IMG/VR virus record: IMGVR_UViG_3300040801_003053
Span: 6,977 to 70,976 of that record
Length of the DNA stretch: 64,000 nt
Origin: a virus
Direction: 5' to 3' (one strand)
In this document: positions 1-64,000 of the stretch, piece after piece
How positions within the stretch are numbered: the stretch's first letter is position 1
Layout of the letters: each line of letters opens with the position of its first letter
Notes under the pieces: generated by a model
Told to the model about the DNA's origin: nothing
The model's database searches: none
What the model saw: only the letters and a program-made list of their open reading frames with translations
Made by a program: the position numbers and the translations under genes

Positions 1-12
1 GTCAGAATGTTT

Positions 13-20
13 TATCTTTG
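13..20 (+). promoter_or_regulatory. Bacteroidota primary-sigma -7 promoter element (TATCTTTG)
   Basis: Matches TAnnTTTG about 30 nt before ATG 52; the -33 element would lie outside the window. Confidence 0.55.
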
Positions 21-51
21 GGCTATTGAAGTTTCATTTAAAGTATTTATC

Positions 52-438
52 ATGGAAGAATTAAGGAGTAAATTGGAGGGTATGACTAAGGGGGAGATTT
101 ACGAGATGTTCCCGGGGTCTGACGAGAGTTTAAAGAAGGATGACTTGATAGCGTCGATTATAGAGGCTGAGCGGGCGTCTTTGGAGGCTGAGGGTTCTGA
201 GGGTGTCGAGGGTGCTGTTGAGGCATCTGAGCGTGCGATTAGGACGGGTGAGGGTGTCAACAAGAAGTTTGAGTTCACCGAGGGTCAGATTGCGATGAGT
301 GAGGCGGCGAATGCGGGCAAGCGTGAGGCGTTGTTGAAGAGTGAGGGGTATAAGGCTAAGCAGGCGAAGCTTTTGGCGGCTAAGAAGGCTGAGCGTGCGC
401 GTATGGCGAAGTTGAACAAGCCTGTTAAGAAGAAGTAG
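52..438 (+). CDS. Hypothetical protein with N-terminal Rho-N/HeH-like helix pair and basic tail
   Basis: Start moved from 7 to ATG 52 (downstream of the promoter, A/T-rich leader); LEGMTKGEIYE...LKKDDLIASI resembles Rho-N/HeH. Confidence 0.5.
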   Translation: MEELRSKLEGMTKGEIYEMFPGSDESLKKDDLIASIIEAERASLEAEGSEGVEGAVEASERAIRTGEGVNKKFEFTEGQIAMSEAANAGKREALLKSEGYKAKQAKLLAAKKAERARMAKLNKPVKKK

Positions 439-462
439 TTTTAATTTTAAACCAGTAATAGT

Positions 463-801
463 ATGGCAAAGGCAAAGGAGGAGTCTGTTTTGGAGCAGGC
501 TTATTTAGTTGATGGCAGTCCGGAGCAGGGCGAGGTCATCCAGGATGCGGTTAGGTCCGCTAGTGACATTCCTGACAAGATTTCTGTTGGGGAGAATCCA
601 TTCAAGGTTATTTACAGGGAGGCACAACCTCGTCAGGGGGTCCAGAAGTATGTTCTGGGTTTCGAGTGTGACGGGGGTGTTATGTTGCGTGTTGTGGATT
701 ACAATGGTGGCAGTGGTGTTTCGAGCAGTTTGATTTTTGTTCCTGACGCTTCTCTTGAGGCTCATGAGAATGGGGAGACGTTTAATTTGATAAATCAGTA
801 G
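463..801 (+). CDS. Hypothetical protein (112 aa)
   Basis: ORF with A-rich leader, tightly packed in the operon. Confidence 0.6.
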   Translation: MAKAKEESVLEQAYLVDGSPEQGEVIQDAVRSASDIPDKISVGENPFKVIYREAQPRQGVQKYVLGFECDGGVMLRVVDYNGGSGVSSSLIFVPDASLEAHENGETFNLINQ

Positions 802-803
802 TT

Positions 804-1334
804 ATGGGTAAGGTAAAAGAGATGAAGGAGGAGGGGAAGAGTAAGATTAAGCAAACGAAACGGATCCAGCGCGAGGATGTTCGCTGTGCTTCGGATGCGG
901 TTATACGCAAGTTGGACACGACGGCGTTATTTGGTTTTCATGATATGGCGGGCAGTGTTTTGGAGGATTTAAAGCGTAGTGGCAACCATGTGTTTACGGC
1001 TCAGAGTTTGGGTGCTATTACGGCTGAGGAGAGCAATGATGCACTTACGCGTGTTCAGAACATGATGACCGAGTATGGTATTGTGAAGGAGCGTTTGGCT
1101 AAGGCGCTGAGTTCGCGTATGAAGAAGGAGATGCGTATCTCGAAGAGTCCTTTGGAGATTCACGTTGCGTTGAATCAGTTGGCTACGGACTATCCGGGGT
1201 TGAAGGAGGATTTGGAGAAGTTGCAGCAGGAGAAGCAGGAGAAGGAGCAGGAGCGTCTTTTGGCTGAGCAGGAGAAGAACAAGAAGTTGGAGAAGTTGGT
1301 TCCGGCGGGTAAGAAACCTAAAAAGAAGAAGTAG
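804..1334 (+). CDS. Hypothetical coiled-coil protein (176 aa)
   Basis: ORF 2 nt after the previous stop; charged helical C-terminus. Confidence 0.6.
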   Translation: MGKVKEMKEEGKSKIKQTKRIQREDVRCASDAVIRKLDTTALFGFHDMAGSVLEDLKRSGNHVFTAQSLGAITAEESNDALTRVQNMMTEYGIVKERLAKALSSRMKKEMRISKSPLEIHVALNQLATDYPGLKEDLEKLQQEKQEKEQERLLAEQEKNKKLEKLVPAGKKPKKKK

Positions 1335-1895
1335 GTGTACCTGGTAGAGATCAATAAGCGTTCGGGGTTGGTTGCTGTCGACAAGGAGTATGACGGCATC
1401 CGTTCTATTAAGGCGTTTAGGGATATCTTGGATGATCCGGAGCTGGGCATAGAGTGTATGACTGCGATTGCCTTGACGGTGGATCACCTGACACCTTTTG
1501 CTAATTATTCTTTATCGGAGCGTCATCGCCGGGCGATGTATGAGGTTACGGGTAATCGTGATGCGTTTGTCTGGAACCAGGAGAAGATACAGGTAGCGCT
1601 CAACAAGTATGATGAGCTTCAGTACAATCCGGCGCTTATGGAGAAGTTGCTTTTGGAGAATATGCAGCGCGACCAGCTCAAGGAGTTGGAGCGATTGCGT
1701 GGGGAGGGCGCTGATGCCAGCAAGCTCAAGGACAAGTTTTCTCAGTTGAATCTGACCAAAGGCTTGTTGGAGCAGTGGAAGAAAGACAATGACATCTATG
1801 AGGAGATCAAAAAAGGGCCTGTCAAAGGCAAGTACAGGCTCAAGCGTTTAGAGCGCAAGATCGAGGACAAGCAGTCATTTTATCAAAACCAGTGA
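1335..1895 (+). CDS. Putative terminase small subunit / conserved crAss-like pre-terminase protein
   Basis: GTG start; position immediately upstream of TerL; helical 186-aa protein resembling the gene that precedes TerL in crAss-like phages (inference). Confidence 0.45.
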   Translation: MYLVEINKRSGLVAVDKEYDGIRSIKAFRDILDDPELGIECMTAIALTVDHLTPFANYSLSERHRRAMYEVTGNRDAFVWNQEKIQVALNKYDELQYNPALMEKLLLENMQRDQLKELERLRGEGADASKLKDKFSQLNLTKGLLEQWKKDNDIYEEIKKGPVKGKYRLKRLERKIEDKQSFYQNQ

Positions 1896-1948
1896 TTTCA
1901 TGATATCCGGATTAGTATTTCTTACTGGTTTGCCTAATCCGATTTTCG

Positions 1949-1980
1949 GCGGGGAGCTTTGCCTACTTCCCGCTTTTTTT
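1949..1980 (+). terminator. Intrinsic terminator just upstream of terL
   Basis: GCGGGGAG/CTTCCCGC 8-bp stem (one G-U pair), 9-nt loop, T7 tract. Confidence 0.7.
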
Positions 1981-1988
1981 ATTTGTGT

Positions 1989-4337
1989 ATGGCGGTAAAA
2001 GCGAAGAAAATAAAAAAGTACATTCTCTCCGAGCGGGAGAAGCAGCTTCTCAAGGGGCGGCGCAATGGGTTTGTCTTCAATATACGTGACCGTATTATGT
2101 GGGCCGACAAGGTCAGTGGGGGCAAGTTTCACAGTAAGCACTATTCGCCTCTGACGCATGATGATGTGCCTCACATGATAGATGACAAGGTGGTGTATGG
2201 TGTTCCTGACATGGATGAGAACTCCTTGGAGTATGATGATTTTTGGGATGAGCAGGACAGGCGTTGCATGGAGGGTTATGCACCCATTGTCGATGGGATT
2301 GAGTATCCGCGCATTACGGGGGCTCATTATTTTTATCTCAACATGTTCAAGATCCTATTGCTTCCCGAGGGCAAGCGCAAGAAGGTTTTGGATTACCCTT
2401 TTTACCGGGTATTGGATCACATGATATTTTTGGAGCTGGAAAAGGCTGAGCGAGACGGTTATGGAATAATCGTGGGCAAATCAAGAAGGATGGGGCTTAG
2501 TTATATTGGATCGGTGATGCTTTACTGGCAGATGTTGTTTTACAAGGACAACTTTGTGGCGGTGGGTGCCGGAAAAGAGGATAAGGCGCAGGCCCTTTTT
2601 GCGAAGCTCAAGAAGGGTATTCAGAGCGTCCGGCCGGAGTACCAGGTCAAGTACCGCTACAAGAAAGAGGAGCTTCGCCTATGTTATGAGGTCAATGTCA
2701 ATGGTGTTCGTGAGGACCATGGCCTGAACAGTCAGGTGGACATCCGTACTTTCTTTAGCGACCCAAGTGCTTTCGAGGGGGGTTCTTACAGTTTTTTCAT
2801 TTTTGAGGAAATTGGCATCCATGACAATCTGATAAAAAGTTACAAGGCCAGTGAGCCTTGTTTTACCGATGGGAGTACGCAGTTTGGTGTTCCCTTTTTG
2901 TTTGGTACCGGTGGTGAAGTTGAAAAAGGGTCTAAGGATTTCAAGGTGATGATGGCCAACCCGGCCGCTTACGGGCTTAAGAAGATTGTCATTCCGAAAT
3001 TTATGTTTTACCCGGGGTCTCCCGATGAGGAAGCTGACGAGATGGACAAGGGTGTGAATTTCTTTGATATGCGTACCGGCCTTAATGATGAGGAAGGCGC
3101 ACTCAAGCACATCCTCAAGCGAAGGCAAGAGGCGAGAAAAAGCAAGGAGGGTTATATCAAGGAGGTGCAGAGTAATGCGATTAAGGAGAGCGATATCTTC
3201 TTAAAGACCGATGGTGGTGTCTTGAATCGTATTATGCTTTCAGCCCAGAGGGAGGCTGTTTACAATAAAGAGGTTCAGCATGAGGAAGAGCGTGGCCGCT
3301 ATGAGTGGGTCGACCGGGAGGAATTTGCTATTGAGCTGAGCCGTTGCCGAACTGTTAAGGAGCGCAACAAGGTACGCATGAAGCATAAGGCTGAGGTGAA
3401 GTTTGTTCCGGATCCCGAGGGGCCTGTATGCAAGCTGAAAGGCTTTGCGCCGATTAACGATCCCCGGATGCCGTACAATGCTGACATTATAGGGGTTGAC
3501 AGTTATGATGAGGAAGAGGCTTCTGAGAGCACCTCTCTGGGTTGCTCGCTGGTTTACCGTTGCTTTAATGGTGTTTCCAATGAGTATGACTTGCCGATTG
3601 CCTACGTTTATGAGCGCGGTGACGGCTCCAGTGATGACACTTTTTGGGACAATTGCCTCAAGCAGAGTGTTTACTGGAAAGCGCAGAGTCTTATTGAATA
3701 CACCAAGATTGCGGTACTTAACTACTTCCGTGATGTAGATGCTTATGAGTGGCTCCGGGAGAATCCGGACCTGTCTCCGGACCTGGTTACCAACAAAGGC
3801 CGTCAGCAGTACGGTGTGCGTATGACTGCCGGAAAGAAAGGTTTTGCTGCCCTGGTAACAAAACTTCTCAAGTTGGAGGTTCTGGACAACTGTTACAGCA
3901 TTTACTTTGAAGAGGTTTTGGACGAACTGATCGAGTATGGGGAGGTCAATACCGATATCGCTATGGCCTATGGTATTGCTCTTATCCACAAGCAGGATCT
4001 ATGGGATTACATTACCGATGACATTGATGAGCATGAGGTTGATGATAGCCTTTTGGATGGAATGATCTACTACCAGGAGAATGAAAGAGGCGAGTTGGTA
4101 GCGCAAGTTTATGACAGCCCCGGGGGCGAGAAATTACAGGTCTTTGACAAAAGAAAACACCTCTCCGGCGAAGAAAGGGAGAATTATCTTAACTTTGTAA
4201 AGGTACAGCAACAACAATTAGAGAAAGAACGGCAAAAAAAGTTATCTGCATTGCAGGAGCTTCAAACGCAACCCCAGGATCCATTCGCGTCCTTACGCGA
4301 AGAATATTTAGCTAAAATGGCAGAGCATGAAGAGTAA
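1989..4337 (+). CDS. terL: Terminase large subunit
   Basis: Walker A-like IIVGKSRRMGLSY, Walker B FFIFEEIG, RNase H-like nuclease IIGVDSYD...DIAMAYG; ATG 1989 preferred to the track start 1959, which lies inside the terminator. Confidence 0.9.
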   Translation: MAVKAKKIKKYILSEREKQLLKGRRNGFVFNIRDRIMWADKVSGGKFHSKHYSPLTHDDVPHMIDDKVVYGVPDMDENSLEYDDFWDEQDRRCMEGYAPIVDGIEYPRITGAHYFYLNMFKILLLPEGKRKKVLDYPFYRVLDHMIFLELEKAERDGYGIIVGKSRRMGLSYIGSVMLYWQMLFYKDNFVAVGAGKEDKAQALFAKLKKGIQSVRPEYQVKYRYKKEELRLCYEVNVNGVREDHGLNSQVDIRTFFSDPSAFEGGSYSFFIFEEIGIHDNLIKSYKASEPCFTDGSTQFGVPFLFGTGGEVEKGSKDFKVMMANPAAYGLKKIVIPKFMFYPGSPDEEADEMDKGVNFFDMRTGLNDEEGALKHILKRRQEARKSKEGYIKEVQSNAIKESDIFLKTDGGVLNRIMLSAQREAVYNKEVQHEEERGRYEWVDREEFAIELSRCRTVKERNKVRMKHKAEVKFVPDPEGPVCKLKGFAPINDPRMPYNADIIGVDSYDEEEASESTSLGCSLVYRCFNGVSNEYDLPIAYVYERGDGSSDDTFWDNCLKQSVYWKAQSLIEYTKIAVLNYFRDVDAYEWLRENPDLSPDLVTNKGRQQYGVRMTAGKKGFAALVTKLLKLEVLDNCYSIYFEEVLDELIEYGEVNTDIAMAYGIALIHKQDLWDYITDDIDEHEVDDSLLDGMIYYQENERGELVAQVYDSPGGEKLQVFDKRKHLSGEERENYLNFVKVQQQQLEKERQKKLSALQELQTQPQDPFASLREEYLAKMAEHEE

Positions 4338-6660
4338 CGATTTCCAGATGCCCGATCAGCGGGTTTCTGAAAAACAGAAAAAAACAAAGAAGTGGCACAT
4401 CCTACATGCCAACACTTTGGTTGAATACTTGGGAGGAACCCAATTCTCACAGCGACTTACAGAAATAGCCAAGCTCGAGCAGCTTTATCTGGCAAAGCCT
4501 GTTAAGCGGGCAAGCGTCACCAGCCCCCACGGAGAGCCGTTGGGTGAGAATTATGAGGTTTACCCACTTATTGAGAGTGTCATCGACAGTGTTGTGGGTA
4601 AGTATCTCTCCCGTCCGCCCAAGCGAAGTGCATACAGCATCAATCGCGAGGCGGTCAACTCCAAGCTCGATGCCAAGGTAGACATGATGATGGAGGACAT
4701 GATGCGTCAGTACACCGAGAATATCAATGCTACTCACGACCTTTCCCTTGAAACCGATAATCCTGACCTGGAGATCCCCGACAATATTGAAGAACACTTC
4801 TTAAAAACCTTCAAGACTCATGCCGAGGAAATGGCTGAGGATCTTATAACGCAATTCCTTGATGTCAACAGAAACAAAGAACGCTTCCGCTCGCTTCTTA
4901 CCGAGTACCTTTATGGCGATACAGCGGCTTGCTACATTGGACAGGAGGACGGGCATCCCAAGCTTGAGCGTTACCGCTATGATGAATGTTACTACGATAT
5001 AGACCCTTCAAAAGAGGTCCAGGACAATGTCAATGTTTGGGCCTCGTGGCAGTGGAAGCACGAAAACGAAATTCTCAATGAGTACCCGTTGGACGATAAG
5101 AACCGCAAGAAAGTCACAATGGCTTTTCAGAGTATGCGAAGCGGATCAATCAAGCAGGACAACTTCAACTTTGACAATCTCTCCGATGCTACGGACTACG
5201 CAAATTGCAGTGAGGGCACCAGCTACCGTAATTGGTATCAGACCAGCGGCAACAACCACAGGCTTCGCGTGATGAAAATGCAGTGGAAGTCTCGCCGGGA
5301 CATACGTTACAAAGAGGATGTTGATAAGATCACGGGAGAGAAGTTCAAGCGCCTTATTCCCAAAAGCTACCGAAAGAGAAACAACGACAAGATAACAACG
5401 GTGAGTGTTGAAACGATACACCACATTGATATGATCGGTCCCGAAGTTGTCCTTTCCTATGGGGAGCTGAAAGAAAGGCATCCTCGGATTGACAGCCCGG
5501 CAAAAAGTTACATTCCGGCCATCGGCCTTATTGGCAGGACGGATCTCAAAGGGTACGAGGTGCGTAGTTTGGCGCGTAAGTTAAAAGGTTTGCAACAATA
5601 CGCGTCAGACATCCTCTACCAGATGAAGCTTTTCGTCAACCAGCTTGAGGGCAAGGTTTTGGTCTATGACGTGGCTCAGACACCGAAAGAATTTATTCAA
5701 GGCCCTGGCGGGGCTAAAAATGCCGTCAACAGGGTGTTTCACCATATGCGTAAGGATAAGGTGGTGCTGATCAATTCCAAGGACAAAGGGCAGCGTAATA
5801 CCTTCAATCAGTTTACGACCATGGATCTTTCCAATCGGGGCTACTTCCAAGACCTTATGAATGCCCTGATACTTATTGAGGATCTCTCTTACAAGTTCAG
5901 TGGTTTACAATCTTCAGAGCAAGAAGGAGGAGAGAAGTACGATACGGCTACGAGCATCAACAGAAAGGTATTGGCTTCACACAGCCGACTGGAAGTTTAC
6001 TTTGAGCCTTTTGATAATTTTATTGGCTCCATGCTGACCCGGTTCTTGCAGGTATGCAAGTATGTCTATGACCAGGGGGAGGTCTTCCAACAAATTTTTG
6101 GTGACGGCCAGACCAAGTTCTTCACATTATACCAAGACTTCTTTGAGGCCGACCTGGGGATCTACATTGGTGACAGTGCTAAGAATTTCCGCGATAAGCA
6201 GAATATCGACCGGGCCGCTGAAATGGCTCTAAGCACCGCCAATGACCCAAGGCTCATCCTTGATCTTATTTCCGTACTGGAAGCTGAGGAAGCGACAGAG
6301 GGCAAAGCAATCTTTGAGCGTAGTGTAAAAGCCATGGAAGAGATTCAAGAGGCCAGAGAGCAAATGGAAAAAGAAATGAATGATGCCAACATCCAAGAAA
6401 AGCAGGATGAAAGAGTTTTTGAAGCTGAGCAAAATCAGCTTGACCGAGAGAATAAAATTGAGATTGCTAAAATACAGGCCAATGCCCAAACGCGAAATGC
6501 CAATGAGCAGAGGCTATCCAATGAGCGCATAAAGCGAGCTGAGCTGGAAAGTCAGCAAGGGCAAAAGAGCGATTCTTCAGGCTCCAGTAGTGGCTCTGAT
6601 AGCAAGCCCAAGGCTGAATCAAAAAGCAAGCCAGAGCCGGCCGCTCAGGAGTCGAAGTAA
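4327..6660 (+). CDS. Portal protein
   Basis: 777 aa, directly after TerL and before scaffold/MCP as in crAss-like phages; C-terminal coiled coil. Confidence 0.8.
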   Translation: MKSNDFQMPDQRVSEKQKKTKKWHILHANTLVEYLGGTQFSQRLTEIAKLEQLYLAKPVKRASVTSPHGEPLGENYEVYPLIESVIDSVVGKYLSRPPKRSAYSINREAVNSKLDAKVDMMMEDMMRQYTENINATHDLSLETDNPDLEIPDNIEEHFLKTFKTHAEEMAEDLITQFLDVNRNKERFRSLLTEYLYGDTAACYIGQEDGHPKLERYRYDECYYDIDPSKEVQDNVNVWASWQWKHENEILNEYPLDDKNRKKVTMAFQSMRSGSIKQDNFNFDNLSDATDYANCSEGTSYRNWYQTSGNNHRLRVMKMQWKSRRDIRYKEDVDKITGEKFKRLIPKSYRKRNNDKITTVSVETIHHIDMIGPEVVLSYGELKERHPRIDSPAKSYIPAIGLIGRTDLKGYEVRSLARKLKGLQQYASDILYQMKLFVNQLEGKVLVYDVAQTPKEFIQGPGGAKNAVNRVFHHMRKDKVVLINSKDKGQRNTFNQFTTMDLSNRGYFQDLMNALILIEDLSYKFSGLQSSEQEGGEKYDTATSINRKVLASHSRLEVYFEPFDNFIGSMLTRFLQVCKYVYDQGEVFQQIFGDGQTKFFTLYQDFFEADLGIYIGDSAKNFRDKQNIDRAAEMALSTANDPRLILDLISVLEAEEATEGKAIFERSVKAMEEIQEAREQMEKEMNDANIQEKQDERVFEAEQNQLDRENKIEIAKIQANAQTRNANEQRLSNERIKRAELESQQGQKSDSSGSSSGSDSKPKAESKSKPEPAAQESK

Positions 6661-6668
6661 AAAAGAAG

Positions 6669-6676
6669 TATATTTG
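6669..6676 (+). promoter_or_regulatory. Bacteroidota -7 promoter element (TATATTTG)
   Basis: TAnnTTTG in the portal-scaffold intergenic gap; no clear -33 TTTG. Confidence 0.5.
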
Positions 6677-6704
6677 TAAGTATAAACCAGTAAAATAGAA
6701 CACG

Positions 6705-7817
6705 ATGAGTACAGAATTAAATCCTAACGACGACAGTCAATTTCAAAAAATTGATATGAGCACCCTTGATGGCTATGAGGATGCTGATACGCAGTTGAAT
6801 GAAAATCAAAGTTCACTGCAGGACGATTTCGCCAAGGAGTTTATGACTCCAGATGAAATCAAAGCTCAGCAACCACCAGCAAAAGAAGAGTCGCGCCCTC
6901 CGGCCGACCATGGCAAGGATGCTACTTACCCGGCTGATTATGACCCCAACAAAAAAGTTGAGGATTCCAAAGAAGATGATGAAGACGAAGGCGATCTTGA
7001 AGATGAAGATTTTGACTTGAAGCTTGAGGATCTCGAAAAAGGAATCGAGGATGAGGTTGACCCTGATGTAGAGGCTTTCAATAGGATCATGAAAACGGAC
7101 TTTAAAACGATGGCAGAAGTGGAAGCCTTTAAATCGGAAGTTCGTTCTGAGGAGGTCAATGAAGAGCGCCAGCAAGTTGACCAGGCAAGGCAACTTAATG
7201 AGACCTATGATGCAATCCTGAAAATGCCTATTGAGGATGCAGTCTTTTACGATGTTCGCAGAAACTTCCAAAAGGATGGTAAGGACGTCAATAACGAAAT
7301 GGTGATCCAAGAGATCAAAGAAGAGGTCAACCGTCAGAAAGACTTGGGGATCCTTCAAACGACATACCGCGCTTTTAAAATGGAGCTGGAAAGCTATAAG
7401 CGTGAGAACAACCAGGTAATCCAAAGCTTCGAGTCCAAGCAGTCCGAAGCTGAAAAAGAGCAAGAGAGCCTGAAGAAACAGAAAATGTACGAAACAGCCG
7501 CCGACATACTGAAAGCGAAAACCTATATGGGTGTTCAGGTTTCACGTAAGGACGCGGTAAAGGCATACAACAATGCCAATAAAAACAATTTACGCAATTT
7601 GATTGACCGTGACCCGGCAACTGCTTTTGAGTTAGAGCTTCTGTACTCCATGAAAGACAAAATCATGAGTGTGCTGAGCCGACCCGGATATGATGCGGGG
7701 GTAGATGAGGTACTGAGCAAGCTTGAAGGTAAAGCTTCATCGTCCAACGTACAGGTTAAAAGGACCAGTGACAGTAGTGGCGGATCAAAAGATGTGGGAA
7801 GTCTCTGGGCATCTTAA
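6705..7817 (+). CDS. Putative capsid scaffolding protein
   Basis: Very acidic N-half, coiled-coil C-half, located between portal and MCP. Confidence 0.6.
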   Translation: MSTELNPNDDSQFQKIDMSTLDGYEDADTQLNENQSSLQDDFAKEFMTPDEIKAQQPPAKEESRPPADHGKDATYPADYDPNKKVEDSKEDDEDEGDLEDEDFDLKLEDLEKGIEDEVDPDVEAFNRIMKTDFKTMAEVEAFKSEVRSEEVNEERQQVDQARQLNETYDAILKMPIEDAVFYDVRRNFQKDGKDVNNEMVIQEIKEEVNRQKDLGILQTTYRAFKMELESYKRENNQVIQSFESKQSEAEKEQESLKKQKMYETAADILKAKTYMGVQVSRKDAVKAYNNANKNNLRNLIDRDPATAFELELLYSMKDKIMSVLSRPGYDAGVDEVLSKLEGKASSSNVQVKRTSDSSGGSKDVGSLWAS

Positions 7818-7910
7818 AGCGGCGAGTACGCTTTAGCCTGGAGAAAACTACAGAATCGATTGTGGATAGACCCGATCTGGTGGCGAGTACATCAGTGATA
7901 GTCATTTTTT
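7815..7910 (+). ncRNA. Candidate structured cis-regulatory leader of the capsid gene (two hairpins with identical GCGAGUA loops)
   Basis: TAAAGCG-GCGAGTA-CGCTTTA (7815-7835) and CTGGTG-GCGAGTA-CATCAG (7877-7895). Confidence 0.55.
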
Positions 7911-7941
7911 AATCAAAAGTTTAATTTAATACGATTTTAAA

Positions 7942-9609
7942 ATGTCGCAAATTTTTAGAGAATTAGGAGAGCGGTACAACCCGCAAATTCATACTGAGGA
8001 TCTTTCATTGACCATCAATATGAATAAAAATTTCGCAGTTAAGGAGAAATCCTTTGAACTGTTTGCCAACAAGAACAAGTTCATCTCGTTCTTGTACGCC
8101 ACTGGACGAATCAACATGGGGGCCAAGCAAGGAAAAGTTATGGCCGCTTCCGGAGAGATCTCCGATAACGCTTACCGTGTGCAGTACCAGGGCAGTTTGT
8201 TTATCCCTGCTTATGCAACGGGTGATGCTCATTTCGGTATTGTATTTGCCGGAAATGACATGACAGGAAATGGCATTACATATGAAGTTGCTGTTGGAGA
8301 TGCTGACGGAGTGGTTCATAACGTGGTAGGATCAATTGCTGTGAAGCATGACCCTGCATCAAACGTGTTTGGAGAGAAATTCAATGAGGGTGATGTAATC
8401 ATCTTGGGTGCCTACGAGGGGGCGCATTTCATTGTAATGGGAACACCTCGAAAAGCAAGCACCAACGACCACTATATCGTCAATGTGAAGTGTCAAACGC
8501 CAACAGGCTTCTTTGCTGAAGCAGATCTGGCTGACGGAGAACTTCTCTCAGAAGGTGGTAACAGGTTTGGTGAAGGATCTCAAAGAGGTTACCAAAGAGA
8601 AAGAAGGACTAAATGGAAAATCAATTACTCTTTCATTTCTCGTTCCACTTTGACCATCACCGGTTCAGCATTATCTCAAAAGAAAGTCGTTTGGCTTCGC
8701 AACACTGACACAGGCGCGAGAATGTGGGAGTGGGAAGCTGTACTCGATCTGAGAGAGCGTCATGCAACCTACCTGGAGCTTGGATGTCGCTATTCAAGAA
8801 CGTCCATGGATGCTTCAAGTCACAAATGGTTTGAGGACTACGGTACCAACCTGTTGACCCTTGATGGGTTTACAGCCGATTACGGTATTGTTGCCCCAGT
8901 CATCGGTGACGGATGGGTATCTCAGCTGGATGATGTCTTTACAGTGACTTACAACCCGAATAACGATTTCCCAATCGCTCTGCTCGAGTTGTTCATGACT
9001 GTTTTGGCTCAACGCTCACCTGCCGGCCCGACCGGAAATACCTTTGTGGGTATTGGTGACAAATTGGGTCACATCAAGATTGATCAAGGATTCAAACGTC
9101 TTGTTGGATGGAACTCTACCGAGGGAGGTACTGTTCTTGGAGCTACGCAGACTGTGTTCAACTACCGTACAGGTAAAGAGCACTCTCTTGGTTTCTCAAT
9201 CAACAAGTACAATTACCTGGGGAACACATTCATTTTCATTGAAGATGACTTGATGAACAACCCAGCGTTTGTTCCGCAAAACGGTGGTATCATCGGTACT
9301 GGTACAATCTACGTGCTTAACGCCTCTATGGTTAACGGTGTTTCCAACATCGACCTTTTGGCCCGTACAGGACGAGCACTCAGAGCCAAGTACATCGATG
9401 GTATGCATTCACTTGACAAAAACAGAGACGGCTCTTCAGTAGCTGCCACTGGATTTGACGGTGGACGCTATGACTTGCTCAGCGAGTACATGCCAATTAT
9501 CTACTCTACAGAGAGCTGTGGAAAGATCAAGGCAAGTGCTAAGTTTGCTGGAGGCGCATTGTCTGGCGAACCTGTTGCAAGTGAAAACGTAACCACTTGG
9601 CACTACTAA
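7942..9609 (+). CDS. Major capsid protein (HK97 fold, crAss-like)
   Basis: 555 aa, follows scaffold and is followed by a strong terminator; C-terminal DG-x2-YDLLSE...ESCGKI resembles crAss-like MCP ends. Confidence 0.8.
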   Translation: MSQIFRELGERYNPQIHTEDLSLTINMNKNFAVKEKSFELFANKNKFISFLYATGRINMGAKQGKVMAASGEISDNAYRVQYQGSLFIPAYATGDAHFGIVFAGNDMTGNGITYEVAVGDADGVVHNVVGSIAVKHDPASNVFGEKFNEGDVIILGAYEGAHFIVMGTPRKASTNDHYIVNVKCQTPTGFFAEADLADGELLSEGGNRFGEGSQRGYQRERRTKWKINYSFISRSTLTITGSALSQKKVVWLRNTDTGARMWEWEAVLDLRERHATYLELGCRYSRTSMDASSHKWFEDYGTNLLTLDGFTADYGIVAPVIGDGWVSQLDDVFTVTYNPNNDFPIALLELFMTVLAQRSPAGPTGNTFVGIGDKLGHIKIDQGFKRLVGWNSTEGGTVLGATQTVFNYRTGKEHSLGFSINKYNYLGNTFIFIEDDLMNNPAFVPQNGGIIGTGTIYVLNASMVNGVSNIDLLARTGRALRAKYIDGMHSLDKNRDGSSVAATGFDGGRYDLLSEYMPIIYSTESCGKIKASAKFAGGALSGEPVASENVTTWHY

Positions 9610-9637
9610 GATGGTAAGCCTTATATACCAATCACCA

Positions 9638-9678
9638 GAGTACACCAGCCCTTCGGGGTTGGTGTATTCTATTTTTTT
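9638..9678 (+). terminator. Strong intrinsic terminator after MCP
   Basis: 14-bp stem GAGTACACCAGCCC/GGGTTGGTGTATTC closed by a C(UUCG)G tetraloop, then T7. Confidence 0.85.
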
Positions 9679-9698
9679 AACTTAAATCAGTAGATAAA

Positions 9699-10553
9699 AT
9701 GAAAACAGAAGCAGTAAAAGAAAAGAAACTGGGTCAAGACTGGCTGCCCGACCTCGAGGGGGTATGGGAACTGAGATACCAGAAAAAGAAGCCAACAAAC
9801 GTATTTGGAGGACAGACATTGGGCCCGTATGAGAATCCAAGAAACGGTAAGACAATAGAGAGGCGCAATGCTGATGGCAAGGTAATGCCTTATCTCTTCA
9901 TTGAAAGTGAAAGAACCAAATTCTTCCCGGACAATAATATTCAACACAAGCTGGACATTCAGTGGTTGATCCACAATCCAGAAATCACGGTTGAATATTA
10001 CGATCATGTTCCCGATGCTTACAAGGCAATCAAAAAGCCTGGGCCATGGAGGCTTGTGAACCTCAACTTCCAAGATCAAAGAAAGATCGACGAAGACGAT
10101 TACATTGACAAGTTGGTGGGCAGAATTTCATTTGACAGCGGCACAAGTGCCTTGTCATTACATAATTTGAGAGTCATCCTTGCGGAGCTGGGTAAAACTT
10201 ATCGTGACAGGCGATTTGTTTCCAACCCGGTAACCGAGCGCAAGGCCCTGAGAAAAACACTCAAAAATTATGTTCGTGCCGACATTGAAAACGCACGACA
10301 AGTCAATGAAATGATCACCGAGATTGACAAATACGCAAACTCCTTTATCCTCAAAGAAATGAAGCGACTGCGTATTATTGCCAAAAATCCGAATGGCATC
10401 TACAAGTTCAGAAACATTCCTTTGGCAACCGGAGACATAGGGATCCTTAGACATTGGGATGATGAGCCTCAGATCAAAGAGGAAATGATGGATGCACTTT
10501 CCAAAGCTCAAGAGGAAGAGCAAAAGGAAATTGAACGAAGCACGAAAAAGTAA
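9699..10553 (+). CDS. Conserved crAss-like post-MCP structural protein
   Basis: 284 aa, syntenic position right after MCP (inference). Confidence 0.5.
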   Translation: MKTEAVKEKKLGQDWLPDLEGVWELRYQKKKPTNVFGGQTLGPYENPRNGKTIERRNADGKVMPYLFIESERTKFFPDNNIQHKLDIQWLIHNPEITVEYYDHVPDAYKAIKKPGPWRLVNLNFQDQRKIDEDDYIDKLVGRISFDSGTSALSLHNLRVILAELGKTYRDRRFVSNPVTERKALRKTLKNYVRADIENARQVNEMITEIDKYANSFILKEMKRLRIIAKNPNGIYKFRNIPLATGDIGILRHWDDEPQIKEEMMDALSKAQEEEQKEIERSTKK

Positions 10554-10570
10554 TTTAAAACTGCAATACA

Positions 10571-11218
10571 ATGGCCTTCTCCATAGATTATCTCTACAAC
10601 AAGTTTCTTGACAAGATAGACAAGCAGGGAACCAATACCGTCAGTTTACCGCGAACCATGGAAATGCTCGTGACACAGACGTATAGCTTTCTTGAATCGA
10701 TCATAAACTTCAATGAGATAAATCAAAAGCAGAGAGATCTTGTAGCCCCTTTAAGCAGACCTTTGGATTTGCTGATGGCTGTCAACCCTGCCAATGGAGA
10801 AGAGCTTATTGCAGCTTTGCCTCAAGAGTATTATCATATAGAAACAGTAATCCCCCAAATTCCTGGAAAGACGGTCCGCGAGATCAGCTTTATCAGGAAA
10901 GGGGAATTGCAGGGGCAAAAAATCAATTCCTTGCGAACGCCCACGGATGAGTACCCTACTATAATCCAATACAGCGACTATGTCGCACTTTATGGGTCAT
11001 CTGTATCGCAAGGCGTCAAAATGAAAGGATGGTACTGGAAAAAGCCTGAATTTGGAAATTACGGAGGGGATATCAGTGTTGAGATTGCTGTTGACCTGCC
11101 GGATCATACCGTTGAAAAGATATTGGAAATGATGGTGTCTTCTTACTACAATGAGTTGGGAGATCCCCGACACCAGGGAAAGTCATTACAGGAAGTTAAA
11201 TTTGGGAAAAGTAATTAA
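10571..11218 (+). CDS. Tail ring / head-tail adaptor protein
   Basis: About 215 aa; ALP-x-YYHI...YP motifs and synteny resemble crAss-like ring proteins. Confidence 0.55.
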   Translation: MAFSIDYLYNKFLDKIDKQGTNTVSLPRTMEMLVTQTYSFLESIINFNEINQKQRDLVAPLSRPLDLLMAVNPANGEELIAALPQEYYHIETVIPQIPGKTVREISFIRKGELQGQKINSLRTPTDEYPTIIQYSDYVALYGSSVSQGVKMKGWYWKKPEFGNYGGDISVEIAVDLPDHTVEKILEMMVSSYYNELGDPRHQGKSLQEVKFGKSN

Positions 11219-11220
11219 TC

Positions 11221-11907
11221 ATGCTCACAGAAGAAAACATCGTTCACCAGCTTCAGATAGAATACAAAGGAGGCACAATTAACCAAGACAATCGTATTGG
11301 AGAGCGTGAGATACGATCTTTTCTCCAAGAGCATCGCCCCGATGTTATTCGCCAAGCTTATCGTCGAGACAGAGTTCTTGGCGATTCTGAGTTTCAAGAC
11401 CTTGGTGTTCTGATAACAACGATAGAGGATATGCTTTACGTTGTCGAACTACCGCCGATTGTCATGTTTCCCGGATATGAAAGCATCCGATTGACTTCGG
11501 CTACCGGCAATGCAATTCCTCTGATGAACAAGGAGGATTTCGTTCATTCGCGTAGAAACCGGACCACTCAATTTGGAACTAAAGCTTTTTATTCTGGTAA
11601 TAAAATTCATATTTTTGAGGGTAAGAGTACCGATATAGGTTATGGAGGAACGGCTGGAATAGATGCTGAAATCTCAGCCATTCAAGAAAAGAAAGTCCAT
11701 GTTTCTTGCATTTTGCAGGATCCAAGTGACGATCCGAATTACGACTGGACAAGCAGTCCCTACCCGCTTAATCCTGATCTGATTCCGATACTCAAAAACT
11801 TGATTAAAAAGAACAATCTGTTTATCATGACAGAGATTAAAAAAGATGAAGTCACTAATCAAAAAGAAGATTCCGTGCGCTACCATGACTTAGGAAGAAC
11901 AAATTAG
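11221..11907 (+). CDS. Tail ring / adaptor protein
   Basis: 228 aa; C-terminal ILQDP...YDW-x3-PYPL resembles crAss-like ring proteins. Confidence 0.55.
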   Translation: MLTEENIVHQLQIEYKGGTINQDNRIGEREIRSFLQEHRPDVIRQAYRRDRVLGDSEFQDLGVLITTIEDMLYVVELPPIVMFPGYESIRLTSATGNAIPLMNKEDFVHSRRNRTTQFGTKAFYSGNKIHIFEGKSTDIGYGGTAGIDAEISAIQEKKVHVSCILQDPSDDPNYDWTSSPYPLNPDLIPILKNLIKKNNLFIMTEIKKDEVTNQKEDSVRYHDLGRTN

Positions 11908-11908
11908 G

Positions 11909-12373
11909 ATGGAAATAAAACGAGACGTATTTGGCATTAACTATTTCTTTCAGAAGTGTCTGAGAGGAGGAAAGAAATACGACACGTTAAAGCACTTCGG
12001 AGTCAAAACCCCCTTCAATAAAAAAAAGAAGATCGAGATAAAACAATTTCGATCAATTCTCAAAGCATACAGTGAAGTTTACCTGGGCGATCTTTATTAC
12101 GGGGATCAGCCTATGTATTTTCCTATCGGCGGGAAATTAATGAAAACACGATCACGTAGAAAGAACAAACTTCTGCAGGATTCCATTTACTTCATCTGGT
12201 ATCACCGAATGAAATTGTCCTATGCCCTGAACATGAAGCTGATCAAAGTAAGACACAGTAACATTCATTTGGAATGGACAGACAGGATAAGGGCAACACA
12301 AGACACAAGTCTCTTGGATGAAAAGCATGAGGCTACAATAAAATTAATAACCAAATTGGTGCGAAATGATTAG
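11909..12373 (+). CDS. Basic IHF/HU-like protein of the crAss-like structural module
   Basis: Helix (FRSILKAYSEVYL) followed by YFPIGGKLMK beta motif; IHF-like genes sit among ring genes in crAss-like phages. Confidence 0.4.
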   Translation: MEIKRDVFGINYFFQKCLRGGKKYDTLKHFGVKTPFNKKKKIEIKQFRSILKAYSEVYLGDLYYGDQPMYFPIGGKLMKTRSRRKNKLLQDSIYFIWYHRMKLSYALNMKLIKVRHSNIHLEWTDRIRATQDTSLLDEKHEATIKLITKLVRND

Positions 12374-13082
12374 TGGATTAGTATTCTTTGAAGAGTTGGT
12401 GCAGTCGTTTAAAGACGAAACCGGCATTGAAAACGCTCAAAACTATTACGAGAAATTGGCTCGCATTATTTTTGATGCAGAAGAAGACATAGGGTACCAC
12501 GGCACAATCGTACCAAAGATTAAAACCTACACAAAGGGTTCTGAAGGTTATGACGGCTCTTGGCTTCCGGTTCCTTATGATTTTACAGGGGAATACCATT
12601 ACGCTGCAATCAACACAGGTCGGTGGATGGGTAATGGCATTAAGCTTTATGAAGATGGCCCGGACAGTGTTGACTTGAAATACATGGGATTCATGACGGA
12701 CAGTTATGGGCAGCCTGTAACGACAATGAATCACAAGCGAGCTGTTGTTGCTCGAATGGTTTGGAAAATGTATGCAAGGAAAGTTTTTATGGGCCAGGGA
12801 GATAGGCAGCAATTACGCTATTTGAAAAGAGATTATGAAGATCTTGTTATGGCCTCCAGAGGGCATGATGCTTTCCCGACAGAAGAAGAACTTTCCATTA
12901 TCGGAGAGACTCTGAGAACGCCTACATCACAATTGATCACATTGACATGTGGCCAGGTAGAGGATCCATATGCAGACATACTCATTGGCGGGTCTACAAC
13001 CGCGCCTCCGGGTAGTGGTGATGCTGATTGCGGAGATCTTACCGTAGATATGGTTGCAGTATTTGAAGCAAATTTAACTTAA
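12366..13082 (+). CDS. Tail ring / tubular protein
   Basis: 238 aa; LPVPYDF...VDLKYMGF-x-TD-x2-GQP pattern typical of ring/adaptor proteins. Confidence 0.55.
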   Translation: MISGLVFFEELVQSFKDETGIENAQNYYEKLARIIFDAEEDIGYHGTIVPKIKTYTKGSEGYDGSWLPVPYDFTGEYHYAAINTGRWMGNGIKLYEDGPDSVDLKYMGFMTDSYGQPVTTMNHKRAVVARMVWKMYARKVFMGQGDRQQLRYLKRDYEDLVMASRGHDAFPTEEELSIIGETLRTPTSQLITLTCGQVEDPYADILIGGSTTAPPGSGDADCGDLTVDMVAVFEANLT

Positions 13083-13086
13083 AGCA

Positions 13087-13368
13087 ATGGCAAAATTATC
13101 AGAACAATTAGATACGGAATTAGCTGCGTTTGCAGAGCGAATGGCAGAAGAGTTCAACAAGCGCATGGGGCCATGGAAAGTGCTTACTATTGACGGTAGG
13201 CGCTTCTATCATGTAAAAGGATTGAATAATTTTGTCGATGGCGCTTGGGAGCCTGGCGATAAAGCTGTCGGAGATAAAAACGGCTATGTGATTATCGCTG
13301 AGTTTTTGGGCGGCGATCCTGATGACTGGGATAATGATGCCGTTTGGGATAAATCAACAATAGGATAA
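13087..13368 (+). CDS. Hypothetical tail-associated protein (93 aa)
   Basis: ORF between ring gene and fibre gene. Confidence 0.55.
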   Translation: MAKLSEQLDTELAAFAERMAEEFNKRMGPWKVLTIDGRRFYHVKGLNNFVDGAWEPGDKAVGDKNGYVIIAEFLGGDPDDWDNDAVWDKSTIG

Positions 13369-13378
13369 AAAAAGAATC

Positions 13379-16300
13379 ATGAAAAAATATCTAGTATTAA
13401 TAGCTCTTTTTGTTTTTGCCTTTGGCTATTCGCAACAAGGGCCTCCTCACAAGACTCGAACACAACTTCAGCTTGACGAGGCAGACGAAACAACAACAGT
13501 GAACAACTTGCTCACTCGTGGAGATGACAAGATTGTAGATATTGTCACTTGGGATGAGTTTATCACGCTTCTCGAAAATGAGGGTATTGGTGGTGGTGGA
13601 GCTGGCAATACAGATCTTTCAGCTACGCATAGCCCTACAGGTGTTGTTGTTTCATCAAGTACAGGAGACGATGCTACGCTATTATTCGCTACGCCGATCA
13701 ATGCAGGACTTCTCAGTCCGGCTGACAAAACGATCATAGACAACCTATCTTCTTTTGATCCTACAAATTACGCTCGAACCGATATAGATGAAATTTTCGA
13801 GCAAGGCATAACCGTAATTGACGGCATACGCATAGGCAACCAGAGTACCTATGGATATTTGAATTTTTATGGTGGTGGCACCGGAGAAGTAAAAGCTTCC
13901 ATTTCTTTTGACGCTCAAACCAAAGACATTGTTTTTGTCAACAATGAGGTCAGCGGAAATTATTCCTTTGACGGAACGGTGGCGGTATCGGATCCTGTTG
14001 GAAATACAGATGCAGTCAATATGCAGTACATGGAGGATAATCTTGCCGGAACGACAAACACTACGGCTTTTGTGCCAACGGCCGACTACCATCCTGCAAC
14101 TAAAAAATATGTGGATGATGAAATTATTGCTGGAGGGGGATATAATGATGAAAACGCTCAAGACGCTATTGGAAGCATCTTGTTGGACGGAACAAGTATA
14201 AACTTCACCTACGATGACAACACGCCATCAATTACAGGAGAAGTCATCATGTCGGCTCTTTCAATTACTACAAGCCAGATTACAGACTTCGGAACATATG
14301 TGCAAAGCACAGATAATACAACCTTTACCGGGAATAATACTTTCAATGAGGCGATCACTTACAATGCAACCAATGCCGAGATTGATGCTATTGGAGAAAA
14401 TGTAGTTATGTCTGTAGACTGGTATTTGGACAACCTATATCATACCGGAGATAATATTGCGATTACGCCTGCAGGAAACCTCACTTCAACAGATGTGCAA
14501 AACGCCCTTGAAGAGCTTCAAATTGACATTGACAATACTGTAGCCGGAAATATCCAATACGCCATTACAACGGACTATACGACCGATGCAAGCAACTCAG
14601 GTCAGAAAGGAATCATGACTTCCGGAAATACAATTACCATTGACGGGACAGGGTTGCTTGTTGAATATGAAAATACAATTGTAAATGGGTCGGCAAACAA
14701 TATCACGGTTGATATTGCAGCGGGACAAAGCACATTTAACAACCAAACATTGCCCGCGATACTTGCGCCTGGTTATTATGTCTACATGGAAAAAACAGGA
14801 GCAACACAATGGAGTGTCATTATTGGCGGCGCCGGTGGCGGTGGCGGTGGTGATGTTTACCTGGCAGGCAACCAGACGTTCACCGGCAATAACGTATTTG
14901 ACGAAAACATTACGCTCAATAGTGATCCTACAACAGGGGACCATATTGGAAATGTGACCTACAATGACAATCGCTATGCCACAGAAGAAGTTGATCGCAT
15001 TACAAAAAATGCCAATTTCTCTACAACACTTGCTGAAAAGGGAGATTTTATCGATATGACCGGAGGAACGACTGTCACATTGGATTTGACAGGATTGCCT
15101 GATGGTTACAACCAGACTGTCTTTAATGATACAGGCGGCAATGTTGCTCTCTCATCGGCAAACACAATCAAAGGGCAGAACAATAGTATTCCAAATGGGT
15201 ACTTTGCTACTTATGTTCTCGATTCAGTGGCTGGCGAATGGCTTGTATCTACTCCGGGAGCTGGGGGCGGTAGTGGCGCAGTCGATTCCGTTAATGGAGA
15301 AACAGGAGCCGTTGTTCTTACTTCAGACGATATTGACGATACAGGTCAGGCTCACCAGTTTGTTACGGCTACCGATGTGACCAATTTAGGCAACCTTTCA
15401 GGAGTAAACTCGGGTGACCAGACTATTACGCTTACAGGAGATATTACAGGGTCAGGAACAGGCTCTTTTGCAACGACTATTGCCAATGGGGCCGTACAAA
15501 TGGACGATCTTGACGCAACGGGAACGCCAAGTGCTTCTACCATTCTTTTTGGCGATGGTGTTTGGCGGTCTATATCTGGCGGTGGTGATATGCTCAAAAG
15601 TGTATATGACACAAATGATGATGGAGCGGTCAACAATACAGACAGTCTTGGAGGTGTTGTAGCTTCAGATTATGCAAGATTGAGTCAAGCGAATACATTC
15701 ACTAATATTGGCAATACGTTTCAGACGAGGTTAACAATAGGTGATAATACGATTACAAATCCAACTTTGTATTTTGAATCAACCAATGGACCGAACACAG
15801 GAATCATACAGGCTGATTTGAATGCAATGAGTTTTAATTCAAATGGAATTTCATTTCAAATCAGCAGTGCCAATTCTCAATTACAAACAGCTTGGGATCC
15901 AACAACAGGTGATGGTATCGGAAACCGAGATTATAACGATGGACGTTATGCCATAAATTCTCACAACCACGGAACCTTTGACCGAAATACGGCAGACCTT
16001 TCAGGAGCAACTGTATTTGACCGTATTGCGGTGACTGACGGAATTGTGACAGATATAGGTACGCGAAATATTACACTTGCTAACTTGGGGTATGTGGGAG
16101 ATCTTGATGCAAACAATTATGTGCATCCAACAGGAGACGGAAACTTGCATGTGCCCGCAAGTGGCTCTACCAACTCCGGAAATGTGCTGACAGCAACGTC
16201 AACACCAGGTCAATATGTATGGTCAGCCCCGGCATCCGGCGGCATGACTTCATGGGATATTGAAGTGGACGGTGTTTTTAAAGAGGCTATAACACAAGGA

Positions 16301-16963
16301 GAGAACGTAAGTTTTGATAGCGGGACCGGAATACAGGTAACGGGAACGACGGTCACCAACCCAAATCTGACGTTTGCCCTGACAAATACGGCGGTTACCC
16401 CCGGAACATACAATTCGGCAAATATTACAGTAGACGCTCAAGGGCGTATTACTTCGGCGGCGGCCGGCGCACAGGGAACCATGTCCTCTTTCCGTTTGGT
16501 AGATAAAACTGGAACTCTACGAGAAGCGATAACCGATGGTGAAGACATCGGATTTGTTGGAGGAAACGGAATAGGCGTTGTCATTGACACCACTACGGAT
16601 CCTGATATTACTTTCAGTTTAGGAGGCTTGTCAGCTGATTGGAATGCGGGAAGCTACAATATTACTGCAGGAGGCTTTTATGAAAGCTCTATGCGATCTT
16701 TGAAGATGAACATAGCCCCTTTTACCAAAAGCGCGCTAGAACTCATCAGAAGCCTTGAAATTGTTTCATACGACAGAATAGAGGGTGCTAAGAACAAAAT
16801 AGGGGTGATCATTGAAGATACACCCGAGGAATTTGGAAACGAGGATATGACAGCCGTAGATATTTACAAGACAGTATTTATTCAGGCAAAGGCGATACAG
16901 GAACTTGAAGAAAAAATAGAACAACTCGAATCACGAATTGAAAAGCTAGAGAATGGCAATTGA
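13379..16963 (+). CDS. Tail fibre with C-terminal intramolecular chaperone (peptidase S74) and N-terminal Sec signal peptide
   Basis: Fibre motifs (ATKKYVDD, VDSVNGETGAVVLT, GTYNSANITVDAQGRITSA); S74 start SSMRSLKMNI and terminal coiled coil AIQELEEKIEQLE; MKKYLVLIALFVFAFGYS|Q. Confidence 0.8.
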   Translation: MKKYLVLIALFVFAFGYSQQGPPHKTRTQLQLDEADETTTVNNLLTRGDDKIVDIVTWDEFITLLENEGIGGGGAGNTDLSATHSPTGVVVSSSTGDDATLLFATPINAGLLSPADKTIIDNLSSFDPTNYARTDIDEIFEQGITVIDGIRIGNQSTYGYLNFYGGGTGEVKASISFDAQTKDIVFVNNEVSGNYSFDGTVAVSDPVGNTDAVNMQYMEDNLAGTTNTTAFVPTADYHPATKKYVDDEIIAGGGYNDENAQDAIGSILLDGTSINFTYDDNTPSITGEVIMSALSITTSQITDFGTYVQSTDNTTFTGNNTFNEAITYNATNAEIDAIGENVVMSVDWYLDNLYHTGDNIAITPAGNLTSTDVQNALEELQIDIDNTVAGNIQYAITTDYTTDASNSGQKGIMTSGNTITIDGTGLLVEYENTIVNGSANNITVDIAAGQSTFNNQTLPAILAPGYYVYMEKTGATQWSVIIGGAGGGGGGDVYLAGNQTFTGNNVFDENITLNSDPTTGDHIGNVTYNDNRYATEEVDRITKNANFSTTLAEKGDFIDMTGGTTVTLDLTGLPDGYNQTVFNDTGGNVALSSANTIKGQNNSIPNGYFATYVLDSVAGEWLVSTPGAGGGSGAVDSVNGETGAVVLTSDDIDDTGQAHQFVTATDVTNLGNLSGVNSGDQTITLTGDITGSGTGSFATTIANGAVQMDDLDATGTPSASTILFGDGVWRSISGGGDMLKSVYDTNDDGAVNNTDSLGGVVASDYARLSQANTFTNIGNTFQTRLTIGDNTITNPTLYFESTNGPNTGIIQADLNAMSFNSNGISFQISSANSQLQTAWDPTTGDGIGNRDYNDGRYAINSHNHGTFDRNTADLSGATVFDRIAVTDGIVTDIGTRNITLANLGYVGDLDANNYVHPTGDGNLHVPASGSTNSGNVLTATSTPGQYVWSAPASGGMTSWDIEVDGVFKEAITQGENVSFDSGTGIQVTGTTVTNPNLTFALTNTAVTPGTYNSANITVDAQGRITSAAAGAQGTMSSFRLVDKTGTLREAITDGEDIGFVGGNGIGVVIDTTTDPDITFSLGGLSADWNAGSYNITAGGFYESSMRSLKMNIAPFTKSALELIRSLEIVSYDRIEGAKNKIGVIIEDTPEEFGNEDMTAVDIYKTVFIQAKAIQELEEKIEQLESRIEKLENGN

Positions 16964-18245
16964 TAGTGACAAAATGGTAACATTCTCCGATCTCGGGGAG
17001 CTTGTGGCTTTTGAAGGTTTTGACGTAAAGAATCCTTTCGATGATTCAGTCAAGAAAGCCTGTACAAAAGCTGAGGTCGATGCTGCTATTGAGGTTGAGA
17101 AGATCGCTGAATATGTAAGCTGGCCTTCAAACAAATTGGTGCCACGAAGATTGCTTAATCCAAGACCTTATTATTGGGATGGAATGTTTATCTCTTGCGA
17201 GACAACGGATATTGGTGATGACCCGCCAACGGCACCTGTCATCTACAATACGTCTGCCACGCCAAACAGCCTCACAATAAGTTATTCAATCTCCAGTGAC
17301 GATAATGGGATCGATCATTACCAAGCATATATCCGGAATCCTCAGACGGGAACCGTGAATAGTTACAATGCTGGACTCAGTTTGTTCTATACGTTTAATG
17401 GTTTAAATGCCAACACCCAGTATGAGATGTGGGTTGTGGCGGTAGACACTATCGGTCAAAACTCACCGGACAGCAATCACGTAAACGCTTACACGACATC
17501 GGCAAGTACCGGTGTCAATACAATGGGCATTCTAACCTATGTTGGAGCTAATACAGGATCGGTAGATCTGGTGTGGGCCGATCCCGAGGAAGTGAAGTCT
17601 GGACAGACCGTATCTACATTCCGGTTTGAATATCGTGTTTACGGCAGTGGCAGTAGTTGGACCCTGCATGGATCCTCTGTAAGTGGATCTCTACGGGAAA
17701 CTACATTGACAGGTCTTTCATCCAACACAAATTATGAGATGAGAGCCAGGTTCCAAACCAATACAGGGGAATGGAGTTCTTACAGTAATATCATCATATT
17801 CGCTACAACGGCACCAACGGTCCTTTCTTGTGGAACAACAGATATTGAAGGATCACATAGCAATGTGTCAAAGCAATATACAATCAATATGTCGGGGAGC
17901 ACAGGGTCTTTCATGTTTGAGGTTCAACCCTACTCTGTGCCAGACCGGTTTGTAATTTTGAGCGGTGGCAATGTTTTGTACGATTCAAAATATATCGGAT
18001 CCTCATCGGACTACTTTGTAACTGAATTGGATCGTTTGGGTGTGCCTGCATCCGATCGCAGATTAGGGCAAACTGATCTGATTTTCCCTGAAACAGAAAT
18101 TATCAATGAGGGGCAAACTCTTTACAGGTATGGTCGAAGAGGGTACATAAGTGCAAATCAAATTACAGGAGGCCAGGTTACGCTCATTGTGTTTGCCCCG
18201 GTGAATGTAACTACATGGAGAGCTAAAATACAATGCCCATCATGA
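16953..18245 (+). CDS. Tail-associated protein with two fibronectin type III domains
   Basis: GLNANTQYEMWVVAVD and GLSSNTNYEMRARF FN3 signatures. Confidence 0.75.
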   Translation: MAIDSDKMVTFSDLGELVAFEGFDVKNPFDDSVKKACTKAEVDAAIEVEKIAEYVSWPSNKLVPRRLLNPRPYYWDGMFISCETTDIGDDPPTAPVIYNTSATPNSLTISYSISSDDNGIDHYQAYIRNPQTGTVNSYNAGLSLFYTFNGLNANTQYEMWVVAVDTIGQNSPDSNHVNAYTTSASTGVNTMGILTYVGANTGSVDLVWADPEEVKSGQTVSTFRFEYRVYGSGSSWTLHGSSVSGSLRETTLTGLSSNTNYEMRARFQTNTGEWSSYSNIIIFATTAPTVLSCGTTDIEGSHSNVSKQYTINMSGSTGSFMFEVQPYSVPDRFVILSGGNVLYDSKYIGSSSDYFVTELDRLGVPASDRRLGQTDLIFPETEIINEGQTLYRYGRRGYISANQITGGQVTLIVFAPVNVTTWRAKIQCPS

Positions 18246-18673
18246 GCAATACAGGATACAAAATATGGCTGAGAAGAATCAAGAAATGGTCTGACGATGA
18301 CTCAAATGCAGGGGTTGTTGAAATAAACACCGAGTTCCTGCCAGATGGAGTCACCCCTGACCCTAATTATATTCCAAAAGAATATGACCCGCTCTCCTGC
18401 CCATTGCCAATCACAACATACCCAAGAACACTTTCTGATACGGGAACGGGTGTGATCACTTGTCAGTCGGGAGGCGCATGGCAGAATGCTTATACAAATA
18501 ACCAATTTACGAATCCGGCAGTAGGAAATTATTTCTATCAAGATACGGATGGCTATAACCCTTGGCCTGGAGGTAATAGGTGGTGGAACTTTAACGGTTC
18601 GACAGCAACACAGGTGAAAATTGATAACAACGGAAGAGTCACACAAATACAAACAGGATGCCCCGAATTATGA
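18242..18673 (+). CDS. Small tail-associated protein
   Basis: ATGA overlaps at both ends; TG-x-K...DPNY-x-P-x2-D-x3-CP motif seen in Bacteroidota phage tail proteins. Confidence 0.55.
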   Translation: MSNTGYKIWLRRIKKWSDDDSNAGVVEINTEFLPDGVTPDPNYIPKEYDPLSCPLPITTYPRTLSDTGTGVITCQSGGAWQNAYTNNQFTNPAVGNYFYQDTDGYNPWPGGNRWWNFNGSTATQVKIDNNGRVTQIQTGCPEL

Positions 18674-21600
18674 AAAACTTAATCTACATACTACTTTTCG
18701 CAACATCGATAATGTTTTGTCAAAACCCGGCAATCGTTCAAGTGCAAATAGGTCAAGAAGCTGAAAAGCCACCTGTAGAGCCTAAAGATTATTTGGAGTT
18801 TCTAACAACATCCAATTCGGCTACATTTTCTCCAGATGATATTATCAATTCTGGAGGTGATTTAACCTGGACAGTAAACGGCGGCCAAAGCCAAACCATT
18901 TCAGGTAGTGTTGAGCCTGTCTTTGATTTAAGCGGCAATGTCGATACAGACACCATACGCATAAAATCATTGACCGATTTTGTTGGGTTGACCAAGATCA
19001 CATTTACAGATAAAGCCATTACTGGGTTTGATGTTAGCCTAGCGCAAGACCTCTATACATTTGAAGTTAAGATTGGCAACACCCTTTCAGAAGCTGATGT
19101 GACAAGCAATTTGGAACTGGGAGAGCTGGTCATACGCGATCAGCTGATTACGAGCATAGACATATCTAGCAATCCCGATCTTTTTGAATTATGGGCCTAC
19201 AGAAACAGCCTAAACTATCTGGACATATCTAATAATCCTTTACTTACAACTGTTTCTATTCATGGAAACAATCTACAATCAGCAACTTTGGACTCGATTG
19301 TCAACCAGCTTGATTCCAATGGCCTTTCCAATGGGCGTTTGGATATTATCAACAATGCAGGGTCTTTAACCGGAGCTGTATATACCGCTTATCAAAATTT
19401 AATTGCCAGAGGATGGACGATTGATGTTGGCCCTCCTGACAATCCGGCTGACGCAGGGCTTACTCCTGTTCTCTCAGCCTTTTATGTGGACGATGTCAAT
19501 CCGGACCGGGTTTACTTTGATGCTTCAGCAGACATCACAGGTTTAACTCAGCAAGGATTTACAGTATCTGGAAAGACACTGGAAGCCTCTAATGGACTTG
19601 TCATTGACGGTGATGGTCTTGGTGGTTATTTAGACGTTACTGTACCTTTTACCTATTGGGATAACCTTTTGGTTTGGCTTGAGGGTGGTAATGGGACTGT
19701 ACACGACTTTATGCAAGTGGAAGTTGATAATCGTATTTCTGAGCCATCGTCTACGGGTAGCACGTATTACGTTACAACTTCAGGTAATGACGGAAATGAT
19801 GGCTTGTCGGAAGGTAATGCCTGGAGAACTTTAGCCTATGCGGATGGACAATTATCAGCAGGAGATATTCTTTACGTTAAGGCGGGTAATTATGGTGATG
19901 ATAAAATGTATCTGGTTAACAGGGCCGGGACAGCCGCAAATCCAATTAAGATCATTGGATATAAAAACACACCAGGAGATATTACAACAAATTACTACGA
20001 TTACGGAGTAGCCTGGTCTACAAGTGAAATGCCAACTGTTGATGGTAATGGTGCAGTCACAAGGGCTTTTGAGGCTACTGGGGCAAGCTATTTAATCGTA
20101 AAGAATTTCCAATATACAGATCATAGATATGGAATGTATTTTGCAAATACAACCACAGCTAATAACATTCATGTTGAGCGTTGTAACTTCCTAGATCAAG
20201 GAGATGTATCTACGGACGGGGCTAGTGTTTACAGTACAGGAATTGCAAATACAAAAATGCGATTCAAAGATTGTGTATTCAATGATGCTTCCGATGTCAA
20301 TATCGTTTTGATGGGCAACAACAATTCAATCATTGACTGTAAATCTTACGGAGAGAGGACAGATAATAACTTCCCTGACCTTGACTTGGAAACCGACTAC
20401 TACTACATCATATCTGGCTTGTACAATACGATAATTGGAAGCATAGCAGAAAGAAAAGGTCAAACAGATCACGGTGGTCATGGCATCTCCTTGAAAAATC
20501 AGTATTACACTGTTGATAACACCTATGCCGTTGAGAGAAATTTAGTCAAGAATTGTGTTGTTAAAAATATCAATGGAGCGGTTGAACTGCGCCATGCAAC
20601 TGTTCAAGATAATTATGTCTATAACGTTGAAATGGACGCTTCTGGAGGTGGAACAACATCGGCAGGACTTGTCATTCGTGACGGTGCTAAAAACAACGTA
20701 GTGGACGCTTGCGAGGTTCACAGCATACCAACAGGGGCTTCTTTTTATGGAGCTGTCTACTTTACCAATACGAGTGAGGATCAATCCTCTAACCAAAATA
20801 TAACTGGTAACATCATCAAGAACTGCATCTTTAGGGATGGCGGAGCGAATGTTCACGCAATTAATTGGGGAACAACAGGAACATACGCATACACGGTAAG
20901 CGGAAACAAGTTCTACAACAATACGTTTGACAACTTCCCACGATTCCAAAACAAAGATGGTATTGTGGTTGTGAGTTCGGACAATGAGTTCAAGAACAAC
21001 ATTTTTAACGATGTGACTGTGTTGGGTGACGCGGTTGCAAATGTATATGACTACAACCTATTCTTTAATGGATTTGCAGCCCAAGGAACAAATACAATAA
21101 CAATCGATCCTCAAATGGATATTAGTTATGTCCCTGGTGCTACTTTCACAGATATTGATGTACCAGCTTTATCATCTGTCAAATACGATAAAAACAGCAG
21201 GGAGCGAAATAGAACTTTAACCACTGCTGGGGCACAAAGTCATTCTGAAGAGCCCTCAAACACAGAAAACCTATCAACTCCTGTTCTCTCAGCTTTCTAT
21301 GTAGATGACACTAACCCGGATCGAGTGTATTACACTTCAAGCGATGATGAATCTGGATTAACAACTCAAGGTTTCACGATTTCCGGAAAAACCGTATCAG
21401 GAATAAACACGACAGACAACTATATTACCGTATCTACTCCATTTACTTATTGGGATTTTGCAATAACGATTAAGCTAGAGAATGGAAATGGAGTAGTGCA
21501 TGATTTCTATTTGAATGAAGTTGTCAACAACATCTCAGAGCCTACAAACTCCACGATTAAATATGTAGCCGTTGGAGCATCGGGATCAGGAGACTCAACA

Positions 21601-23742
21601 GGCGATCCTATGTCTTGGTCAGACGCTCAGAGTGTGTCGGCAGGAACAACGGTTTATTGGAAAGCGGGTAACTATGGGGCGATCAATTTCACTCAAACAA
21701 ATAGCGGTACGTCCACAGCACCAATCAAGCATATTGGGTATAAGACCACACCAGGGGATGCAGCAGAGCTTACAAGGTCTGTGGGCATGGCTTTTGACAG
21801 TGCGGAAATGCCATTGATTGATAGTTTTACTGGAAATGCTTTCTATTCCGTATCGAAGCAATACGTGATCTTTAAAAACTTCCAAGTTTCCAATGGAACG
21901 ACAGCGTTTTATATAGACAACTCAGATTATCACTTTTTCGAGAACACTTACATAGACGATATGAGTTCATTCGGGATCTTGACTATTGATTCAGGGTCGC
22001 TAGGTAATAAAATCAAGCGGAGCTATGTTGCGAATTGTTCTTCCGTGGGTTACAGGCTCTACAATCACAACAACGTATTTGACGATGTGTATGCTTGTAC
22101 TTCCGAAATATCAAGCATGGACTATTACATAAGTCTCTATGGAGGAACTGGAAGCCTACCAAACCTTGTGAAAGACTCCTACGTGTACAGATTGTCAACG
22201 GATAATCATGGGGGCCATGGAGTTGACCTGAAAGCAGGAGAGGAAGTTTGGACCCTTGAGAATACTCTGGTTGAAAACAATGAGCTTGTTAATGTGAATC
22301 AATCCCTGACAGTACGACACAGGGGAACAAAATACAATGTATTTAGAGGTAATACAGTTCGGGCTGAAACAGCAGGGAACGGAAACGGGATTGTTTTTCA
22401 TGATGGAGGGGCCTATAACGTATTTGACGGAAATACAATCATAGACAAAGGAAACGCTTTCAGGTGGTATGAGTCAAGTGAGGACGAAGAAGATTACGCC
22501 AATAAAGAGTCCGGCAACAATAACTTGATTATTAACAATGTCATTGATGGGGTTTATGCAATACTTGATGTAGCCTTTTATGACTTGGACGACCATGTTG
22601 TTCCTTTCCATGACAACAAGTGGTACAACAACACTTTTCATGATGTTACCTATTTCTATAAAGAAGACACAGAGACTTTTGACAGTACCAACGAGTTTAA
22701 GAACAACATCTTTGACGGTGTGGCAATCAAAGGAACAGGATCAGAGAATATCACGTTTGACTACAACTTATTTAATGCAAGCTGGACAACGAGCTATGGA
22801 ACAAACTCCATAAGTGCAGATCCTCAGTTGGATGCCAGCTATGTTCCTCAAGCCTTATTTGCTTCGATTGGCGTACCTCAAATATCCGGTCTGTACTATG
22901 ATTATTATGCAGGTGAAAGAGAATCGACAACAACAGCAGGTGCGGTTAAACACACGGATGAATTGTCTGCACCCGACACGACAGCACCTCTTTACGTTTC
23001 TTCCTCAGTTGAAAATGGGGCACCGTCAAGCCTGGTAATCAATTACGATGAACCATTGGACGCAACAAGCGTACCCGCAACAACTGATTTCTCAGTCAAT
23101 GACGGATTAGCAAATCCGGTGACGAATGTTTCAATAAGTGGGTTGAGCACAACCCTGACGCTCACCAATGAAATAGATAATGGCGATACAGTGACATTGA
23201 GCTACACGAAAGGAACAAACCCAATTCAGGATGACGATGCGAATGAAGCTGTTAATCTTGTGGGCGAATCGGTGACAAATAACGTGTTGGGCGCAACAGA
23301 GATTTACCCAACAGGTAACGCGGCGAGTATAGGAGCGTCCGAAGGGAATAGTACAGGAAGTTGGCTTGGTGTAAGTGCAACTCTGACTTCTGAATCTGGA
23401 GACACCTACGATGGAACGTATGCCTTGAAAATAAATTCTAATACAACAGGAACTTGTAGAGGTGAAATAACATGGACACAAACACTAGGTACAGATGTTA
23501 CGGTGACTTTCAGAATGAAGGTAGTGCAAGGCTCTTGGGCCAGATCCTACGCCTGGACAGGCTTTACGGCTTCACCTGATACAGGAATCCTAAATGACGT
23601 TGATGATGGAACGTGGATAGAATATTCCTACACTCTGACCCCTAGTAGTACCGAAGGAAAAATGAGAATTTACTCCACTTACAACACCTCTGGTACAATA
23701 GGAGACAATGTGCTGGTAGACTCAATAACAATTACGCAATGA
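18670..23742 (+). CDS. Giant signal-peptide adhesin/depolymerase-like protein (LRR, two beta-helix modules, SwmB-like domain, CBM-like domain)
   Basis: MKNLIYILLFATSIMFC|Q; LRR (LDISNNPLLTTVSIHGNNL); YYVTTSGNDGNDG-type beta-helix start; SwmB-like LVINYDEPLD...VTLSYT; C-terminal jelly-roll; ATG 18670 is coupled by an ATGA overlap. Confidence 0.7.
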   Translation: MKNLIYILLFATSIMFCQNPAIVQVQIGQEAEKPPVEPKDYLEFLTTSNSATFSPDDIINSGGDLTWTVNGGQSQTISGSVEPVFDLSGNVDTDTIRIKSLTDFVGLTKITFTDKAITGFDVSLAQDLYTFEVKIGNTLSEADVTSNLELGELVIRDQLITSIDISSNPDLFELWAYRNSLNYLDISNNPLLTTVSIHGNNLQSATLDSIVNQLDSNGLSNGRLDIINNAGSLTGAVYTAYQNLIARGWTIDVGPPDNPADAGLTPVLSAFYVDDVNPDRVYFDASADITGLTQQGFTVSGKTLEASNGLVIDGDGLGGYLDVTVPFTYWDNLLVWLEGGNGTVHDFMQVEVDNRISEPSSTGSTYYVTTSGNDGNDGLSEGNAWRTLAYADGQLSAGDILYVKAGNYGDDKMYLVNRAGTAANPIKIIGYKNTPGDITTNYYDYGVAWSTSEMPTVDGNGAVTRAFEATGASYLIVKNFQYTDHRYGMYFANTTTANNIHVERCNFLDQGDVSTDGASVYSTGIANTKMRFKDCVFNDASDVNIVLMGNNNSIIDCKSYGERTDNNFPDLDLETDYYYIISGLYNTIIGSIAERKGQTDHGGHGISLKNQYYTVDNTYAVERNLVKNCVVKNINGAVELRHATVQDNYVYNVEMDASGGGTTSAGLVIRDGAKNNVVDACEVHSIPTGASFYGAVYFTNTSEDQSSNQNITGNIIKNCIFRDGGANVHAINWGTTGTYAYTVSGNKFYNNTFDNFPRFQNKDGIVVVSSDNEFKNNIFNDVTVLGDAVANVYDYNLFFNGFAAQGTNTITIDPQMDISYVPGATFTDIDVPALSSVKYDKNSRERNRTLTTAGAQSHSEEPSNTENLSTPVLSAFYVDDTNPDRVYYTSSDDESGLTTQGFTISGKTVSGINTTDNYITVSTPFTYWDFAITIKLENGNGVVHDFYLNEVVNNISEPTNSTIKYVAVGASGSGDSTGDPMSWSDAQSVSAGTTVYWKAGNYGAINFTQTNSGTSTAPIKHIGYKTTPGDAAELTRSVGMAFDSAEMPLIDSFTGNAFYSVSKQYVIFKNFQVSNGTTAFYIDNSDYHFFENTYIDDMSSFGILTIDSGSLGNKIKRSYVANCSSVGYRLYNHNNVFDDVYACTSEISSMDYYISLYGGTGSLPNLVKDSYVYRLSTDNHGGHGVDLKAGEEVWTLENTLVENNELVNVNQSLTVRHRGTKYNVFRGNTVRAETAGNGNGIVFHDGGAYNVFDGNTIIDKGNAFRWYESSEDEEDYANKESGNNNLIINNVIDGVYAILDVAFYDLDDHVVPFHDNKWYNNTFHDVTYFYKEDTETFDSTNEFKNNIFDGVAIKGTGSENITFDYNLFNASWTTSYGTNSISADPQLDASYVPQALFASIGVPQISGLYYDYYAGERESTTTAGAVKHTDELSAPDTTAPLYVSSSVENGAPSSLVINYDEPLDATSVPATTDFSVNDGLANPVTNVSISGLSTTLTLTNEIDNGDTVTLSYTKGTNPIQDDDANEAVNLVGESVTNNVLGATEIYPTGNAASIGASEGNSTGSWLGVSATLTSESGDTYDGTYALKINSNTTGTCRGEITWTQTLGTDVTVTFRMKVVQGSWARSYAWTGFTASPDTGILNDVDDGTWIEYSYTLTPSSTEGKMRIYSTYNTSGTIGDNVLVDSITITQ

Positions 23743-26210
23743 TGACAACTAAAAAGCTATTTTCCATCTTACTGATCCTTGTGAGTTTTAGTGTTCAAGC
23801 ACAATTAGTTCGGGCGGTTATCGGTCAGAACAATTCGGCTACCGGGGGAGAAAGCATTCCCACAGGAGCAGACTATTACGTGTCAACCTCTGGCACGGGA
23901 ACAGGGGATGGTTCTATTGGTGATCCGTTAGACTTTACGCAACTCCAAGCCCTAACTCCTGTGGCGGGAGATACCATTGCCCTGAAAGGGGGGGATGAGT
24001 TTTATGGGAGCCTGACATTATCGGGTGTAAACGGAACGGTTGGAAACCCAATTACTTTTACTTCTTACGGAACAGGTAAAGCTACTATAAAAGGTTCAGA
24101 ATCAATTACGGGATGGGCGAATGAAGGTGGCAATATTTGGAGTGCTGATGTTACTGGAAAAACAATTTACAATGTGTTTTCAAATGGTGTCCCAGCTAAT
24201 AACACAAGGACACCATTGCCAAATATGTACACTATTGATACTAAAACATCAAACACAGTTTTTATATGCAACGAGTTAGCTGGAGTTGGATATCCTGACA
24301 TTGTTGGTGCAACAGTTTACACGGAGTCTAATCAATGGACAATGCAAAATAGGACTGTTACTGCCTTTAATGCTACAACTGGAGAAATAACTTTGAGTGG
24401 TGCTGAAACAATTTCAGAAGGAAATTTATTCACAATACATAATCACAAGAATTTATTATCAAGTCAAGATGATTGGGCTTACGATTCTTTAGCGAATAAA
24501 TTGTATGTATATTCAACAACGTCTCCAACAAATGTAACCGCAACCACAAGCAATACGAATGGTATTTCTATTGCAACATCAAGCTACGTTACCATTGATG
24601 GTTTAGAGGTTAAGCACTTCTCAAACTATGGAATCTCATTTTCTGGTTCAAATAATCTTGTTTTCGATAACAATTATATTCACGATTGTAATCTCAGGGG
24701 TATTTCAGAGGCTTCCTACAATAACACAAATACTTACATCACTGTGACCAACAATCAAATTGAGAAAATGGATGAGCACGCTATTAGAATTTATGGTCAA
24801 AATTCTGTAATTGAAGATAATGTGATTTCTAATGTGGGTATGCAGGATTACAAGACATGGACTAACTCAGGATATACCACCGCAATATATTCAAACAGTG
24901 ATGATGGCACTATTAAAAGGAATTCCATTGAAAACACGGGCTATAATGCAATTAATTTTTCAGGTCAGAGAACAATTATTGATAAGAATTATGTAGAAAA
25001 CACAAATATCTACCTACCTGATGGGGGGGCTATCTATACTTACAGTACTGACTTTACAGATACAACAGGTGACGATTCCGAAATAACAGATAATACAGTA
25101 ATAAATCCTGTCCCCGCAAGATTTAGAGAGAGTATAGGATTGATTTACCTGGACGACAGAAGTAAAGGGCAAACAGTTAGTGGAAACACAACAGAGGGCG
25201 GTAAACGAGGTATTTTCTTACACAACACAAGAAATGTAACCGTATTGAATAATACAGTTCACGCACCAGCCCAAGACGGTATAGGGATATCAGAAGATGC
25301 AAATGGAGGAAGCGGGAACACCTATGGCAATGTTCTTACTGGAAATAAAGTTCTTGTTGCAGACAGTGAATATCCTGTGTCCGCTATCGGAGTTGCAAGT
25401 TCTTATGGCAGTACGGGAATGTACACTGGATCAAACAATGAGTATTATAACATTGGGTTTTCTCATCCTGTATTATTCAGAAACACATCAACATATTTCT
25501 TAAATTCAAATTATCCAAAACCTCTTACTGTTTCTGAATTGCAAACCTTGATTTCGAGTGAATCTGGCACGACTTCAAATTCTAGTTATGACAATGAGCA
25601 ATTTTCTTTAGCAACACAAGGAGCTGAAATTTATACAAATACCAATTTCGCTTCTGGCATAAGTCCGTGGAACGCAACAGGTTCAGGCGCATTGGTTACG
25701 TGGAATGCCTCTGGATACCTGGAGTTTGACCCTAATGGAAATGCAAATGCAATGGTCGCTGCAAATGACCTCAGGGTAAATGCTACTGAAGGTCAAGTTT
25801 ATTTGGTTCAGTTTGATGTGAAAGGGACGACACCTCATTGGGGTAGATTCAACTTTCAAATGACAGGCTCGCCTTACAAATCTGCTGGAATACGACCATT
25901 TTGGATAACCTCATCATGGATGACTCACAAGTATTTAATCAGAATTACTGACACTGGAAATGATTACAGAAGTGAATGGAGAAACGAAAACGATTCTGTG
26001 AATGGATTTGAGTTAGATAATGTCAGCTTGACCCTAGTCACTGAAAGTACTAAGCCCCAGAACACATTCTTAGCCTACAACGAAACTTCAGTTGCAAAAG
26101 ATATTGCACTTCCGGCAGGAACTTGGGATAGCGTAGACGGAACGCAAACAAATAAAACGGGGACAGTGACAGTGCCCGCATATAACTCATACATAATGAT
26201 AAAACAATGA
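23739..26210 (+). CDS. Signal-peptide right-handed beta-helix protein (polysaccharide depolymerase-like) with C-terminal CBM-like domain
   Basis: MMTTKKLFSILLILVSFSVQA|Q; YYVSTSGTGTGDGS, GDTIALKGGDEF, DGGAIY beta-helix motifs. Confidence 0.7.
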   Translation: MMTTKKLFSILLILVSFSVQAQLVRAVIGQNNSATGGESIPTGADYYVSTSGTGTGDGSIGDPLDFTQLQALTPVAGDTIALKGGDEFYGSLTLSGVNGTVGNPITFTSYGTGKATIKGSESITGWANEGGNIWSADVTGKTIYNVFSNGVPANNTRTPLPNMYTIDTKTSNTVFICNELAGVGYPDIVGATVYTESNQWTMQNRTVTAFNATTGEITLSGAETISEGNLFTIHNHKNLLSSQDDWAYDSLANKLYVYSTTSPTNVTATTSNTNGISIATSSYVTIDGLEVKHFSNYGISFSGSNNLVFDNNYIHDCNLRGISEASYNNTNTYITVTNNQIEKMDEHAIRIYGQNSVIEDNVISNVGMQDYKTWTNSGYTTAIYSNSDDGTIKRNSIENTGYNAINFSGQRTIIDKNYVENTNIYLPDGGAIYTYSTDFTDTTGDDSEITDNTVINPVPARFRESIGLIYLDDRSKGQTVSGNTTEGGKRGIFLHNTRNVTVLNNTVHAPAQDGIGISEDANGGSGNTYGNVLTGNKVLVADSEYPVSAIGVASSYGSTGMYTGSNNEYYNIGFSHPVLFRNTSTYFLNSNYPKPLTVSELQTLISSESGTTSNSSYDNEQFSLATQGAEIYTNTNFASGISPWNATGSGALVTWNASGYLEFDPNGNANAMVAANDLRVNATEGQVYLVQFDVKGTTPHWGRFNFQMTGSPYKSAGIRPFWITSSWMTHKYLIRITDTGNDYRSEWRNENDSVNGFELDNVSLTLVTESTKPQNTFLAYNETSVAKDIALPAGTWDSVDGTQTNKTGTVTVPAYNSYIMIKQ

Positions 26211-26902
26211 TGAGAAGAAGATTTGTACCAATATTTTTAAAACGTAGAAATGCAAGTAGTGTACCACCAAGTTACATTACGCCACTTTTCTCCGATACTT
26301 TTGATGGAACAATAATAGATACGGGAAAATGGACGATTGTAAATCCACAGCCTACCCAAGTTGTATTTTCGCAAAATAACGAATATGATGCATTGTTACA
26401 GGGGGCAGACACAGGGTATTTGGATAATCATTGGGCTTCTGTCCCTAGCTTCAATGTGGCAATTAATCCGACACTTGTGTTTACAGTTGACTTTAAAACC
26501 ACATCAACAGAGCTTGGTAATGGTAGGGGGTATATCTATTTAGCGAAAAATTATCCATCTGAACTTGATGTTCTTACTTTGAGAAACGATGGAGCTAATA
26601 CAGTTGCAATAGAATTTAAAATAGGAGGAAGCTCACAATTCAACCAGACATTCACCACACCCTTAAACCTTACAAACTATCAAACGTTCAAATTTGTATT
26701 AACAAGTGCGGGATTTGATGTGTATGTGTGGGATACAAGTTCATGGTTACTATTAAAATCACATGCAACAGCTATATCCGGAGATTACAATTTTGTACTG
26801 GATGCCAGGTCATTAGGGGCAGACGGAAATACAGTAAATTACGATAATGTATATGTGTGTGCTGAAGATTTTGATTCGCAATATCCTTCACTAACACCAT
26901 AA
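26207..26902 (+). CDS. ConA-like lectin/glucanase-fold tail-associated protein
   Basis: FSDTFDGTIIDTGKW start and beta-rich body ending YDNVYV; basic MRRRF N-terminus. Confidence 0.5.
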   Translation: MMRRRFVPIFLKRRNASSVPPSYITPLFSDTFDGTIIDTGKWTIVNPQPTQVVFSQNNEYDALLQGADTGYLDNHWASVPSFNVAINPTLVFTVDFKTTSTELGNGRGYIYLAKNYPSELDVLTLRNDGANTVAIEFKIGGSSQFNQTFTTPLNLTNYQTFKFVLTSAGFDVYVWDTSSWLLLKSHATAISGDYNFVLDARSLGADGNTVNYDNVYVCAEDFDSQYPSLTP

Positions 26903-26962
26903 AATACGTTCACAATGAAGAACAGAACAACGAAATTAATAATGACTTAAAATTCAAATATC

Positions 26963-27493
26963 ATGGCAATTAAATTAGGCTTTCTAACAGCTTTAATGTT
27001 CATTCTGGTATCATTTACCCTTTCCAGCCAAACAACGACAAGGAAAGGGTATTATAACGCTCACATGGGGGATTCAATCGGTCCAAACCGAACTACAGCC
27101 GACAAAGCGATATTGGATTGCTATGGTATGAGTCAAAATAATCCGGATGGTCTGGAGATCTATTACACGTTGCCTGCCCGGGTCGTAGTTGATTTTCCTA
27201 TTGACTCTCCGGTCATTGTTACCGAGCCTCAATTTTTAATCAATTCGGTAACCCAAGAGGTCGGTCAGACTTCGGTTGTGCTTAATATTGAATTTAGCAC
27301 ATCGGATTTAAAATTTGCTTATGTAAGGTTTCGTCCTGTTGGAGGTATATGGCAACGAACCAATGATGATCCAGCTTATGTTCATTGGATCGGAGCTTTG
27401 GATAGAAATACTGAATATGAATACATTGTGTATGGGGAAAACATGGATGGTGTAAAAATCAATAGTGACTTATTGACCTTTATTACAAATTGA
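26963..27493 (+). CDS. Signal-peptide protein with C-terminal FN3-like domain
   Basis: MAIKLGFLTALMFILVSFTLSS|Q; ALDRNTEYEYIVYGEN FN3-like motif. Confidence 0.6.
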   Translation: MAIKLGFLTALMFILVSFTLSSQTTTRKGYYNAHMGDSIGPNRTTADKAILDCYGMSQNNPDGLEIYYTLPARVVVDFPIDSPVIVTEPQFLINSVTQEVGQTSVVLNIEFSTSDLKFAYVRFRPVGGIWQRTNDDPAYVHWIGALDRNTEYEYIVYGENMDGVKINSDLLTFITN

Positions 27494-27534
27494 ACTCATG
27501 TTAAATCTTTGTACCTTTACCTAAATATCAGACT

Positions 27535-27843
27535 ATGGAAGTATTAGTAAATTTCGGAATTGGACTACTGGGGATCCTTTTTTTAACACTTTTCAATGCA
27601 AAAGACTACTTAGCAAAAAAAGACAAAACCTTTTCTTGGCCTGTTCATGTTAAAGAAAACTACAATCGATGGATATGGGCCGGACTTATGATCGGAGTTA
27701 TATCTGTCATTGTTTTTGTAGAGCCTAATACAGCAGACGGAATCAAAAGTTTCACCGGACTTGATGTTGCGGGTTCACGAGTATCTTTCTTTACTCTTGG
27801 ACTTGCCTTGACAGCTATGACGAAGAAAAAGTCAATAAATTAA
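27535..27843 (+). CDS. Small membrane protein (holin-like, about 3 TM)
   Basis: Hydrophobic segments and basic C-terminus KKKSIN. Confidence 0.6.
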   Translation: MEVLVNFGIGLLGILFLTLFNAKDYLAKKDKTFSWPVHVKENYNRWIWAGLMIGVISVIVFVEPNTADGIKSFTGLDVAGSRVSFFTLGLALTAMTKKKSIN

Positions 27844-27851
27844 AAATTGCA

Positions 27852-28163
27852 ATGAAGGAATACGTAGTTGAAGCTCTAAAAGACGTATTAATTTTTTTTG
27901 TTTTTGGAGCGTACACACTAATAGCGAGAACAAATGCAGCAAAAACACCATTAAATCTCAGACAGAAATTTAACGTCTTTTATATGGCAGTTGCATCAGG
28001 ATGGGGAATATACAGTTTACTACTTGGGGTAAATCCATGGGTAGGTGAACCTCCTCAAAAGATTTTCATTATAATGACGGCCACCGTTGCGGGAACAAAT
28101 ACGGTTGCCTGGTTAAAGAGAAAACAAATAATTCAAAAATTAATAGACGTTCTTATAAAATGA
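27852..28163 (+). CDS. Small membrane protein (holin-like, about 3 TM)
   Basis: Three hydrophobic stretches. Confidence 0.6.
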   Translation: MKEYVVEALKDVLIFFVFGAYTLIARTNAAKTPLNLRQKFNVFYMAVASGWGIYSLLLGVNPWVGEPPQKIFIIMTATVAGTNTVAWLKRKQIIQKLIDVLIK

Positions 28164-28543
28164 TTTGGTTTAGTATTACATCAGCAATATGGCTTGTGAT
28201 ACGTTCTGGTGTAGAAGCATGGGCGACATCCAAGGCCTATAAAAAAGGAAGATATGTAGAAAACAAATTCCAGCATAGCAATCACCACATGGGAGGCTTG
28301 TACGGCTATGTGTATTGGGGTTTGATTTGTTTAGCAATGATTTTTCTTGGATACAGGTTTGATGATTATTGGGTTCCTATACACACAGCTTTCAATCTGC
28401 TATTGATTTACAATGTAGAGCACTTCTATCAAGAAAGAACAGAAACCATTGGCCCCATTGAGCCTTATAAATTATTCCGGATCCCGGGACTCTTCAAATT
28501 CAATTGGTCCTGGATTTTTAAAAGTCAGAAAATAAACCATTAA
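28160..28543 (+). CDS. Small membrane protein (about 3 TM)
   Basis: Hydrophobic, aromatic-rich; ATGA overlap. Confidence 0.6.
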   Translation: MIWFSITSAIWLVIRSGVEAWATSKAYKKGRYVENKFQHSNHHMGGLYGYVYWGLICLAMIFLGYRFDDYWVPIHTAFNLLLIYNVEHFYQERTETIGPIEPYKLFRIPGLFKFNWSWIFKSQKINH

Positions 28544-28554
28544 ATATCTATACC

Positions 28555-28803
28555 ATGAAAAATTTCACATTATTAAAACCACTGTTCACACAAGGATTTT
28601 TAGTATTCCTTGTTTTCTTTGTTGTCATTGATCTTTTGTTGTTCCGATACATGAAAGCTTTTGCTCCTGTATGGTTCATCTTTGTCACTCAAATCACAGC
28701 GATCATAGGCTATGTCGTTTCAAATGGATTTGGTGATGCCGGAAAGGTCGTATGGGACTTTGCAAAAAAATGGTGGCCAGATAATGAAACGGAGAAAGCA
28801 TGA
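28555..28803 (+). CDS. Small membrane protein (2 TM)
   Basis: Two hydrophobic helices. Confidence 0.6.
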   Translation: MKNFTLLKPLFTQGFLVFLVFFVVIDLLLFRYMKAFAPVWFIFVTQITAIIGYVVSNGFGDAGKVVWDFAKKWWPDNETEKA

Positions 28804-28970
28804 AAAAGTTAGTTCAATTCTCTCCAGTCATTTTGATGGCTTGCTTGTTTTTCTATATTATCATCAAGCAGCCTGACTGGTCAAAAGCCGGATTCTGGAT
28901 TGTAGGCATCTGCCTTGCGGCAATGCTGATCTACGGATTCTCCGGAAGAATTTTCAAGAAAAGAAAATGA
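28800..28970 (+). CDS. Small membrane protein, 56 aa (absent from the ORF track)
   Basis: Read by hand: MKKLVQFSPVILMACLFFYIIIKQPDWSKAGFWIVGICLAAMLIYGFSGRIFKKRK; ATGA overlaps with both neighbours. Confidence 0.7.
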   Translation: MKKLVQFSPVILMACLFFYIIIKQPDWSKAGFWIVGICLAAMLIYGFSGRIFKKRK

Positions 28971-29374
28971 AAGATGTATATGTCACATTAGCCTGTATTG
29001 CTCTTTTCAACTTTTTATCGGGTTGGACGTTTGCTCTTGTCGAGCTAAATGAAGACCTCAGAAGTCAAAAAGCACGAAAAAGGAATAGAATGTGGTATTA
29101 TACAAAAGCAGCTTATATCGGGGTTATATGCGCCCTATCTTCATATTTTGTTTTTGGTTTAAGCATAGTGTCATTTGTATTTTGGATTAATTTACTTGCA
29201 TTGACCCCGATTATTTTTAACCCTACGATCAACCTGTTTAAGAAAAACGGGTTTTTCTATTTGGGAGAGAATGGTTTTGAAGGCAATTTTCGAGATCCCT
29301 GGTGGAAACGATTGCTTTACTACCTTATATTTGTACTAATATTCATCATAACCTTTTATATATTTTCAAAATGA
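28967..29374 (+). CDS. Membrane protein (about 4 TM)
   Basis: Hydrophobic stretches; FNP-x-INL...FFYLG motif. Confidence 0.6.
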   Translation: MKDVYVTLACIALFNFLSGWTFALVELNEDLRSQKARKRNRMWYYTKAAYIGVICALSSYFVFGLSIVSFVFWINLLALTPIIFNPTINLFKKNGFFYLGENGFEGNFRDPWWKRLLYYLIFVLIFIITFYIFSK

Positions 29375-29664
29375 TAGTTACAGAAAGTGGAAAAAACATC
29401 CGGATAGACAGAGAGGACGGTCAAGGCCCCTACTCATATCCTTCAGCGCACTTGAGTTATACGTTTGAGCCTGTTGTAGGCTCTACCGTTGACGAGAAAG
29501 TGGTCATCGTAAAAGAAACCCATGCACCCTCTCCTTCGATTGTAGGTCAATGTTTGGTCAGTGAGCTGAAAAGTGCAGCGGCAACATTAGTTGTCACAAC
29601 TCCTGCTGATCTCCAAACTGACAGAGCGCTTGTCATGGATTATCTGGACCCGATTATAGGATAG
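29371..29664 (+). CDS. Hypothetical protein (97 aa)
   Basis: ATG 29371 coupled by an ATGA overlap; preferred to the track start 29302. Confidence 0.55.
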   Translation: MIVTESGKNIRIDREDGQGPYSYPSAHLSYTFEPVVGSTVDEKVVIVKETHAPSPSIVGQCLVSELKSAAATLVVTTPADLQTDRALVMDYLDPIIG

Positions 29665-29668
29665 AGAA

Positions 29669-29821
29669 ATGAAGAAGGGCATACCATTATGGGATCAAAA
29701 AGTAAATTTGATTACAGGATGGAAACCCTCTAAGGTCAGGTACAAAAAAACATATCCTGATTCCATAAATCCGGGAGTTTATATTCCGGAAATTGACTAC
29801 CCAATATTGTATGAGTTATAG
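29669..29821 (+). CDS. Possible 50-aa protein (absent from the ORF track)
   Basis: MKKGIPLWDQKVNLITGWKPSK...YEL fills the 29664-29811 gap exactly. Confidence 0.45.
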   Translation: MKKGIPLWDQKVNLITGWKPSKVRYKKTYPDSINPGVYIPEIDYPILYEL

Positions 29822-31655
29822 TAAATTCAAAATAGAGCAAGGGCCAAAACGAATAGAACTTCGGATTCCTAAAGTTGCGGGAGATCCTAACCCACCATTG
29901 TTTGAAAAAGGAACCGAGTACGACATGGATCTTGAAAGTGAAATCATTTGGAATCCAAACGTAGGGTATCCCGGAGAGCCTCTTGACAAATTTACTTACC
30001 GCATTAAGCCTGATGAAAACTCAAACTGGTCACCACCTATCCCATTTGTGATTAATGTGCCACCGGTACCCGGCACCCCTTCCTGTCAGAACAGATCGAC
30101 TTTGGTTTCTCAAGGATTTACAAATCAAATCACCGAGTCTTTTATCTTTGACACTTCAACAGATCGCATACGCATTGATAGCATTGAGGGTCAGGGAACA
30201 TTATACATAGACAACATGCCTGTTGAAATTGGGCGAGCCTACATGATTTATGAGTTTAAAAACATATCGTATCATGCTCTTGGCGATCCTCTGAACTCAA
30301 CAATTTACGCGAGGATAAATTTTACCATGGGGCGAAAAAATGAATGGGGATCCTCATGTAGGATAAGTCTTGACAGAAACTTCTACGCAGCTCTTTACCT
30401 AATTGGCTTCCCCCGGGTACAAACAGGAATCCATTGGAGAAGTAAAATCCATATTCGCAACGGTGTTCCAGAAGGTAAGATTAGAGTGCGTTTCAGCCCT
30501 ACTGACGAACTTGCTTTCTTTAGGGCCTATTATATTGATCCCAATGGGGTTATGCAAATAGAAGAGCTTAATACGGACTCAGAGACCGATTGGAACATAG
30601 ACGTAGATGAAACCGGAGCCGTTTTTCTTCACCTGGTAGGAGCCAAGCTCACTACGGATGAAACAGAGCCTTACCTGATGTTTATCAACATGGAGATCAT
30701 TGACAATGACGGCAATGATGAATTGATCGATCCTGTGTACGGACAGCTCTCAATTCCAATCTTTAATGACGAATCGCTACTTGAAGCTTACGGATCCATC
30801 TATGCGGTTTACCTAAACTCTCCAACAATAGGAAGCGCCCGCGATGATGTGACCATTGAAGTCCTTGCTCCGGCCTCCGAGGATTTGGAAGCGGAAATCA
30901 ACTTGTTGCCAAATATTGGAACACCACCTTTTACTTACAATCTGGTAGAGATAACAACAACTCCGGGCCTTACCATTACACAAAATGCAACAAAAGATAT
31001 GCTCTTTGATATTTCAGGTATTGACGGAGCAGCAAGTCCCGGTCTTGAGCATATTTTTGAAGCTCAAGTCACTGATGCCAATGATGTGACCAGTACCAAA
31101 CGATTTACGGTAACAGTAATTGAAATAGCGGCCCCTGGAGCCGTGCCTGTTGTTACGCCGCCACCAACAAAAGTCGTTAATCAAAATATCTACATTGACG
31201 TACAACCTACAGCAACCAACCCGCCAATCGATTCTTGGAGTGCCACCGGCCTCCCTGCAGGAATTAGTATTGACCCGGCAACAGGTCGCATTACAGGATC
31301 CTCTGTAGTCGATGGAACGCATAACGTAAATATTTATGCTACCAATAGCCAAGGCCAATCATTGGCTGCCGCATGGGTATTAACCATTCGAGCAAACACA
31401 TATACTGTTCCAGTGATTACCTCTCCAAATCAAGAAACTTGGAATTTTGGACAAAGCAATTTCTATCAACTGACATATACAGGCAGTGAGCCTATGAATG
31501 TTCAAGTGACAAACTTGCCTACTAACTGGTATTACAATTCAGCGGACCGGAAAGTGTATGGATTAATACAAAGCCCTCAAGAGTCATTTACAATATTACT
31601 GAGCAATGCAGCGGGATCAACCTCGCAAGTAGTAACAATATACACCAATATCTAA
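29811..31655 (+). CDS. Ig-like domain virion protein (He_PIG-type repeats)
   Basis: WSATGLPAGISIDPATGRITGS...VNIYATNS putative-Ig signature; ATG 29811 preferred. Confidence 0.7.
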   Translation: MSYSKFKIEQGPKRIELRIPKVAGDPNPPLFEKGTEYDMDLESEIIWNPNVGYPGEPLDKFTYRIKPDENSNWSPPIPFVINVPPVPGTPSCQNRSTLVSQGFTNQITESFIFDTSTDRIRIDSIEGQGTLYIDNMPVEIGRAYMIYEFKNISYHALGDPLNSTIYARINFTMGRKNEWGSSCRISLDRNFYAALYLIGFPRVQTGIHWRSKIHIRNGVPEGKIRVRFSPTDELAFFRAYYIDPNGVMQIEELNTDSETDWNIDVDETGAVFLHLVGAKLTTDETEPYLMFINMEIIDNDGNDELIDPVYGQLSIPIFNDESLLEAYGSIYAVYLNSPTIGSARDDVTIEVLAPASEDLEAEINLLPNIGTPPFTYNLVEITTTPGLTITQNATKDMLFDISGIDGAASPGLEHIFEAQVTDANDVTSTKRFTVTVIEIAAPGAVPVVTPPPTKVVNQNIYIDVQPTATNPPIDSWSATGLPAGISIDPATGRITGSSVVDGTHNVNIYATNSQGQSLAAAWVLTIRANTYTVPVITSPNQETWNFGQSNFYQLTYTGSEPMNVQVTNLPTNWYYNSADRKVYGLIQSPQESFTILLSNAAGSTSQVVTIYTNI

Positions 31656-34600
31656 TGAGCATCCATGTTGACAGGCTGAGAGTATTCATCAAGGGTTTGA
31701 GTTACGACTTAAATCCTAAAGCTACGCAGGATGAAACTTATCAGCATGCAGAGAATCTTCGTCTTTACTCAAAAAAAGGACGGCTTTCGCTTGTCAGCAT
31801 AAAAGGAACGACTGTTTTTTACGAGAACGCGGCGATCAAGAAATACCTTGGAGCTTGTGCTTTTGAGGATCAGCTGGTACTCATGATCAAGTTGGATAAT
31901 GATTATGCTCAAGAAATAAATACAGGAATCAGCTATCAGTTTACGGTTGTTCCTCAGAGTGTCACTCACAACTATCAATCGACAGATCCGGATCCCGGAC
32001 TTGATCTCCAAGCTGGACTTCTTACTGAACAAGTCTTTGATTCTGTTTTGGCAGAAACACAAGAAATTGAAGTCATTGACAAATCCAATGAGAGCTGTCA
32101 GACTCCTGTTTCGGCATTTAACCTCAATGACTACTACGCCCTTTCAAATATATCTGTCCCCAATTACGAGCATTGCATATTGGACAATGAAGATACGGTA
32201 CCGACAAACAATGGGGAGTACGGTGACAGTATAAGTGACGCGATCCTGGTACTTACCAAAGATGAAGACGGTAATATTACGGATGAAATCGTCTGGAATG
32301 GATTCTTGAACCTTGACCCCAATAGAAAACTGGTCATGGTTGGCCTTGATGAGAACGCTCATTATCGCAGAGTCTACATGACTGACGGGATGAATCCTTA
32401 CCGAACATTTAATTTGAAAGATCCTAACTTGCGTTACAAGATAGCCTCTACATTTGACATTGTTCAGGACATTTCCTTATTGCGTCCCGAGGTTGCTTTG
32501 CTTGAAGAGAATGGTCAACTTCCGGCCATGAGCGTTCAATACTTCTATCGACTCATTACAGAAGACGGTCAGGTATCTCTGATTTCTCCTTTTTCAAAAC
32601 TTATCCAAGTTGTTAAAGAAGATCGTAAGCATGAATTTGCCGGAGGAGACATAGATGAAATCACCAATAAGGCTGTTACTATTTCATGCCCTATTCCGGA
32701 ATATCTGAAATACAATCAGATTGAAGCCTATGCTCTCGAGTTTAAGGCCCCTGGCATTCCATCTGGCATCAAGCAGCTTGGAGTAAAAGACGTTCAGGAA
32801 ATTGTAACGTTCAAGCATATAGGTACAGAATCCGATTACAGCGATACGCTAACACTTACTGAGATTCTGACCAACACAAATACGTTTCGGTATTGCAATG
32901 CTTTGGAGATCCATAACAATAAACTTGTGGCCGGTGGTTTACGCAACCAACCCTACCCCCTTGGAGTAAGGTATCTAGAAGATCAGTTTGTATTGAAAGC
33001 TTACGATGCTGACGGAAAGGCTCACAACTGCCTGATAAACCCCTCTCCTGACGTTTATCGCTATGTAAAGCCTTCTGATACCTCAAAGAGTTTAAGTGCC
33101 GTTAAAACGCAATATACGCGCATTTTGGTGTTTGGCAATTTCAATATACGCTTGCCCAATCTGGATACAGGTGATTTCATCAAAACAACTTTTTATAGCG
33201 ATACGGATCAATACGAGAATTACATACCCCAAGTGGCTGAATGGTTGGAAGGCGAAGATCTTTCCATATTTCCAAATTTAAAAGTGGAATACGTCAATAG
33301 CACGCTTTTAATGTCTTTGGAGAATGAAGCGGTTACTGTCGACTTATTGCGATACAGATTCAGCATATCTCAAGACCAGGCTATTGTAGAATTTGATAAC
33401 GAATATGTCATTAATACCGATTCTGTAGATCCTACTGATCTTGTTTTTGGCGCATCCAGTCATGGTTACAATCAGGGTACAGGCATACGATTAAGTTGGG
33501 AGAGAGAAAGCGAACTCTTGCTTTCCAAAACACCAGAACAATATACCGGAGGAAATATTCTTCCTCTAGAAACACCAAGCCTTAAAAAAGGCTTTATGAA
33601 AGAAGAGATCTATCGACTTGGATTGACGTTCTACAAATCGGGAGCGGCTTTGTTTACGATCCCCATGGGAGATATTCAGGCCCCGGCTCTTGGTGATACA
33701 GTATCATACATTGACCAGCAAGGCAATGCAATTATTACAGACGAAAAATACAGAAATCAATTTGTAGATGGCAATAGTCTTTATGGCGAAAGAGTTGTCC
33801 TTAAAGCTGAAGTAAGGCTTGGTTGTGAAATGAAAAAGTTTGTTGACGCTTACCAGATTCATTATGTGCCGAGAGACGAATTTAACCGGACCATACTGGC
33901 ACAGGGTATATCAGCTCCTTTGCAACGAGTGATGCGCTTTAAGGATATCAATGAGTTTGGAGAAAACAAAACACCAGAGACTTATCGCAAATGGACATTG
34001 CCTTATAAGGGAGGACCCTTATTGGAGCGTTTCGGGTTTGAAGCTTATGATACCTATGGGGATCAATTTGAAGAAGATGTGACCGACAGTGAAGAAGTCA
34101 TGAAAAGACGAATCATGACGCATCGAAAGCTTATGTATTTTGATTCTCCAGAATTCATCTACAATAAAGTTTCTGATGCCTTACTTGAAAACTCTACCGT
34201 CGAAGTCAAAGGCCGATTGAAAACCGACCATAGCCGGGTTTTGTTTTATGACATGATGGTGCCTACACCCAATGCAAATCCATTCAACGGTGTTAACCAA
34301 AATACTTTCAGCAAGAAAATATGGGAAGGTGGCAGTAAGCCTGATGAAGAGCTGGAAGCATTTTTCGCGGGCGAAGATAAAAACACACATCCCTACTGGA
34401 TGGACGTTTCTGTGTTTGCAGGCTTTGAGCCTTTTGAATCTTCTCATGATATTTCTGAATCAGCGATTGTTGGAAATGGAGAAATCATTCCAGCGGTCCT
34501 AATGGGAATGAGCCATCCCATAAGCAACAATGCGCTCAGTCTTGGAGAACCCTCTATGTATTATTCCTCTCATTGGAGAAAGGGGAAAACAAGTGGAGGA

Positions 34601-36289
34601 ACAGTATTCAATCAAGGAGATATTGCCGCCTGTCAATTTGGTTTTACCAGTCAGCGAAGCTCTGGATACAGAACCCTATTTATCAAAACAAAAGAAGATC
34701 TCTTTACCGATGAGTTTTTAGGCCCCGAGATTATAGATGTTTCTTCAGCTCATTTCCGTGGCGATCGATGGACAACCAAACCCACTGTAGATTCCCATGC
34801 TCTTATTAATTTGAGAATGGACAATGCCGATACGGTATATGGTGGAAGAACAAAATACGCCCTGTCAAGGAACCTCTACTCTCCATTGAGTAAAGTGATC
34901 CCAGTTCATAAAAAAGGCAACCAGGCGCAAATTTCAAAGGTTAATGGCGATGTTTATACAACGCTCTTCATGCGTACAAAGAACTCATGGCATAACCACA
35001 AACCTTTCAAGGAATTTAAGGAAATGCAGAATCACGATGACCGGACGGACAACTCTCGTGACATAAACGAATGGAATCGCCCTTCTGCATGGATGTATGC
35101 CGTTGTTCTTGAAACGCAAGTCGAGGAAAGATTCAATCATCATAACAGGCCCTATCGTGTAGAGCCACCTTTTGATTTCGGTATTGAACAAAGAGAAACA
35201 ATAAACCCAGCGTACCTTATCGAGGATGAGCTGAAAGATTTCATCCCAAGACCATTTACATTCCAGGATGATCCTTTGCGTACCGATCAGCTTGCCGCTT
35301 CTAAGGTCAAGCTTGCCGGAGACTACTACGATTCATTTACGGTATTCCTTGCCAATGATTTTTATCCTCTTGGCAAGAAGTACGGAGATATTACCAATCT
35401 CGTTGTTGATAAAGATCAGTTGTTTGCGATTCAGGAAAGAGCGACCAACGCGGTTGTCATGGATCCAAAAGACACCATTCAAACCGAGGAAGGTCGAGAA
35501 ATTCAACTGGCAACAGGTACCGGTAGAGTTTTTCACGATCACAAAGTCATAAGCAAATACGGAACCGGCATCCGAGGATCCGTAACTCAATCTGATTTTG
35601 GATTCAGTTTCTTTGATGAAAGACGAAATGAATTTATACGAGGTGCAACACCGCTTACCCTTGAGCGTGACCTGGCTTTTAAGATGCGGGAGTATTTTGA
35701 TAATGATCCTGTAGTAAATGTAGAAGGGTGGTATGATGATTACTACAAGGAAACAAACCTTATGTTGATAAGCAAGTCGGGGATAAAAAGAACACTCTCG
35801 TTCAATGAGCTTCAACAGGTGTTCAATGGATGGTATGATTACCAGGCAAGCAAATATTTCCGGTTTGACAACATCGTTTTTGCGCCAGAAGCAGACGGTG
35901 GTTATGAACCTAAATTGCACATGCTCAATACCGGAAATGAATTGGAATTGTTTGGCGTGCAAAAAAATGCTAAATTGGGATTGATCGTTAAAGAAGCGGG
36001 TCCAGCAATATTTGAAAGTATTTCTTTAAGCCTCAATCAAAATCTTCCTGTCGATCAGGTAACGATTTACGACAATAGAGATCAAAGCGATATTCGTGTT
36101 ATAGCGTCCAATCACTTCCGATACGAAATCCTTGAAGGGGTGCATCATGTCCCGCTAAGCAACATGATGGATCGGGCAGAAAAACGAGGAGAGTGGGCTT
36201 ATATCGAAATCAATATGAGCATACAGTCTCCCGGCCAACGAATAGAATTGATGAAAATGATAGCACATTTAAGAGCAAGTTTGATATGA
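31655..36289 (+). CDS. Tail stabilisation / muzzle protein (crAss-like)
   Basis: 1544 aa; N-terminal KGLSYD...Y-x2-AENLR and position before the ejection proteins. Confidence 0.7.
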   Translation: MSIHVDRLRVFIKGLSYDLNPKATQDETYQHAENLRLYSKKGRLSLVSIKGTTVFYENAAIKKYLGACAFEDQLVLMIKLDNDYAQEINTGISYQFTVVPQSVTHNYQSTDPDPGLDLQAGLLTEQVFDSVLAETQEIEVIDKSNESCQTPVSAFNLNDYYALSNISVPNYEHCILDNEDTVPTNNGEYGDSISDAILVLTKDEDGNITDEIVWNGFLNLDPNRKLVMVGLDENAHYRRVYMTDGMNPYRTFNLKDPNLRYKIASTFDIVQDISLLRPEVALLEENGQLPAMSVQYFYRLITEDGQVSLISPFSKLIQVVKEDRKHEFAGGDIDEITNKAVTISCPIPEYLKYNQIEAYALEFKAPGIPSGIKQLGVKDVQEIVTFKHIGTESDYSDTLTLTEILTNTNTFRYCNALEIHNNKLVAGGLRNQPYPLGVRYLEDQFVLKAYDADGKAHNCLINPSPDVYRYVKPSDTSKSLSAVKTQYTRILVFGNFNIRLPNLDTGDFIKTTFYSDTDQYENYIPQVAEWLEGEDLSIFPNLKVEYVNSTLLMSLENEAVTVDLLRYRFSISQDQAIVEFDNEYVINTDSVDPTDLVFGASSHGYNQGTGIRLSWERESELLLSKTPEQYTGGNILPLETPSLKKGFMKEEIYRLGLTFYKSGAALFTIPMGDIQAPALGDTVSYIDQQGNAIITDEKYRNQFVDGNSLYGERVVLKAEVRLGCEMKKFVDAYQIHYVPRDEFNRTILAQGISAPLQRVMRFKDINEFGENKTPETYRKWTLPYKGGPLLERFGFEAYDTYGDQFEEDVTDSEEVMKRRIMTHRKLMYFDSPEFIYNKVSDALLENSTVEVKGRLKTDHSRVLFYDMMVPTPNANPFNGVNQNTFSKKIWEGGSKPDEELEAFFAGEDKNTHPYWMDVSVFAGFEPFESSHDISESAIVGNGEIIPAVLMGMSHPISNNALSLGEPSMYYSSHWRKGKTSGGTVFNQGDIAACQFGFTSQRSSGYRTLFIKTKEDLFTDEFLGPEIIDVSSAHFRGDRWTTKPTVDSHALINLRMDNADTVYGGRTKYALSRNLYSPLSKVIPVHKKGNQAQISKVNGDVYTTLFMRTKNSWHNHKPFKEFKEMQNHDDRTDNSRDINEWNRPSAWMYAVVLETQVEERFNHHNRPYRVEPPFDFGIEQRETINPAYLIEDELKDFIPRPFTFQDDPLRTDQLAASKVKLAGDYYDSFTVFLANDFYPLGKKYGDITNLVVDKDQLFAIQERATNAVVMDPKDTIQTEEGREIQLATGTGRVFHDHKVISKYGTGIRGSVTQSDFGFSFFDERRNEFIRGATPLTLERDLAFKMREYFDNDPVVNVEGWYDDYYKETNLMLISKSGIKRTLSFNELQQVFNGWYDYQASKYFRFDNIVFAPEADGGYEPKLHMLNTGNELELFGVQKNAKLGLIVKEAGPAIFESISLSLNQNLPVDQVTIYDNRDQSDIRVIASNHFRYEILEGVHHVPLSNMMDRAEKRGEWAYIEINMSIQSPGQRIELMKMIAHLRASLI

Positions 36290-36771
36290 AAACGACAAAA
36301 TTTGGACAATGGGCTGATAGAGCCAAAGATAATACAGCTGAGTGGTGGCAAGACAACAAGCAAAAGATTGGCGAAGGTGCTAAAGCGGGAGGTCAATCTC
36401 TTTTGGATGTTGCCCCTCAGATGGCGGCTACGTTGGCAATGAATCCTACTGATGGAGCAACAAGCAAAAATCAGGTACGTGGAGCAACAACAAGCCGAGC
36501 CTTAAGTCTTGGAGGGCAAGCCGCTGCTGTTGGGATGGCGGCTGGTGGCCCAATAGGAGCCGCAGCTGGTCTTGTTTTAGGAACTGGATTTGGACTTGCT
36601 CAGGGCAATGGCTTTTTAAATGATTTTCAGAAAAAAGAAAATGAACGCGTCAAGCGAGAATGGGAAATGACTGAAAGCGAACGCAAGCAAGCTTATTTTG
36701 CTGATTTGGATTCAGCTTCATTGGAACGGATGAACAATATAATTAAAGAACAAAACGGATATTTTACATAA
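36286..36771 (+). CDS. Small ejection/pilot protein
   Basis: ATG 36286 (ATGA overlap); Gly/Ala-rich hydrophobic stretch GGPIGAAAGLVLGTGFG. Confidence 0.55.
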   Translation: MKTTKFGQWADRAKDNTAEWWQDNKQKIGEGAKAGGQSLLDVAPQMAATLAMNPTDGATSKNQVRGATTSRALSLGGQAAAVGMAAGGPIGAAAGLVLGTGFGLAQGNGFLNDFQKKENERVKREWEMTESERKQAYFADLDSASLERMNNIIKEQNGYFT

Positions 36772-36774
36772 GCC

Positions 36775-38589
36775 ATGGCAAAACCACCAAAATTTGAAAG
36801 AGACAATTTAAAGGCCATTTACAATTACCTGCGTTATACCCACGATTTAAGTGAAATGGATACCCGGGCAATCGTTGGGAACTTGCTTCAAGAATCCCTT
36901 GGCGATCCATCTGCTGAAAATGGAAATGCTTATGGTATTGCTCAATGGTTGGGATCAAGAAAAAAAGAGTTGATGAAAAAAGAGAACCCCGAATCTCTTA
37001 TGACACAACTCGATTTCATGATGGAAGAGCTTAAAGGGCCAGAGAAAAAAGCCTGGAACAAACTTCAAGAGGCAGATACCCTTGAAGCCAAAACCAAAGC
37101 CTTCCGAACACATTATGAACGCCCTGGTGAAGATGAAGCTCGTGATGATAAAAGGGTAAGGTATGCTGATTTTGATTCTACCACTTTTGAACTTCCACAA
37201 ACATCTGACTTGCAAAGTCCAAGAAAAGTGGATTTTGACCCGATAGAAATAAGAGATCGGGTAAGTAAAAAATACCAAGAAAATATTGATGCTCTTGAAG
37301 GCCGTATCAAAGAAATTTCCGCTGATGAAAATTTAACAGATCAGGAAAAACAAGGGCAATTAAAATCTATTATGCAGTCATTGGAAACAATGACAAATGA
37401 GCGTCAAGGAGAAATTGACCGGGAGATTCAAAATGCAGCAACAGAGTTTACCAAGAAATACAATAAAGAAACCAAGGAAATTCAGGAAACTCAAAACAAG
37501 AATGCTGGAACGCCAACAGCAGAACAAGCTATTCAAGCAGAAAGCAACAAAGCTGACCAGTGGGATCAGATGATCAAAAAGACATTTGAAGATGCTGGCC
37601 TTCCTGTTCCATCAAAACCAGACTTCAATTATAACAAAGGCGATTACAAAAATCCACTGAACATACCTGCCTTGGCTCAAGGCGCCATGGGTCTTATTGG
37701 CCTGTCTCAAGCACAAGAAGAAATGCCGGAGCAGGAGTTTAAGATCAGTCCGGCCGATCAGCTTTTCTTGGAAGAGAGTAAACGTATCAGCGAATCGGGA
37801 ATCCCCGTAGCTGAAGAAGCGAAACTGAAGAATGATCTCAAAGAAAGCTTTAAGATTGGTGTTGACAACTTAACTCGAGCGTCGGGAGGTGATCGCAACG
37901 CTGTACTCGCCAATACAGGAGCTTTAAGCGCGGCTCAAGCTAAAGCGATAACAGAGCTTCAGATTGCTGATCAAATGCAAAAGAACAAAGGATTTGAGCT
38001 TTATAGCAATGTGTTAGACCGAATAGAAACTCGCAGACAACAAGTGGCTGACAAGAATTTTAATTTGAGTGTCGCTGAACGTAACCGTCGTGTCGGAAAT
38101 GCGGAGAATTTGGCTAACAATGCATTCTCTACGATGATGGATGAGATTGCCTACCAAAGAAATAATGGTCCGGGTAGTGCCAATCACATGATGAGAGAAT
38201 TTATGAATGTTCAGATGTTCGGTCAATCGAACGCCGAAGACAAAGGGCAACCTTATTCAAAATCGTGGAGAGAAGCTCAAGATGCCAAAATGATAGCCAA
38301 CTACAATGCTGAAAATGCTAAATACAACCAGAGTCAATTCAGAAAAGAACTTCTTGATCAGATAACACCTGGTCAAAAAGCATTTTTACAAGATCAAGGA
38401 TTTAATGCAGAGACTTTCAATTGGGACGGGATAAGCAATGTGAATCAAATTATTGAACGTTCCGGAGGACGAAAAATTCAAAACAGAGTTCAGCCTGTAT
38501 CACAAGCCGGGTTTGATATGGTTCTTCCTGCTGTTGACATGGATTATAGCCAGATCATGGAAGAAGCCAAAAAACTACGAAATATATAA
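36775..38589 (+). CDS. Ejection protein with N-terminal phage tail lysozyme domain
   Basis: AIVGNLLQES...AYGIAQWLGSRK...QLDF...FRTHYERPG is the Phage_lysozyme2-type signature. Confidence 0.8.
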   Translation: MAKPPKFERDNLKAIYNYLRYTHDLSEMDTRAIVGNLLQESLGDPSAENGNAYGIAQWLGSRKKELMKKENPESLMTQLDFMMEELKGPEKKAWNKLQEADTLEAKTKAFRTHYERPGEDEARDDKRVRYADFDSTTFELPQTSDLQSPRKVDFDPIEIRDRVSKKYQENIDALEGRIKEISADENLTDQEKQGQLKSIMQSLETMTNERQGEIDREIQNAATEFTKKYNKETKEIQETQNKNAGTPTAEQAIQAESNKADQWDQMIKKTFEDAGLPVPSKPDFNYNKGDYKNPLNIPALAQGAMGLIGLSQAQEEMPEQEFKISPADQLFLEESKRISESGIPVAEEAKLKNDLKESFKIGVDNLTRASGGDRNAVLANTGALSAAQAKAITELQIADQMQKNKGFELYSNVLDRIETRRQQVADKNFNLSVAERNRRVGNAENLANNAFSTMMDEIAYQRNNGPGSANHMMREFMNVQMFGQSNAEDKGQPYSKSWREAQDAKMIANYNAENAKYNQSQFRKELLDQITPGQKAFLQDQGFNAETFNWDGISNVNQIIERSGGRKIQNRVQPVSQAGFDMVLPAVDMDYSQIMEEAKKLRNI

Positions 38590-38604
38590 TACCACCATAG
38601 AACT

Positions 38605-40530
38605 ATGAACACAGGAGGATTATTAGGACTTACCAAAGGAATCAATTCGCAGGAGCAAGCGAATCAGGATTTGCGTACAATGGCGCAAATGCTTGGCATG
38701 AAGAAAATGGAGGAAGCCGAGCAAATGCAAGCTGAAGAGCAAATCAATGCTACGATTCAGAAGGTACGGGATCAGACCAACATGCTATTGGAAAATGACC
38801 GACTACAAGTAAACTCAAGGGCTCAAGAGTTAAGGCAAGACATCCGCAAAAAGCTTCGCGATCTTGGTGGTGACCGAAAAGCTTTTCTCAAAAACGGAGG
38901 CATGCAAACCTTGAGAGACTACGAGTCCAAGATCCTTGACAGTGATGAGTTCCTGACCTTTAAAAACAACAAGATCAACATGGAGAAAATCTTGATGGTT
39001 AAAGAGTCTGGGAAAGGCCATTTGCTCAATCAACGTGACGTTACAGCTCTGACAGAATATCAAGCCAATGGAAAAGGGAAAATAACCTATACGGGGCTGA
39101 ATCACGAAGTAGAAATTGACCCAATGGCTTTTGAATATGGGCAACAAGTAACTCCGGCCCAAGTCATAGCCTGGGGAAACAACCGTCAGGCAATACTCGC
39201 CAACTTTGAAGCAGACATGGGCATACCTTACCCGCACAGCTATAATGACGCGCTCCTGCAAGCTTACGTTAAAAAGAAAGGCTACGGGGGCATTGGAATG
39301 AATCAAAAGCTTCAGGCGAGGCGCATGGCTTTAGCGGCTAAGGCCCAAAAAGATCTTTCAGTACGATCGGTGGCCGGCTCTATTCAAAATCTTGTTGGAT
39401 CCGGAGAGAAACTTTCCAGAAGCAAGATCAACGATACGTCCATTCTGAACAATGAGGCTATGGGCCAGCTGGGGGCGAAACCTCTCAAAACGGTTGCTTA
39501 CGATCAGTCCAACATATTTTTCAATCAAGCTCCTGTTTCTGACCAAGGACTTGATAAGGGCTTGGGTATCTTTGATTACTTCAAAAAAGGAACGGCTTAC
39601 AAATTGCGTGGTGGTGCAGAGATCCTTAGTGGTTTTGGAAGTAAGTTTGCTGAAAACTATTATGGAGTGAGTAATATTGCTCCAACAGAAGAAGGTACAT
39701 ACAACTTAAACCCAACAGAATTGCAAGGCACTTTTGACGCTAAAGGGTCATCCCTGCAGAACAGAAGCACTATTCGCGACTGGAACAACAATTATAAGCC
39801 TCAAGAGATTATCATGGCTTACAAAGGGACAAACAATAAAGGCGAAGAAGTGTTGATTACAGACAAGTATGCCGATAAAAACGGCAAAAAGCTTGCTGAT
39901 GATAATCATGAGCTTTATGGCGGTGCAGACATTCAAGGCTCTAAAGTGATGGTGGTCCGAATGCATGACCCAAAAGAACCCGGGTTTGATTACTACCAAG
40001 AAATCCCTGCTTCTTCTCAAGCACATGCCTCATGGCTGAATGAGTCTATGGGTAAATGGATGAACACAACCGATGAGCGTAAAGAGGCCCTGCAACGTAC
40101 AGCAATCTCTCAAGAAGCTGAAATGCTGACCGAAAAAGAAGCTCAGATTATTCAAGAAAGAATGCCTGACATTGCCGCCCAAGTGCAAAAGCAAGCTTCC
40201 AACAGCCGTGTGTTCACAGGCCCTGAAATGAGCGTTGTACAGGCTGATTATATGTCACCAGAAGGGCAAACACGAAATGCCCTGATTCAATCGTTTGTGA
40301 CTGCCGTATCTCAAGGGGATGGAGACTTTGCTCAGAATTATCTGGAGAGCGGAGCCTTTACTGAATATATGAAAGCCTATGGCGTAGAGGAAATGCTTCA
40401 TGATTACAGTGTAAGTGATGAGCAAATTCTGGAGGCTATTTACAAGGCCACAACAAAACCGGGAAGTGAGGTAAGCGATTACCAGCAGTATGAACTTCTA
40501 AGAAACATTTACCAACAAAACAAGCAATAG
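38605..40530 (+). CDS. Putative ejection/cargo protein
   Basis: 641 aa, helical, between the lysozyme ejection protein and vRNAP. Confidence 0.55.
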   Translation: MNTGGLLGLTKGINSQEQANQDLRTMAQMLGMKKMEEAEQMQAEEQINATIQKVRDQTNMLLENDRLQVNSRAQELRQDIRKKLRDLGGDRKAFLKNGGMQTLRDYESKILDSDEFLTFKNNKINMEKILMVKESGKGHLLNQRDVTALTEYQANGKGKITYTGLNHEVEIDPMAFEYGQQVTPAQVIAWGNNRQAILANFEADMGIPYPHSYNDALLQAYVKKKGYGGIGMNQKLQARRMALAAKAQKDLSVRSVAGSIQNLVGSGEKLSRSKINDTSILNNEAMGQLGAKPLKTVAYDQSNIFFNQAPVSDQGLDKGLGIFDYFKKGTAYKLRGGAEILSGFGSKFAENYYGVSNIAPTEEGTYNLNPTELQGTFDAKGSSLQNRSTIRDWNNNYKPQEIIMAYKGTNNKGEEVLITDKYADKNGKKLADDNHELYGGADIQGSKVMVVRMHDPKEPGFDYYQEIPASSQAHASWLNESMGKWMNTTDERKEALQRTAISQEAEMLTEKEAQIIQERMPDIAAQVQKQASNSRVFTGPEMSVVQADYMSPEGQTRNALIQSFVTAVSQGDGDFAQNYLESGAFTEYMKAYGVEEMLHDYSVSDEQILEAIYKATTKPGSEVSDYQQYELLRNIYQQNKQ

Positions 40531-40531
40531 C

Positions 40532-43500
40532 ATGGGAATCATTGATGATGCCAGAATGGGTATTGACCCGATCAAGGAAAAAGCACAGCAAGATGCAAAC
40601 AGCTCCATGGCTCAGACAACAAATGTTGGCGAGCAAGATTTTAAAGAGCGAAGAAAAGACGAGCGTATTGCTGCCCAAGAGACTCCAACCTCACAAGGCA
40701 TGGAATCTTTGCAGGGGCCACAAGAGGGCGTTATAGATCCTGAAGTGACCCAGCGCGGATGGGCTGAAGAGTTTGGTCATTCCCTGGTACGTGGTTTTGG
40801 TAAACAGGTCATTGGCGGCACCGGTGATGTGATACAAGCTATTCACGGCATTATTGATGAAGATGCTATCGAGGGCAACTTAGCTTCCCGATGGTTGCAA
40901 GAAGCAGGCAACAGTATTGCTGAAGGCCATGAGAACTACCTAAGCGAAGATTTTAGAAAACACATGGAAGACAATGCCTGGAGCATAAAAACTTTCATGG
41001 AGCCTGAATTTTGGAGCAATGATGTGGCTGAGGGTATCCCTATGCTTCTTGAAATGATCTTCCTTTCCAAGGGGATCTCCGGTCTTGCCAAAAAGGGGGC
41101 GTTAAATGTCGTCAAGAAAGTAGGCAAGAAAGGTGTTCGCGATGTAGCGGGATTGACCGGGAAAGGAATTGATCAAACTATTGGAGCTGCAAAGCTTGGT
41201 GAGTTTGGTGCAGGTGCTGTTGACATGGCGGCCGGTGGTGTGACAATGAACATGTATGCCGGATTGATGAATTCGGCTGAGCTTGTCAATATGCATAAAA
41301 ATGACGTTGACGAAAATGGGAATCCTCTTTACACCAATGCTGAGCTTTCACAGATGGCGGCCACATCATTTACAAACAACATGGCTTATTTGCCTGTCGA
41401 TGCTTTGTCATGGGGTCTGACTTACGGTAATGCCGGGAGAGCGGTAATGAAAGGCATGAAGGGCGTCTTGTCCAAGCCAGGTCAATTACTCAAAGGCCCT
41501 GCAGAAAGTTTAACTAGCAGCGCCAAAATGTTTGCTCAGACGGTAAAGCCGATGGCAAACGTATTGAAGAAAAGAATACTCCCATTGAGTAAGCCAGCGG
41601 CTGAAGGCCTTGAAGAAACCTTTCAGGAATCTTTTGAAGAGTGGGCCAAACTTAAGGCTAAAGAAAAAAGCGGTATTTACGACAGCTCACTTCAAGAGAA
41701 TGTTGGTGAGTTTATGGACTTCTACAATAGCAAAGAAAATCAGCACACAAAAGCCGTTTCTATGGCTTTGGGTATGTTAGGTGGTGCGGGATCCAATGTG
41801 GCCAACTCAGCCCGTAATATGGTCAACAGGATCAATGAAGAGGCTGAAAAGAACTTCAAGTATTACGACAAAGCTGAATTGCTGAAAAACGTATATACAG
41901 ATTCCGACATGAAAGAGGCCCAAATGGAGGCCGTGCATGACATGATGCTCAATGATATGTACCATGACGGAAAAGTGAACATGGTCTACATTGAGGATCT
42001 CCATGAGAAAGAAGCAATCGATGACGAGGTTTATAAAGAATTGAAAAACAAAGCCACCGCTATTGAAGACAACTGGGGCAAGGCCGAGCTTATGAATGTG
42101 AGGGGGAAAATGGCATATGGAAAAGCGAAGATGCAACAAGTCCATATTACAGAACATATGGCTAAGCTCAATGAAGAATTTTCTGACAAACGTGCGGAGA
42201 TCCTTCAAGGCCCTGCTTCAGATCAAACCAAAGAAACTCAAATCAAGAAATATGAACAAGAAAGAGACCAGGGCCTCCAAGCCGCTCAAGAAGCTCTTGC
42301 CGTTAATGCAGCCGTTCAAGAATCTTTGCTTAGTGGCGATCAAAATGGAATTAAGCCGTTACAATCAAAATTTGTTACTAATGAAGATGGTAACGAAGAA
42401 CTTATAAACGGACTGACCCCTGAACTCTACAATGAGTTTTATACCAAGACCGATGAAGAGGTTCTAAATGAACTCAAAAAGAACAGGGTTCAACGTACAG
42501 CTTCAAAAGTCTTTGGTGGTTTTGCAGACCAGCTTACAAACGCCAGGGAAAGAGAAGTGTTTAAAAACATATTTACAAAAGTCAAAGATGGCGCAAAAGA
42601 AATGGCAGACAAGGCGGGTATTAATGTTGAAGCCGCCGAAGATAATAATCAACAAAGTAAGGGTGATCAAGCAAAAGAAACAACAACTCTTACACCAAAT
42701 GCAGAGAAAGGCGGGGTAGACGAAGGAAAAACCACAATAGAACGTCAAGAGCCGAAACCAATCAGTGGCTTAACTGGTGATCAGAACTGGGCAGAGCTTG
42801 TCCAAAATGCGGAGTACGAAAAAGAACTTGACTCAATTACAGATCAAATGACAGAAGCCGGGATATCAGATCCCGACATCACTGTTGCTATCAATAAGAA
42901 AAGAGAAAGTTTACAAAATGGGACAGAAACACCGCAAGCACCCGATGGAGAGCAAGGAGCAGGTAATGCTCAGGATGGTGCGACAACTGGAAACAAAAAT
43001 ACGAAAGCTGGACAGAGAGATCTTAAAGAAGTACAATCTGAAGAAGGCACTGCAGAGGGATCTGATCGAAAAAGTACGTCAATTGCAACGCCCGCAAGAA
43101 GGATCGTCAAGATGGCTAACAAAGGAGGAACGTCAGGCTTTGAGGAACTCAACGAAAAAGACACAACGATTGTCGAGCAAATTGTCAAATCCGAAAAATT
43201 CAAAAGAACCCCCGTTGAGCGAATAGCCAAAATTGTTCGTGCAGCCGGATTCATAGGAACAGAGGATGACGTTGTTTTAGACTATGTAAAGAACAAAGTG
43301 GGACCCAACTATGTAGGGCGTGCTTCTCGCGCTAAAACGCCAACAGGGCGCATGTATTTCCGCGATATAAAAAATCAGACAGATCACGATACTTGGGTAA
43401 ATTCTGCTTTGGCTGAATTGGAGTTTGGGTACAGTACCATGAGTAAAGTGATGGTGCATAATCAATATCTGAGAAAATTGTTTCCAGGCACTTACATTAA

Positions 43501-46500
43501 AAGCTTTGCCATTCAAGATCTTTACCGGGCTGTTGGTGAAGATGCTGTCGGCTATGCTTTAGGGTCTACAGTTTATATTGAACCAAACCAATGGGAACAA
43601 GATGACCTTTTTATGCATGAGTTTTCGCATATCTATTATGCGACAATGAAAGACACTCAAGAAGTGGAGGAAATTTTAAAAGCGGCCAGGGCCGATGAAA
43701 ACTTCAGAAAATCCGTAGAGCAAGCTTATTGGGCTGATGTTATGTACAGGGCAACCAAGCCTATACCTCTTCTGAATCTTGCCAAAGGGGATCTGATTAA
43801 TGTCGGGGCCGTAGGAGCAAACCTTAAAGTCACCGATCCTGAAACCTTCAACAAGAAAATAAGCATCATCATGAAGCGTTTGGAGAAGCTTCCGGACAGT
43901 GAACAGGAAGTAATCAATGATGAGCTTTTTGCCAATTACTTACAAGGAAAGCTATCCAAGGAATTCAATAAATTCTTTGATCCTAAAAAAGAACCTATGC
44001 GTCAGCGTCTGACCCGGAACTTCTGGAATACGCTGAAAAGGAAAAGCAACGAAAACGATGCTAAATACGTGGTTGAAAGCGGAACGAATTACAAGACCGC
44101 TAATCCAGATGAACAGGTCGCTTACGACACCATTGTCAGAACATTCAAAGACACTTTGAAAATGAGGGGAACGACAGTGGCCGGTAGGCGAGCTGTCTCT
44201 CTGGAAAAATATGAGGGCATCCAAGACGCGGCTTTGGCAGCTGTCCATAACTGGGAGAAGGCTGAAATGAATATGGATCTCAAAGAGCCATACCAAGACG
44301 AGCTTGATGAGAACACTCAAGAAGATGTTGGTATTGACGGTTATGACTGGGACAAGACCTTTGAGCGTATAAGCAACAAGGCTCGAAAGATCCTCAATAG
44401 CTTCATCAAACGATACAAACAAAATCTCAGAGCGGAGCAGGAAGCAGAAGCCAAAGAGAAAAACCTACCTGTCCGACACCGTAACATTGAGGAGAGGCAT
44501 TTTGTTAGCTTAATAATGAACTCTGCCCGAGAGGAGGAAAATCCTTTTGTGTGGTCCGCTAAGGTCATGAATCCAAATACGGAGAATCATGTACTTAAAA
44601 AGTTTCAGGAATACATGAAACAAACTTATGGATCAAACCGAGGGCCTATTCTTAGAAGCATGCATAAGATCTACAATAATCAGATCACATTGCAGACCGT
44701 CTTTGGTCATACTGATTCTAATGGAAATACAGACTTCCTTTCTGGAACATCTTATAAAGACATGAGTCAGGTTAATTGGATGAGCACTCAGTTTATTGAC
44801 AATCTTGATGAGCATCCTACTCTGCCCGGTCTTGTAGAACGTATTCGCAGTGGTCGCGGAACCGATGAGGATTATAAGTCCGTCATTCAGATCGCAACAG
44901 AATCTACTTCTTATGTTTTTGCTGACGAGATCATTGGTGGGAATACTGTCAATTTCCAAAATGGGAAAACAGATATTAAAACATTCCTTGACCATTACCT
45001 GGGCATGGAAGACGTTTCTGATGGTGTTGCTGAAATGATGATGAATATTGTTACAACAAATGCTATTTATTCCTCAGATGCAGTAGTACGAAGCGTCAAA
45101 GAAGATAAAAATGGATTCTCCGATTATACCGCTTCCAAGCACCTCAGAAATGCTTTGTTCTCAAGCTTTGAGGAAATGCAAAACGACTTGAAGCAGGGAA
45201 TGTCCAAGAGAGCTTTCTTGAACAAGTACACGAATATGACTTCCAATGAAGGCAAGTATCGTGTAAAAGCCAGGAATGAGCTGACCGAGTTCATATATGA
45301 CAATTACCAGAACAACAATTTGCTCCCTGATATCTCTCTTTACCTTGGTGATATTAATGATCGTCAAAATAAAAATGTTTCCTACAAGGACACCGATGCC
45401 GAATCACTGTATGTTAGTGACGTGATCCGTTTCCTGAAAGGGGATAACGCGTATTTGTCTCCATTGAACACAATGGGCGAATCTAAGCGTAGCATGATGA
45501 CGATGATGCCCAAGTATGAGGCAGGCACAGAAAAGGCGCGTACAGCCCTTAAAAGAGCTTATCAGGCTTATGTGATGACTCCGGGAGATAAAGACATCAA
45601 AAGCTTACAGGAATGGAGTAAGGGTGTTCAAGATTCCATCAATCAAGAAGTTGCCTATTTCCAAGCGCACAGCGAAGTGTACATGGAGTACAATGATTTT
45701 ATCAATCCGGAAAATGAAAATGAAGGTCTTTACAATTCTCGAGGTGTACTCACTTCTTACGGGAAAAGACGCATTGCGGATTATGTGACTTCAACGATTA
45801 TCAACAAAGCTTTTGTTCACGAATTGCTTACGCCAACGACAGAAGTCAAAGATATTGTCAAGCGGAATAAAATGAACAACTCTCCGTTTATGCGCCTTTC
45901 TCACAAACTCAAGTTTGAGAACGTGCCTATGCCAGCGGAGTTTGTTGACGCAATCAATGAGCTTGGAGAGCAAAACGATTCCGGTCAGTACATAACCGAT
46001 GTGACTGCAGCTCGTATTGAAGAAGCCAGTAGAGGTGTCCTGAATTTGAACAAAGGATACAAGATGGTCAACAACCATATTGAAAGAGACAATCCTAATT
46101 TTCGAGGACGCAAGCTGGGATTGAAAGGGTATGTGACCATTCTCTCTGCAGAGCAAGTAGAGAAGTTTCCTGCCCTCAAGCCAATCTACGACTTGCTGAA
46201 TAAGCGTCAAGAACGTTTTGATGCCTACGCAAAAGAAAATGGAGTCAGCACTGATGATGTTCTTGAGCATCCGGAAACCGCCATGGACTACATAGCCATT
46301 GCCTCTCCTGTAAGCTCTGAAAAGCAAAACTTCTACAACAAGGAGCAGCTTGACACGATCAACAATGCCACACTTGAAGCCTTAGCTGATCCTGAGAACA
46401 TGAAAGCTTATGAAGAGTTTCTCGATGGTATGTACTACGATGAGAACGGAGAGTTTATGGGTCTTTCTGGAAACAACTTTGGACCACAAATGCGGATGGA

Positions 46501-49500
46501 TGAGGACAAGCGAAAAGCTAAAATACCTGTCCAGATGCGAAGCGCCATTATGGTCAATGCCGGAATATTTGACAACATTGCCGAAGCTGAAGAGGTGCTG
46601 AGCAAGTATAACAGTGCGGCCAATATCATGCTTCAAGAGAATCTTCTTGCTGACATTATGCATAAAGGGGTTATCAAAAACGATGTAGAGCTTGCCAAAT
46701 TTATTTTGAAAAACTCTAACCCGGATGAGATCAATCCACGCGACAAGCGATTGTTGGAAGTTAAAAACGCAAGCATTCATAACCCTTGGCTTTCTCAGAC
46801 AGCCCGTAACCTGGTTAAAAACCTGATCATTAAAAATGGAAACAACCTGCAAGGGCCGGGAACCATTGCTCAGCAAAAATCAGAAGTAGCCGGCAAGCAA
46901 GTTGAGAAAGGCAAGCCCTCTATGCCGCTAGAGTTTTACCGTGAAGCAAATGGTAAGGTTCTACCTATGGAAGGGATACTTCCTGCCTACATGAAAGATA
47001 TGGGTGTTCGCAAAAGGAAATATGCTCCTTTAGAAGAAGTGCGAATCGACCTTCTTTCTTCAAGAAAACTCCAAGAGGAGTTTGGAATCAAAGGGCGTGA
47101 GCAAGTAGAGCAATTCATCAAAGATCACAGTTTTGAATTTGATGGTAAAATGAAGTACTACATTCCTGGAGAGAATGTACTTGCCACTCGTGTGCCTAGC
47201 TCCGGGCCTTCTTTTACAGGCGTGATGGAAGCCGTAGATTTTGACACTACGGGAGCCTCTAACGTCATGATACCAACCAAATTTAAAGAAACGATCGGTT
47301 CTGATGACGATGGGGATCAGCTCTTCATAAGCATACGGGACAAAGGAAATCGTATTGGTGCCATGGAGTACAATGAGTTTTTTGACTCAGCTGTTAAGAA
47401 ATGGCTTACTCGGGAGATGCAAACCACCCTGACAACCAAACTCGATGATTCCAGAGAAGTCAACAGGATCATAGAGGGCATGACGATAAAAGGCAAGCGT
47501 GAAAATCCAATGCCTTTCTCTCCTGCCTGGGCTAAAAAGAATCATAATGACGCTCTCGGTGCCAGCCAGACGGTAGGTATTGCTTTTAATCTGCACAGGA
47601 TATTCAATAGCGTTGCCGCCTATAAAACTCCACTTAGGAGAGTTGACCGACAAGGAAGCTCTTACGACATGAGCATCGGCATCAATGGTCAGGTAGAAAA
47701 TCAATTCAATGATAACGAACAAGGTGTAAAATCGCGTATCCATAAATCCAACACAATTACACAAATTGTATTGGACAGCTCTAAAAATGGCCACACAGAA
47801 GCGTTAGGGTTCAGCAAGAACTCTATCGGATACGCGATGATTCTCACCAACCTCGGGTTTGACCTGGGAACAGTAGGAGAATTTTTAAACCACCCAACAA
47901 CCAAAGAGTATGTTGCTCGTATCGCCTCAAAAGACAACCTCTACGCTCCTTATGAGCATGAGTATGGGGTATTGAAGCAAATGGTCAAGAAAGTCGATCG
48001 TAACCAAGCTATGAGCGATCTCTATACAGGGGGCAATATTGACTTGAATAATGACTCCAAAGAAACCAAGATCAAGATACTTGGTCTTTTGGACTACATG
48101 AATAAAATTCATGCAGACATTGAGAAAGTCAACAAAGTGATGAAAGGACACAAAGAGATCTCTCCGGATCCTTTCGTTGTTGAAAAGCAAATGCAAGAAT
48201 ATCGGGACCTGGTATCAAACAAAGGAGCGACAACCTTGCTGTTTTCAGATGAGTTTTCTGTCAACCCGGAAGCCGAAGGGTACCTGTCCAGCATGAAACA
48301 CACCCAAGACATTGTTGGTAAGATGAGTATTGAATACTCTCCTGCCAACAGAGAGATCTACAATGAGGTGGCAAGAAGTGTATTCCAAGGATTTGGTAAG
48401 GACTACAATTCCAAGCTTGTTGGTGACTATCTTAAAATCTACAACGAAGCAAAATATTGGAACATCAATAACAAGTACACCCGTTCTGAATTAACCCGAT
48501 TGATTGCTCCAAAAGATTTCAATAATGAAGCCGTTCCCGGATCAGCTATAAAATCATTTGAGGATCTGGTCAATGAAATGCTTGAGCAAACAAGTCCAAG
48601 CACCGAAAATGCAGAGCTTGAAAACACGGCATTCCACAAGAATAAATTTTTGAACCTGGTACAGGCATTTGGTGTTGAGAATGACATGTTCAATGAAAGC
48701 TTAGGCTTTGAGATCAAAACAACTCCTTATGCTCGCTCGAACTCATTAAGTCAAGAAGAGATTCAGGACGTTGCCAAATCCTTTGATGAATTGCCGGCAG
48801 ACTTCAAAGAAAAGATTCTTGTCGCTGACCTGGTACTCAATGGGTGGAAAGGGAACAATTCTATATTCCCGTTTTTGCCTGACTATGTGATTGAATCAAT
48901 CAATGAGAATGCAGGGCGCATTGCACGCGATCAGTCCACTCCAAGCAGAGAGAAGATTGAACAAGTCCGAAACACAATCATTAATTTGATGATGTCCCGG
49001 AATGCAGGAGCCTTTAAAAATGTCAACATTAATGTTCCTGTCTTAAAAGACGCTCCACCGCCAACAAGCAAAATGGTAGCCAATGAAATTGCAAATGAGC
49101 TTGGCCGGGATCCGTCTTTCTTTGAAAATATTGCAAAAAAGAAAGATGACAAGGCAGTGCCTGTCCTTTATTATAAACTAAATCGCAGAGGCAATGATGG
49201 TCAAAAAGTTGATGCAGGCCAACTATTTATCAAAGTAACCGGTATTGATCCAGTTACTGATAAAGTCGTACAGAAGTATGATATAAACAAGGGTCGCACA
49301 CAGGGCCAGTTAGGAGTTTCTAAATACAAGAAAAGACAGATCACTTTGGCGAAACTTGTTGAAGAGGGAAGAATTGAAGTAATCTCTCCAGAACCAACAA
49401 GCCCTAAAAATATTGACCTGCTTGTAATTCCGGATGAAGGCACCAAAATGCCTACCCCTGAATGGACTCAAAAAAAAAAGTTTAATCAGAAGTTAGGTCG

Positions 49501-51817
49501 AGCTGCCAGAGCAGACCTGGAGAGTTTCACCTCAGATCGCAAGCTTACTCCAGAGGAATACATGGACGCACAGCAGTTCCGCTATGGTGTCGATTCCGTT
49601 AAACGAAACATGATGTATCAGCGTTATCTTAAAGACAAGGATAACGCTAATGCATTGGCTCAGGGAGAGTACCGCAAAGAGAAGATCCTCAAAATGAAGC
49701 CTGATCAGCTTTTAGAAGTCTACAAGGAGTTTGCTAAAAAAGACATCTACGCCTACAGCAATATTATCGTTCCTGTCCTGGAAAGGATTACTCACTTCGC
49801 GATTAATGAACAACAGGAGCTTACAGGTGTTCAAGAAGGTATGAAAGACATCAGTGTGCTTAAAGCTTACTTGCAGACCAACAATATAGACTCCTCTCAT
49901 CCCGGCACTCAATACGCTCAAAGAATGCTGGAAGGACAGTACAAGTCTTTTATCAATGAGAAGAAGCAATTCACCAAAAGGATCAATGAGGCCACAAACA
50001 ATCTCTACAATGAGAAGTTCAACGATCAGCGGTCCTCAATTCCTTTCTTTAATAGGCTGACCCGAGCCGCTATTGTCGCTTTCACTCCAAGAAATACCAT
50101 GTATGAGAAATTGTATGGTAACCTGGTAAAGATTGACAAAAGAGAGCGATCTGACGGCACAATATTCAGGGCCTATAAAATGCATTCTCCCGAAGTGCTT
50201 AAGGCCAAGTACCTCAAGAAGCAGATCTCTAAATCGGAATACGAATTTGCCCAGGTGTTTCAAGACACCATAAGCAAGCTTTCATTTACCGACAAAAAGG
50301 ATTTTGAGACAGGTGGATTTGTTCCTGCCGTTGCCATGAACCGGATGGAGAAATTTGCCACTCGTGGACTTCTTGGACTGTTCAGCTCATCCAGAACACA
50401 GGATGAAGCCATGATGAATGTTAAGATGAATTTCCGGGGAAACACAGTTAGCTTTAAAGAGATTGAAGATTACTTCCGGAGTACGGCAAAGAACAATTAC
50501 AAAAACATTAAAGAATACGTCACACTCAAAGCCAAGGCGATCAAGCTGGTGAACCAAGGCAAAAATGAAGATGGAAGCATGCTGGTCACAACCGCTGTAT
50601 CTACCAAAACATTGATGGGCGATGGTGTCATGGAGCGATTCAAGGAAGGAAAGTTTATCAATGAGAATGAGCTTGTAAGCATGGACTTGAATAAGGCTCT
50701 ACATGACTTTGTTCACGCCTCTATGTTTTCTCATGGCTATGGAGACTTTAAAGGCTTTGTAGGGCTTCAGTCGGTCATTGACGGCTTACTTATCCATAAC
50801 CGAAAAAAAGGATTTGAGAATCAAAATAAATTTGTTCAGCGCGTAATGAAAGATGGATTTCTGACGGGCAATATACGCAAGAATGAATCCATGGCTGATA
50901 AGACCTTAAATGGATTGATCAGGGCCAACCTCTTGTACATATTGGGGTACAAGGCTTTGATACTACAGCATGGAGCATATGCTATCAACAACCTTGTTGT
51001 GGGTAAATACCACAATATAAAAAATGAAGGTGGCCGAGCTTGGATAACCGGAGAGAAGCGTTATTGGGGGGTAAGTGCTGACTCCGGTTTCGGTCATCGT
51101 AAAGCAAATGGGATCCTCAAGAATTTGAATTACATGACTTTCAACGTCTATGACGAAGTTCCTTTGGAAAACAAACATGGATTGGACGATATATTTTCAG
51201 ACATTGCTTTGATGCCTATGACAGCGTCTGAAAACTGGACTCAAAAAGTACATTACTTGGGCCTATTGACAGATGAAGAATGGAAAAAGTTTGACCGTGA
51301 CGGAGACTACCTTCCGGGCGTAGAGAAAATTTCAAACCAACGACTTCTTGAAATCGAAGAAGAAGTTAAAACGGCACATGGTAAAGGCTACCAGGTGATA
51401 GATCAGCGCATGATACAAACGTACAGTTGGGGTCGTGCAATCATGCAGTTCGCTCGATTTATTCCAACGATGGTATATGACCGCTTTGCTCCTGAAGATG
51501 TCAATATCTATGGACAAAAGCATGTCGGCTCATTACGCAAGACCTGGCAGGTAATCCATGAAGCCATGAGCGGAAACATGAGCGTTAAAGAATTCGCCGC
51601 TTACAGGAAGTCCTTGCCCGCCCACGAACGTAAAGCTCTTGACCAAGGACTCCGAGGAATGGGCCTTACCACGGCAGCCGCTTTCTTAGGGGTACTTGCT
51701 AATTCAGAGATAGCCACGGAGCTTGTAGGTGATTCAAACTACCTAATGAATCCAGACAAGATGCAATGGAAAATTGTACCGAGCCTGGTCAATACAACAA
51801 AACAAATAATTTTGTGA
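40532..51817 (+). CDS. Virion-packaged two-barrel RNA polymerase polyprotein with zincin-like domain
   Basis: 3761 aa; R-x-P (TRVPSSG) followed by the DxDGD catalytic motif GSDDDGDQLF (47303-47317); HEFSH plus downstream ELFA zincin motif (43616-43630); crAss-like position. Confidence 0.85.
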   Translation: MGIIDDARMGIDPIKEKAQQDANSSMAQTTNVGEQDFKERRKDERIAAQETPTSQGMESLQGPQEGVIDPEVTQRGWAEEFGHSLVRGFGKQVIGGTGDVIQAIHGIIDEDAIEGNLASRWLQEAGNSIAEGHENYLSEDFRKHMEDNAWSIKTFMEPEFWSNDVAEGIPMLLEMIFLSKGISGLAKKGALNVVKKVGKKGVRDVAGLTGKGIDQTIGAAKLGEFGAGAVDMAAGGVTMNMYAGLMNSAELVNMHKNDVDENGNPLYTNAELSQMAATSFTNNMAYLPVDALSWGLTYGNAGRAVMKGMKGVLSKPGQLLKGPAESLTSSAKMFAQTVKPMANVLKKRILPLSKPAAEGLEETFQESFEEWAKLKAKEKSGIYDSSLQENVGEFMDFYNSKENQHTKAVSMALGMLGGAGSNVANSARNMVNRINEEAEKNFKYYDKAELLKNVYTDSDMKEAQMEAVHDMMLNDMYHDGKVNMVYIEDLHEKEAIDDEVYKELKNKATAIEDNWGKAELMNVRGKMAYGKAKMQQVHITEHMAKLNEEFSDKRAEILQGPASDQTKETQIKKYEQERDQGLQAAQEALAVNAAVQESLLSGDQNGIKPLQSKFVTNEDGNEELINGLTPELYNEFYTKTDEEVLNELKKNRVQRTASKVFGGFADQLTNAREREVFKNIFTKVKDGAKEMADKAGINVEAAEDNNQQSKGDQAKETTTLTPNAEKGGVDEGKTTIERQEPKPISGLTGDQNWAELVQNAEYEKELDSITDQMTEAGISDPDITVAINKKRESLQNGTETPQAPDGEQGAGNAQDGATTGNKNTKAGQRDLKEVQSEEGTAEGSDRKSTSIATPARRIVKMANKGGTSGFEELNEKDTTIVEQIVKSEKFKRTPVERIAKIVRAAGFIGTEDDVVLDYVKNKVGPNYVGRASRAKTPTGRMYFRDIKNQTDHDTWVNSALAELEFGYSTMSKVMVHNQYLRKLFPGTYIKSFAIQDLYRAVGEDAVGYALGSTVYIEPNQWEQDDLFMHEFSHIYYATMKDTQEVEEILKAARADENFRKSVEQAYWADVMYRATKPIPLLNLAKGDLINVGAVGANLKVTDPETFNKKISIIMKRLEKLPDSEQEVINDELFANYLQGKLSKEFNKFFDPKKEPMRQRLTRNFWNTLKRKSNENDAKYVVESGTNYKTANPDEQVAYDTIVRTFKDTLKMRGTTVAGRRAVSLEKYEGIQDAALAAVHNWEKAEMNMDLKEPYQDELDENTQEDVGIDGYDWDKTFERISNKARKILNSFIKRYKQNLRAEQEAEAKEKNLPVRHRNIEERHFVSLIMNSAREEENPFVWSAKVMNPNTENHVLKKFQEYMKQTYGSNRGPILRSMHKIYNNQITLQTVFGHTDSNGNTDFLSGTSYKDMSQVNWMSTQFIDNLDEHPTLPGLVERIRSGRGTDEDYKSVIQIATESTSYVFADEIIGGNTVNFQNGKTDIKTFLDHYLGMEDVSDGVAEMMMNIVTTNAIYSSDAVVRSVKEDKNGFSDYTASKHLRNALFSSFEEMQNDLKQGMSKRAFLNKYTNMTSNEGKYRVKARNELTEFIYDNYQNNNLLPDISLYLGDINDRQNKNVSYKDTDAESLYVSDVIRFLKGDNAYLSPLNTMGESKRSMMTMMPKYEAGTEKARTALKRAYQAYVMTPGDKDIKSLQEWSKGVQDSINQEVAYFQAHSEVYMEYNDFINPENENEGLYNSRGVLTSYGKRRIADYVTSTIINKAFVHELLTPTTEVKDIVKRNKMNNSPFMRLSHKLKFENVPMPAEFVDAINELGEQNDSGQYITDVTAARIEEASRGVLNLNKGYKMVNNHIERDNPNFRGRKLGLKGYVTILSAEQVEKFPALKPIYDLLNKRQERFDAYAKENGVSTDDVLEHPETAMDYIAIASPVSSEKQNFYNKEQLDTINNATLEALADPENMKAYEEFLDGMYYDENGEFMGLSGNNFGPQMRMDEDKRKAKIPVQMRSAIMVNAGIFDNIAEAEEVLSKYNSAANIMLQENLLADIMHKGVIKNDVELAKFILKNSNPDEINPRDKRLLEVKNASIHNPWLSQTARNLVKNLIIKNGNNLQGPGTIAQQKSEVAGKQVEKGKPSMPLEFYREANGKVLPMEGILPAYMKDMGVRKRKYAPLEEVRIDLLSSRKLQEEFGIKGREQVEQFIKDHSFEFDGKMKYYIPGENVLATRVPSSGPSFTGVMEAVDFDTTGASNVMIPTKFKETIGSDDDGDQLFISIRDKGNRIGAMEYNEFFDSAVKKWLTREMQTTLTTKLDDSREVNRIIEGMTIKGKRENPMPFSPAWAKKNHNDALGASQTVGIAFNLHRIFNSVAAYKTPLRRVDRQGSSYDMSIGINGQVENQFNDNEQGVKSRIHKSNTITQIVLDSSKNGHTEALGFSKNSIGYAMILTNLGFDLGTVGEFLNHPTTKEYVARIASKDNLYAPYEHEYGVLKQMVKKVDRNQAMSDLYTGGNIDLNNDSKETKIKILGLLDYMNKIHADIEKVNKVMKGHKEISPDPFVVEKQMQEYRDLVSNKGATTLLFSDEFSVNPEAEGYLSSMKHTQDIVGKMSIEYSPANREIYNEVARSVFQGFGKDYNSKLVGDYLKIYNEAKYWNINNKYTRSELTRLIAPKDFNNEAVPGSAIKSFEDLVNEMLEQTSPSTENAELENTAFHKNKFLNLVQAFGVENDMFNESLGFEIKTTPYARSNSLSQEEIQDVAKSFDELPADFKEKILVADLVLNGWKGNNSIFPFLPDYVIESINENAGRIARDQSTPSREKIEQVRNTIINLMMSRNAGAFKNVNINVPVLKDAPPPTSKMVANEIANELGRDPSFFENIAKKKDDKAVPVLYYKLNRRGNDGQKVDAGQLFIKVTGIDPVTDKVVQKYDINKGRTQGQLGVSKYKKRQITLAKLVEEGRIEVISPEPTSPKNIDLLVIPDEGTKMPTPEWTQKKKFNQKLGRAARADLESFTSDRKLTPEEYMDAQQFRYGVDSVKRNMMYQRYLKDKDNANALAQGEYRKEKILKMKPDQLLEVYKEFAKKDIYAYSNIIVPVLERITHFAINEQQELTGVQEGMKDISVLKAYLQTNNIDSSHPGTQYAQRMLEGQYKSFINEKKQFTKRINEATNNLYNEKFNDQRSSIPFFNRLTRAAIVAFTPRNTMYEKLYGNLVKIDKRERSDGTIFRAYKMHSPEVLKAKYLKKQISKSEYEFAQVFQDTISKLSFTDKKDFETGGFVPAVAMNRMEKFATRGLLGLFSSSRTQDEAMMNVKMNFRGNTVSFKEIEDYFRSTAKNNYKNIKEYVTLKAKAIKLVNQGKNEDGSMLVTTAVSTKTLMGDGVMERFKEGKFINENELVSMDLNKALHDFVHASMFSHGYGDFKGFVGLQSVIDGLLIHNRKKGFENQNKFVQRVMKDGFLTGNIRKNESMADKTLNGLIRANLLYILGYKALILQHGAYAINNLVVGKYHNIKNEGGRAWITGEKRYWGVSADSGFGHRKANGILKNLNYMTFNVYDEVPLENKHGLDDIFSDIALMPMTASENWTQKVHYLGLLTDEEWKKFDRDGDYLPGVEKISNQRLLEIEEEVKTAHGKGYQVIDQRMIQTYSWGRAIMQFARFIPTMVYDRFAPEDVNIYGQKHVGSLRKTWQVIHEAMSGNMSVKEFAAYRKSLPAHERKALDQGLRGMGLTTAAAFLGVLANSEIATELVGDSNYLMNPDKMQWKIVPSLVNTTKQIIL

Positions 51818-51818
51818 T

Positions 51819-52250
51819 ATGCATTACGAATGTAAATACTTTGATATCTACGAACTTGCCGCACCAAAAATCATAGCCGACATAGGCGAAGTCAATGCTT
51901 GGCGAAGGCTTAAAAGAGGGGCGCTTATGGATCTCGATACTATAAGAGAACACTTTGGAAGCGAGATATACATCAACGGAAATTACTGGGGAAAGATTTT
52001 TAATTCTTCCGGATGGAGACACCCCGACGATCCTGATGGTGCTAAATGGTCCGTACATAAGCTGGCAGACGCTTACGATCTCAAAGCCAAAAACGGAGAG
52101 CATCAAAAACTATGGGATACGGTTTATTACCTTATCCTTACAGGCAAGCTTGAACATTTTAACACGATGGAAGATCGGGCATATACCAAATCATGGACCC
52201 ATGTTGCCAACATGAATACCGATCTACGTCCTTTAATTATAAAACCATGA
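51819..52250 (+). CDS. Endolysin, peptidase M15-like
   Basis: SGWR, SVHKLADAYD (S-x-H-x6-D) and WTH zinc ligands. Confidence 0.75.
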   Translation: MHYECKYFDIYELAAPKIIADIGEVNAWRRLKRGALMDLDTIREHFGSEIYINGNYWGKIFNSSGWRHPDDPDGAKWSVHKLADAYDLKAKNGEHQKLWDTVYYLILTGKLEHFNTMEDRAYTKSWTHVANMNTDLRPLIIKP

Positions 52251-52615
52251 AACTACCAGAAGGATTTGCAAGTTGGGTTAACACGATTTTATTGATTGCC
52301 GGCTTGGCTGGCTTTGCCTATGAATGGGGTGGAGTAAAACAACTTCTCTTTGACAATTATGAGCAAAAGTATGAAGTGACCAAGCACGTCATTGTTGCGG
52401 ACACAATTTTAAATCATGTCGATAAAGCCATAGAGGCAAAGTCAAAGAATGAAATGCACGCAATGGAATCTCGTAGAATGAGAGATTCATTACTCAAGGC
52501 ACAAGCGGATGTAAGCCTCCGCAATGCTATCCAAATTGAGAAGCTTATTAAAAACCAGGACTCCGTCATGGTATGGTGGAGAAAGTATAATCAATCCGCA
52601 AATGATGGAAACTAA
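52247..52615 (+). CDS. Holin-like / lysis membrane protein
   Basis: ATG 52247 (ATGA overlap); single N-terminal TM followed by a coiled coil. Confidence 0.5.
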   Translation: MKLPEGFASWVNTILLIAGLAGFAYEWGGVKQLLFDNYEQKYEVTKHVIVADTILNHVDKAIEAKSKNEMHAMESRRMRDSLLKAQADVSLRNAIQIEKLIKNQDSVMVWWRKYNQSANDGN

Positions 52616-53183
52616 ACTCAAAACAAAGAAAAAACAAACCATTGCCCTAGTTCTCTACGGCATCATTGTTACCGCGATCCTTATCTTTTTCATCGCTCAG
52701 GGGCCTGAAATCGTCAAAGTGGACACAACCCATTGGGAAAAAGAGATCGACTCTCTCAATCGGGTTATTAAGCTCAAGCAGGTAGAGTTTGACCAACTGG
52801 AAGATGACAAGCAGATAATCATTGAAATGCAGGAGACGCATGAGAAAAAAAGTGATAGCCTACTTGCTGTTATCCGATCCTTGCCGGCCAATACCCCTTG
52901 CGAACATGAATTAAAACTTGTCAAGCTGGAACGCAACCAGATTGCAAGTGCTTATGCAAAATGCAAGGAATCGCAATCCGTTACCAGAGTCCAGATAAAA
53001 GCCTGTACAGAGATTATAAACTCTCAAAACGTTAAGCATATCAGTTCAGCTGAAATGAACGCTGCGCTTGTCAGAAGTGCTGAGCGAAGAGCAGAAGAAG
53101 CAGGGAAGAAAGGATTTCTTAAAGGCCTAGGAATTGGATCCGGTGGAACAGCAGTCATTGTACTTATTCTACTGTTGCTATAA
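52602..53183 (+). CDS. Spanin-like protein
   Basis: N-terminal TM, long coiled coil, C-terminal TM; last gene of the lysis cassette. Confidence 0.5.
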   Translation: MMETKLKTKKKQTIALVLYGIIVTAILIFFIAQGPEIVKVDTTHWEKEIDSLNRVIKLKQVEFDQLEDDKQIIIEMQETHEKKSDSLLAVIRSLPANTPCEHELKLVKLERNQIASAYAKCKESQSVTRVQIKACTEIINSQNVKHISSAEMNAALVRSAERRAEEAGKKGFLKGLGIGSGGTAVIVLILLLL

Positions 53184-53213
53184 AAAAAGCCCCCTGTGTG
53201 GGCAGGGAGCTTT
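53182..53213 (-). terminator. Intrinsic terminator of the - strand arm
   Basis: Minus strand reads AGCTCCCTG-CCCACA-CAGGGGGCT then T-tract; the stem is perfect only on this strand (U-G pair). Confidence 0.8.
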
Positions 53214-53258
53214 CATCGCTTAAAAACTAATTTATGATAACAAAATTACTCTTATGAG
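53182..53258 (-). ncRNA. Candidate ~77-nt small RNA antisense to translation-initiation regions
   Basis: Bounded by a TATATTTG promoter element (53263-53270) and the terminator; contains CATAAATTAGTTTTTAAG, complementary to the Ubl start region. Confidence 0.5.
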
Positions 53259-53262
53259 AACT

Positions 53263-53276
53263 CAAATATAATCAAA
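53263..53276 (-). promoter_or_regulatory. Bacteroidota -7 promoter element (TTTGATTATATTTG)
   Basis: TAnnTTTG; an identical 14-mer occurs at 60096-60109. Confidence 0.55.
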
Positions 53277-53616
53277 ACATTGGACCGCTTAATCCTTCAA
53301 GCGGATTTTTTTTAACATCCTCCTTTGTTTTTTCTACCAAAACCTTCTTTTTTTCAGGTCGCTTAATGAGTCCCGTTTCATAGATTCTTTTGTAAAATAA
53401 CCTGTACGCTATAAGGTGCGCATGACCCAATTGGTTTTTGGTGATTTCTTCTCCAAAATTGACATACTCTTTTTCTCCTTTATAAGTTCCAAACAATCTT
53501 AAGCCCTTGTCCTTATCCAGCTCAGCCTGGACAACCAATTGCAATTCATTCAGGCAATAGCTGAATAAGGCAAGATCTTTTTTTGAAAACTTATAATTAA
53601 ACTTTAGTTGGCTCAT
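53272..53616 (-). CDS. Hypothetical protein (114 aa)
   Basis: ATG 53616 (MSQLKF) preferred to the track start. Confidence 0.55.
   Translation of the reverse strand: MSQLKFNYKFSKKDLALFSYCLNELQLVVQAELDKDKGLRLFGTYKGEKEYVNFGEEITKNQLGHAHLIAYRLFYKRIYETGLIKRPEKKKVLVEKTKEDVKKNPLEGLSGPMF
53285..53313 (+). terminator. Intrinsic terminator of the + strand lysis transcript
   Basis: CCGCTT-AATCCTTC-AAGCGG followed by A and T8. Confidence 0.65.
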
Positions 53617-54061
53617 CAAGTGCAAAAAGCATATTGTTGATTGATCTATCTGTTTCCAGTTTAAATTTCCGGAAAACAAGATCTGTTTCACATAAATTCT
53701 CAACCGTTTTACAATTATGAATAACAGCTGCATGGTCATAATTATAGTAACAGCCAATGGTTTCCAGGCTCATACCTGATGTATATTTCTTTGCATAGAA
53801 ATAAAATAAGGCTCTGGCCCATACATGCTCTCTTACTCTGCTTTTCATAGACAAAGTATCCCGATCCAAATTGGTTACTTTCTCCATAGCGTAATGAATA
53901 TTGTCAAGCTTTAACTCAGCGCGGGTAAGCCGACGCAAATCCTTGATCATCTTTCGTTGTTTTTTCCAGAGCATATACTCTTCTTTGTTGATTTTAACTT
54001 CAAGAAATAAAAGATGCTCTTTTTCTGTTTTATCCGATAAGTCAATATTTGTAATTATCAT
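53597..54061 (-). CDS. Protein with DnaA C-terminal (domain IV) helix-turn-helix
   Basis: SRVREHVWARALF...SLETIG...DHAAVIH...D-x2-F matches the Bac_DnaA_C pattern. Confidence 0.75.
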   Translation of the reverse strand: MIITNIDLSDKTEKEHLLFLEVKINKEEYMLWKKQRKMIKDLRRLTRAELKLDNIHYAMEKVTNLDRDTLSMKSRVREHVWARALFYFYAKKYTSGMSLETIGCYYNYDHAAVIHNCKTVENLCETDLVFRKFKLETDRSINNMLFALDEPTKV

Positions 54062-54714
54062 TCTGTTTGTTTTAAGTGATTGATTTTCTCTTTTTGCTGT
54101 TGCACAAACTGGTCCAACGATCTTGTTTCAAAATTGATTTTCCTTAACTGTCGGCCTCCATCGGTAAAGTAATATCTCTGAGGAACAAAAGTGGTAATGA
54201 ACTTTGAACTCTTTGCACCGCCGCCGGCCGCCGGCACAGGAATAAACTTTTCAATGTAAATCCCTTGATTCTGCCACAACAATCTTTGCTTGTAAACAAA
54301 GGTGTAAGCTGACGATACTTTGCCCCCACGTTGCCTTACATTTGATCCTGGCTTTGTATCCATCCGGGTAATGATCTCTCCTTGATCATTCCTTTGTGCA
54401 TAGAAATGAGGAACGCCATAAGGCAAAGGCTTTGGATCATGAGCAGAGATTTCGTCAAAAAATATGTGTCTGGCTTTCTCTTCCCAATAGATAATAAAAT
54501 CATAGGTATAATTTAGCTCAGGAAACAAATTGAAGTCCTCTGGCACATTATCCAAACGTTTGTAATGTTTCATACGTTCATAAGGAATTGCGTCTGCGAC
54601 AACGAGTGTTTCAGGTTCTCGTATAAAACTTCTGATCCACCCTTTGTTTTGAAGCTCCGTCCAATACCATCGCGTGTACATTTCAAATGTATTCTCTGTG
54701 GTGCTTTTTGCCAT
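54058..54714 (-). CDS. PD-(D/E)xK nuclease (DUF1064-like, possible resolvase)
   Basis: YTYDF...MDTKP...F-x2-KQRLLW-x3-GIY; ATG 54714. Confidence 0.55.
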   Translation of the reverse strand: MAKSTTENTFEMYTRWYWTELQNKGWIRSFIREPETLVVADAIPYERMKHYKRLDNVPEDFNLFPELNYTYDFIIYWEEKARHIFFDEISAHDPKPLPYGVPHFYAQRNDQGEIITRMDTKPGSNVRQRGGKVSSAYTFVYKQRLLWQNQGIYIEKFIPVPAAGGGAKSSKFITTFVPQRYYFTDGGRQLRKINFETRSLDQFVQQQKEKINHLKQTE

Positions 54715-54728
54715 ATTTAAAAAAATAT

Positions 54729-54784
54729 GCCCCGCTTTGTTGCCAAACAAATCATGTTAATAATAATTACCATGAACGCGGGGC
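54729..54784 (-). promoter_or_regulatory. Three-way-junction structure with U-tract in the nuclease leader
   Basis: 7-bp, 9/10-bp and 6-bp stems; see finding. Confidence 0.55.
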
Positions 54785-54792
54785 TGATTAAA

Positions 54793-55584
54793 CTATTTGT
54801 ATTTTAAATCTGATGAGGGCTTGAACAGGTTTGGATCACCTTCAACATCGGAAACCTCGTCAATAGCCTCTACCGTATAACTCGGTCGAGTACGGGAAAT
54901 ATCCCCTTTGACATAAGCCTCCATCTGTAATGACTTGAACAATTCCTGGCTGGCATCATAATCACTTGCCAACAGGCCAAAGATCATTTTGTTTTTACCG
55001 AAAGTGAATCGTTGCATTTTATCATTTCCAAAATGTTCAACAAGCAAAACATCGTTTTTGACCGTTGTTCCGAAAATTGCCTGAATGATTTTAATCATAT
55101 TCCATGGCAAAGTTGACGTTTTTACAGCAAGCTCTTCTTTGGCAACATACTCTTTCAGGTAATTTTCGTAATGCTCCATAGCATCCCTTTCCTGGTTATC
55201 ATGGTTCCAGAAAGGGGCCACGTAAAACAGATCCTTTTTGATGCCTCGAGAATTAATCTCAATGTAGGATTTACCTTGAACATGATCGATGACTTCCATA
55301 TCGGTTGCCTTGACAAGCTCCTCCCAAAATTTAGGAGTGACAAAGCGCCCATCCAAATATTCAAGAACATCCAAACGCTTATGAAGATAATAATCCATTT
55401 CTTCCTCTTCATCATTGTTGCGTTGTATTTCAAACAACATTTTCAAATTGACTCCGACAATACTTTGAAGATCGGTTACGAAAGCATGATAATTGCTGAC
55501 ATAAATGTAGTCGCTAAAGAATATGGTGTCGACACCCAGCTTGGTTGTGCCTTTCTGCATATTCGGGAATTTAATTACACTCAT
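54793..55584 (-). CDS. Hypothetical protein (263 aa)
   Basis: Long ORF in the coupled operon. Confidence 0.6.
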   Translation of the reverse strand: MSVIKFPNMQKGTTKLGVDTIFFSDYIYVSNYHAFVTDLQSIVGVNLKMLFEIQRNNDEEEEMDYYLHKRLDVLEYLDGRFVTPKFWEELVKATDMEVIDHVQGKSYIEINSRGIKKDLFYVAPFWNHDNQERDAMEHYENYLKEYVAKEELAVKTSTLPWNMIKIIQAIFGTTVKNDVLLVEHFGNDKMQRFTFGKNKMIFGLLASDYDASQELFKSLQMEAYVKGDISRTRPSYTVEAIDEVSDVEGDPNLFKPSSDLKYK

Positions 55585-55850
55585 TTTTTAAGATTTAAAG
55601 ATTGAACAATTTCTCGCAAGAAGTCTTCCCAACGGGCAAATTCTTTGGCGTACCCATTAAGATCGACTGTTTTATTGCTACTACGTTTTAAGGTAGAGAT
55701 CCTCCAAAGGGCATTTTCAACTTTTGAGAAGTACCCTTCATTGGTGAAAGTTTCTTCTCCTTTTTTACTCTTGCCTCTGCGTTGTACCGTAAAATTGCGT
55801 TCGTCAATATAGATACGGTACGGTTCTAATAATTTGTCTTCGATAATCAT
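55581..55850 (-). CDS. Small phage protein (DUF5405-like)
   Basis: ATG 55850 by ATGA overlap; YRIYIDERNFTV...GYFSKVENAL pattern. Confidence 0.45.
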   Translation of the reverse strand: MIIEDKLLEPYRIYIDERNFTVQRRGKSKKGEETFTNEGYFSKVENALWRISTLKRSSNKTVDLNGYAKEFARWEDFLREIVQSLNLKK

Positions 55851-56908
55851 TTTACTACAATATGTTTTGAAAGGTTTGTTACTACTTGATTCATCCACTT
55901 GCCAAGACCGGCATATGCGGCCACAAGTTTAGGATCATTAAAAGTGTACTTCTCGGTGATTTCAATAAGCCCTTGAATCAGACCTTCAAGCTGTACCTGA
56001 TCGTTGTCTGGCTTTGCTTGTTTACGCTTTTCCAGAATGGTACTCATCACATCAGGCTTTTGTTGAAGCTCGGGAGTGTTTTTGACTATTTCCTCGCGAT
56101 TCTTTTGAATACGCTCTTGAAACGTCAACTCTTTCTCTTCAATCTCTTTTTGATTTTGAGCAATGCGCTCTTCGAGTTTCTTCTGTTTTTCTTCTTCTAA
56201 GGCTCTTTCAGTGGCTCTGTTGGCTTTTGCCAATTCTGTCAGCTTCTCGAGCCTTTGAGCAAACAAGTCATCGCTAAGCTCATGTATCATACTTTCACGA
56301 TCATACCCCAGTTCTTTGATCTCTTTCTCGTATGCCGACAATGTGAGATCGCGAACATCAGCGCGCTTGCGAAGCCTTTCAGCTTCTTTTTCTTTGTTAG
56401 CTCTTGCCTCAGCTGCCAACTGCATATCCTCCAAAAAGCCTTTCCAGTCCACTGGAGAGTATTTTGTGTAATCGGAATGTGTTGACCCTGGACGGAGATA
56501 AGGATTGATCTCAGACTCTCTAAAAGATTGAAGTTTTGCAAGACGCTCCTCTTCAATCTTTTTAGCATGATCTTCAATCTTTTTCAGCTTTCCTTCAACT
56601 TCCTGGCTTACGTCACGTTGAGCCTTACGGAAAGCGTCAATGTACTTTTTCTTCTCAAAGTATGGAGCTGCCAATTTTTTATGCAACTTATCCGTTGCTG
56701 TACGGATCTCCACAAACTTCAATCGTAAAGCTTTTGCTTCCTTGCTGGCTTCAGGATTTTCAGGGTCAAGGGTTAATACTTGCTCAAATTTTGGCTTGAG
56801 TTCTTTCATCAATTTTACAGATTCTCCAAACTCAGATTGAATTTCATGAGCAAATTCTTCTGTTACTGCGTAATCTTTGATAGGGACGATTAATGCTTCT
56901 GTTTTCAT
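55847..56908 (-). CDS. Coiled-coil recombination-module protein (DUF1351-like)
   Basis: AKALRLKFVEIR...IDAF...E-x2-LK-x-IE pattern; located next to the exonuclease. Confidence 0.45.
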   Translation of the reverse strand: MKTEALIVPIKDYAVTEEFAHEIQSEFGESVKLMKELKPKFEQVLTLDPENPEASKEAKALRLKFVEIRTATDKLHKKLAAPYFEKKKYIDAFRKAQRDVSQEVEGKLKKIEDHAKKIEEERLAKLQSFRESEINPYLRPGSTHSDYTKYSPVDWKGFLEDMQLAAEARANKEKEAERLRKRADVRDLTLSAYEKEIKELGYDRESMIHELSDDLFAQRLEKLTELAKANRATERALEEEKQKKLEERIAQNQKEIEEKELTFQERIQKNREEIVKNTPELQQKPDVMSTILEKRKQAKPDNDQVQLEGLIQGLIEITEKYTFNDPKLVAAYAGLGKWMNQVVTNLSKHIVVK

Positions 56909-56910
56909 TA

Positions 56911-57747
56911 TCAAATGTTTTTAAGGGTGTTTATTAAAGTGAATGCTTCTGCGTATTTTTCTTTGAACCAATCTCCGCGAGGAATAAGCAATCGAACTAA
57001 CGAATACATTTCATTGAATGTATCCAGTCCTACACGAGGACCAAGCTTGTCAATGTAAATCTCGAGAGCTTTTTCAAGATGAAGATGTACAGGCAAAGTA
57101 TCAAAATCTTTTTCATAAGCTTTGATTCCATAACGAAAAAGTCCAGGTATTCCGTCTGTAGGATCTCCAATCATGACTTGCTTGATGAGATTCCTCATAC
57201 CTTGCTCTTGCGTAATTAAGGAAAAAGACTCACTTGGAAAATCCCAATGCGTACCTGGTATCTGCTTTAAGTCTTTATCCTTAGAATAAATGAATGTTGA
57301 TTCATCTTGCAACATGGCGCATATATCATCTGCTTCCAATTCCGGAAACAGAAGATTATGCAGGCCTATACCTTCTTGAGCAAAGATGTATTCCACAACA
57401 CTTATCATATCCTTGAACATATCTGCGTATTCAGGTTCTTTATACTTTCGTTTGAACTTGTAACCTTTCTCTTGACAGATATAATTTCTGAATGTCTTAT
57501 GACGGCCTCCTGACCAGCAAAAGATTTTTGCTTTACAATCTACGCCGACAAGTATTTCGTCCAACATAGCTTGTGTTTCAGTCTGTATAGCTTCAATAGG
57601 TGTTGGGGAAGCATAAGTCGGTCGTGCATAATTTTGATGTATGCGATAAACAACAACGTTTTTAATGAAGTCTGCGTCAATAAGGGCGATTTTATTTGTG
57701 CTCTGCACGCCCTGTTGTTTTGGTTGAAATCTGAAATCGTTACTCAT
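56911..57747 (-). CDS. 5'-3' exonuclease (T7 gp6/T5-type FEN fold)
   Basis: LIDAD, GYKFKR, ELEADD, SKDKDLKQIPG, GDPTDGIPG. Confidence 0.85.
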   Translation of the reverse strand: MSNDFRFQPKQQGVQSTNKIALIDADFIKNVVVYRIHQNYARPTYASPTPIEAIQTETQAMLDEILVGVDCKAKIFCWSGGRHKTFRNYICQEKGYKFKRKYKEPEYADMFKDMISVVEYIFAQEGIGLHNLLFPELEADDICAMLQDESTFIYSKDKDLKQIPGTHWDFPSESFSLITQEQGMRNLIKQVMIGDPTDGIPGLFRYGIKAYEKDFDTLPVHLHLEKALEIYIDKLGPRVGLDTFNEMYSLVRLLIPRGDWFKEKYAEAFTLINTLKNI

Positions 57748-57943
57748 TTTGTTTCCATGCTGTGATCATCATTTTGATCGTTAATATTATGCCGATAGGA
57801 CCCAATGCCATATCGACGGCTAATACCCACCAGGGCATTTCTGGAGTTTTTACTGTTTCTTTAACTCCATAGATTTGCGTTGCATATTTGTGGTAAAGGT
57901 GAACCGCTATTCCACAAGCGATCCATAAGATGAAGTATATCAT
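57740..57943 (-). CDS. Small membrane protein
   Basis: Two hydrophobic stretches. Confidence 0.55.
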   Translation of the reverse strand: MIYFILWIACGIAVHLYHKYATQIYGVKETVKTPEMPWWVLAVDMALGPIGIILTIKMMITAWKQNE

Positions 57944-58128
57944 ATATCGTTATTAAAAGTTTTGATCTCATTACTGTCCTCTTTGTCCTTTTCTTCGGTT
58001 GCAAAAAACAAAGCCAAAAAGGCTAATGCTGTGATCGTTTGCAAGGTCTTTATTTCAATTCTATTACGACTCCAGATCCTTGCTATCTGGGAGAGCGCAA
58101 TCACTACTTTGACATTTCTAAGCAACAT
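57940..58128 (-). CDS. Small hypothetical membrane protein
   Basis: One hydrophobic stretch; overlaps its neighbours. Confidence 0.45.
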   Translation of the reverse strand: MLLRNVKVVIALSQIARIWSRNRIEIKTLQTITALAFLALFFATEEKDKEDSNEIKTFNNDI

Positions 58129-58531
58129 TTAATATTGTTTTGCCTTGTTCATTCTTTGTAAGATTAAGTTGCAAATCAAAGTCATCATTAAAACGCATGA
58201 TTGACTGATCAATGAAGTCGCTGAATTCCTTGGTGGAATATTCAGCAAAATCCTTGAACACATAACCTTGATCTGTTACTTTGAGTAAGCGAATATCGGT
58301 CAGATGACTAAGCACCTCTCTGACGCTGCTTCCTGTCGTGTCAGCCACTTTCTCCAATATCATGTAGAAAAGCTTGACTTGACCTTCAGAAGCGTCCCTG
58401 GTGGCTTGTTTGATCTCTATCTGAAATCGCTTATGAGTATTTTCGCACTTCTGCACGAACATCCTATAACTATCTTTATAGGCTGATGAGGGAACGAACT
58501 CCCCTGCAATGAATTTACCTTCAAATAACAT
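58118..58531 (-). CDS. NinB-like recombination protein
   Basis: Q-x-KLFY...TG-x-SVREV...YSTKEFSDFID pattern. Confidence 0.6.
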   Translation of the reverse strand: MLFEGKFIAGEFVPSSAYKDSYRMFVQKCENTHKRFQIEIKQATRDASEGQVKLFYMILEKVADTTGSSVREVLSHLTDIRLLKVTDQGYVFKDFAEYSTKEFSDFIDQSIMRFNDDFDLQLNLTKNEQGKTILNVA

Positions 58532-58533
58532 AT

Positions 58534-58562
58534 AAAAAAAGGGGCCTCGTTAAAGACCCCTT
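58534..58562 (-). terminator. Intrinsic terminator after the SSB-like gene
   Basis: GGGGTCTT-TAAC-GAGGCCCC then T7 on the minus strand. Confidence 0.75.
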
Positions 58563-58572
58563 GAATTAAATT

Positions 58573-59364
58573 CTACATGAATGATCCGGGGCTTGGAATA
58601 TTGCCTGCCCCCTCTGTCAGGTCATTGCCTCCTCCCAATGGATTCGTAGGCGCTTCCTCTTTGGGTGCCTGCGGAGCCTCTTCAGTTTCCTCTGGCTTCA
58701 AGTAAGGTTTTCCTCCAGCTTCAAGAAACGCTCTACCCTCTTTGGAATCGAGAATTTGCTCTCTAAGTCCTTTTCGATCAGGATTCGGTGATGGTTTAAA
58801 TTCACCGAATAAAGGGCTTTTAAAGCACTCTCCTGCATCGTCAATAGCAAAACCGTACACGTCGTTCTTTGGAACTGCCTGATCCCATGGAACACCTTTG
58901 TACATGGCATTGTTTTGAAGTTCGGGAGTAACCATGATTGCACTGTTGACATTTTCCCAAACTCCGTTACCATCAGATTTCTGAGTATGGCCTACCTGAA
59001 CAATAAACTTCTTGCCTAGGAATTGTCCAATGTCAAAAGTTGAATACTCACTTTTGTTGAGTTTCCTTCCAATAGCTCCGGTGATGAATTTGTGCAACAA
59101 ACTGTTATCGCTGATAATGTTGTTGTACTTAGCCCATAACCATGCTGGCTTTTCTTCTTCACCGTCGTTATACTGGTGCAATTCAAATGGCAATTCAAAA
59201 ACAAATTTGAGTTGAGGTTTCCAACCTTCTCCATAAGCGTTTTTGACATATTGGCTTCCCATATCAATGATACGGACGAGGATGGCTACATGAGGCCCTG
59301 CTGAAATTACGGGTCGACTTACTGAGGTTCCTCCTCTGGCTTTCATACTAAATGATTGTGACAT
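58573..59364 (-). CDS. Single-stranded DNA-binding protein-like (phage OB fold)
   Basis: AGPH-x-A...IIDMG-x-Q...FELP...FDI-x2-FLGK pattern; acidic/Pro-rich tail; own terminator. Confidence 0.55.
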   Translation of the reverse strand: MSQSFSMKARGGTSVSRPVISAGPHVAILVRIIDMGSQYVKNAYGEGWKPQLKFVFELPFELHQYNDGEEEKPAWLWAKYNNIISDNSLLHKFITGAIGRKLNKSEYSTFDIGQFLGKKFIVQVGHTQKSDGNGVWENVNSAIMVTPELQNNAMYKGVPWDQAVPKNDVYGFAIDDAGECFKSPLFGEFKPSPNPDRKGLREQILDSKEGRAFLEAGGKPYLKPEETEEAPQAPKEEAPTNPLGGGNDLTEGAGNIPSPGSFM

Positions 59365-59375
59365 AATGTTTGTGT

Positions 59376-59795
59376 TTAATTTGTGAATAATTTAAAAAAC
59401 TTGTGAAAATACTTTTTTGATTTACTGTGATAGTTCTGTCCAAAACGAATGTCTATATCGAACATGTTGTAAATCTTAACGCGTTTTACTTTTTGTTTGG
59501 GTATTAATGAATTCTGCTTGTTTATCTCATAGGCTACATGTGTAAAATAATCGGTTAATATATCGGTAACTACTTCTTCGCTAAAGCCAACCGATTCAGA
59601 GACTTCCTGAATGTGTATTTTAAATCGTGGATGATTAAATACATTTTCATTCAGAAAATCTCTAGCCTCGGAAGGGGAACAAAAATCTAATTTTGAGTTG
59701 TCTCGTACAATACTCTCATAGGGTGAGAGCTTTAAATGATCGAAAAAGGGATTAAATTCTTTTTCGTATTTATTCTTTTTGACTTGATCCATCAT
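59376..59795 (-). CDS. Protein with C-terminal HU/IHF-like fold
   Basis: IQEVSESVGFSEEVVTDILTDYF...RVKIYNMFDI; ATG 59795. Confidence 0.45.
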   Translation of the reverse strand: MMDQVKKNKYEKEFNPFFDHLKLSPYESIVRDNSKLDFCSPSEARDFLNENVFNHPRFKIHIQEVSESVGFSEEVVTDILTDYFTHVAYEINKQNSLIPKQKVKRVKIYNMFDIDIRFGQNYHSKSKKYFHKFFKLFTN

Positions 59796-60078
59796 AAACA
59801 GTTTTTTCTCGAAGCTTACTGGCGAGATTCTGGCTCGGCTTAAAGTAAAGGCGGTAAGATGCCTCTTGCACTTCTTTTTGTCTTGTCGCGATGTTAAACC
59901 TTTCTTGTTTTTTGCTGATACGCAATTCAAACTTCCCCACATTGTTTATAGCAATCTCCTGCCCGAAAAGAATCTTGTCACGCATGGTTTGCTCTACGTG
60001 CATGAGAACTTTTCGGACATTTGATTTTGCTATGCCTGTCTTACTGGATATGTCTTTATCTAAATCTTTAAAATTCAT
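59770..60078 (-). CDS. HU/IHF family DNA-binding protein
   Basis: MNFKDL...I-x-I-x2-VGKF...RFN-x2-T...F-x-PS-x2-L. Confidence 0.85.
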   Translation of the reverse strand: MNFKDLDKDISSKTGIAKSNVRKVLMHVEQTMRDKILFGQEIAINNVGKFELRISKKQERFNIATRQKEVQEASYRLYFKPSQNLASKLREKTVYDGSSQKE

Positions 60079-60095
60079 ACTGGTTATTTTTTAAA

Positions 60096-60127
60096 CAAAT
60101 ATAATCAAATAATCCGTTCACAGCGAA
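60096..60127 (-). promoter_or_regulatory. Bacteroidota-type promoter for the HU operon
   Basis: TTCG-N20-TATATTTG on the minus strand, about 17 nt before ATG 60078. Confidence 0.65.
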
Positions 60128-60134
60128 GAAAATG

Positions 60135-61484
60135 CTAAATTACATAAGAGTAAGGATCGATCGAAAGTGAAATAGGATTTACTTTAAGTGTCGTTCCACC
60201 AACGCCAATGTCACGACCTTTGCCCAAATTGAACTCGACTTTCCACATATCATTAGGCGGTACGCTTGCGTTCGCGCTCTTGAGCGTATAATACGCTTCT
60301 CTGTATGGGAAGAGTACAATGTCTGCATCTTCTTCGATGGAACTACTTTCTTTGAGATCCGATAATCGAGGTCTTTTATTGTCACGCTCTTCAACTTTAC
60401 GACTCAATTGCGACAATGCCATAACAGGTATATTGTTGTCCTTGGCAATGCTTTTCAACTCACGGGTAATATATGTGATCCCCTGCCTTAAATCGTGTCC
60501 AGGATAACTACACCTCTGGATATAATCTACGACGATTAAATCACAAAGCCCTTCCTTCCTCAGCTCTTTCGTTTTGAGAGAAATGTCATCAATATGTTTC
60601 AAATCACCAATAATCGTGAATGAGCTTTGGTCCATTTGTTCAGAAAACTTTGTAACCTTAGCCAATTCTTCTGCCGTTAACTTACCGGATTTAATTTTGT
60701 TGTAATTAACTCCAGTTTCCTTGGCTATGATTTTACTGCGTAATTGAAAGACGGGCATCTCTAAAGAGAAAAAGACAACGGCATGACCTCGCTTGTGGCA
60801 TTCCCATGCCGTAATTAAAGCCACCGTTGTTTTAAGCATACCTGGTCGGCCTGCAACAATAATAAGCTCACCGAATTGCATACCTCCTTGTAGAAGTTGA
60901 TCAAATTCGAGAGATCCTGTTGGCAATGCAGTATGTTCTCCGGACAGATGCTTTTTATAACGATCCGTAATTTGAGCAACATAGTCTTTTTCAGAATTGT
61001 TTTGAATGTCTTTTGTAAATCGATCAATGAGTTTTTTATACCCCCTCAGAATATTATCTGACACGGTAAAAACATCCATTCCTTTCCAATCAATAGCTTG
61101 GATTTTGGAACTTACATCTACCCAATGTCTGATAATAACAAACTCTTTAAACTTCAAGATATGATGCTCCAAATGTGCTGTTGTAGCAACAAATTGAGTC
61201 AGATCTACAAGCTTAAATTGCCATTGGCCTGCCAGCCAATCAGGCAATGCCTGGGGTTTAAATTCATTCACCGAAACAATATCAACCTTGACTCCTGCTT
61301 CATAGCATTTGAGAATACTGGTAAATACAAAACGGTGAAACATATCGGAAAAGTCTTTGGCTTCTATGTTGTGACGAAGGACGAGAGCTTTAACCTCGTC
61401 CCTGTCATCAACAAGAAGTGATCCAATGATTGACTTCTCCAGATTATGCATAAACTCATGATCATAATCTGCGATATAATTCAT
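60135..61484 (-). CDS. dnaB: Replicative DNA helicase (DnaB family)
   Basis: N-terminal DnaB domain, FSLEMP, IVVDYIQ, ALSQLSR, SDLKESSSIEEDAD, KGR finger; variant P-loop GRPGMLKT. Confidence 0.9.
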   Translation of the reverse strand: MNYIADYDHEFMHNLEKSIIGSLLVDDRDEVKALVLRHNIEAKDFSDMFHRFVFTSILKCYEAGVKVDIVSVNEFKPQALPDWLAGQWQFKLVDLTQFVATTAHLEHHILKFKEFVIIRHWVDVSSKIQAIDWKGMDVFTVSDNILRGYKKLIDRFTKDIQNNSEKDYVAQITDRYKKHLSGEHTALPTGSLEFDQLLQGGMQFGELIIVAGRPGMLKTTVALITAWECHKRGHAVVFFSLEMPVFQLRSKIIAKETGVNYNKIKSGKLTAEELAKVTKFSEQMDQSSFTIIGDLKHIDDISLKTKELRKEGLCDLIVVDYIQRCSYPGHDLRQGITYITRELKSIAKDNNIPVMALSQLSRKVEERDNKRPRLSDLKESSSIEEDADIVLFPYREAYYTLKSANASVPPNDMWKVEFNLGKGRDIGVGGTTLKVNPISLSIDPYSYVI

Positions 61485-61500
61485 GGAAGTAATTTAAAAA

Positions 61501-61707
61501 TTATCCTTTTGTGCCCACTTTACTATTAAAAGAATAAATAGCTTTATCGTCTGCAATCTCTGGGCCTGTGATTGTCGCGTTGACCAATTCAGGATATTCC
61601 TCTGAATAAAAGTCAGCTACTTGCTTGGGTGATAACTCAGTATTCGGATCCGTCAATTCTTTGTTTCGGAATTTGAATACTCGGGTATGCATAATTACGT
61701 TTGACAT
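61501..61707 (-). CDS. Ubiquitin-like protein, PRTRC system protein C type
   Basis: L-x-DPN-x-ELSP-x-QV-x-DFYS-x2-YPEL-x-NA-x-I-x-GPE...VGTKG with terminal Gly. Confidence 0.85.
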   Translation of the reverse strand: MSNVIMHTRVFKFRNKELTDPNTELSPKQVADFYSEEYPELVNATITGPEIADDKAIYSFNSKVGTKG

Positions 61708-61717
61708 AAATTAGTTT

Positions 61718-62788
61718 TTAAGAGTTAAACATGTCGATTTGATCCTCGTCAGGATCGCTGAAAGCGTTTTTAGCTGCGCTTGCCCAGTCTTGAGGATCCG
61801 GAGCGGGAATACCCTCTAACGGGTTTTCTTTCTTCTCTGTTTCCACTTCTGGACTTGTAGGTAAATTATAAGGAAAAGCATCTTCTTCTGGTTTTTCAGG
61901 TTCTTTCTTGCTTGGGCATCCCGGGAGTTGACAGAAATCAGCATTGTGCCACTTCAAATCTTTGTCACACATTTTACAGCGATTTTCTGATTCAGGCAAA
62001 TCTACAGCTTTTGGTTTTTCCGGGTCAGTAATGTCTGTAACCTTTATATCAGTTACTTCAGAGACTGGTGACTTGTCACAATTATCGTCAATATTTGTGA
62101 CAGATTCCATTTCCTTGACAATCTCATCATTGTTCTCCAATGACTTTTTGATCTTGTCAGCTGGTGACCCACTATGCGGTTGCTCAACGGATGCCATTTG
62201 TATGGTTTTATCTGTTGCATGATGCTCTTGGAAAGAATCTTTTATCTGCTCTTGCTGTTCAGGACTTATTGGCCCCGGTGTTCCTACAATCAAATTCTCT
62301 TTAGGAATCCCTGATTTTCCAATGATGCTTTCTTTGAGCTTCTCCGTAGAACTCTTAGGAGCCTCTGGAGCCTCTTTTACAGGCTCAGGCTTCTTTTCTT
62401 CCTTTTTTGGAGTATTACTACCTTGGGCGAAGAGATCGTTCTTTGGAGCTTCTTTTTTCTTTACAGGTTTTTTCTTGGCCTGTTTACCTTTCTCATTGCC
62501 TTTCTCTTTTTTCTCTTGCTCAATTTTCTCGAGTTGTTTGTTGATGAATTCAATTTGATTGATTCGATTCTTTTGACTTTTGTATGTAGAATCAAGAATC
62601 TGTTCGAGGTCTTGAGAGCAAGCCTGCAAGGAAGTGTTAATTACCGAAAAAGGAATCAGGCTCCCTGCCTTATCGTCATCCGGATTGATGGACTTCATGA
62701 TCACATCAATACGAAACTTCTCATTTTCCTTTTTGATCCTTAAAGAAACAACGGCAATGGATAAATAATTTTCAATGGATTTTAACAT
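61718..62788 (-). CDS. PRTRC system protein E-like
   Basis: N-terminal domain (...SLIPFSV...SQDL), long Pro/Glu/Lys-rich linker, Cys4 cluster, terminal QIDMF; directly upstream of Ubl as in PRTRC loci. Confidence 0.65.
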   Translation of the reverse strand: MLKSIENYLSIAVVSLRIKKENEKFRIDVIMKSINPDDDKAGSLIPFSVINTSLQACSQDLEQILDSTYKSQKNRINQIEFINKQLEKIEQEKKEKGNEKGKQAKKKPVKKKEAPKNDLFAQGSNTPKKEEKKPEPVKEAPEAPKSSTEKLKESIIGKSGIPKENLIVGTPGPISPEQQEQIKDSFQEHHATDKTIQMASVEQPHSGSPADKIKKSLENNDEIVKEMESVTNIDDNCDKSPVSEVTDIKVTDITDPEKPKAVDLPESENRCKMCDKDLKWHNADFCQLPGCPSKKEPEKPEEDAFPYNLPTSPEVETEKKENPLEGIPAPDPQDWASAAKNAFSDPDEDQIDMFNS

Positions 62789-62824
62789 AAATCTGGTTTT
62801 TAAAAAATGGGATTAAATTTACAA

Positions 62825-63085
62825 TTATTCTTGGTCATCTACAATGTCATGACTGATAAGTTCGTTTTTCTGATCATTATATATTTTCAGAAAATCTTGC
62901 ATTTTGTACGAATGCGTTGCTAATTTTTCAGCAAGCAAGTATGTGTACTGGTTATCAGCATCGTCAAATACTTCTTTACACATATTGAACATCCTGATAG
63001 CCATTTCATGTCGGATACAGGCTATGCGATCTTGGAATACTTCTCCATCTGATGCCTTATAGGCTTCAATTACTTCTATTTGCAT
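62825..63085 (-). CDS. Hypothetical protein within the Ubl cassette (86 aa)
   Basis: ORF between the E1 and protein E genes. Confidence 0.6.
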   Translation of the reverse strand: MQIEVIEAYKASDGEVFQDRIACIRHEMAIRMFNMCKEVFDDADNQYTYLLAEKLATHSYKMQDFLKIYNDQKNELISHDIVDDQE

Positions 63086-63086
63086 T

Positions 63087-63767
63087 TTATCGGGTTTTAA
63101 AATTCATTGTTTTTAAGTCAAACCATATTTCCTTGTGAGGTGTTTGACCCTTGATCATGAGTTGTGAGATCATATGAATAACAAGTGATGCCACAATGCG
63201 GTTTACACTAAAAGATTGCTCTTGCAGGCTCTCATAAGCCGAGCAAGAGACTTTCTGATTATCGACAAGGGTAGGGAATTTCTCTATTATCGTCAGTTCT
63301 TCTTGCCCTTTTAAAGCCATACATACTTGACCATAATCTTCTCCATTCCCTGTATCAATCCAATGATTGAAAATACCTTTCCGAAAATCATTGTTTAAGA
63401 CTTTTCTGGTATCAACATTATCAACACATGAGATTAAAAAGTCTGAGGCCGGTCTTTGGTCCACATACATTTCTGCATTGGCTTCAATCTGCGTACCAAA
63501 AGCGTATCCAATACGTTCTGCAAGCACATCAACTTTATAACGACCAATATCGCTTTCCACATAACCTTCTTGCTTGCCGACATTATGAGGCATAATCGTA
63601 TCGTTGTCGTAAACAGATATGTTGAATCCTTTATTGTCAAGCTGAATCCATGATTGCTCAAGCTGTACCAGATCTCGTAAAACTATTGATCCGGTAGCTC
63701 CGGCTCCAATGACTATAAACTTAACGCGGTGACGGTTATCAATTAATCGCTGATTCAGGTATATCAT
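63087..63767 (-). CDS. E1-like ThiF/MoeB enzyme, PRTRC type
   Basis: GAGATG nucleotide-binding loop, D-x-D...N-x-GKQ, K78, CVDN, WID-x-GN...GQV, S-C175-S...EQS-x2-VN. Confidence 0.85.
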   Translation of the reverse strand: MIYLNQRLIDNRHRVKFIVIGAGATGSIVLRDLVQLEQSWIQLDNKGFNISVYDNDTIMPHNVGKQEGYVESDIGRYKVDVLAERIGYAFGTQIEANAEMYVDQRPASDFLISCVDNVDTRKVLNNDFRKGIFNHWIDTGNGEDYGQVCMALKGQEELTIIEKFPTLVDNQKVSCSAYESLQEQSFSVNRIVASLVIHMISQLMIKGQTPHKEIWFDLKTMNFKTR

Positions 63768-64000
63768 TTATCAAAGAATTTAATGAGGTTGAACTTTTAT
63801 ATAATTTTTTGGGAATGGAAAGACCTTTCTTAATGCTTTCTTGTAAAATAAATTCAGGGCTTTTTTTACCATTCAAGCATTCCGTATTCATAAAAGCATT
63901 CCAATCAGAATTGAAAACAGCTTTTTCCGCATTAACCATAAGTTTTTGATAATCGGCATTGAAATAATCACTTGGTTTCATGTTGCCCCAACACATTTTG
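63739..64000 (-). CDS. E2-like protein, PRTRC system protein B type (5'-truncated by the window edge)
   Basis: Open frame to the window end; KMCWGN resembles the E2 family D active-site Cys; followed by E-x-A-x-F-x-S-x-W; overlaps the E1 start. Confidence 0.6.
   Translation of the reverse strand, partial: KMCWGNMKPSDYFNADYQKLMVNAEKAVFNSDWNAFMNTECLNGKKSPEFILQESIKKGLSIPKKLYKSSTSLNSLINDIPESAIN

Follow-up and report, generated by a model that had tools for sequence, protein, structure and literature searches.

Four genes in the tail module of a crass-like phage appear to encode genuine substrates of the Sec pathway and signal peptidase I that obey the Q-rule of Bacteroidota. An earlier note on the same window (the whole stretch of DNA analysed, 64,000 nucleotides, from a 75.5-kb genome of the Crassvirales, a crAss-like podophage with 86 ORFs) had proposed as much, and the core of that reading holds; its interpretation as a whole is partly supported. 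A search with words sampled from the sequence points weakly (0.16 of the words) to a microbial mat metagenome as the source. Together, the four proteins form the phage's putative host-surface kit: a trimeric S74 fibre, two beta-helix proteins that are candidate glycan-cutting enzymes with putative sugar-binding modules, and an FN3 protein. Because the fibre and the sugar-cutting enzymes, like proteins of several other phages, carry the host's own secretion signal, these outer parts of the virion probably mature outside the cytoplasm.

In the textbook account, tailed phages are assembled entirely in the cytoplasm. If fibres and depolymerases with working export signals form a conserved class, this pathway would gain a further compartment, and it would become clear how phages of Bacteroidota turn the secreted glycan enzymes of their hosts into receptor-binding gear. 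Annotation now treats signal-bearing proteins as non-structural. The Q-rule could also serve as a Bacteroidota marker in host prediction, and fibre engineering in crass-like and marine flavobacterial phages would have to reckon with the signal.

The tail block and its signal peptides

All genes of the block lie on the plus strand. The gene for Crassvirus tail ring protein 2 (Ring2; 11221..11907) assigns the fibre block to the tail module. It is followed by a 238-aa protein (12366..13082) that is tentatively a portal adaptor, given that its low-confidence AF2 model (pLDDT 57) points to the type of crAss001 R1 and T7 gp11. This protein and a 93-aa protein, both upstream of the fibre, were also considered as the crAss001 hub proteins THA and THB, to which they have no sequence similarity. 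The 1,194-aa mosaic tail fibre P0001 (13379..16963) occupies a tail-module position between the ring and muzzle genes. Next come a 430-aa FN3-repeat protein (16953..18245) and a 146-aa protein of unknown function (phrog_21885; 18233..18673), neither with a signal, and then P0002 (18658..23742), which has 1,694 aa from the ATG at 18658 and 1,690 aa from 18670. The 823-aa, beta-helix glycosidase-like P0003 (23739..26210) is separated from the small FN3 protein P0004 (176 aa; 26963..27493) by a 231-aa protein with no signal and no family match (26207..26902). A 102-aa membrane protein (27535..27843) stands directly after the signal-peptide genes, and the Crassvirus muzzle protein (31655..36289) forms the downstream border of the fibre/lysis block.

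The claim that four tail-block genes start with a Sec signal followed by Gln is borne out by all four translated N-termini. P0001 (13379) begins with MKKYLVLIALFVFAFGYS and continues with QQ after the predicted cut (GYS/QQ), P0002 (18658/18670) reads M(PRIM)KNLIYILLFATSIMFC and then QN, P0003 (23739) reads MMTTKKLFSILLILVSFSVQA and then QL (VQA/Q), and P0004 (26963) reads MAIKLGFLTALMFILVSFTLSS and then QT (LSS/Q). Each leader has a basic n-region, a hydrophobic h-region and a small-residue c-region, with Gln at +1. Signals were called by our own rule-based scan, with N-termini read from the translations; the scan required a positive n-region, then 7-15 uncharged, hydrophobic residues as the h-region, and small residues at both -3 and -1. 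All four leaders pass these rules. Of 452 internal segments starting at Met in this proteome, only 3 pass, none of them with Gln at +1. The proposal of Q-rule signals on tail-module proteins of a tailed phage is upheld. A hydrophobicity scan of the 86 ORFs found such a leader on no other protein above 150 aa except the product of a minus-strand, TTG-start ORF (53272-53757; 161 aa), and the remaining hydrophobic N-termini belong to small membrane proteins. Across six phage loci, Gln lies at or adjoins the predicted cut in every signal-bearing protein (19/19).

P0002 has the weakest signal of the four (Met at -3, Cys at -1). The earlier suggestion that this Cys might mark a lipoprotein is not supported: in IMFC the Cys is preceded by Phe, which departs from the lipobox [LVI][ASTVI][GAS]C, and a homologue with 35% identity (in L009) reads TNA/Q and has no Cys. 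Other routes and drivers of export were considered as well. The 231-aa protein starts with MMRRRFVPIFLKRR, as a Tat substrate might, but on inspection lacks a hydrophobic core. A Pfam scan of P0001-P0004 gave no Por_Secre_tail (PF18962) or type B sorting domain, which speaks against export by the type IX secretion system (T9SS). The Bacteroidota O-glycosylation motif D[ST][AILVMT] shows no enrichment in any of the four (z -1.5 to +0.7), and a need for O-glycosylation was therefore rejected as a driver of export.

Substrates of signal peptidase I in Bacteroidota are known to carry Gln at +1 (Bochtler et al. 2018, PMC5837995; PMC10653852), and five Q-rule proteins of unknown function have been reported from Porphyromonas gingivalis prophages (Matrishin et al. 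2023, PMC10367356). That remark was the only one found in the literature on signal peptides of phage fibres, and no description of such fibres was found. The leaders described here have the same basic n-region and hydrophobic core as these substrates, end in small residues at -3 and -1 and precede a Gln, and like the prophage proteins they are phage-encoded and adapted to the host Sec system. Unlike the accessory genes of the prophages, however, their carriers are crassvirus tail-module fibre and depolymerase-like proteins.

The S74 fibre and its partners

In P0001, residues 1-18 form the signal. The mature protein opens with a conserved domain of roughly residues 19-70 (PHKTR..LQ.D...KIV), and a Gly-rich linker comes next. 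The next in-frame ATG is codon 215, confirming that no internal ATG lies nearby, although in-frame GTG and TTG codons occur at 41 and 44. The identification of an S74 chaperone was also correct: PF13884 matches residues 1106-1152 at the C-terminus with 24.7 bits (cut-off 22), and Ser1104-x4-Lys1109, within the motif FYESSMRSLKMNI, aligns with eight other S74 fibres. By analogy with endosialidase, Ser1104 and Lys1109 would be the catalytic pair at the cleavage site. P0001 shares with endosialidase-type fibres such as that of phage K1F the C-terminal S74 domain, the Ser-x4-Lys arrangement and a mosaic shaft with widely shared repeats, and differs in its added N-terminal Sec signal.

The S74 domain had 1,154 library matches. 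Most S74 fibres lack a signal, which counts against export; about 9 of the roughly 130 nearest full-length representatives carry one, each with Gln at +1. Both of the closest full-length relatives (P0068 and P0070) are among those with a signal and Gln, and one of the two is encoded behind the TMP, Dit and Tal genes in a phage with a long tail. Signal-bearing proteins that resemble S74 fibres occur in cells too, as surface-type genes beside PorP/SprF, suggesting that the S74 fold can mature after Sec export. The FN3-repeat protein (16953) begins MVTFSDL, and its N-terminus is homologous to the gene after the S74 fibre in two other loci, without a signal in L008 and with one in L006 (LFG/Q). 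Partners from one family would thus occupy different compartments, which argues against attachment at lysis.

After its signal, P0002 has an LRR-like region, two beta-helices each following an Ig-like module, then a SWM_repeat and, at the C-terminus, a CBM-like domain. Over 905 aa it shares 35% identity with the 914-aa protein of L009, which has a signal. An ATG lies two codons ahead of the predicted cut of P0002. P0004 continues after its signal with a short segment (MGDSIGxNRT) and then an FN3-like domain, and its 260-aa homologue in L006 likewise has a signal and then Gln.

In P0003, a phage-specific linker of 24 residues separates the signal from a right-handed, glycosidase-like beta-helix, behind which come a CBM-like jelly roll and, last, a beta-sandwich. 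Its nearest homologues are T9SS cargo of cellular Bacteroidota that have Sec signals and carry PF18962. The homology to a T9SS type A sorting-domain protein of Maribellus comscasis and similar cargo is full-length, at no more than 39% identity over 94% of P0003, with the Sec signal and the beta-helix fold in common, and the BT_1002 glycoside hydrolase (PDB 5mqp) is a structural neighbour. In contrast to the cellular cargo, the phage copies have no Por_Secre_tail and have 21-24 extra residues after the signal, and P0003 ends in the CBM and beta-sandwich. These sequence comparisons directly support a cellular origin of P0003 by capture from host secreted proteins. Host capture with the signal intact had been one of the explanations offered earlier for all four genes, and it gains support for this third gene. 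A phage homologue of equal length and 34% identity (P0037) keeps the signal, and signal-less phage versions also exist (P0055, and P0047, which begins MATYY).

Scanning IMG/VR with P0001, with Ring2 and with an alignment of P0003 and P0037 turned up no close relatives. In blastn and tblastn searches of the phage collection, the packaging and capsid region, the MCP, P0003 and P0004 had no match; tblastn with P0001 and P0003 retrieved no crassvirus fibre and so showed no similarity to the crAss001 or phi14:2 fibres. A metagenome scan with the P0003 alignment returned cellular loci and no further phages.

Conservation in related and cultured phages

Loss of the signals in homologues had been named as grounds for rejecting the proposal; instead, both syntenic and distant homologues keep signal and Gln. 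In L024, a related crass-like contig, the fibre at the syntenic position opens with MKKLIILMLLLITTISYA followed by QIPHKTR and is 37% identical to residues 1-96 of P0001, and a signal-bearing ORF (TIFG/QRILVPS) lies directly upstream of the region homologous to P0002. The signals thus diverge yet retain their functional features and Gln across homologues of 34-37% identity and across unrelated phage types, which points to selection for cleavage. On this sequence evidence, the signals are conserved and not relics. They are also found on small cassette proteins of 64-260 aa. In a Cyclobacteriaceae prophage (L002), a signal-bearing fibre follows the lysis genes beside the integrase, a typical moron position.

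A run of consecutive signal-bearing tail-end genes is shared with the Cellulophaga phages phi10:1 (gp091-095; NC_021802) and phi19:1 (gp101-104; NC_021799) of the Assiduviridae. There it encodes a fibre, a pectate-lyase-like protein and unknown proteins, with Gln at +1 in 5/5 N-termini read in phi10:1 and 3/4 in phi19:1, and is followed by gp096 or gp105, homologous to the 27535 membrane protein. These two phages are long-tailed and have a tape measure, whereas the phage described here is a crass-like podophage, and apart from the membrane protein no sequence similarity is detectable between the cassette proteins. The GenBank records annotate phi10:1 gp091-094 and phi19:1 gp101-104 with "experimental MS/MS proteomics analysis" (gp095 has a signal and no such note). 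This virion annotation belongs to the Cellulophaga phages and not to the phage here, and the proteins could have co-purified. Even so, it gives indirect support to one of the explanations offered earlier, that the fibres fold in the periplasm and join virions at lysis. In the stretches examined of L006, phi10:1 and phi19:1, every large protein after the Dit/Tal-like genes has a signal, leaving no other fibre candidate there.

Within the Crassvirales, the nearest cultured phages, crAss001 (gp22-26) and Cellulophaga phage phi14:2 (g085, g086), also have their fibre and spike genes in a late block followed by lysis genes and, like the phage here, bordered by ring and muzzle genes. None of their fibres has a signal peptide, which counts against export. 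The crAss001 fibre docks through its N-terminal residues 1-26 (PMC10172136), and with the conserved mature N-terminal domain of P0001 this fits a docking role for that domain.

Export, attachment and lysis

Our best reading, which we hold at about even strength, is that the proteins are exported by Sec, mature in the periplasm and attach at lysis. We infer the steps as follows. The kit proteins would be made late, alongside the virion genes, would cross SecYEG unfolded and would be cut directly before Gln, which host glutaminyl cyclase would turn into pyroglutamate. They would fold in the periplasm, where the fibre would trimerise and shed its S74 chaperone. Fibre-less particles built in the cytoplasm would meet the kit only once the holin opens the inner membrane, the docking end would be the N-terminus made by signal peptidase, and surplus enzyme could attack host glycan both ahead of lysis and afterwards. 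We know of no precedent in tailed phages for attachment only at lysis, and this weighs against the scheme. We consider it conceivable, if somewhat doubtful, that the last step of virion assembly is extracytoplasmic in a broad set of Bacteroidota phages including a crassvirus, with Sec-exported, pyroglutamate-capped, periplasm-folded fibres and depolymerases joining at the holin breach. If so, a short docking peptide placed behind the signal would be all that phages need to adopt secreted enzymes of the host.

The main rival, possible though rather unlikely, is that the proteins are exported and never join the virion, serving as secreted enzymes and adhesins of the infected cell. Working from the periplasm or once released, they would trim or mask the capsule, EPS or receptor of the host. 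Superinfection would be blocked, progeny freed from debris and matrix loosened, comparable to T5 Llp or a receptor-destroying enzyme. The secreted cellular cargo closest to P0003 fits such a role, as do the polysaccharide-synthesis or export-like genes adjoining three of its cellular homologues, a P0003 model closer to monomeric cellular glycosidases such as BT_1002 than to trimeric tailspikes, the signal-bearing cellular S74 genes, the moron-like position of the prophage fibre, and the virion-borne homologues in phi4:1, phi14:2 and crAss001, which have no signal. However, going by the MS/MS notes, analogous proteins with signals are present in the purified virions of phi10:1 and phi19:1, where, as in L006, no alternative fibre is apparent in the stretches examined. 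Moreover, with neither T9SS domain nor lipid anchor the proteins would halt in the periplasm, away from surface glycan, and the mature N-terminal domain of the fibre is conserved beside tail-barrel genes in the related crassvirus.

Two further readings were weighed. The signals may be baggage from captured host genes that is largely bypassed, with Sec saturated or shut down late, folding too fast for export, or internal translation starts, so that the proteins stay in the cytoplasm and assemble conventionally. The signal-bearing cellular family behind P0003, its signal-less phage versions and the alternative starts in P0002 and P0001 would suit this, but diverged signals that keep every functional feature and Gln at +1, signals even on the small cassette proteins, and phage copies that gained a linker after the signal while keeping the signal itself make it improbable. 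Least of all do we expect the N-terminal helix to stay uncleaved, either as a signal-anchor in the inner membrane until lysis, in the manner of SAR endolysins, or as a hydrophobic plug in the tail hub. The crAss001 fibre does bury its residues 1-26 in the docking hub, and residues 5-30 of P0003 form a single helix in the AF2 model; yet gp22 of crAss001 has no hydrophobic N-terminus, virtually all cases combine small residues at -3/-1 with Gln at +1, which would be purposeless in an uncleaved anchor, and the same leader type is found on non-fibre members (the FN3 protein and the enzymes).

The 27535 membrane protein is probably a holin or another lysis component. Its family always follows signal-peptide cassettes, with 59% identity in L005 and 41% in L006. 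It is 29% identical to phi10:1 gp096 (E 7.6e-7), whose N-terminus is nearly identical to that of phi19:1 gp105.

Signal peptides on four adjacent tail proteins

Four genes of the tail block, as the earlier note had proposed, encode a signal peptide followed by Gln: the S74 fibre P0001 (13379..16963, plus strand, 1,194 aa), the double beta-helix enzyme P0002 (18658..23742, plus strand), the beta-helix glycosidase-like protein P0003 (23739..26210, plus strand, 823 aa) and the FN3 protein P0004 (26963..27493, plus strand, 176 aa). Each translation begins with an n-region containing Lys/Arg and continues through an uncharged hydrophobic core of 10-14 residues and small residues to the Gln. As a control, our own rule-based Sec signal test was run on 452 Met-started internal segments from this proteome; three passed, none with Gln at +1, and the pattern on four adjacent large proteins is therefore not due to chance. 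In the rest of the genome (86 ORFs in all), hydrophobic N-termini were confined to small membrane proteins and one TTG-start minus-strand ORF (53272-53757, 161 aa). It was also correctly noted that P0001 has no nearby internal ATG: the first in-frame ATG is codon 215, with GTG and TTG at codons 41 and 44. The suggestion that P0002 might be a lipoprotein was rejected because Phe occupies position -1 and a homologue has TNA/Q (the slash marks the predicted cut). In-frame ATGs occur at codons 1, 5 and 19 of P0002 (18658-18720), and the last of the three, two codons before the predicted cut, would give a signal-less isoform beginning MFCQNP. A 231-aa protein starts (26207-26250) with MMRRRFVPIFLKRR, which resembles the twin-arginine RRxFLK motif and lacks the hydrophobic core of a real Tat signal.

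P0001 is a mosaic fibre in which the Peptidase_S74 chaperone exceeds the Pfam cut-off and Ser1104-x4-Lys1109 is conserved; its shaft modules are common, piecemeal, to many fibres, signal-bearing and signal-less alike. P0002 comprises an LRR-like region, two beta-helix domains, a SWM_repeat and a CBM-like end, and one of its beta-helices is 26% identical to gp048, a virion protein of phage phi4:1 that has no signal. The P0003 model is good (pLDDT 83.6) and predicts a right-handed beta-helix, with the Bacteroides glycoside hydrolase BT_1002 and XylC as best solved neighbours, followed by phage capsule depolymerases. P0004 consists of the signal, a short segment and an FN3-like domain.

The virus record that contains the window is 75,553 bp long, 95% complete (CheckV) and without end repeats. 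Profile searches identified the phage as a crass-like podophage, with a large terminase (1959-4337), portal (4327-6660), Crass_capsid major capsid protein (7942-9609), tail ring protein 2 (11221-11907), crAss muzzle protein (31655-36289) and tail lysozyme (36775-38589); a giant protein of 3,761 aa (40532-51817) is followed by an M15-type endolysin-like gene (51819-52250). Judging by its capsid, which had no blastn or tblastn match among cultured phages, the phage is distant from all of them. The muzzle protein matched gut crassviruses and Cellulophaga phage phi14:2 weakly, and the only public run holding part of the fibre gene was a microbial mat metagenome. Upstream of the fibre, a 238-aa protein (12366-13082) gave a low-confidence model (pLDDT 57) whose best solved matches were a crAss001 portal-assembly chain (7qog_B) and T7 gp11-type adaptors, and it probably represents an R1/adaptor ring protein, not a fibre hub.

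Conservation of the signals among related phages

Our main result is that the predicted signals are conserved. The possibility that homologues lack them, raised at the outset, did not hold: relatives across loci keep both signal and Gln, the latter at or beside the cut in 19 of 19 signal-bearing proteins of the compared phage loci. P0037, a phage homologue of P0003, has equal length, 34% identity and an ISFG/Q cut; on its phage fragment (L005) the upstream gene is also signal-bearing (VQG/Q), and the downstream gene shares 59% identity with the first of the window's small membrane proteins. A related crass-like contig, L024, was reached via the protein just upstream of the window fibre (46% identity). 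Its syntenic fibre ORF starts MKKLIILMLLLITTISYA/QIPHKTRDSLQID and matches P0001 residues 1-96 at 37% identity, and a signal-start ORF (TIFG/Q) lies immediately upstream of a P0002-homologous region with broken reading frames. The fibre and P0002-like genes of L024 are split into many short ORFs (11558-16486), probably by indel errors in long-read assembly. In L024 a small membrane protein also separates the 94-aa gene from the fibre; it recurs in L025 and is absent from the window.

The S74 domain was searched against 1.84 billion representatives. Roughly nine of about 130 full-length S74 fibres carry a signal, all with Gln at +1, and most have none; the two nearest full-length S74 relatives, P0068 and P0070, are both signal-bearing. 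The true start of P0068 (L008) is MKKIFLLVAFMLASILGFS/Q. P0070, on a long-tailed phage contig (L006), comes after tape-measure, Dit-like and Tal-like genes and is the first of five consecutive signal-plus-Gln genes, which include homologues of the P0002 C-terminal region and of P0004 and precede a window-type membrane protein. Another phage locus (L009) has four consecutive signal-plus-Gln genes, one 35% identical to P0002, and a Cyclobacteriaceae prophage (L002) ends in a signal-bearing S74 fibre. Signals were absent from the virion fibres of two cultured crassviruses, phi14:2 and crAss001, from the phi4:1 spikes and from a Chryseobacterium jumbo-phage S74 fibre. A signal on the fibre occurs in a minority of cases and does not characterise Bacteroidota phage fibres in general.

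Probable export, possible virion assembly and the origin of P0003

Sec export and cleavage of the window proteins are very likely, and relic or uncleaved signals are unlikely. Whether the exported proteins would then join the virion at lysis we consider evenly balanced; that they are exported enzymes and not virion parts is a more doubtful reading. In Cellulophaga phage phi10:1 (NC_021802), gp091-gp095 all have predicted signals cut before Gln, the record describes gp091-094 as 'annotation based on experimental MS/MS proteomics analysis', and gp096 is a homologue of the membrane protein in the window. In Cellulophaga phage phi19:1 (NC_021799), gp101-104 are all signal-bearing and all annotated with the MS note; Gln follows the signal in three of them. 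Q-rule proteins (Gln at +1) of unknown function have been described in P. gingivalis prophages (PMC10367356), and our literature search found nothing on Q-rule signals of fibres. The window contributes a Crassvirales case, syntenic conservation of the signals and, for P0003, a connection between a phage protein and host cargo.

Assembly of exported fibres into virions would involve docking and folding after export. In crAss001, N-terminal residues 1-26 anchor the trimeric fibre gp22 to the tail barrel, where a docking hub holds them (PMC10172136). The first ~55 mature residues are conserved between the window and L024 fibres as far as a Gly-rich linker, and by analogy with crAss001 this conserved end, which would arise by signal peptidase cleavage, would fit a docking role. 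P0003, P0037 and several other cassette proteins have a short hydrophobic strand-like motif straight after Gln, of the type Q-L/V-x-x-V/I-I-G/S, which we infer may be a common docking peptide. Cellular signal-bearing S74 fibre-like genes also occur outside prophages, one set adjoining PorP/SprF and a CHU_C protein and another forming a four-gene tandem array; judging from these, the S74 fibre fold can evidently mature after Sec export. These clusters lie on Bacteroidota chromosomes (L011, 7663-18733; L012, 1-13075), and each of their fibre-like proteins has a Sec signal, Gln and an S74 chaperone domain. The CHU_C protein represents type B T9SS, and the four tandem paralogues have a common mature N-terminus, (H/K)VYQIRADSVRIY. 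Both clusters appear to encode cell-surface fibres of an uncharacterised class that is related to those of phages.

P0003 finds its best sequence relatives among cellular proteins of Bacteroidota that combine a signal peptide with a T9SS sorting domain; identity to the closest is 39% over 94% of the length of P0003, and Maribellus and Saccharicrinis supply named examples. Three further cellular homologues adjoin polysaccharide-synthesis or export-like genes. The catalytic YYV motif lies 0-4 residues past the signal in the cellular proteins; P0003 and P0037 have 21-24 extra residues inserted there and lack the T9SS domain. A signal-less version of the enzyme (MATYYF...) occurs on a phage-like contig. 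The family thus comes in three forms: as cellular cargo, as a conventional phage protein and as a phage protein with a signal. Cellular homologues at L014 8004-9617 and L015 10001-11722, beside polysaccharide chain-length or export-like genes, have no intact ORF over the matched region when translated with table 11, which could reflect frameshifts, assembly errors or decay.

Membrane-protein genes following the cassette

Directly after the signal cassette come six small membrane-protein genes (27535-29374), the first of which (27535-27843) is a member of a family always found after such cassettes (L005, L006, phi10:1 gp096 and phi19:1 gp105). The L005 run ends with a signal-bearing, beta-barrel-like protein of 159 aa and an M15-type peptidase, and the lysis genes of crAss001 and phi14:2 likewise come after the fibres. 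It is therefore probable that the six genes belong to the lysis machinery, although the window's own M15 endolysin-like gene lies at 51819-52250.

What the first reader, a model, noticed from the sequence alone, without database searches (positions are those of the whole stretch)
53182..53270. Candidate phage sRNA perfectly antisense to the start of the ubiquitin-like gene 8.5 kb away
On the minus strand, a TATATTTG promoter element (53263-53270) and an intrinsic terminator (53182-53213) enclose about 77 nt with no ORF on that strand. Its unstructured core CATAAATTAGTTTTTAAG (53219-53236) is an exact 18-nt complement of the Ubl mRNA at 61705-61722, covering the protein E stop codon and the Ubl AUG. 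It also pairs 8+7+3 nt with the protein E start (62782-62803). A second segment (AAATTACTCTTATGA) pairs about 13/15 with the dnaB start (seen). A rough i.i.d. estimate at about 40% GC gives roughly 1e-3 for such an 18-mer recurrence, but shared A-rich leaders inflate the true chance. Model (inference): an anti-TIR sRNA that switches off the Ubl/replication cassette. On the + strand the same DNA reads as two coupled mini-ORFs (MITKLLL, MRTQI), which is an alternative interpretation.
Basis: partly seen in the sequence, partly recalled or inferred. Interest (0 to 1): 0.75.

Follow-up and report, generated by a model that had tools for sequence, protein, structure and literature searches.

The report
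Candidate phage antisense RNA against Ubl start
An uncultured crAss-like phage has, between its two converging gene blocks, a promoter-to-terminator stretch of about 75 bases. Its RNA would pair perfectly over 18 bases with the start of the phage's own ubiquitin-like gene, so it is a credible but unproven regulatory small RNA.

Summary
The minus strand at 53219-53236 is an exact 18-nt complement of the mRNA at 61705-61722, which spans the stop of PRTRC protein E and the AUG of the Prok_Ub gene. It is the longest exact repeat in the window.

An 18-mer repeat somewhere in 64 kb is not rare: 17-25% of Markov simulations have one. Its placement is rare. A match this long between one of only 17 non-coding gaps and a start region has P of about 1e-4 per gap and about 0.006 genome-wide. 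All other gaps reach 7-13 nt.

The unit has a strong minus-strand intrinsic terminator. It also has a Bacteroidota-type -7 box, TATATTTG, inside a 14-mer identical to this phage's HU-gene promoter. Six relatives also have a TAnnTTTG box upstream of their HU gene.

The claimed second seed against dnaB is at background level.

No RNA data and no close relatives could be obtained. Distant relatives (DnaB 38-53% identical) lack the element.

Best reading, about 0.4: a 3'-end or independent antisense RNA that occludes the Shine-Dalgarno-less Ubl start. Near-equal rival: a functionless sequence patch in overlapping 3' UTRs.

It would be a new member of a known kind. The scan's earlier unchecked notes describe similar anti-leader RNAs in other Bacteroidota phages.

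The parts
53182..53257 (-). Predicted non-coding RNA of about 72-76 nt. Start inferred 6-7 nt downstream of the -7 box; end in the U-tract.
   Evidence: Promoter box, fold and terminator. The longest ORF on this strand of the unit is one of 12 codons through the terminator (sequence). No Rfam family reaches threshold.
53263..53276 (-). Promoter core TTTGATTATATTTG, containing the Bacteroidota -7 box TAnnTTTG. It overlaps the TGA stop (53274-53272) of the upstream 114-aa gene.
   Evidence: The 14-mer is identical to 60096-60109 upstream of the HU gene. TATATTTG occurs 5 times in the genome, 3 of them in non-coding gaps. The site ties for top score with a core-only matrix built from relatives, but ranks only 43-102 of 151,000 when flanks are included.
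53241..53248 (-). Second -7-like box, TAATTTTG. If used, it would give a shorter RNA of about 50 nt with the seed at its 5' end.
   Evidence: The use of this box is inference only.
53219..53236 (-). 18-nt seed, CATAAATTAGTTTTTAAG.
   Evidence: Opening energy +3.4 kcal/mol; 18-bp duplex -17.7 kcal/mol.
53182..53213 (-). Intrinsic terminator for minus-strand transcripts. It is shared by the upstream operon and the candidate RNA.
   Evidence: 12-pair hairpin in the MFE fold followed by U7.
61705..61722 (-). Target site in the mRNA. It covers the stop codon of PRTRC protein E, a 10-nt spacer and the AUG of the Prok_Ub gene.
   Evidence: Opening energy +4.3 kcal/mol.
62782..62803 (-). Weaker partial site (8+7 nt) at the protein E start.
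   Evidence: Duplex -16.0 kcal/mol. Not distinguishable from background rank (about 11th of 86).
53285..53313 (+). Plus-strand terminator (6-bp G+C-rich stem, then T8) lying inside the 3' end of the minus-strand gene. Late transcripts that pass the first hairpin would overlap the whole candidate RNA.
   Evidence: sequence.
60096..60109 (-). HU/IHF-like gene promoter core, the same 14-mer as at 53263-53276.
   Evidence: It is the top hit of a matrix trained only on the six relatives. All six relatives have a TAnnTTTG box ending 13-22 nt upstream of their HU ATG.
53272..53616 (-). Last gene of the minus-strand replication block (114 aa, no known family). Its 3' end holds the promoter's upstream part and the + strand terminator.
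52524..53183 (+). Last gene of the plus-strand late block (219 aa). Its stop codon abuts the A-run of the minus-strand terminator.

Best explanation
The 88-nt gap between the converging late (+) and replication (-) gene blocks encodes a minus-strand antisense RNA of about 50-76 nt. It would be made either from its own host-RNA-polymerase promoter, whose TAnnTTTG box sits at the stop codon of the last replication-block gene, or as the 3' UTR of that operon. Both versions end at the same strong terminator.

Its A/U-rich middle would pair over 18 consecutive bases with the junction between the PRTRC protein E gene and the ubiquitin-like (Prok_Ub) gene, 8.5 kb upstream in the same block. The duplex covers positions -15 to +3 of the Ubl start.

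This phage's start regions have no Shine-Dalgarno sequence, which is typical of Bacteroidota, where initiation is tuned by start-region secondary structure and upstream adenines. A duplex there should therefore block initiation of Ubl. It might also create a cleavage site for a double-strand RNase.

Shown: the sequence features and their statistical rarity. Inferred: transcription, pairing in vivo and repression.
For: - Exact 18-nt complementarity, the longest repeat in the window.
- P of about 1e-4 per gap under Markov models trained on the phage's own start regions, and about 0.006 over all 17 gaps on both strands. Every other gap reaches only 7-13 nt.
- Ubl is an outlier among 86 start regions by duplex energy: -25.1 against -18.6 kcal/mol. 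Only 1.3% of dinucleotide shuffles reach it.
- The net energy is favourable: -17.7 for the duplex, against +3.4 and +4.3 opening costs.
- The strong terminator is on the correct strand.
- The -7 box sits in a 14-mer identical to the phage's HU promoter. All six relatives have a TAnnTTTG box upstream of HU, and the window's HU site is the top hit of a matrix trained only on those relatives. This matches published middle promoters in front of the IHF-like gene of crAss-like phages (10.1101/2020.03.07.982082).
- No Shine-Dalgarno sequences precede the 86 genes. In Bacteroidota, start-region structure tunes initiation (PMC6847099).
- Bacteroides GibS represses by extended A/U-rich pairing across start codons (PMC7366714).
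Against: - No transcript evidence of any kind.
- No close relatives exist in any collection searched. The distant relatives that carry Prok_Ub have no comparable element, and the convergent junctions seen in relatives are overlaps, a bare 53-nt terminator or a 125-nt gap.
- The terminator is needed by the operon anyway, so it is not independent evidence.
- With flanks included, the promoter site ranks only 43-102 of 151,000 positions. The 14-mer identity alone has P of roughly 0.03-0.1 (my estimate from the gap sizes).
- 18 perfect pairs with sharp edges is more than a seed needs. It would also fit a recent short-patch copy.
- Ribosomes finishing protein E would run into the duplex and could displace it.
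- The dnaB seed is at background level.
Confidence: 0.42

Rival explanations
1. No regulatory function. The gap is just the overlapping 3' UTRs of two converging operons, each ending at a terminator that lies beyond the other's. The 18-mer is a chance match or a recent short copied patch, for example filler from a rearrangement that added the three small + genes after the giant ORF. The promoter-like box is fortuitous.
For: - An 18-mer repeat somewhere in the window arises in 17-25% of simulations.
- The crossed-terminator layout fully explains both hairpins.
- Relatives have no such gap, and the early block abuts or overlaps the giant gene directly. The region is therefore evolutionarily new here.
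- The match has sharp edges with random flanks (sequence).
- The same 18-mer serves as an ordinary start region in an unrelated viral contig, so it is a typical leader sequence.
Against: - The placement is improbable: about 0.006 for a match between a gap and a start region, even with models trained on the leaders themselves.
- A second independent exact match, the 14-mer promoter core, falls in the same 88-nt gap in the orientation needed.
Confidence: 0.38
2. The plus strand is the functional one. The late-operon 3' UTR carries a copy (not a complement) of the Ubl start region with two coupled mini-ORFs. This copy could be a decoy for a factor that binds the Ubl leader, a sponge for the antisense RNA, or a remnant start of a lost + strand gene.
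For: - The + strand reads as a textbook start region of this phage: CTTAAAAAC...ATG, followed by ATGA-coupled mini-ORFs.
- The strong + strand terminator lies downstream at 53285-53313, so late transcripts probably include the copy.
Against: - ORFs of 7 and 5 codons with nothing downstream to regulate.
- No factor that binds this leader is known.
- Identity of 18 nt between two independent start regions is as improbable as in the antisense reading. This reading therefore still needs a duplication, and it does not explain the promoter box on the other strand.
Confidence: 0.08
3. A DNA-level element. The two 18-bp copies would be inverted repeats that bound an 8.5-kb invertible or mobile segment, or two sites for one DNA-binding protein.
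For: Exact inverted repeats flank 53219-61722. Because the repeat contains the E stop and the Ubl ATG, inversion would keep all reading frames intact (my reasoning from the sequence).
Against: - No serine or tyrosine recombinase in the 75.5-kb genome.
- No target-site duplication.
- The gene order DnaB-HU-...-exonuclease, co-directional with the PRTRC genes, is conserved in relatives. The present orientation is therefore ancestral and the segment is not a mobile unit.
Confidence: 0.05

Closest known systems
c4 antisense RNA of phages P1 and P7 (Citron & Schuster 1990, as summarised in PMC12197685)
   Same: A phage-encoded small RNA that is not encoded opposite its target. It pairs with complementary stretches around the ribosome-binding region of a phage mRNA and blocks translation of a phage gene.
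   Different: c4 lies upstream of its target in the same transcript, is processed out of it, uses two short loop-displayed segments and controls an antirepressor in a temperate phage. Here the RNA lies 8.5 kb downstream, has one 18-nt contiguous match, sits in a crAss-like phage of Bacteroidota without Shine-Dalgarno sequences, and targets a ubiquitin-like gene. No sequence or Rfam similarity.
GibS and other trans-encoded sRNAs of Bacteroides thetaiotaomicron (PMC7366714)
   Same: Bacteroidota setting: a TAnnTTTG promoter, an intrinsic terminator, an A/U-rich RNA and extended pairing across the start codon of an SD-less mRNA.
   Different: GibS is chromosomal, conserved, experimentally validated and uses imperfect pairing through its 5' end. 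This candidate is phage-borne, unvalidated, unconserved and perfectly complementary.
3' UTR-derived sRNAs with an internal promoter (class definition in PMC7366714; DapZ and MicL of enterobacteria from my own knowledge)
   Same: The promoter overlaps the 3' end of the upstream coding gene and the terminator is shared with the parent mRNA.
   Different: Those sRNAs act on unlinked host mRNAs with help from Hfq. Here the target is in the same phage gene block, and Bacteroidota lack Hfq (my own knowledge).
Lambda OOP RNA (77 nt, cis-antisense; PMC12197685)
   Same: A short promoter-to-terminator phage RNA of the same size, lying where opposing transcription overlaps. It would be fully complementary to the 3' end of the converging late transcript.
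   Different: OOP acts on the gene it overlaps (cII). The distinctive feature here is a distant, trans target.

Membership tests
Trans-encoded, start-region-occluding base-pairing sRNA | Own transcription start or promoter | tested here: inconclusive
   Perfect TAnnTTTG box within a 14-mer identical to the phage's HU promoter, whose box is present in six relatives. The score is weaker once flanks are included. Promoter activity cannot be tested here.
Trans-encoded, start-region-occluding base-pairing sRNA | Intrinsic terminator at the 3' end and no coding potential | tested here: met
   12-pair hairpin plus U7. The longest ORF on this strand is a 12-codon one through the terminator.
Trans-encoded, start-region-occluding base-pairing sRNA | Complementarity to a target start region beyond chance | tested here: met
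   18/18 nt. P about 1e-4 per gap and about 0.006 genome-wide. Energy outlier among 86 start regions.
Trans-encoded, start-region-occluding base-pairing sRNA | A discrete transcript exists | not testable with these tools
   No RNA holder was listed, and the contigs laid do not cover 53000-54985.
Trans-encoded, start-region-occluding base-pairing sRNA | Seed and target conserved or co-varying in relatives | tested here: inconclusive
   The nearest relatives have DnaB only 38-53% identical. Those with Prok_Ub show at most 10-11-nt matches to their own Ub start. No close relatives in any collection.
3' UTR-derived sRNA with internal promoter | Promoter in or at the 3' end of the upstream ORF; terminator shared with the parent mRNA | tested here: met
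   In sequence only: the 14-mer covers the TGA at 53274-53272, and there is a single terminator at 53213-53182.
Any described RNA family (Rfam 15) | Match at the gathering score | tested here: not met
   No hit in the window at gathering score. The sub-threshold hits are driven by the terminator only.
Invertible DNA segment | Site-specific recombinase encoded by the element | tested here: not met
   PF00239 and PF00589 are absent from the 75.5-kb genome, with positive controls working.
P1/P7 c4 RNA family | Sequence and structure homology (Rfam C4), and location upstream of the target in the same transcript | tested here: not met
   No Rfam match. The unit lies 8.5 kb downstream of its target. 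It may work like c4 but is not a member.

The most novel reading that the evidence does not exclude
A three-stage RNA timer in a crAss-like phage.

1. Early transcripts make the PRTRC ubiquitin-like system and DnaB.
2. At the middle stage, host RNA polymerase fires two identical promoters. One drives the HU operon. The other drives a small RNA that shuts off Ubl translation, and weakly that of protein E and other CTTAAAAA-leader genes.
3. Late in infection, the converging late-operon transcript, whose 3' UTR carries an exact mimic of the Ubl start region, duplexes with the RNA and removes it.

This would be the first RNA-based temporal switch in crAss-like phages and the first known regulator of a phage ubiquitin-like cassette.
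Probability: 0.1. Interest if true: 0.7.

Novelty: new member of a known kind. Interest (0 to 1): 0.4.

Why it matters
Regulatory RNAs of phages that infect Bacteroidota, including the very abundant crAss-like group, are essentially undescribed. A 2025 review of phage small RNAs mentions neither group. The only hint for crAss-like phages is abundant non-coding transcripts of unknown role in phi14:2.

A phage RNA that blocks an SD-less start region would show how translation can be switched off in these hosts. It would also give a handle on when the untested PRTRC ubiquitin-like cassette is needed during infection.

The value is limited because the phage is uncultured, its host is unknown and the element is so far unique to one genome.

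Tried and rejected
- **Close relatives for covariation.** All of these searches gave nothing useful:
  - Megablast of 5 kb against phage records: no match.
  - DnaB against viral contigs: none.
  - The 219-aa protein against metagenome contigs: none.
  - Protein E against 5.8 billion proteins: itself only.
  - The DnaA_C-domain protein: one 98% variant on a 1150-nt contig that stops 125 nt short of the region.
  - Exact-protein look-ups of both flanking genes: not on record.
  - The terminator 22-mer in viral and metagenome contigs: none.
- **Expression.** No RNA holder was listed. The three runs laid (one DNA, two small metatranscriptomes of the same mat sample) gave no cover of 53000-54985. 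This is no evidence either way.
- **dnaB second seed.** Rejected as background.
- **Inverted, internally deleted copy of the Ubl-dnaB junction.** I considered whether the gap could be one (18-mer, then GATAA, then a dnaB-like leader). The second segment is not significant, so I do not claim it.
- **Invertible segment or transposon.** Rejected: no recombinase, no target duplication and a conserved gene order.
- **Assembly artefact.** Unlikely. 18 nt is shorter than the k-mers assemblers usually use (my own knowledge), and relatives share the overall layout.
- **Multi-target anti-leader model.** Only 8-9-nt A/U-rich matches to three to five other leaders. TTAAAAA is simply among the three commonest leader 7-mers.
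- **Position matrix from relatives' HU promoters.** It recovers the HU site as the top hit but does not single out the candidate's promoter once flanks are included.

Full report
**Setting.** The window is bases 6977-70976 of a 75.5-kb viral record estimated 95% complete. The only DNA holder listed is a microbial-mat metagenome, and it holds a small share of the stretch.

The genome has a 53-kb plus-strand late block. That block ends with a 3761-aa giant ORF and three small genes. A minus-strand replication block converges on it. The replication block encodes:
- a ThiF-like E1 (63087-63767);
PF19556 PRTRC_E was not found for it; it is on record for the gene in the equivalent position in relatives L005 and L008;
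- a 68-aa Prok_Ub protein (61501-61707, PF14454, E 7e-24);
- DnaB (60135-61484);
- an HU/IHF-like protein (59770-60078);
- a DnaA_C helix-turn-helix protein (53597-54061);
- a final 114-aa gene (53272-53616).

None of the 86 called genes has a Shine-Dalgarno sequence; their leaders are A/T-rich. Together with the TAnnTTTG promoter boxes described below, this points to a Bacteroidota host. That agrees with earlier notes on this genome and with what is published for the phylum (PMC6847099).

**The observation.**
- The gap 53184-53271 separates the stop of the last late gene (TAA, 53181-53183) from the stop of the last replication gene (TGA, 53274-53272).
- On the minus strand it reads, in order: TTTGATTATATTTG (53276-53263); about 25 nt; the 18-mer CATAAATTAGTTTTTAAG (53236-53219); then a hairpin (53213-53186, 12 pairs in the MFE fold) followed by seven U.
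- The 87-nt fold is -24.1 kcal/mol, z = -3.4.
- The 18-mer is the exact complement of the mRNA at 61722-61705: the TAA stop of protein E, ten bases of spacer and the Ubl AUG.
- It is the longest exact repeat of either orientation in the window and has no third copy in the genome.

**Is it more than chance?** There are two answers.
- An exact repeat of 18 nt or more somewhere in a 64-kb sequence of this composition appears in 17-25% of order-1 to order-5 Markov simulations.
- The placement is unusual. The genome has only 17 non-coding gaps of 30 nt or more, 1652 nt in all.
  - I generated 58-nt sequences from Markov chains trained on the phage's own start regions, which keeps shared leader motifs such as TTAAAAAC. 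A match of 18 nt or more to any of the 86 start regions occurs in 0.5-1.5 per 10,000. That is about 0.006 over all gaps and both strands.
  - Every other gap has a best antisense match of 7-13 nt.
  - Among 3655 pairs of real start regions, only one pair shares more than 14 nt, and those belong to adjacent small genes in a run of three with near-identical leaders.
  - By duplex energy, the Ubl start scores -25.1 kcal/mol against -18.6 for the next best and a mean of -10.8. Only 1.3% of dinucleotide shuffles of the RNA reach -25.1 against any start region.
That is real but moderate.

**The other pairings.**
- The 8+7 pairing with the protein E start exists (-16.0 kcal/mol). It is a by-product of E and Ubl having similar leaders, and it ranks about 11th of 86.
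- The dnaB pairing is at background level. In an ATG-anchored comparison, four start regions tie at 12 of 18.
- The 3' half of the seed is antisense to CTTAAAAA(C). That motif also lies in the leaders of three to five other replication-block genes. But TTAAAAA is among the three commonest leader 7-mers overall.
- I therefore treat Ubl as the only supported target.

**Promoter.**
- TAnnTTTG is not enriched genome-wide: 67 occurrences against about 65 expected from base composition (the expectation is my arithmetic).
- The strict form TATATTTG occurs five times, three of them in gaps: upstream of a 370-aa late gene, upstream of HU, and here.
- The HU site and the candidate's site share an exact 14-mer on the same strand.
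- In all six relatives fetched, the HU gene is preceded by a TAnnTTTG box ending 13-22 nt before its ATG. A matrix trained only on those relatives picks the window's HU site as the top hit of 151,000 positions.
- This fits the report that middle and late genes of crAss-like phages are read by host RNA polymerase, from promoters found notably in front of the IHF-like gene (10.1101/2020.03.07.982082).
- The candidate's site ties for top with a core-only matrix. It falls to rank 43-102 when flanks are included, because the A-rich stretch after the box is missing.
- So a promoter is plausible, not established.
- A second box, TAATTTTG (53248-53241), could give a shorter RNA with the seed at its 5' end.
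- Even without a dedicated promoter, the same antisense sequence would sit in the 3' UTR of the replication operon.

**Layout on both strands.**
- The minus-strand terminator's U-tract abuts the late gene's stop codon.
- The best plus-strand terminator (53285-53304 plus T8) lies inside the 3' end of the minus-strand gene.
- On the plus strand the first hairpin is followed only by TTTC. Late transcripts probably run through to 53313 and would then be fully complementary to the candidate RNA.
With nothing downstream to control, I rate a coding or leader role as unlikely.

**Energetics.** The 18-bp duplex is worth -17.7 kcal/mol. Opening the seed, which is partly held in a weak A-U hairpin, costs 3.4. 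Opening the target costs 4.3. The net value of about -10 kcal/mol is, to my own knowledge, in the range of working sRNA-mRNA pairs. Bacteroides sRNAs are reported to be A/U-rich and possibly in need of extended seeds (PMC7366714).

**Relatives.**
- DnaB homologues at 38-53% identity lie on contigs of about 75-80 kb. They share the layout: PRTRC genes, DnaB, HU, a 5'-3' exonuclease, then convergence on a giant ORF of about 4100-4200 aa.
- Their convergent junctions are gene overlaps, a bare 53-nt bidirectional terminator or, in L007 (which has no Prok_Ub), a 125-nt gap.
- The three relatives with Prok_Ub have at most 10-11-nt matches to their own Ub start.
- The element is therefore not a family feature. 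At this distance that neither supports nor refutes it.
- No closer relative was found by any route.
- No RNA holder was listed, and the laid contigs do not cover the region.

**Alternatives.**
- An invertible or mobile segment is unlikely. The genome has no serine or tyrosine recombinase, there is no target duplication, and the gene order is conserved.
- The main rival is that the 18-mer is a functionless patch or coincidence in overlapping 3' UTRs.
  - In its favour: the gap is evolutionarily new, the match has sharp edges, and the 18-mer is a typical leader that also serves as a start region in an unrelated viral contig.
  - Against it: two independent exact matches, the promoter core and the anti-start seed, fall in the right order and orientation within one 88-nt gap that ends in a terminator.

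**Verdict.** My estimates are:
- about 0.42 for a functional antisense RNA (a free-standing sRNA or an operon 3' UTR) that occludes the Ubl start;
- 0.38 for no function;
- the remainder for plus-strand or DNA-level roles.

It works like P1/P7 c4 and like Bacteroides GibS but belongs to no described family. It would be a new member of a known kind. Earlier, unchecked notes of this scan describe anti-leader small RNAs in other Bacteroidota phages. None resembles this one in sequence.

Noticed in passing
window 60079-60134; L003:2804-2859, L004:11368-11568, L005:12648-12814, L006:11395-11435, L007:11368-11425, L008:11410-11466: The HU/IHF-like gene is preceded in all seven phages by a TAnnTTTG box (TATATTTG in five) ending 13-22 nt before the ATG. 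This looks like a conserved host-polymerase promoter marking the start of a middle transcription unit right after dnaB.
   Followed up: partly
genome bases about 350-840 (window coordinates -6626 to -6140, outside the window): Three consecutive small genes (63, 47 and 50 aa) have near-identical leaders of the form AACCAACTAAACAATAAGTG-ATG, sharing up to 19 nt. This is a second case of repeated start regions in this phage.
   Followed up: no
L005:3545-4830 and 8325-9747; L006:5912-6118 and 8558-10004; L008:4819-6002 and 8592-10011: Relatives carry the same PRTRC-type set (PRTRC_E on record in L005 and L008, Prok_Ub, Prok-E2_D, ThiF) upstream of DnaB, but split into two groups several kb apart. 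In the window the set is compacted so that Ubl sits directly before dnaB.
   Followed up: no
L004:3074-4027, L006:3097-4101, L007:1330-2283, L008:6614-7591: Four relatives encode a protein of about 320 aa with a Gad2 (PF26128) hit in their early region. To my knowledge that family was named for a phage inhibitor of the Gabija defence system. I did not check whether the window's phage has one.
   Followed up: no
window 58532-58572: A G+C-rich hairpin followed by a T-run lies inside the replication block, just upstream of the 137-aa gene. It is a likely internal terminator or attenuator that would split the block's transcripts.
   Followed up: no
L009:1016-1033 (IMGVR_UViG_2600255085_000015): The exact 18-mer CTTAAAAACTAATTTATG occurs once in 2.9 million viral contigs, again as a start region with its ATG opening an ORF. 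This shows that it is a typical SD-less leader sequence.
   Followed up: partly
window 53305-53313 relative to 53263-53276: The T8 run of the plus-strand terminator reads as an A8 tract about 30-40 nt upstream of the candidate minus-strand promoter box. It might double as an upstream promoter element.
   Followed up: no

Follow-up and report, generated by a model that had tools for sequence, protein, structure and literature searches.

A putative ubiquitin-like conjugation cassette lies in the dnaB operon of a phage contig

[quoted passage not shown] All of these genes are on the minus strand and are listed here in the direction of transcription:

63739..64000, minus strand: 3' part of the E2-like gene (PRTRC protein B / Prok-E2_D); the window edge cuts the ORF, with the motif KMCWGN at the edge
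L002:4716-5420: the full E2 ORF on the longer contig, 234 aa, reaching the equivalent of window position 64443
63087..63767, minus strand: E1 activating enzyme (ThiF family, PRTRC type), 226 aa, matching PRTRC_ThiF and Pfam ThiF
62825..63085, minus strand: 86-aa ORF between the E1 and protein E genes, no family match
61718..62788, minus strand: putative protein E-like gene, 356 aa, called from TIGR03741 (below cut-off) and the names of Foldseek AFDB matches
61501..61707, minus strand: ubiquitin-like protein (Ubl; Prok_Ub / PRTRC protein C), 68 aa, ending VGTKG and then a stop
60135..61484, minus strand: replicative helicase DnaB (DnaB_C 210.8 bits, TIGR00665 258 bits)
59770..60078, minus strand: HU-type DNA-binding protein (Bac_DNA_binding 48.9 bits), after dnaB in the same operon

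The initial annotation had described an E2 with KMCWGN, an E1 with GAGATG and S-C175-S, a protein E and a Ubl ending VGTKG, with dnaB 16 nt downstream, and each of these features lies where it was placed. Direct reading of the last junction puts the dnaB ATG at position 61484, exactly 16 nt past the Ubl stop, confirming that dnaB is directly coupled to the cassette. The E1 ORF and the E2 stop overlap by 29 nt, and the cassette genes overlap or lie 1-36 nt apart with no terminator-like site between them; promoter and terminator scans at the locus gave chance-level results. All cassette ORFs are intact and tightly coupled, in the order 315aa-B-ThiF-86aa-E-C. The 86-aa ORF has no significant match in Pfam, NCBIfam, PHROGs or PADLOC, and no similarity to the small ORF of one other surveyed cassette (L006).

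The Ubl keeps its terminal glycine, and E1 and E2 their catalytic cysteines

The Ubl scores 83.8 bits against Prok_Ub (PF14454; cut-off 25) and 71.7 bits against PRTRC_C (TIGR03738; cut-off 45.95), and is 50-52% identical to protein C of Parabacteroides and Manganitrophus plasmids. The family profile stops exactly at the terminal glycine, giving a mature end of ...VGTKG-COOH. Among JAB-less cassettes, the end of the Ubl could be placed in seven, and it is ...G-COOH in 7/7; this count leaves out an eighth locus without JAB, which aligned partially. In JAB-bearing cassettes, 53 Ubls have a C-terminal extension and 6 have none.

The E1 matches PRTRC_ThiF (TIGR03736) with 136 bits, just below the equivalog cut-off of 144.75 (next-best model, 31 bits), and Pfam ThiF with 57.1 bits (cut-off 28.1). 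It carries the motifs VIGAGATGS and VSC175S, and its GxGxxG motif, D54/D56, N62, K78, D116, R121 and S174-C175 are invariant in alignments. The E2 scores 48.7 bits against Prok-E2_D (PF14460; cut-off 25) and 36.9 bits against PRTRC_B (TIGR03737), below that model's cut-off of 131. Its catalytic Cys151 lies within PNVYGTNKMCWGN and is invariant in alignments, with the Gly and PN motif conserved. An alanine replaces the histidine that most members have after the cysteine, a residue described as 'absolutely conserved' in class 6d E2s (Table 1, row 6d; PMC1779556). The histidine is not universal, since it is also absent from the E2s of L007 (a crAss-like contig, below), two further loci (L010 and L011) and the Manganitrophus plasmid.

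With HMMs built from the other loci only, we recovered C (87 bits), B (57.5 bits) and ThiF (169 bits) of this locus; the corresponding HMM for E did not find its protein E. These searches bear out the earlier assignment of an E2/E1/E/Ubl set to the PRTRC families, with the Ubl, E1 and E2 above Pfam cut-offs and E matching weakly. Among solved structures, we found no sequence relative of the E2 or the Ubl, nor of the E1 searched as a single sequence.

The E1 is a ThiF superfamily member, and the ThiF protein of phage crAss001 is annotated as thiamine biosynthesis, so that a sulfur-carrier or small-molecule pathway (ThiF/ThiS, MoeB/MoaD or MccB-like) acting without protein conjugation has to be weighed. 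We consider such a pathway very improbable. The E1 scores 31 bits against adenyl_thiF (cut-off 275) and 13.6 bits against moeB (cut-off 376), and the PRTRC-ThiF family profile best matches Uba1 adenylation domains (49 bits, vs 29 for ThiF and 24 for MoeB). The Ubl is of the Prok_Ub family rather than ThiS or MoaD, a cysteine-bearing E2 is present, and searches of the cassette proteins revealed no rhodanese or sulfurtransferase domain.

The cassette lacks recognizable Prok-JAB, ParB and protein F genes

We read the sequence past the window edge in the 75.5-kb viral contig, which is estimated to be 95% complete. The initial annotation had suggested that a JAB protease and protein F might lie there; neither a Prok-JAB nor a recognizable F is encoded beyond the edge. 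Upstream of E2, the "protein F" position is instead taken by an ORFan of 315 aa, and the region further contains a 112-aa ORF, ArdC and a RadC-type JAB. The 75.5-kb contig contains no match to Prok-JAB / protein A (PF14464), PRTRC_F (TIGR03742) or ParB (PF02195), extending to the whole contig the earlier remark that no ParB gene is visible. It also contains no recognizable PolA, PolB or DnaN and no tyrosine integrase. Because the contig is only ~95% complete, the missing genes are not proven absent. From these searches, the phage appears to depend on the polymerase and clamp of its host.

We rejected protein F as the identity of the 315-aa ORF: neither the NCBIfam F model nor a custom F HMM matched it, pairwise BLAST against the F-position proteins of seven cassettes detected no similarity, and an exhaustive phmmer search of 1.8 billion representatives returned only the ORF itself. 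Its ESM Atlas prediction has a pLDDT of 0.37, and its AlphaFold 2 model (pLDDT 34.6) is unusable. The RadC-type JAB (130 bits) lies four genes upstream on the same strand and is the only JAB of the contig. Its reading as the missing deconjugating peptidase was also rejected, because RadC and ArdC are unlinked to the cassette in the other sampled loci.

The phage itself appears only distantly crAss-like. PHROG matches identify TerL, portal and major capsid proteins, TerL is 23-25% identical to those of crAss-like phages, and a 3761-aa ORF, considered as a counterpart of the giant virion RNA polymerase of Crassvirales, contains a DxDGD motif and has no PHROG match; the earlier description of the phage as crAss-like holds in this distant sense. 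At 75.5 kb, the genome is below typical Crassvirales size. We found no close relatives by megablast against GenBank phages or by ThiF and DnaB searches of IMG/VR, and a DnaB search of JGI metagenomes gave one match, 26% identical. Sequence words were found in one microbial-mat DNA run only, and almost none occur in its sister RNA runs.

The locus is a permuted member of operon class 6d

On these sequence comparisons, we classify the locus as a JAB-less, ParB-less, permuted PRTRC-type cassette of operon class 6d, defined by Iyer, Burroughs and Aravind 2006 (PMC1779556). It shares with that class a Ubl ending GTKG, a Prok-E2_D protein with its cysteine, a PRTRC ThiF with an SC motif and a putative E-like gene directly upstream of the Ubl gene, all on a mobile replicon among replication genes. 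It differs in having no ParB, no Prok-JAB (protein A) and no recognizable F, in an extra Cys4 cluster in E, in an E2 without the histidine and in the direct coupling to dnaB. The gene order x-B-ThiF-x-E-C also departs from E-C-F-B-A-ThiF, and the order E-C-...-B-(A)-ThiF is kept in all other surveyed loci.

PRTRC/6d cassettes are widespread on plasmids, integrative and conjugative elements (ICEs) and phages. The Ubl matches 233 plasmid records, and 60 IMG/VR contigs carry a PRTRC E1, >50 of them with a full cassette. A Parabacteroides plasmid, a Pseudomonas megaplasmid and another crAss-like contig carry E-C-x-B-ThiF cassettes without a JAB. The first of these, Parabacteroides distasonis plasmid NZ_OY725769, encodes E, C, a hypothetical protein, a 'prokaryotic E2 ligase family D' protein and a PRTRC ThiF; it also has no JAB, its Ubl shares the GTKG ending and 52% identity with that of the phage, and its protein E is likewise 356 aa, with an SLF-type internal motif. 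It differs in its E-C-x-B-ThiF order, the Bacteroidota layout against which the initial annotation had correctly judged the phage genes to be rearranged. Its E1 and E2 share only 24-25% identity with the phage proteins, its E2 keeps the histidine, and it is a plasmid/ICE rather than a virion-encoding genome. The other crAss-like contig (L007, from an ENA metagenome) has a JAB-less E, a glycine-ended Ubl, two intervening genes, a His-less E2 and ThiF, and shares with our phage a cassette in the replication module and the presence of a giant ORF, which in L007 exceeds 4600 aa. Its order is E-C-x-x-B-ThiF, however, its ThiF is 29% identical, and no similarity is detectable outside the cassette.

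PRTRC on a phage is not new: Ralstonia phage Dina (NC_055026), in which RefSeq annotates PRTRC, and >50 IMG/VR contigs carry full cassettes. The initial annotation was not aware of a description in crAss-like phages; cassettes of this family are on record in other phages, and we found no literature tying crAss-like phages to ThiF or ubiquitin. Nor did we find literature linking PRTRC to a function, and the searchable literature held no biochemical work on any PRTRC member. The cassettes of phage Dina, Burkholderia phage BgVeeders33 and the >50 IMG/VR contigs comprise the same families, often with DnaB nearby, but are on 35-45 kb contigs with a complete E-C-F-B-A-ThiF, and their Ubl is in most cases a precursor extended at its C-terminus.

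The copy described here is the most stripped-down among the loci surveyed, with a Ubl, E1, E2 and E-like protein and no peptidase, ParB or recognizable F. It could be a decaying or rewired remnant that no longer conjugates and perhaps only adenylates or binds, as the missing Prok-JAB, ParB and PRTRC_F, the His-to-Ala change in E2 and the scores of B, ThiF and E below equivalog-level NCBIfam cut-offs might indicate. Set against this reading, which we judge improbable, are the intact and tightly coupled ORFs, the conserved cysteines, ATP-binding residues and terminal glycine, the recurrence of similar JAB-less cassettes in unrelated replicons and the loss of the same E2 histidine in four other cassettes.

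Similarity to known ubiquitin-like defence systems is confined to weak E1 matches

The cassette shares its E1/E2/Ubl logic with Bil, type II CBASS Cap2/Cap3 and Bub (6E), and thioester chemistry would be expected by analogy with Bil and Cap2. None of the nine cassette proteins matches the PADLOC ISG15-like/Bil models (0/9); the E1 weakly matches E1-E2 models (at most 19.6 bits), the phage E2, Ubl and E have no PADLOC match, and no E1-E2 fusion is present here. We rejected membership in Bil or CBASS on these results. As defined in PMC11601596, Bub (6E / DUF6527) has an E1 and E2 without catalytic cysteines plus a DUF6527 serine protease. The phage cassette, in contrast, keeps both catalytic cysteines, and Pfam scans of all cassette proteins found no DUF6527.

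In the same source (PMC11601596), the E1/E2/Ubl systems Bil and CBASS Cap2 act in phage-host conflict. ArdC (ArdcN 91.5 bits, MPTase-PolyVal 110 bits, PHROG anti-restriction 230 bits) and the RadC-type JAB lie upstream on the same strand, and the Ubl system together with these two might form a counter-defence or establishment module that neutralizes host defences early, for example by tagging. We regard this as unlikely: none of the other sampled loci shows a linkage of ArdC or RadC with the cassette, the PADLOC matches are confined to the weak, E1-level ones, and on plasmids the neighbours of the cassette are ParB and replication genes, not defence islands. The same PADLOC results give no evidence for the initial annotation's suggestion that the phage jams host Ubl-based immunity.

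Viral contigs with PRTRC genes mostly measure 35-45 kb, as temperate phages do, and superinfection exclusion genes are common in such phages. A weapon against competing mobile elements, tagging proteins of co-infecting phages or plasmids in the manner of Bil, nevertheless has little probability here: the phage has no tyrosine integrase, its cassette is embedded in the replication operon and is not placed like a moron, and no relation of the cassette proteins to Bil models is detectable.

The putative protein E ends in a clamp-binding-like peptide

Protein E scores 20.2 bits against PRTRC_E (TIGR03741), below the cut-off of 37.95, yet covers the full model; it does not match PF19556. With this score and the failure of the leave-one-out HMM, the protein E call is the one weak element of the cassette. 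The protein comprises an N-terminal domain (residues 1-105), a Lys-rich disordered linker with the sequence KNDLF (115-119), a CxxC-x11-C-x4-C cluster (271-291) and an acidic tail ending QIDMFNS. AlphaFold 2 models the N-terminal domain with a pLDDT of 81-96 and places KNDLF and QIDMF in low-confidence, probably disordered stretches. The best Foldseek AFDB matches are named PRTRC protein E (probability 0.93-1.0), a support that is not independent because the alignment behind the model contained E proteins. The closest fold match of the N-terminal domain is T7 Gp1.2, which superposes over 71 residues with an rmsd of 1.7 (Z 9.5), and dsRBDs and HPF come next (Z 6-8); this dsRBD-like alpha/beta fold gives no functional lead.

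We identified a clamp-binding-like peptide ([LIVMF][DENSQ][LIMV][FYW] or LxLP[ILV]) within the last 8 residues of 52/56 protein E homologues, compared with 2.1% of background ORFs. The 52 ends are not independent events, since 50 of the 56 sequences form one related cluster; in a profile search for E across 5.8 billion proteins, nearly all matches were from Ralstonia, and a genome-contig scan yielded two full-length loci. In a MAFFT alignment, QIDMF of the phage protein falls on the LDLF, VDMY and LDLPI ends of its homologues. The Pseudomonas and Parabacteroides E proteins end in poor clamp motifs (IAEQF and MEMICC). The clamp-binding-like ends of E seem to point to the replisome, and they lend indirect support to the earlier idea that the phage may conjugate its Ubl to replisome proteins. 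Alternatively, an acidic tail with a hydrophobic end could imitate the C-terminus of SSB or serve to dock a different protein of the cassette.

A model for replication-coupled tagging

We tentatively propose, at somewhat less than an even chance, that the locus is a reduced PRTRC-type Ubl conjugation module coupled to replication, in which E docks on the clamp and tagging occurs at forks. The cassette would be transcribed with the early/replication genes of a phage without a recognizable DNA polymerase or clamp. The E1 would adenylate the free C-terminal Gly68 of the Ubl and form a thioester on Cys175, and the Ubl would pass to Cys151 of the E2 and then be joined to lysines of a target. A processing peptidase may be dispensable, because the Ubl is made already ending in glycine. 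Protein E would act as an adaptor, or be the first substrate itself through its Lys-rich linker, and would attach to the beta sliding clamp of the host by its internal KNDLF and C-terminal QIDMF peptides. Replication forks would then be where tagging takes place, while the phage helicase recruits the host replisome. In at least 12 of the viral loci a DnaB gene is found close to the cassette, and on the Pseudomonas megaplasmid dnaN is located 3.6 kb downstream of it. What we show directly are the identities of the genes, their catalytic residues, a Ubl made with a mature end, the coupling of the operon to dnaB and a C-terminal motif shared across the E family, while conjugation, binding of E to the clamp and the target are inferred. 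The more specific proposal that E is a beta-clamp adaptor, through which a polymerase-less phage tags and so captures or remodels the host replisome, we hold to be doubtful.

A copy this reduced, in the helicase operon of a phage that appears to depend on host polymerase and clamp, narrows the functional core of the family. If E is a clamp adaptor, this would be the first mechanism for the whole PRTRC/6d family, to which no function has been assigned since 2006, and the first phage known to put a ubiquitin-like conjugation system of its own to work in DNA replication instead of defence; bacterial ubiquitin-like tagging would be tied to the DNA replication of mobile elements. If the clamp link is false, the locus is one more divergent member of a catalogued family.

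An E1-family gene is also found in the Crassvirales replication module of crAss001, a cultured phage, where Gp76 (ThiF) and Gp77 (metalloprotease) are encoded beside the primase. That pair represents a different cassette type, with no Prok-E2_D and an E1 not detectably similar to ours by tblastn.

A PRTRC cassette directly followed by dnaB

The initial annotation described an E2-like ORF with a KMCWGN motif, a ThiF-family E1, a protein E and a ubiquitin-like protein (Ubl) ending in VGTKG, with dnaB 16 nt further on. All of these ORFs are present in a tight minus-strand run, and direct reading of the junction confirmed that 16 nt separate the Ubl stop codon from the dnaB ATG. The other cassette genes overlap or lie 1-36 nt apart, and no terminator-like sites were found between cassette genes.

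Cassette genes and dnaB (entries with both ends are from the ORF list of 57,000-64,000)
63739 to beyond 64000, minus strand: E2-like ORF with KMCWGN, cut by the window edge; full length 234 aa
63087-63767, minus strand: ThiF (E1), 226 aa
62825-63085, minus strand: 86-aa ORF
61718-62788, minus strand: protein E-like, 356 aa
61501-61707, minus strand: Ubl, 68 aa, ending VGTKG
60135-61484, minus strand: dnaB

HMM searches upheld most of these family assignments: the Ubl scored above cut-off with Pfam Prok_Ub (83.8 bits, cut-off 25) and NCBIfam PRTRC_C (71.7, cut-off 45.95), the E1 with Pfam ThiF (57.1, cut-off 28.1), and the E2 with Pfam Prok-E2_D (48.7, cut-off 25), whereas the two remaining PRTRC models fell below theirs. 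NCBIfam PRTRC_ThiF gave 136 bits for the E1 (cut-off 144.75), with the second-best NCBIfam model at only 31 bits, and PRTRC_E gave 20.2 bits for the 356-aa protein (cut-off 37.95), a weak match yet one that spans the whole model. Leave-one-out HMMs, with the study sequences left out, recovered proteins C (87 bits), B (57.5 bits) and ThiF (169 bits), and did not recover protein E. By sequence, the 356-aa protein is thus a weak candidate for protein E.

Window positions 53219-53236 (plus strand) and 61705-61722 (minus strand) share an identical 18-nt sequence, CTTAAAAACTAATTTATG, with 0 such repeats expected by chance. The copy at 61705-61722 takes in both the stop codon of protein E and the start codon of the Ubl. 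The copy at 53219-53236 falls between the late (plus-strand) and early (minus-strand) gene blocks, which converge here, and no ORF of at least 25 aa starts there; any minus-strand transcript crossing 53236-53219 would carry the complement of the Ubl leader.

Gene order and content differ from other PRTRC cassettes

We compared the cassette with others in an iterated-HMM survey over all fetched loci; a PRTRC-type ThiF profile had matched 60 IMG/VR viral contigs. More than 50 of the 60 carry the canonical order E-C-F-B-A-ThiF, mostly on contigs 35-45 kb long, a length usual for temperate phages. A PRTRC set is already annotated by RefSeq in Ralstonia phage Dina and is also present in Burkholderia phage BgVeeders33; a 2026 preprint mentions a Phocaeicola vulgatus prophage with a PRTRC protein B. 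The study cassette is reordered relative to the canonical arrangement, as the initial annotation had proposed against the E-C-F-B-ThiF order of Bacteroidota elements, and its order (315-aa ORF, B, ThiF, 86-aa ORF, E, C) was seen in none of the compared cassettes. It is also highly divergent, with top identities to other copies of 33% for ThiF, 29% for the E2 and 52% for the Ubl.

The window spans positions 6977-70976 of a 75,553-bp virus record estimated to be 95% complete, and both ends were fetched. Searches of the whole contig with HMMs for Prok-JAB, ParB and PRTRC_F found none of the three, and control genomes were positive each time. The reported lack of a visible ParB gene therefore extends to the full 75,553 bp, and the suggested JAB protease and protein F just past the window edge were not found in the expected form. 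That region instead encodes, on the same strand, a 315-aa ORF overlapping the E2 start, a 112-aa ORF, ArdC, a RadC-type JAB and several small ORFs.

L002 (end of the study contig) 6799-8117, contig 72798-74116, minus strand: ArdC and RadC-type JAB, on the cassette strand and upstream of the E2

ArdC combines an ArdcN domain, which binds single-stranded DNA (ssDNA), with a zincin peptidase domain. ArdC/RadC pairs are typical of the leading regions of conjugative elements, and in none of the other sampled loci did the pair accompany a PRTRC cassette.

JAB-less cassettes also occur on a plasmid of Parabacteroides distasonis (356-aa E, C, hypothetical, E2 family D, ThiF), on the 335-kb Pseudomonas aeruginosa megaplasmid NZ_CP096823 (ParB-E-C-hypothetical-B-ThiF), in the IMG/VR loci L011 and L012, in a human-gut phage fragment (L069), and on a second crAss-like contig, L007, with an ORF exceeding 4600 aa. 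The Ubl of the NZ_CP096823 cassette has matches in 134 Pseudomonas plasmid records.

Our literature search found no paper on PRTRC function and none describing this kind of cassette for crAss-like phages. Particular to the study cassette are its minimal gene set, its permuted order, an ORFan (the 315-aa ORF) in the F position, a Cys4 cluster in protein E, and, in a distantly crAss-like phage lacking a recognizable polymerase, the immediate link to dnaB.

Conserved features of the E1, E2 and Ubl

The E1 keeps the Gly-rich loop, D54/D56, N62, K78, D116, R121 and SC175, all invariant in two alignments of PRTRC-type E1s (A1 and A4), and has Lys in place of Arg in the NxxRQ motif. Searched against the PDB, the A1 profile matched best the active adenylation domain of eukaryotic Uba1 (49 bits), ahead of ThiF (29), Cap2 (25), MoeB (24) and BubCD (20). 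Because Uba1 outscores ThiF and MoeB, the sequence fits a protein-conjugating E1. UBA6, NAE and UBA5 also scored above bacterial ThiF, MoeB, Cap2 and BubCD with this profile.

The E2 retains the PN...C-x-G-N core. It lacks a His described as "absolutely conserved" (Iyer et al., PMC1779556, Table 1 row 6d), as do four other cassette E2s, and we therefore did not take its loss as inactivation. The Ubl family profile stops exactly at the terminal Gly. A mature Ubl end was found in all seven JAB-less cassettes with a placeable end (an eighth locus aligned only partly), and JAB-bearing cassettes have a C-terminal Ubl extension in 53 instances and none in 6, although these counts are phylogenetically non-independent. 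Since JAB-less Ubls are made with a mature Gly end, a peptidase would be dispensable in the study cassette.

We considered whether the cassette belongs to a known system. Bil and CBASS-Cap2 were rejected on the PADLOC results: the E2, Ubl and E had no match, and those of the E1 were weak and at E1 level only. Bub has an E1 and E2 without catalytic cysteines and a DUF6527 protease alongside (PMC11601596), and comparison with that architecture ruled it out. A thiamine or molybdopterin pair was ruled out by the NCBIfam model scores.

In cultured crAss001 (MH675552, 81394-83792), a ThiF-family protein, Gp76 (59.6 bits), adjoins the metalloprotease-domain protein Gp77 near the primase. Gp76 is annotated as "thiamine biosynthesis" and sits in the replication module; this label probably masks a different type of Ubl-activation system. 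Prok-E2_D was not found in crAss001, and its E1 has no detectable relatedness to the study E1. E1-type systems seem to have entered crAss-like replication modules on more than one occasion.

Protein E and a possible role at replication forks

We folded protein E from a 20-sequence alignment that includes E proteins. Residues 1-105 were modeled at pLDDT 81-96 and most of the remainder below 60, suggesting that the protein beyond residue 105 is mostly disordered; unlike this low-scoring rest, the area of a CxxC-x11-C-x4-C cluster reached ~74. In a Foldseek search of AlphaFold DB clusters, the top matches included entries with the name PRTRC protein E (probability 0.93-1.0), which, because the alignment contained E proteins, indicates compatibility and not independent proof. 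Against solved structures the N-domain is dsRBD-like (dsRBDs and HPF, Z 6-8), a fold that is without functional message. Residues 1-76 (window 62561-62788, minus strand) also superpose on T7 Gp1.2, a phage inhibitor of the host dGTPase, with Z 9.5 and rmsd 1.7 Å over 71 residues; as identity is 8%, the match may reflect a shared small fold only.

Proteins of the E family have hypervariable linkers, yet nearly all end in TLDLF, GVDLY/GVDMY, GLDLPI or LDVW. The study protein ends in ...DEDQIDMFNS and has KNDLF after its N-domain, and unguided MAFFT aligned its QIDMF with the other end peptides. In Bacteroidota-type E proteins the motifs are of the SLF/DLF type (GSLFG, PSLFG, DSLFAGVGP-COOH, TGLFKKGDK-COOH). 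Beta-clamp-binding motifs comprise the pentapeptide QL[SD]LF (QADMF in DnaE) and the hexapeptide QLxLxL (QLSLPL in Hda), which we take these E peptides to resemble. A loose form of the motif lies in the last 8 residues of 52 of 56 E proteins, 50 of the 56 falling in one related cluster, compared with 2.1% of 2763 background ORFs. Instead of docking on the clamp, the tail could act like an SSB tail or dock within the cassette.

Whole-contig HMM searches of this record, estimated at 95% complete, found no family A/B DNA polymerase, beta clamp or tyrosine integrase, with controls positive. Because no such polymerase or clamp was found though DnaB, HU and a 5'-3' exonuclease are encoded, the phage seems to rely on the replisome of its host. 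At least 12 viral loci have a DnaB gene close to the cassette, ParB adjoins canonical cassettes, and on NZ_CP096823 a plasmid-borne dnaN lies 3.6 kb downstream. From these neighborhoods, the E end peptides, the dnaB coupling and the lack of a recognizable polymerase or clamp, we infer a cassette role at replication forks as the best available reading.

Identity of the phage

TerL shares 23-25% identity with crAss-like, Flavobacterium and Azobacteroides phages, and TerL, portal and major head proteins match PHROG families. A giant ORF follows the tail genes.

40532-51817, plus strand (window): 3761-aa ORF, with DDDGD (DxDGD) at residue 2258

A DxDGD motif is also found in crAss-like virion RNA polymerases. 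The ORF has no PHROG match and is not similar to the giant ORF on L007, the second crAss-like contig. Judged by the TerL identities, the PHROG matches and this unmatched ORF, the phage is distantly crAss-like and not a clear Crassvirales member. The sole sequencing run containing it is from a microbial mat. A homing-endonuclease-like gene lies among its small early ORFs.

L003 (other end of the study contig) 1317-1850, contig 1317-1850, minus strand: NUMOD4 and HNH_3 homing-endonuclease-like gene

What the first reader, a model, noticed from the sequence alone, without database searches (positions are those of the whole stretch)
61727..61741. Beta-clamp-binding-like motif QIDMF at the C-terminus of protein E
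Protein E ends ...DEDQIDMFNS, after a long disordered linker that also contains KNDLF and a C-x2-C-x11-C-x4-C cluster (seen). QL[S/D]LF-type pentapeptides at flexible termini bind the bacterial sliding clamp (established). Protein E could be the adaptor (E3-like) that brings the Ubl machinery to replication forks, giving a concrete functional hypothesis for PRTRC systems (inference).
Basis: partly seen in the sequence, partly recalled or inferred. Interest (0 to 1): 0.65.

Follow-up and report, generated by a model that had tools for sequence, protein, structure and literature searches.

The report
Clamp-docking peptide on phage PRTRC protein E
A phage protein next to a ubiquitin-like tagging cassette ends in a peptide that fits the rule for docking onto the bacterial DNA sliding clamp. 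Its relatives on plasmids keep a similar tail tip and often sit beside a clamp gene, so this never-tested cassette probably acts at replicating DNA.

Summary
Protein E (window 61718-62788, minus strand, 356 aa) ends in DEDQIDMFNS, and QIDMF is encoded at 61727-61741. KNDLF (aa 116-120) and C-x2-C-x11-C-x4-C (C271 to C291) are also present, and the tail after residue 103 is predicted disordered.

QIDMF meets every sequence rule of a canonical clamp-binding motif, Q-aliphatic-x-[L/M]-[F/L] with acidic flanks. About 0.04 such C-terminal matches are expected by chance in this phage proteome.

Protein E has no close homologue in 1.8 billion representative proteins. Weak HMM hits, gene order, predicted fold and language-model neighbours still place it as a divergent PRTRC protein E.

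In 119 family members, 99 end in [ILV]-D-[ILVMA]-[LFMYW] or in L-D-L-P-I. Most of these have G or A where a clamp motif has Q. 97 also carry an internal DPRQ[MT]x[LI] peptide.

A dnaN gene lies within about 7 kb of the ThiF gene in 6 of 12 sampled cassettes. Only 0.7% of plasmids carry dnaN at all.

The phage has no recognisable polymerase, primase or clamp of its own.

The clamp link is therefore plausible (about 0.45). The E3-like adaptor role remains inference. Earlier notes of this scan reported the same link on other DNA. I found no paper describing it.

The parts
61718..62788 (-). Protein E gene (356 aa), a divergent PRTRC system protein E
   Evidence: ORF and translation. TIGR03741 matches aa 1-107 at 20.2 bits, and at 22.9 bits in the genome search, both below the 37.95 cut-off. 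hhalign against the family gives E=0.0019. Nearest ESM Atlas clusters by features and by structure are PRTRC_E. No homologue other than itself.
62480..62788 (-). N-terminal folded domain (aa 1-103): short helix, three strands, one long helix
   Evidence: AF2 pLDDT 82-96. A canonical Xanthomonas E model has the same order of elements, with one extra short helix between strands 2 and 3. Both models have the same top solved-structure neighbour, 7u65_G T7 Gp1.2 (Z 8.8, rmsd 1.9, 71 aligned; and Z 6.4, rmsd 3.1, 74 aligned), followed by HPF/RaiA and dsRBD folds. These Z values are in the range of common arrangements.
62429..62443 (-). Internal KNDLF (aa 116-120) in the lysine-rich disordered linker; possible second docking peptide
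   Evidence: Sequence. It matches the family tip pattern x-x-D-L-F but lacks Q. Its function is inferred only.
61994..62008 (-). AVDLP (aa 261-265), a third tip-like peptide in the tail
   Evidence: Sequence. It resembles the GLDLPI and AVDLF tips of proteobacterial E proteins. It may be chance, because four-residue patterns of this type occur at the expected rate in the proteome.
61916..61978 (-). C271-x2-C274-x11-C286-x4-C291 cluster, probably a single small zinc knuckle or ribbon
   Evidence: Sequence. AF2 pLDDT about 60-65. Only insignificant Pfam hits: PLATZ E=0.015 and double zinc ribbon E=0.027. The 122 other E proteins are shorter (mostly 160-230 aa) and were not examined for an equivalent cluster.
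61727..61741 (-). QIDMF (aa 350-354), the candidate clamp-binding motif, flanked by DPDED and NS-stop
   Evidence: Sequence. Fits Q-aliphatic-x-[L/M]-[F/L] (PMC11139829). pLDDT is below 50 at 340-344, 348-351 and 354-356 and averages 47-49 over 341-356. 0.044 such matches expected by chance per proteome.
61501..61707 (-). PRTRC protein C, a ubiquitin-like protein (68 aa, ends GTKG), starting 10 nt after the protein E stop
   Evidence: TIGR03738 at 71.7 bits (cut-off 45.95) and Pfam Prok_Ub at 83.8 bits. The E gene sits directly upstream of C in all nine other PRTRC loci read.
63087..63767 (-). PRTRC-type ThiF / E1-like adenylyltransferase (226 aa)
   Evidence: TIGR03736 at 136 bits (cut-off 144.75) and Pfam ThiF at 57.1 bits.
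63739..64000 (-). 3' part of the E2-like gene (PRTRC B / Prok-E2_D, 234 aa); the gene runs past the window end
   Evidence: Full ORF at L002:4716-5420. Pfam Prok-E2_D at 48.7 bits. TIGR03737 at 36.9 bits, below its cut-off.
62825..63085 (-). 86-aa ORF between ThiF and E, unknown
   Evidence: No significant family match in NCBIfam, Pfam or PHROGs.
60135..61484 (-). DnaB-family replicative helicase, starting 16 nt after the Ubl gene
   Evidence: TIGR00665 at 258 bits and Pfam DnaB_C at 210.8 bits. It puts the cassette inside the replication operon.

Best explanation
Protein E is a divergent phage member of the PRTRC protein E family. It has a small folded N-terminal domain and one long helix. 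Behind these lies about 250 residues of lysine-, glutamate- and proline-rich disordered tail carrying short docking peptides.

The terminal QIDMF is the phage's version of the hydrophobic C-terminal tip that almost every family member keeps. In this phage the tip has the full canonical form of a beta-sliding-clamp-binding motif.

The most likely mechanism is as follows. The tail docks into the hydrophobic pocket of the host DnaN ring, tethering protein E to DNA that is being replicated. Through protein E, the co-transcribed ubiquitin-like protein C and its E1 and E2 enzymes would be held there too. This phage brings its own DnaB helicase and initiator but no polymerase, primase or clamp.

Shown here: the motif, its disordered context, the family-wide tip, and the gene linkage to dnaN in other elements. 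Inferred: binding to DnaN. More weakly inferred (about 0.25): that E acts as an E3-like adaptor directing Ubl conjugation to the clamp or to clamp-bound proteins.
For: 1. Motif. QIDMF meets every sequence rule of Q-aliphatic-x-[L/M]-[F/L], has the mildly preferred Asp at position 3 and an acidic flank (PMC11139829). It differs from the E. coli Pol III alpha internal motif QADMF only at position 2, where an aliphatic residue binds better than Ala.

2. Context. The motif lies in a low-confidence tail. About 0.044 such C-terminal matches are expected per proteome.

3. Family tip. 99 of 119 E proteins end in [ILV]D[ILVMA][LFMYW] or LDLPI. These are the penta- and hexapeptide shapes known for clamp motifs. 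In a non-redundant set of 36, the last residue is hydrophobic in 92%, against 9% in the rest of the tail.

4. Q-bearing peptides elsewhere in the family. 97 of 119 carry an internal DPRQ[MT]x[LI], for example QMSLV and QTSLL. Other lineages end in QTMDLF or QTLNLF or carry QISMSDF.

5. Linkage to dnaN. A dnaN gene lies within about 7 kb of the ThiF gene in 6 of 12 ThiF-sampled cassettes from different lineages:
- Vibrio
- Pseudomonas
- Aeromonas, where dnaN is directly upstream of E
- Chroococcidiopsis
- a faecal phage with the order JAB-ThiF-DnaN
- Bacillus
A seventh case is the P. syringae megaplasmid, whose DnaN is only 40% identical to the P. aeruginosa plasmid DnaN but keeps the same synteny. 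Only 491 of 72,556 plasmids carry dnaN at all.

6. Phage dependence on the host. No DnaN, PolA, PolB, Pol III alpha or DnaG was found in a record estimated 95% complete. The E-C pair is followed 16 nt later by dnaB.
Against: - No orthologue exists, so conservation of QIDMF itself cannot be tested.
- Most family tips have G or A at position 1, and replacing Q by G or A greatly lowers affinity of the consensus peptide.
- Tips differ strongly between lineages: FANLAERF, DFQLF, PASLW, NDIDLED. That is odd for a peptide aimed at the conserved host clamp pocket. It would fit a fast-evolving partner better.
- In 33 of 36 family members the tip is at the extreme C-terminus. That is also typical of SSB-type tails, which need the free carboxylate.
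- Six of 12 sampled cassettes, and this phage, have no dnaN nearby. Many plasmid dnaN genes have no PRTRC nearby.
- dnaN and PRTRC may simply share the replication or maintenance backbone of large plasmids.
- No binding data and no complex model are available.
Confidence: 0.45

Rival explanations
1. The tail tip is a docking peptide for another replication or recombination protein, not the clamp. Acidic disordered tails ending in an aromatic residue are how SSB (tip DDDIPF) and the phage T7 gp2.5 and gp4 proteins hold their partners. That comparison is from my own knowledge and was not checked in a paper here. On this reading protein E would imitate or compete with such a tail.
For: The family tip sits at the extreme C-terminus in 33 of 36 non-redundant members. 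It is preceded by acidic residues and ends in F in half of them. The Ralstonia tip D-L-P-I has the same shape as D-I-P-F. An ssb gene lies 3.4 kb from the ThiF gene in the Xanthomonas plasmid. In Burkholderiales the internal Q-bearing peptide could be the clamp motif, which would leave the tip for a second partner.
Against: In this phage the motif is followed by N-S, so F354 has no free carboxylate. It has the Q and lacks the proline. ssb was seen near only 1 of 12 cassettes, against 6 of 12 for dnaN.
Confidence: 0.2
2. The tip is an intra-system handle. It binds another protein of the cassette or of the element (E1, E2, the alpha-helical protein F, the PRTRC ParB, or an element-encoded clamp paralogue) and co-evolves with it. 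The resemblance to a host clamp motif in this phage would then be convergent or incidental.
For: Tips are lineage-specific: GVDLL or GLDLPI in Burkholderiales, FANLAERF in Pseudomonas, DFQLF in Xanthomonas and Stenotrophomonas. The E gene is always directly upstream of the Ubl gene. The three gammaproteobacterial lineages whose element encodes its own dnaN (Vibrio, Pseudomonas, Aeromonas) have the least standard tips.
Against: The phage cassette lacks ParB, and the PRTRC F model found no match; the PRTRC A search was uninformative, since its controls did not respond. Yet the phage keeps a tip. The phage tip is the most canonical host-type clamp motif of all those seen.
Confidence: 0.2
3. QIDMF is a chance match in a fast-evolving, low-complexity tail and has no docking function in this phage.
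For: There is only one sequence, with no orthologues to show purifying selection. Looser four-residue patterns occur at the expected rate in the proteome.
Against: The expectation is 0.044 per proteome for the pentapeptide at a C-terminus. The match falls in exactly the protein family whose members almost all keep a hydrophobic tip at the end of an otherwise hydrophobic-poor tail: 92% against 9%.
Confidence: 0.1

Closest known systems
Canonical beta-clamp-binding motifs (Dalrymple 2001 consensus QL[S/D]LF; Q-aliphatic-x-[L/M][F/L] in the review PMC11139829), e.g. Pol III alpha QADMF, Pol V QLNLF, Pol IV QLVLGL
   Same: Q, an aliphatic residue, Asp, Met and Phe are in the right order. The motif sits in a disordered terminal tail with acidic flanks. 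The family shows both five-residue (GVDLF) and six-residue (GLDLPI) shapes.
   Different: The carrier is not a polymerase or repair enzyme. It is a small scaffold protein of a ubiquitin-like cassette. Binding is untested. Most relatives lack the Q.
PRTRC system protein E (TIGR03741 / PF19556) of the ParB-related, ThiF-related cassette, which is operon type 6d of Iyer, Burroughs and Aravind 2006 (PMC1779556)
   Same: It occupies the position directly upstream of the Prok_Ub gene and lies next to E1-like and E2-like genes. It shares the N-domain fold, the long helix, the disordered tail and the hydrophobic tip.
   Different: It scores below both curated cut-offs. It is twice as long (356 aa against about 160-200). 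It has a cysteine cluster, and two residues follow the tip. The phage cassette lacks ParB, and the PRTRC F model found no match; the PRTRC A search was uninformative. The cassette sits inside a phage replication operon. The 2006 paper does not list protein E or dnaN among the operon's components.
SSB C-terminal tip (DDDIPF) and acidic C-terminal tails of phage T7 gp2.5 and gp4 (from my own knowledge)
   Same: A folded N-domain, then a disordered linker, then an acidic stretch ending in a hydrophobic or aromatic residue that recruits partners.
   Different: The phage motif is not at the extreme end, has Q and no proline, and the N-domain is not an OB fold.
Eukaryotic PCNA ubiquitination and SUMOylation (Rad6-Rad18 and PIP-box proteins), as a functional analogy only
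   Same: A ubiquitin-type conjugation machinery would be brought to a sliding clamp by a short clamp-docking peptide.
   Different: There is no homology of the adaptor, no evidence that the clamp is the target, and the bacterial clamp is DnaN, not PCNA.

Membership tests
Beta-clamp-binding motif (CBM) | Gln at position 1 | tested here: met
   Q350; rule from PMC11139829.
Beta-clamp-binding motif (CBM) | Aliphatic residue at position 2 | tested here: met
   I351. Leu is the optimum; other aliphatic residues are tolerated.
Beta-clamp-binding motif (CBM) | Leu or Met at position 4 and Phe or Leu at position 5 | tested here: met
   M353 and F354, as in Pol III alpha QADMF.
Beta-clamp-binding motif (CBM) | Lies in a disordered or terminal segment with negatively charged flanks | tested here: met
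   pLDDT is below 50 at 340-344, 348-351 and 354-356, with block means of 47-49 over 341-356. The preceding residues are D-P-D-E-D.
Beta-clamp-binding motif (CBM) | Conserved in orthologues | tested here: inconclusive
   No orthologue exists. The wider family keeps a hydrophobic tip (99 of 119), but mostly with G or A instead of Q.
Beta-clamp-binding motif (CBM) | Binds the hydrophobic pocket between domains II and III of DnaN | not testable with these tools
   No complex prediction or binding assay is available here. The only indirect evidence is dnaN gene linkage.
PRTRC system protein E (TIGR03741 / PF19556) | Scores above the curated HMM cut-off | tested here: not met
   20.2 and 22.9 bits against a cut-off of 37.95. 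No Pfam hit at E<=0.01. hhalign E=0.0019, probability 14.5%.
PRTRC system protein E (TIGR03741 / PF19556) | Gene directly upstream of the Prok_Ub gene (protein C), in a cassette with E1-like ThiF and E2-like B | tested here: met
   The E stop lies 10 nt before the C start. ThiF and B lie upstream. The same E-C order is found in all nine other PRTRC loci read.
PRTRC system protein E (TIGR03741 / PF19556) | N-terminal alpha-beta-beta-beta-long-alpha domain followed by a disordered tail | tested here: met
   AF2 models of the phage E and of a canonical E have the same order of elements, apart from one extra short helix in the canonical model, and the same top structural neighbours. Atlas structure search gives TM 0.72 and 0.65 to PRTRC_E clusters.
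PRTRC cassette as a whole (TIGR03734-03742) | ParB-family protein, protein A and protein F present | tested here: not met
   No ParB_N, PRTRC_A or PRTRC_F match in the 95%-complete record. The PRTRC_A control gave no signal anywhere, so that one search is uninformative. A RadC-type JAB and an ArdC gene lie upstream instead.

The most novel reading that the evidence does not exclude
PRTRC-type cassettes are a bacterial and phage counterpart of clamp-centred ubiquitin signalling. On this reading protein E docks on the DnaN ring through its tail peptides. It thereby directs the E1/E2-driven attachment of the ubiquitin-like protein C to the clamp or to clamp-bound replisome proteins. That would let a phage or plasmid commandeer, protect or switch the host replisome.
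Probability: 0.15. Interest if true: 0.85.

Novelty: new variant of a known kind. Interest (0 to 1): 0.58.

Why it matters
PRTRC, which corresponds to operon type 6d of Iyer et al. 2006, is widespread on plasmids, integrative elements and phages. In the literature I could search it has never been given a function or a target.

A clamp-docking peptide on its scaffold protein, together with recurrent dnaN linkage, names a concrete place of action: the replication fork. It also gives a cheap test, namely peptide binding with a five-residue mutant as control.

This phage offers the cleanest canonical motif seen here, and the phage must rely on the host polymerase and clamp. If the link holds, it would add a new class of sliding-clamp client. 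It would also suggest that ubiquitin-like tagging at the clamp is not confined to eukaryotes.

Tried and rejected
Searches for relatives of protein E:
- The word-indexed search, full HMMER over 1.8 billion representatives, tblastn against phages and the IMG/VR scan found only the protein itself.
- The phage ThiF and Ubl proteins found no close loci in viral contigs or genome contigs.
- Alignments of Ubl or ThiF proteins were too diverse for the locus finder.
- 'Relatives' cannot be drawn for a virus record. I therefore could not collect Bacteroidota PRTRC E proteins, which would be the closest useful comparison.

Fold search: hits to T7 Gp1.2, HPF/RaiA and dsRBD have Z values of 6-9. That is within the range of common arrangements, so no function is drawn from them.

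Cysteine cluster: no significant family, so I rejected calling it a RING or an E3 module.

PHROGs: nothing for E or its small neighbours.

Reverse sampling from plasmid dnaN genes:
- P. syringae has PRTRC nearby.
- Rhodanobacter, Vibrio alginolyticus, Citrobacter and Providencia do not.
- The Pasteurella 'plasmid' hit is a chromosomal dnaA-dnaN-recF region.
The linkage is therefore real but not exclusive.

I considered E as a substrate of E1 adenylation and rejected it. The Ubl ends in Gly, whereas E ends in Ser.

Full report
**What is there.** The window is bases 6977-70976 of a 75.5-kb IMG/VR virus record estimated 95% complete. On the minus strand, the ORF 61718-62788 encodes a 356-aa protein ending ...SDPDEDQIDMFNS. 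KNDLF (aa 116-120) and the cluster C271-x2-C274-x11-C286-x4-C291 are also real.

The gene sits in a tight operon. The order is E2-like (Prok-E2_D / PRTRC B), ThiF (PRTRC type, 136 bits), an 86-aa ORF, protein E, and 10 nt later the 68-aa Prok_Ub protein C ending GTKG. DnaB follows 16 nt after that, then HU, an NGO0469-family initiator-like protein and a 5'-3' exonuclease. A RadC-type JAB protein and an ArdC protein lie upstream, beyond the window.

**Is it protein E?** At sequence level the protein is an orphan. It is the only hit in the word-indexed search and in a full HMMER pass over 1.8 billion representatives. The link to PRTRC E rests on four lines of evidence:
- A sub-threshold TIGR03741 match over residues 1-107, at 20-23 bits against a cut-off of 37.95, and a weak hhalign score of E=0.0019.
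- The invariant position directly upstream of the Ubl gene, seen in all nine other PRTRC loci I read.
- Structure. AlphaFold2 gives a confident helix, three strands and a long helix for residues 1-103, then a mostly disordered tail. A canonical Xanthomonas E gives the same order, with one extra short helix between strands 2 and 3. Both models pick the same top solved neighbours: T7 Gp1.2, then HPF/RaiA and dsRBD folds, at Z 6-9, which may be only a common arrangement.
- The ESM Atlas puts residues 1-110 nearest to PRTRC_E clusters, both by features (0.83-0.86) and by structure (TM 0.72 and 0.65).

I treat it as a divergent family member that fails the curated cut-off. The phage cassette is also reduced. 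ParB_N and PRTRC_F found no match. The PRTRC_A search also found nothing, but its controls did not respond, so it is uninformative.

**Is the motif more than chance?** A 2024 review defines natural clamp-binding motifs as Q-aliphatic-x-[L/M]-[F/L], or the six-residue form. It notes a mild preference for Asp at position 3 and mostly acidic flanks, and gives Pol III alpha QADMF as an example (PMC11139829). QIDMF, with DPDED in front, meets each rule. With this phage's amino-acid composition, a match within five residues of a C-terminus is expected 5e-4 times per protein, or 0.044 times in its 84 crude ORFs. Protein E is the only one found.

**Conservation.** The exact motif cannot be traced, because there are no orthologues. 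The family can be examined, though. I collected 122 PRTRC E proteins plus nine from plasmid records.

Of the 119 proteins of at least 140 aa:
- 99 end in [ILV]-D-[ILVMA]-[LFMYW] or in L-D-L-P-I (for example DDGVDLL, GAVDIF, DTGLDLPI).
- 97 carry an internal, strictly placed DPRQ[MT]x[LI] peptide (QMSLV, QTSLL, QTSIPGI).
- 71 carry an AT-hook-like KRGPGRPPK or KGKPGRK.

This sample is dominated by Burkholderiales. In a non-redundant set of 36 that includes seven other plasmid lineages, the last residue is hydrophobic in 92%, against 9% in the preceding tail.

A C-terminal docking tip is therefore a family hallmark, and the phage's QIDMF is its counterpart. Three points count against a uniform clamp motif:
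- Most tips have G or A where Q should be, and that substitution greatly weakens the consensus peptide.
- Other lineages end quite differently: FANLAERF, DFQLF, PASLW, NDIDLED.
- The near-universal extreme C-terminal position recalls SSB-type tails.

**Gene linkage to the clamp.** While reading loci found with the phage ThiF, I repeatedly met dnaN. It lies 3-6 kb from ThiF in a Vibrio plasmid, a Pseudomonas megaplasmid, a cyanobacterial plasmid and a Bacillus plasmid. In an Aeromonas plasmid it is directly upstream of E, inside the cassette. In an uncultured faecal phage it is directly downstream of JAB-ThiF.

That makes 6 of 12 ThiF-sampled loci, all from different lineages. The P. syringae megaplasmid adds another case: its DnaN is only 40% identical to the P. 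aeruginosa plasmid DnaN, yet the synteny is kept. Only 491 of 72,556 plasmids carry any dnaN.

The linkage is not exclusive. Six sampled cassettes and this phage lack dnaN. Four of five true plasmid dnaN loci sampled the other way had no PRTRC nearby. Shared residence in a plasmid's replication backbone is a possible confounder.

**Phage context.** No DnaN, family A or B polymerase, Pol III alpha or DnaG was detectable in the record. The phage must therefore borrow the host polymerase and clamp. In that setting, a clamp-docking protein encoded two genes upstream of its own DnaB makes functional sense.

**Reading.** The most likely explanation (0.45) is that the tail of protein E docks on the host sliding clamp. 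This would place E, and through it the Ubl/E1/E2 cassette, at replicating DNA. The further step, that E is an E3-like adaptor aiming the Ubl at the clamp or its clients, is inference (about 0.25 within that reading). The cysteine cluster matches no RING or zinc-finger family.

The rivals are:
- A tail for another replisome partner, SSB-like (0.2).
- A handle for a cassette protein that co-evolves with it (0.2).
- Chance (0.1).

[quoted passage not shown] They propose no target and mention neither E nor dnaN. Searches for PRTRC, for ThiF/JAB/ParB with sliding clamp, and for clamp-binding motif with ubiquitin-like found no paper making the link. Earlier AI notes of this scan report the same clamp link on other DNA. 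I reached the dnaN linkage independently before reading them. They are not independent evidence. They gave me the pointer to the 2006 paper.

Noticed in passing
L006:7-2761 (MT835919.1, uncultured faecal phage): A JAB protein (305 aa), a ThiF protein (265 aa) and a 360-aa DnaN homologue (all three beta-clamp domains hit, weakly) are encoded back to back with overlapping ends. A DUF6094 methyltransferase follows.
   Followed up: partly
L011:2296-4350 (Aeromonas hydrophila plasmid pK522-MOX): dnaN sits inside the PRTRC cassette, between the IS-disrupted ParB gene and the E-like and C-like genes. The E-like protein ends QALFDQDILSSLGI.
   Followed up: partly
P0002-P0116 (Burkholderiales PRTRC E proteins): Besides the C-terminal tip, these proteins have a strictly conserved internal DPRQ[MT]x[LI] peptide. 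In Ralstonia the tip is itself preceded by DPR[DN], which looks like a duplicated docking module. Many also carry an AT-hook-like KRGPGRPPK.
   Followed up: partly
window 58573-59364 (-): The NGO0469-family 'replication initiation' protein (263 aa) also has a folded N-domain followed by a proline- and glutamate-rich tail, ending ...IPSPGSFM. This may be another tail-tip docking protein in the same operon.
   Followed up: no
L002:6799-8117 (G000 72798-74116, beyond the window end): ArdC (N-terminal domain plus zincin peptidase) and a RadC-type JAB protein lie upstream of the cassette on the same strand. This pairing is typical of conjugative-element leading regions, yet here it is in a phage.
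   Followed up: no
whole record G000: No DNA polymerase (A, B or C family), DnaG primase or clamp was detectable, although DnaB, HU, an initiator-like protein and a 5'-3' exonuclease are present.
   Followed up: partly
L005:5007-5396 and L008:3854-4252: The Ubl (protein C) of Ralstonia phage Dina and of the Xanthomonas plasmid continues for about 60 residues past the conserved K-G end. It would need cleavage before activation. The phage protein here ends at the Gly and is ready made.
   Followed up: no
window 62825-63085 (-): An 86-aa ORF is wedged between ThiF and E with no match in NCBIfam, Pfam or PHROGs. The canonical cassettes read here have no equivalent at this position.
   Followed up: no
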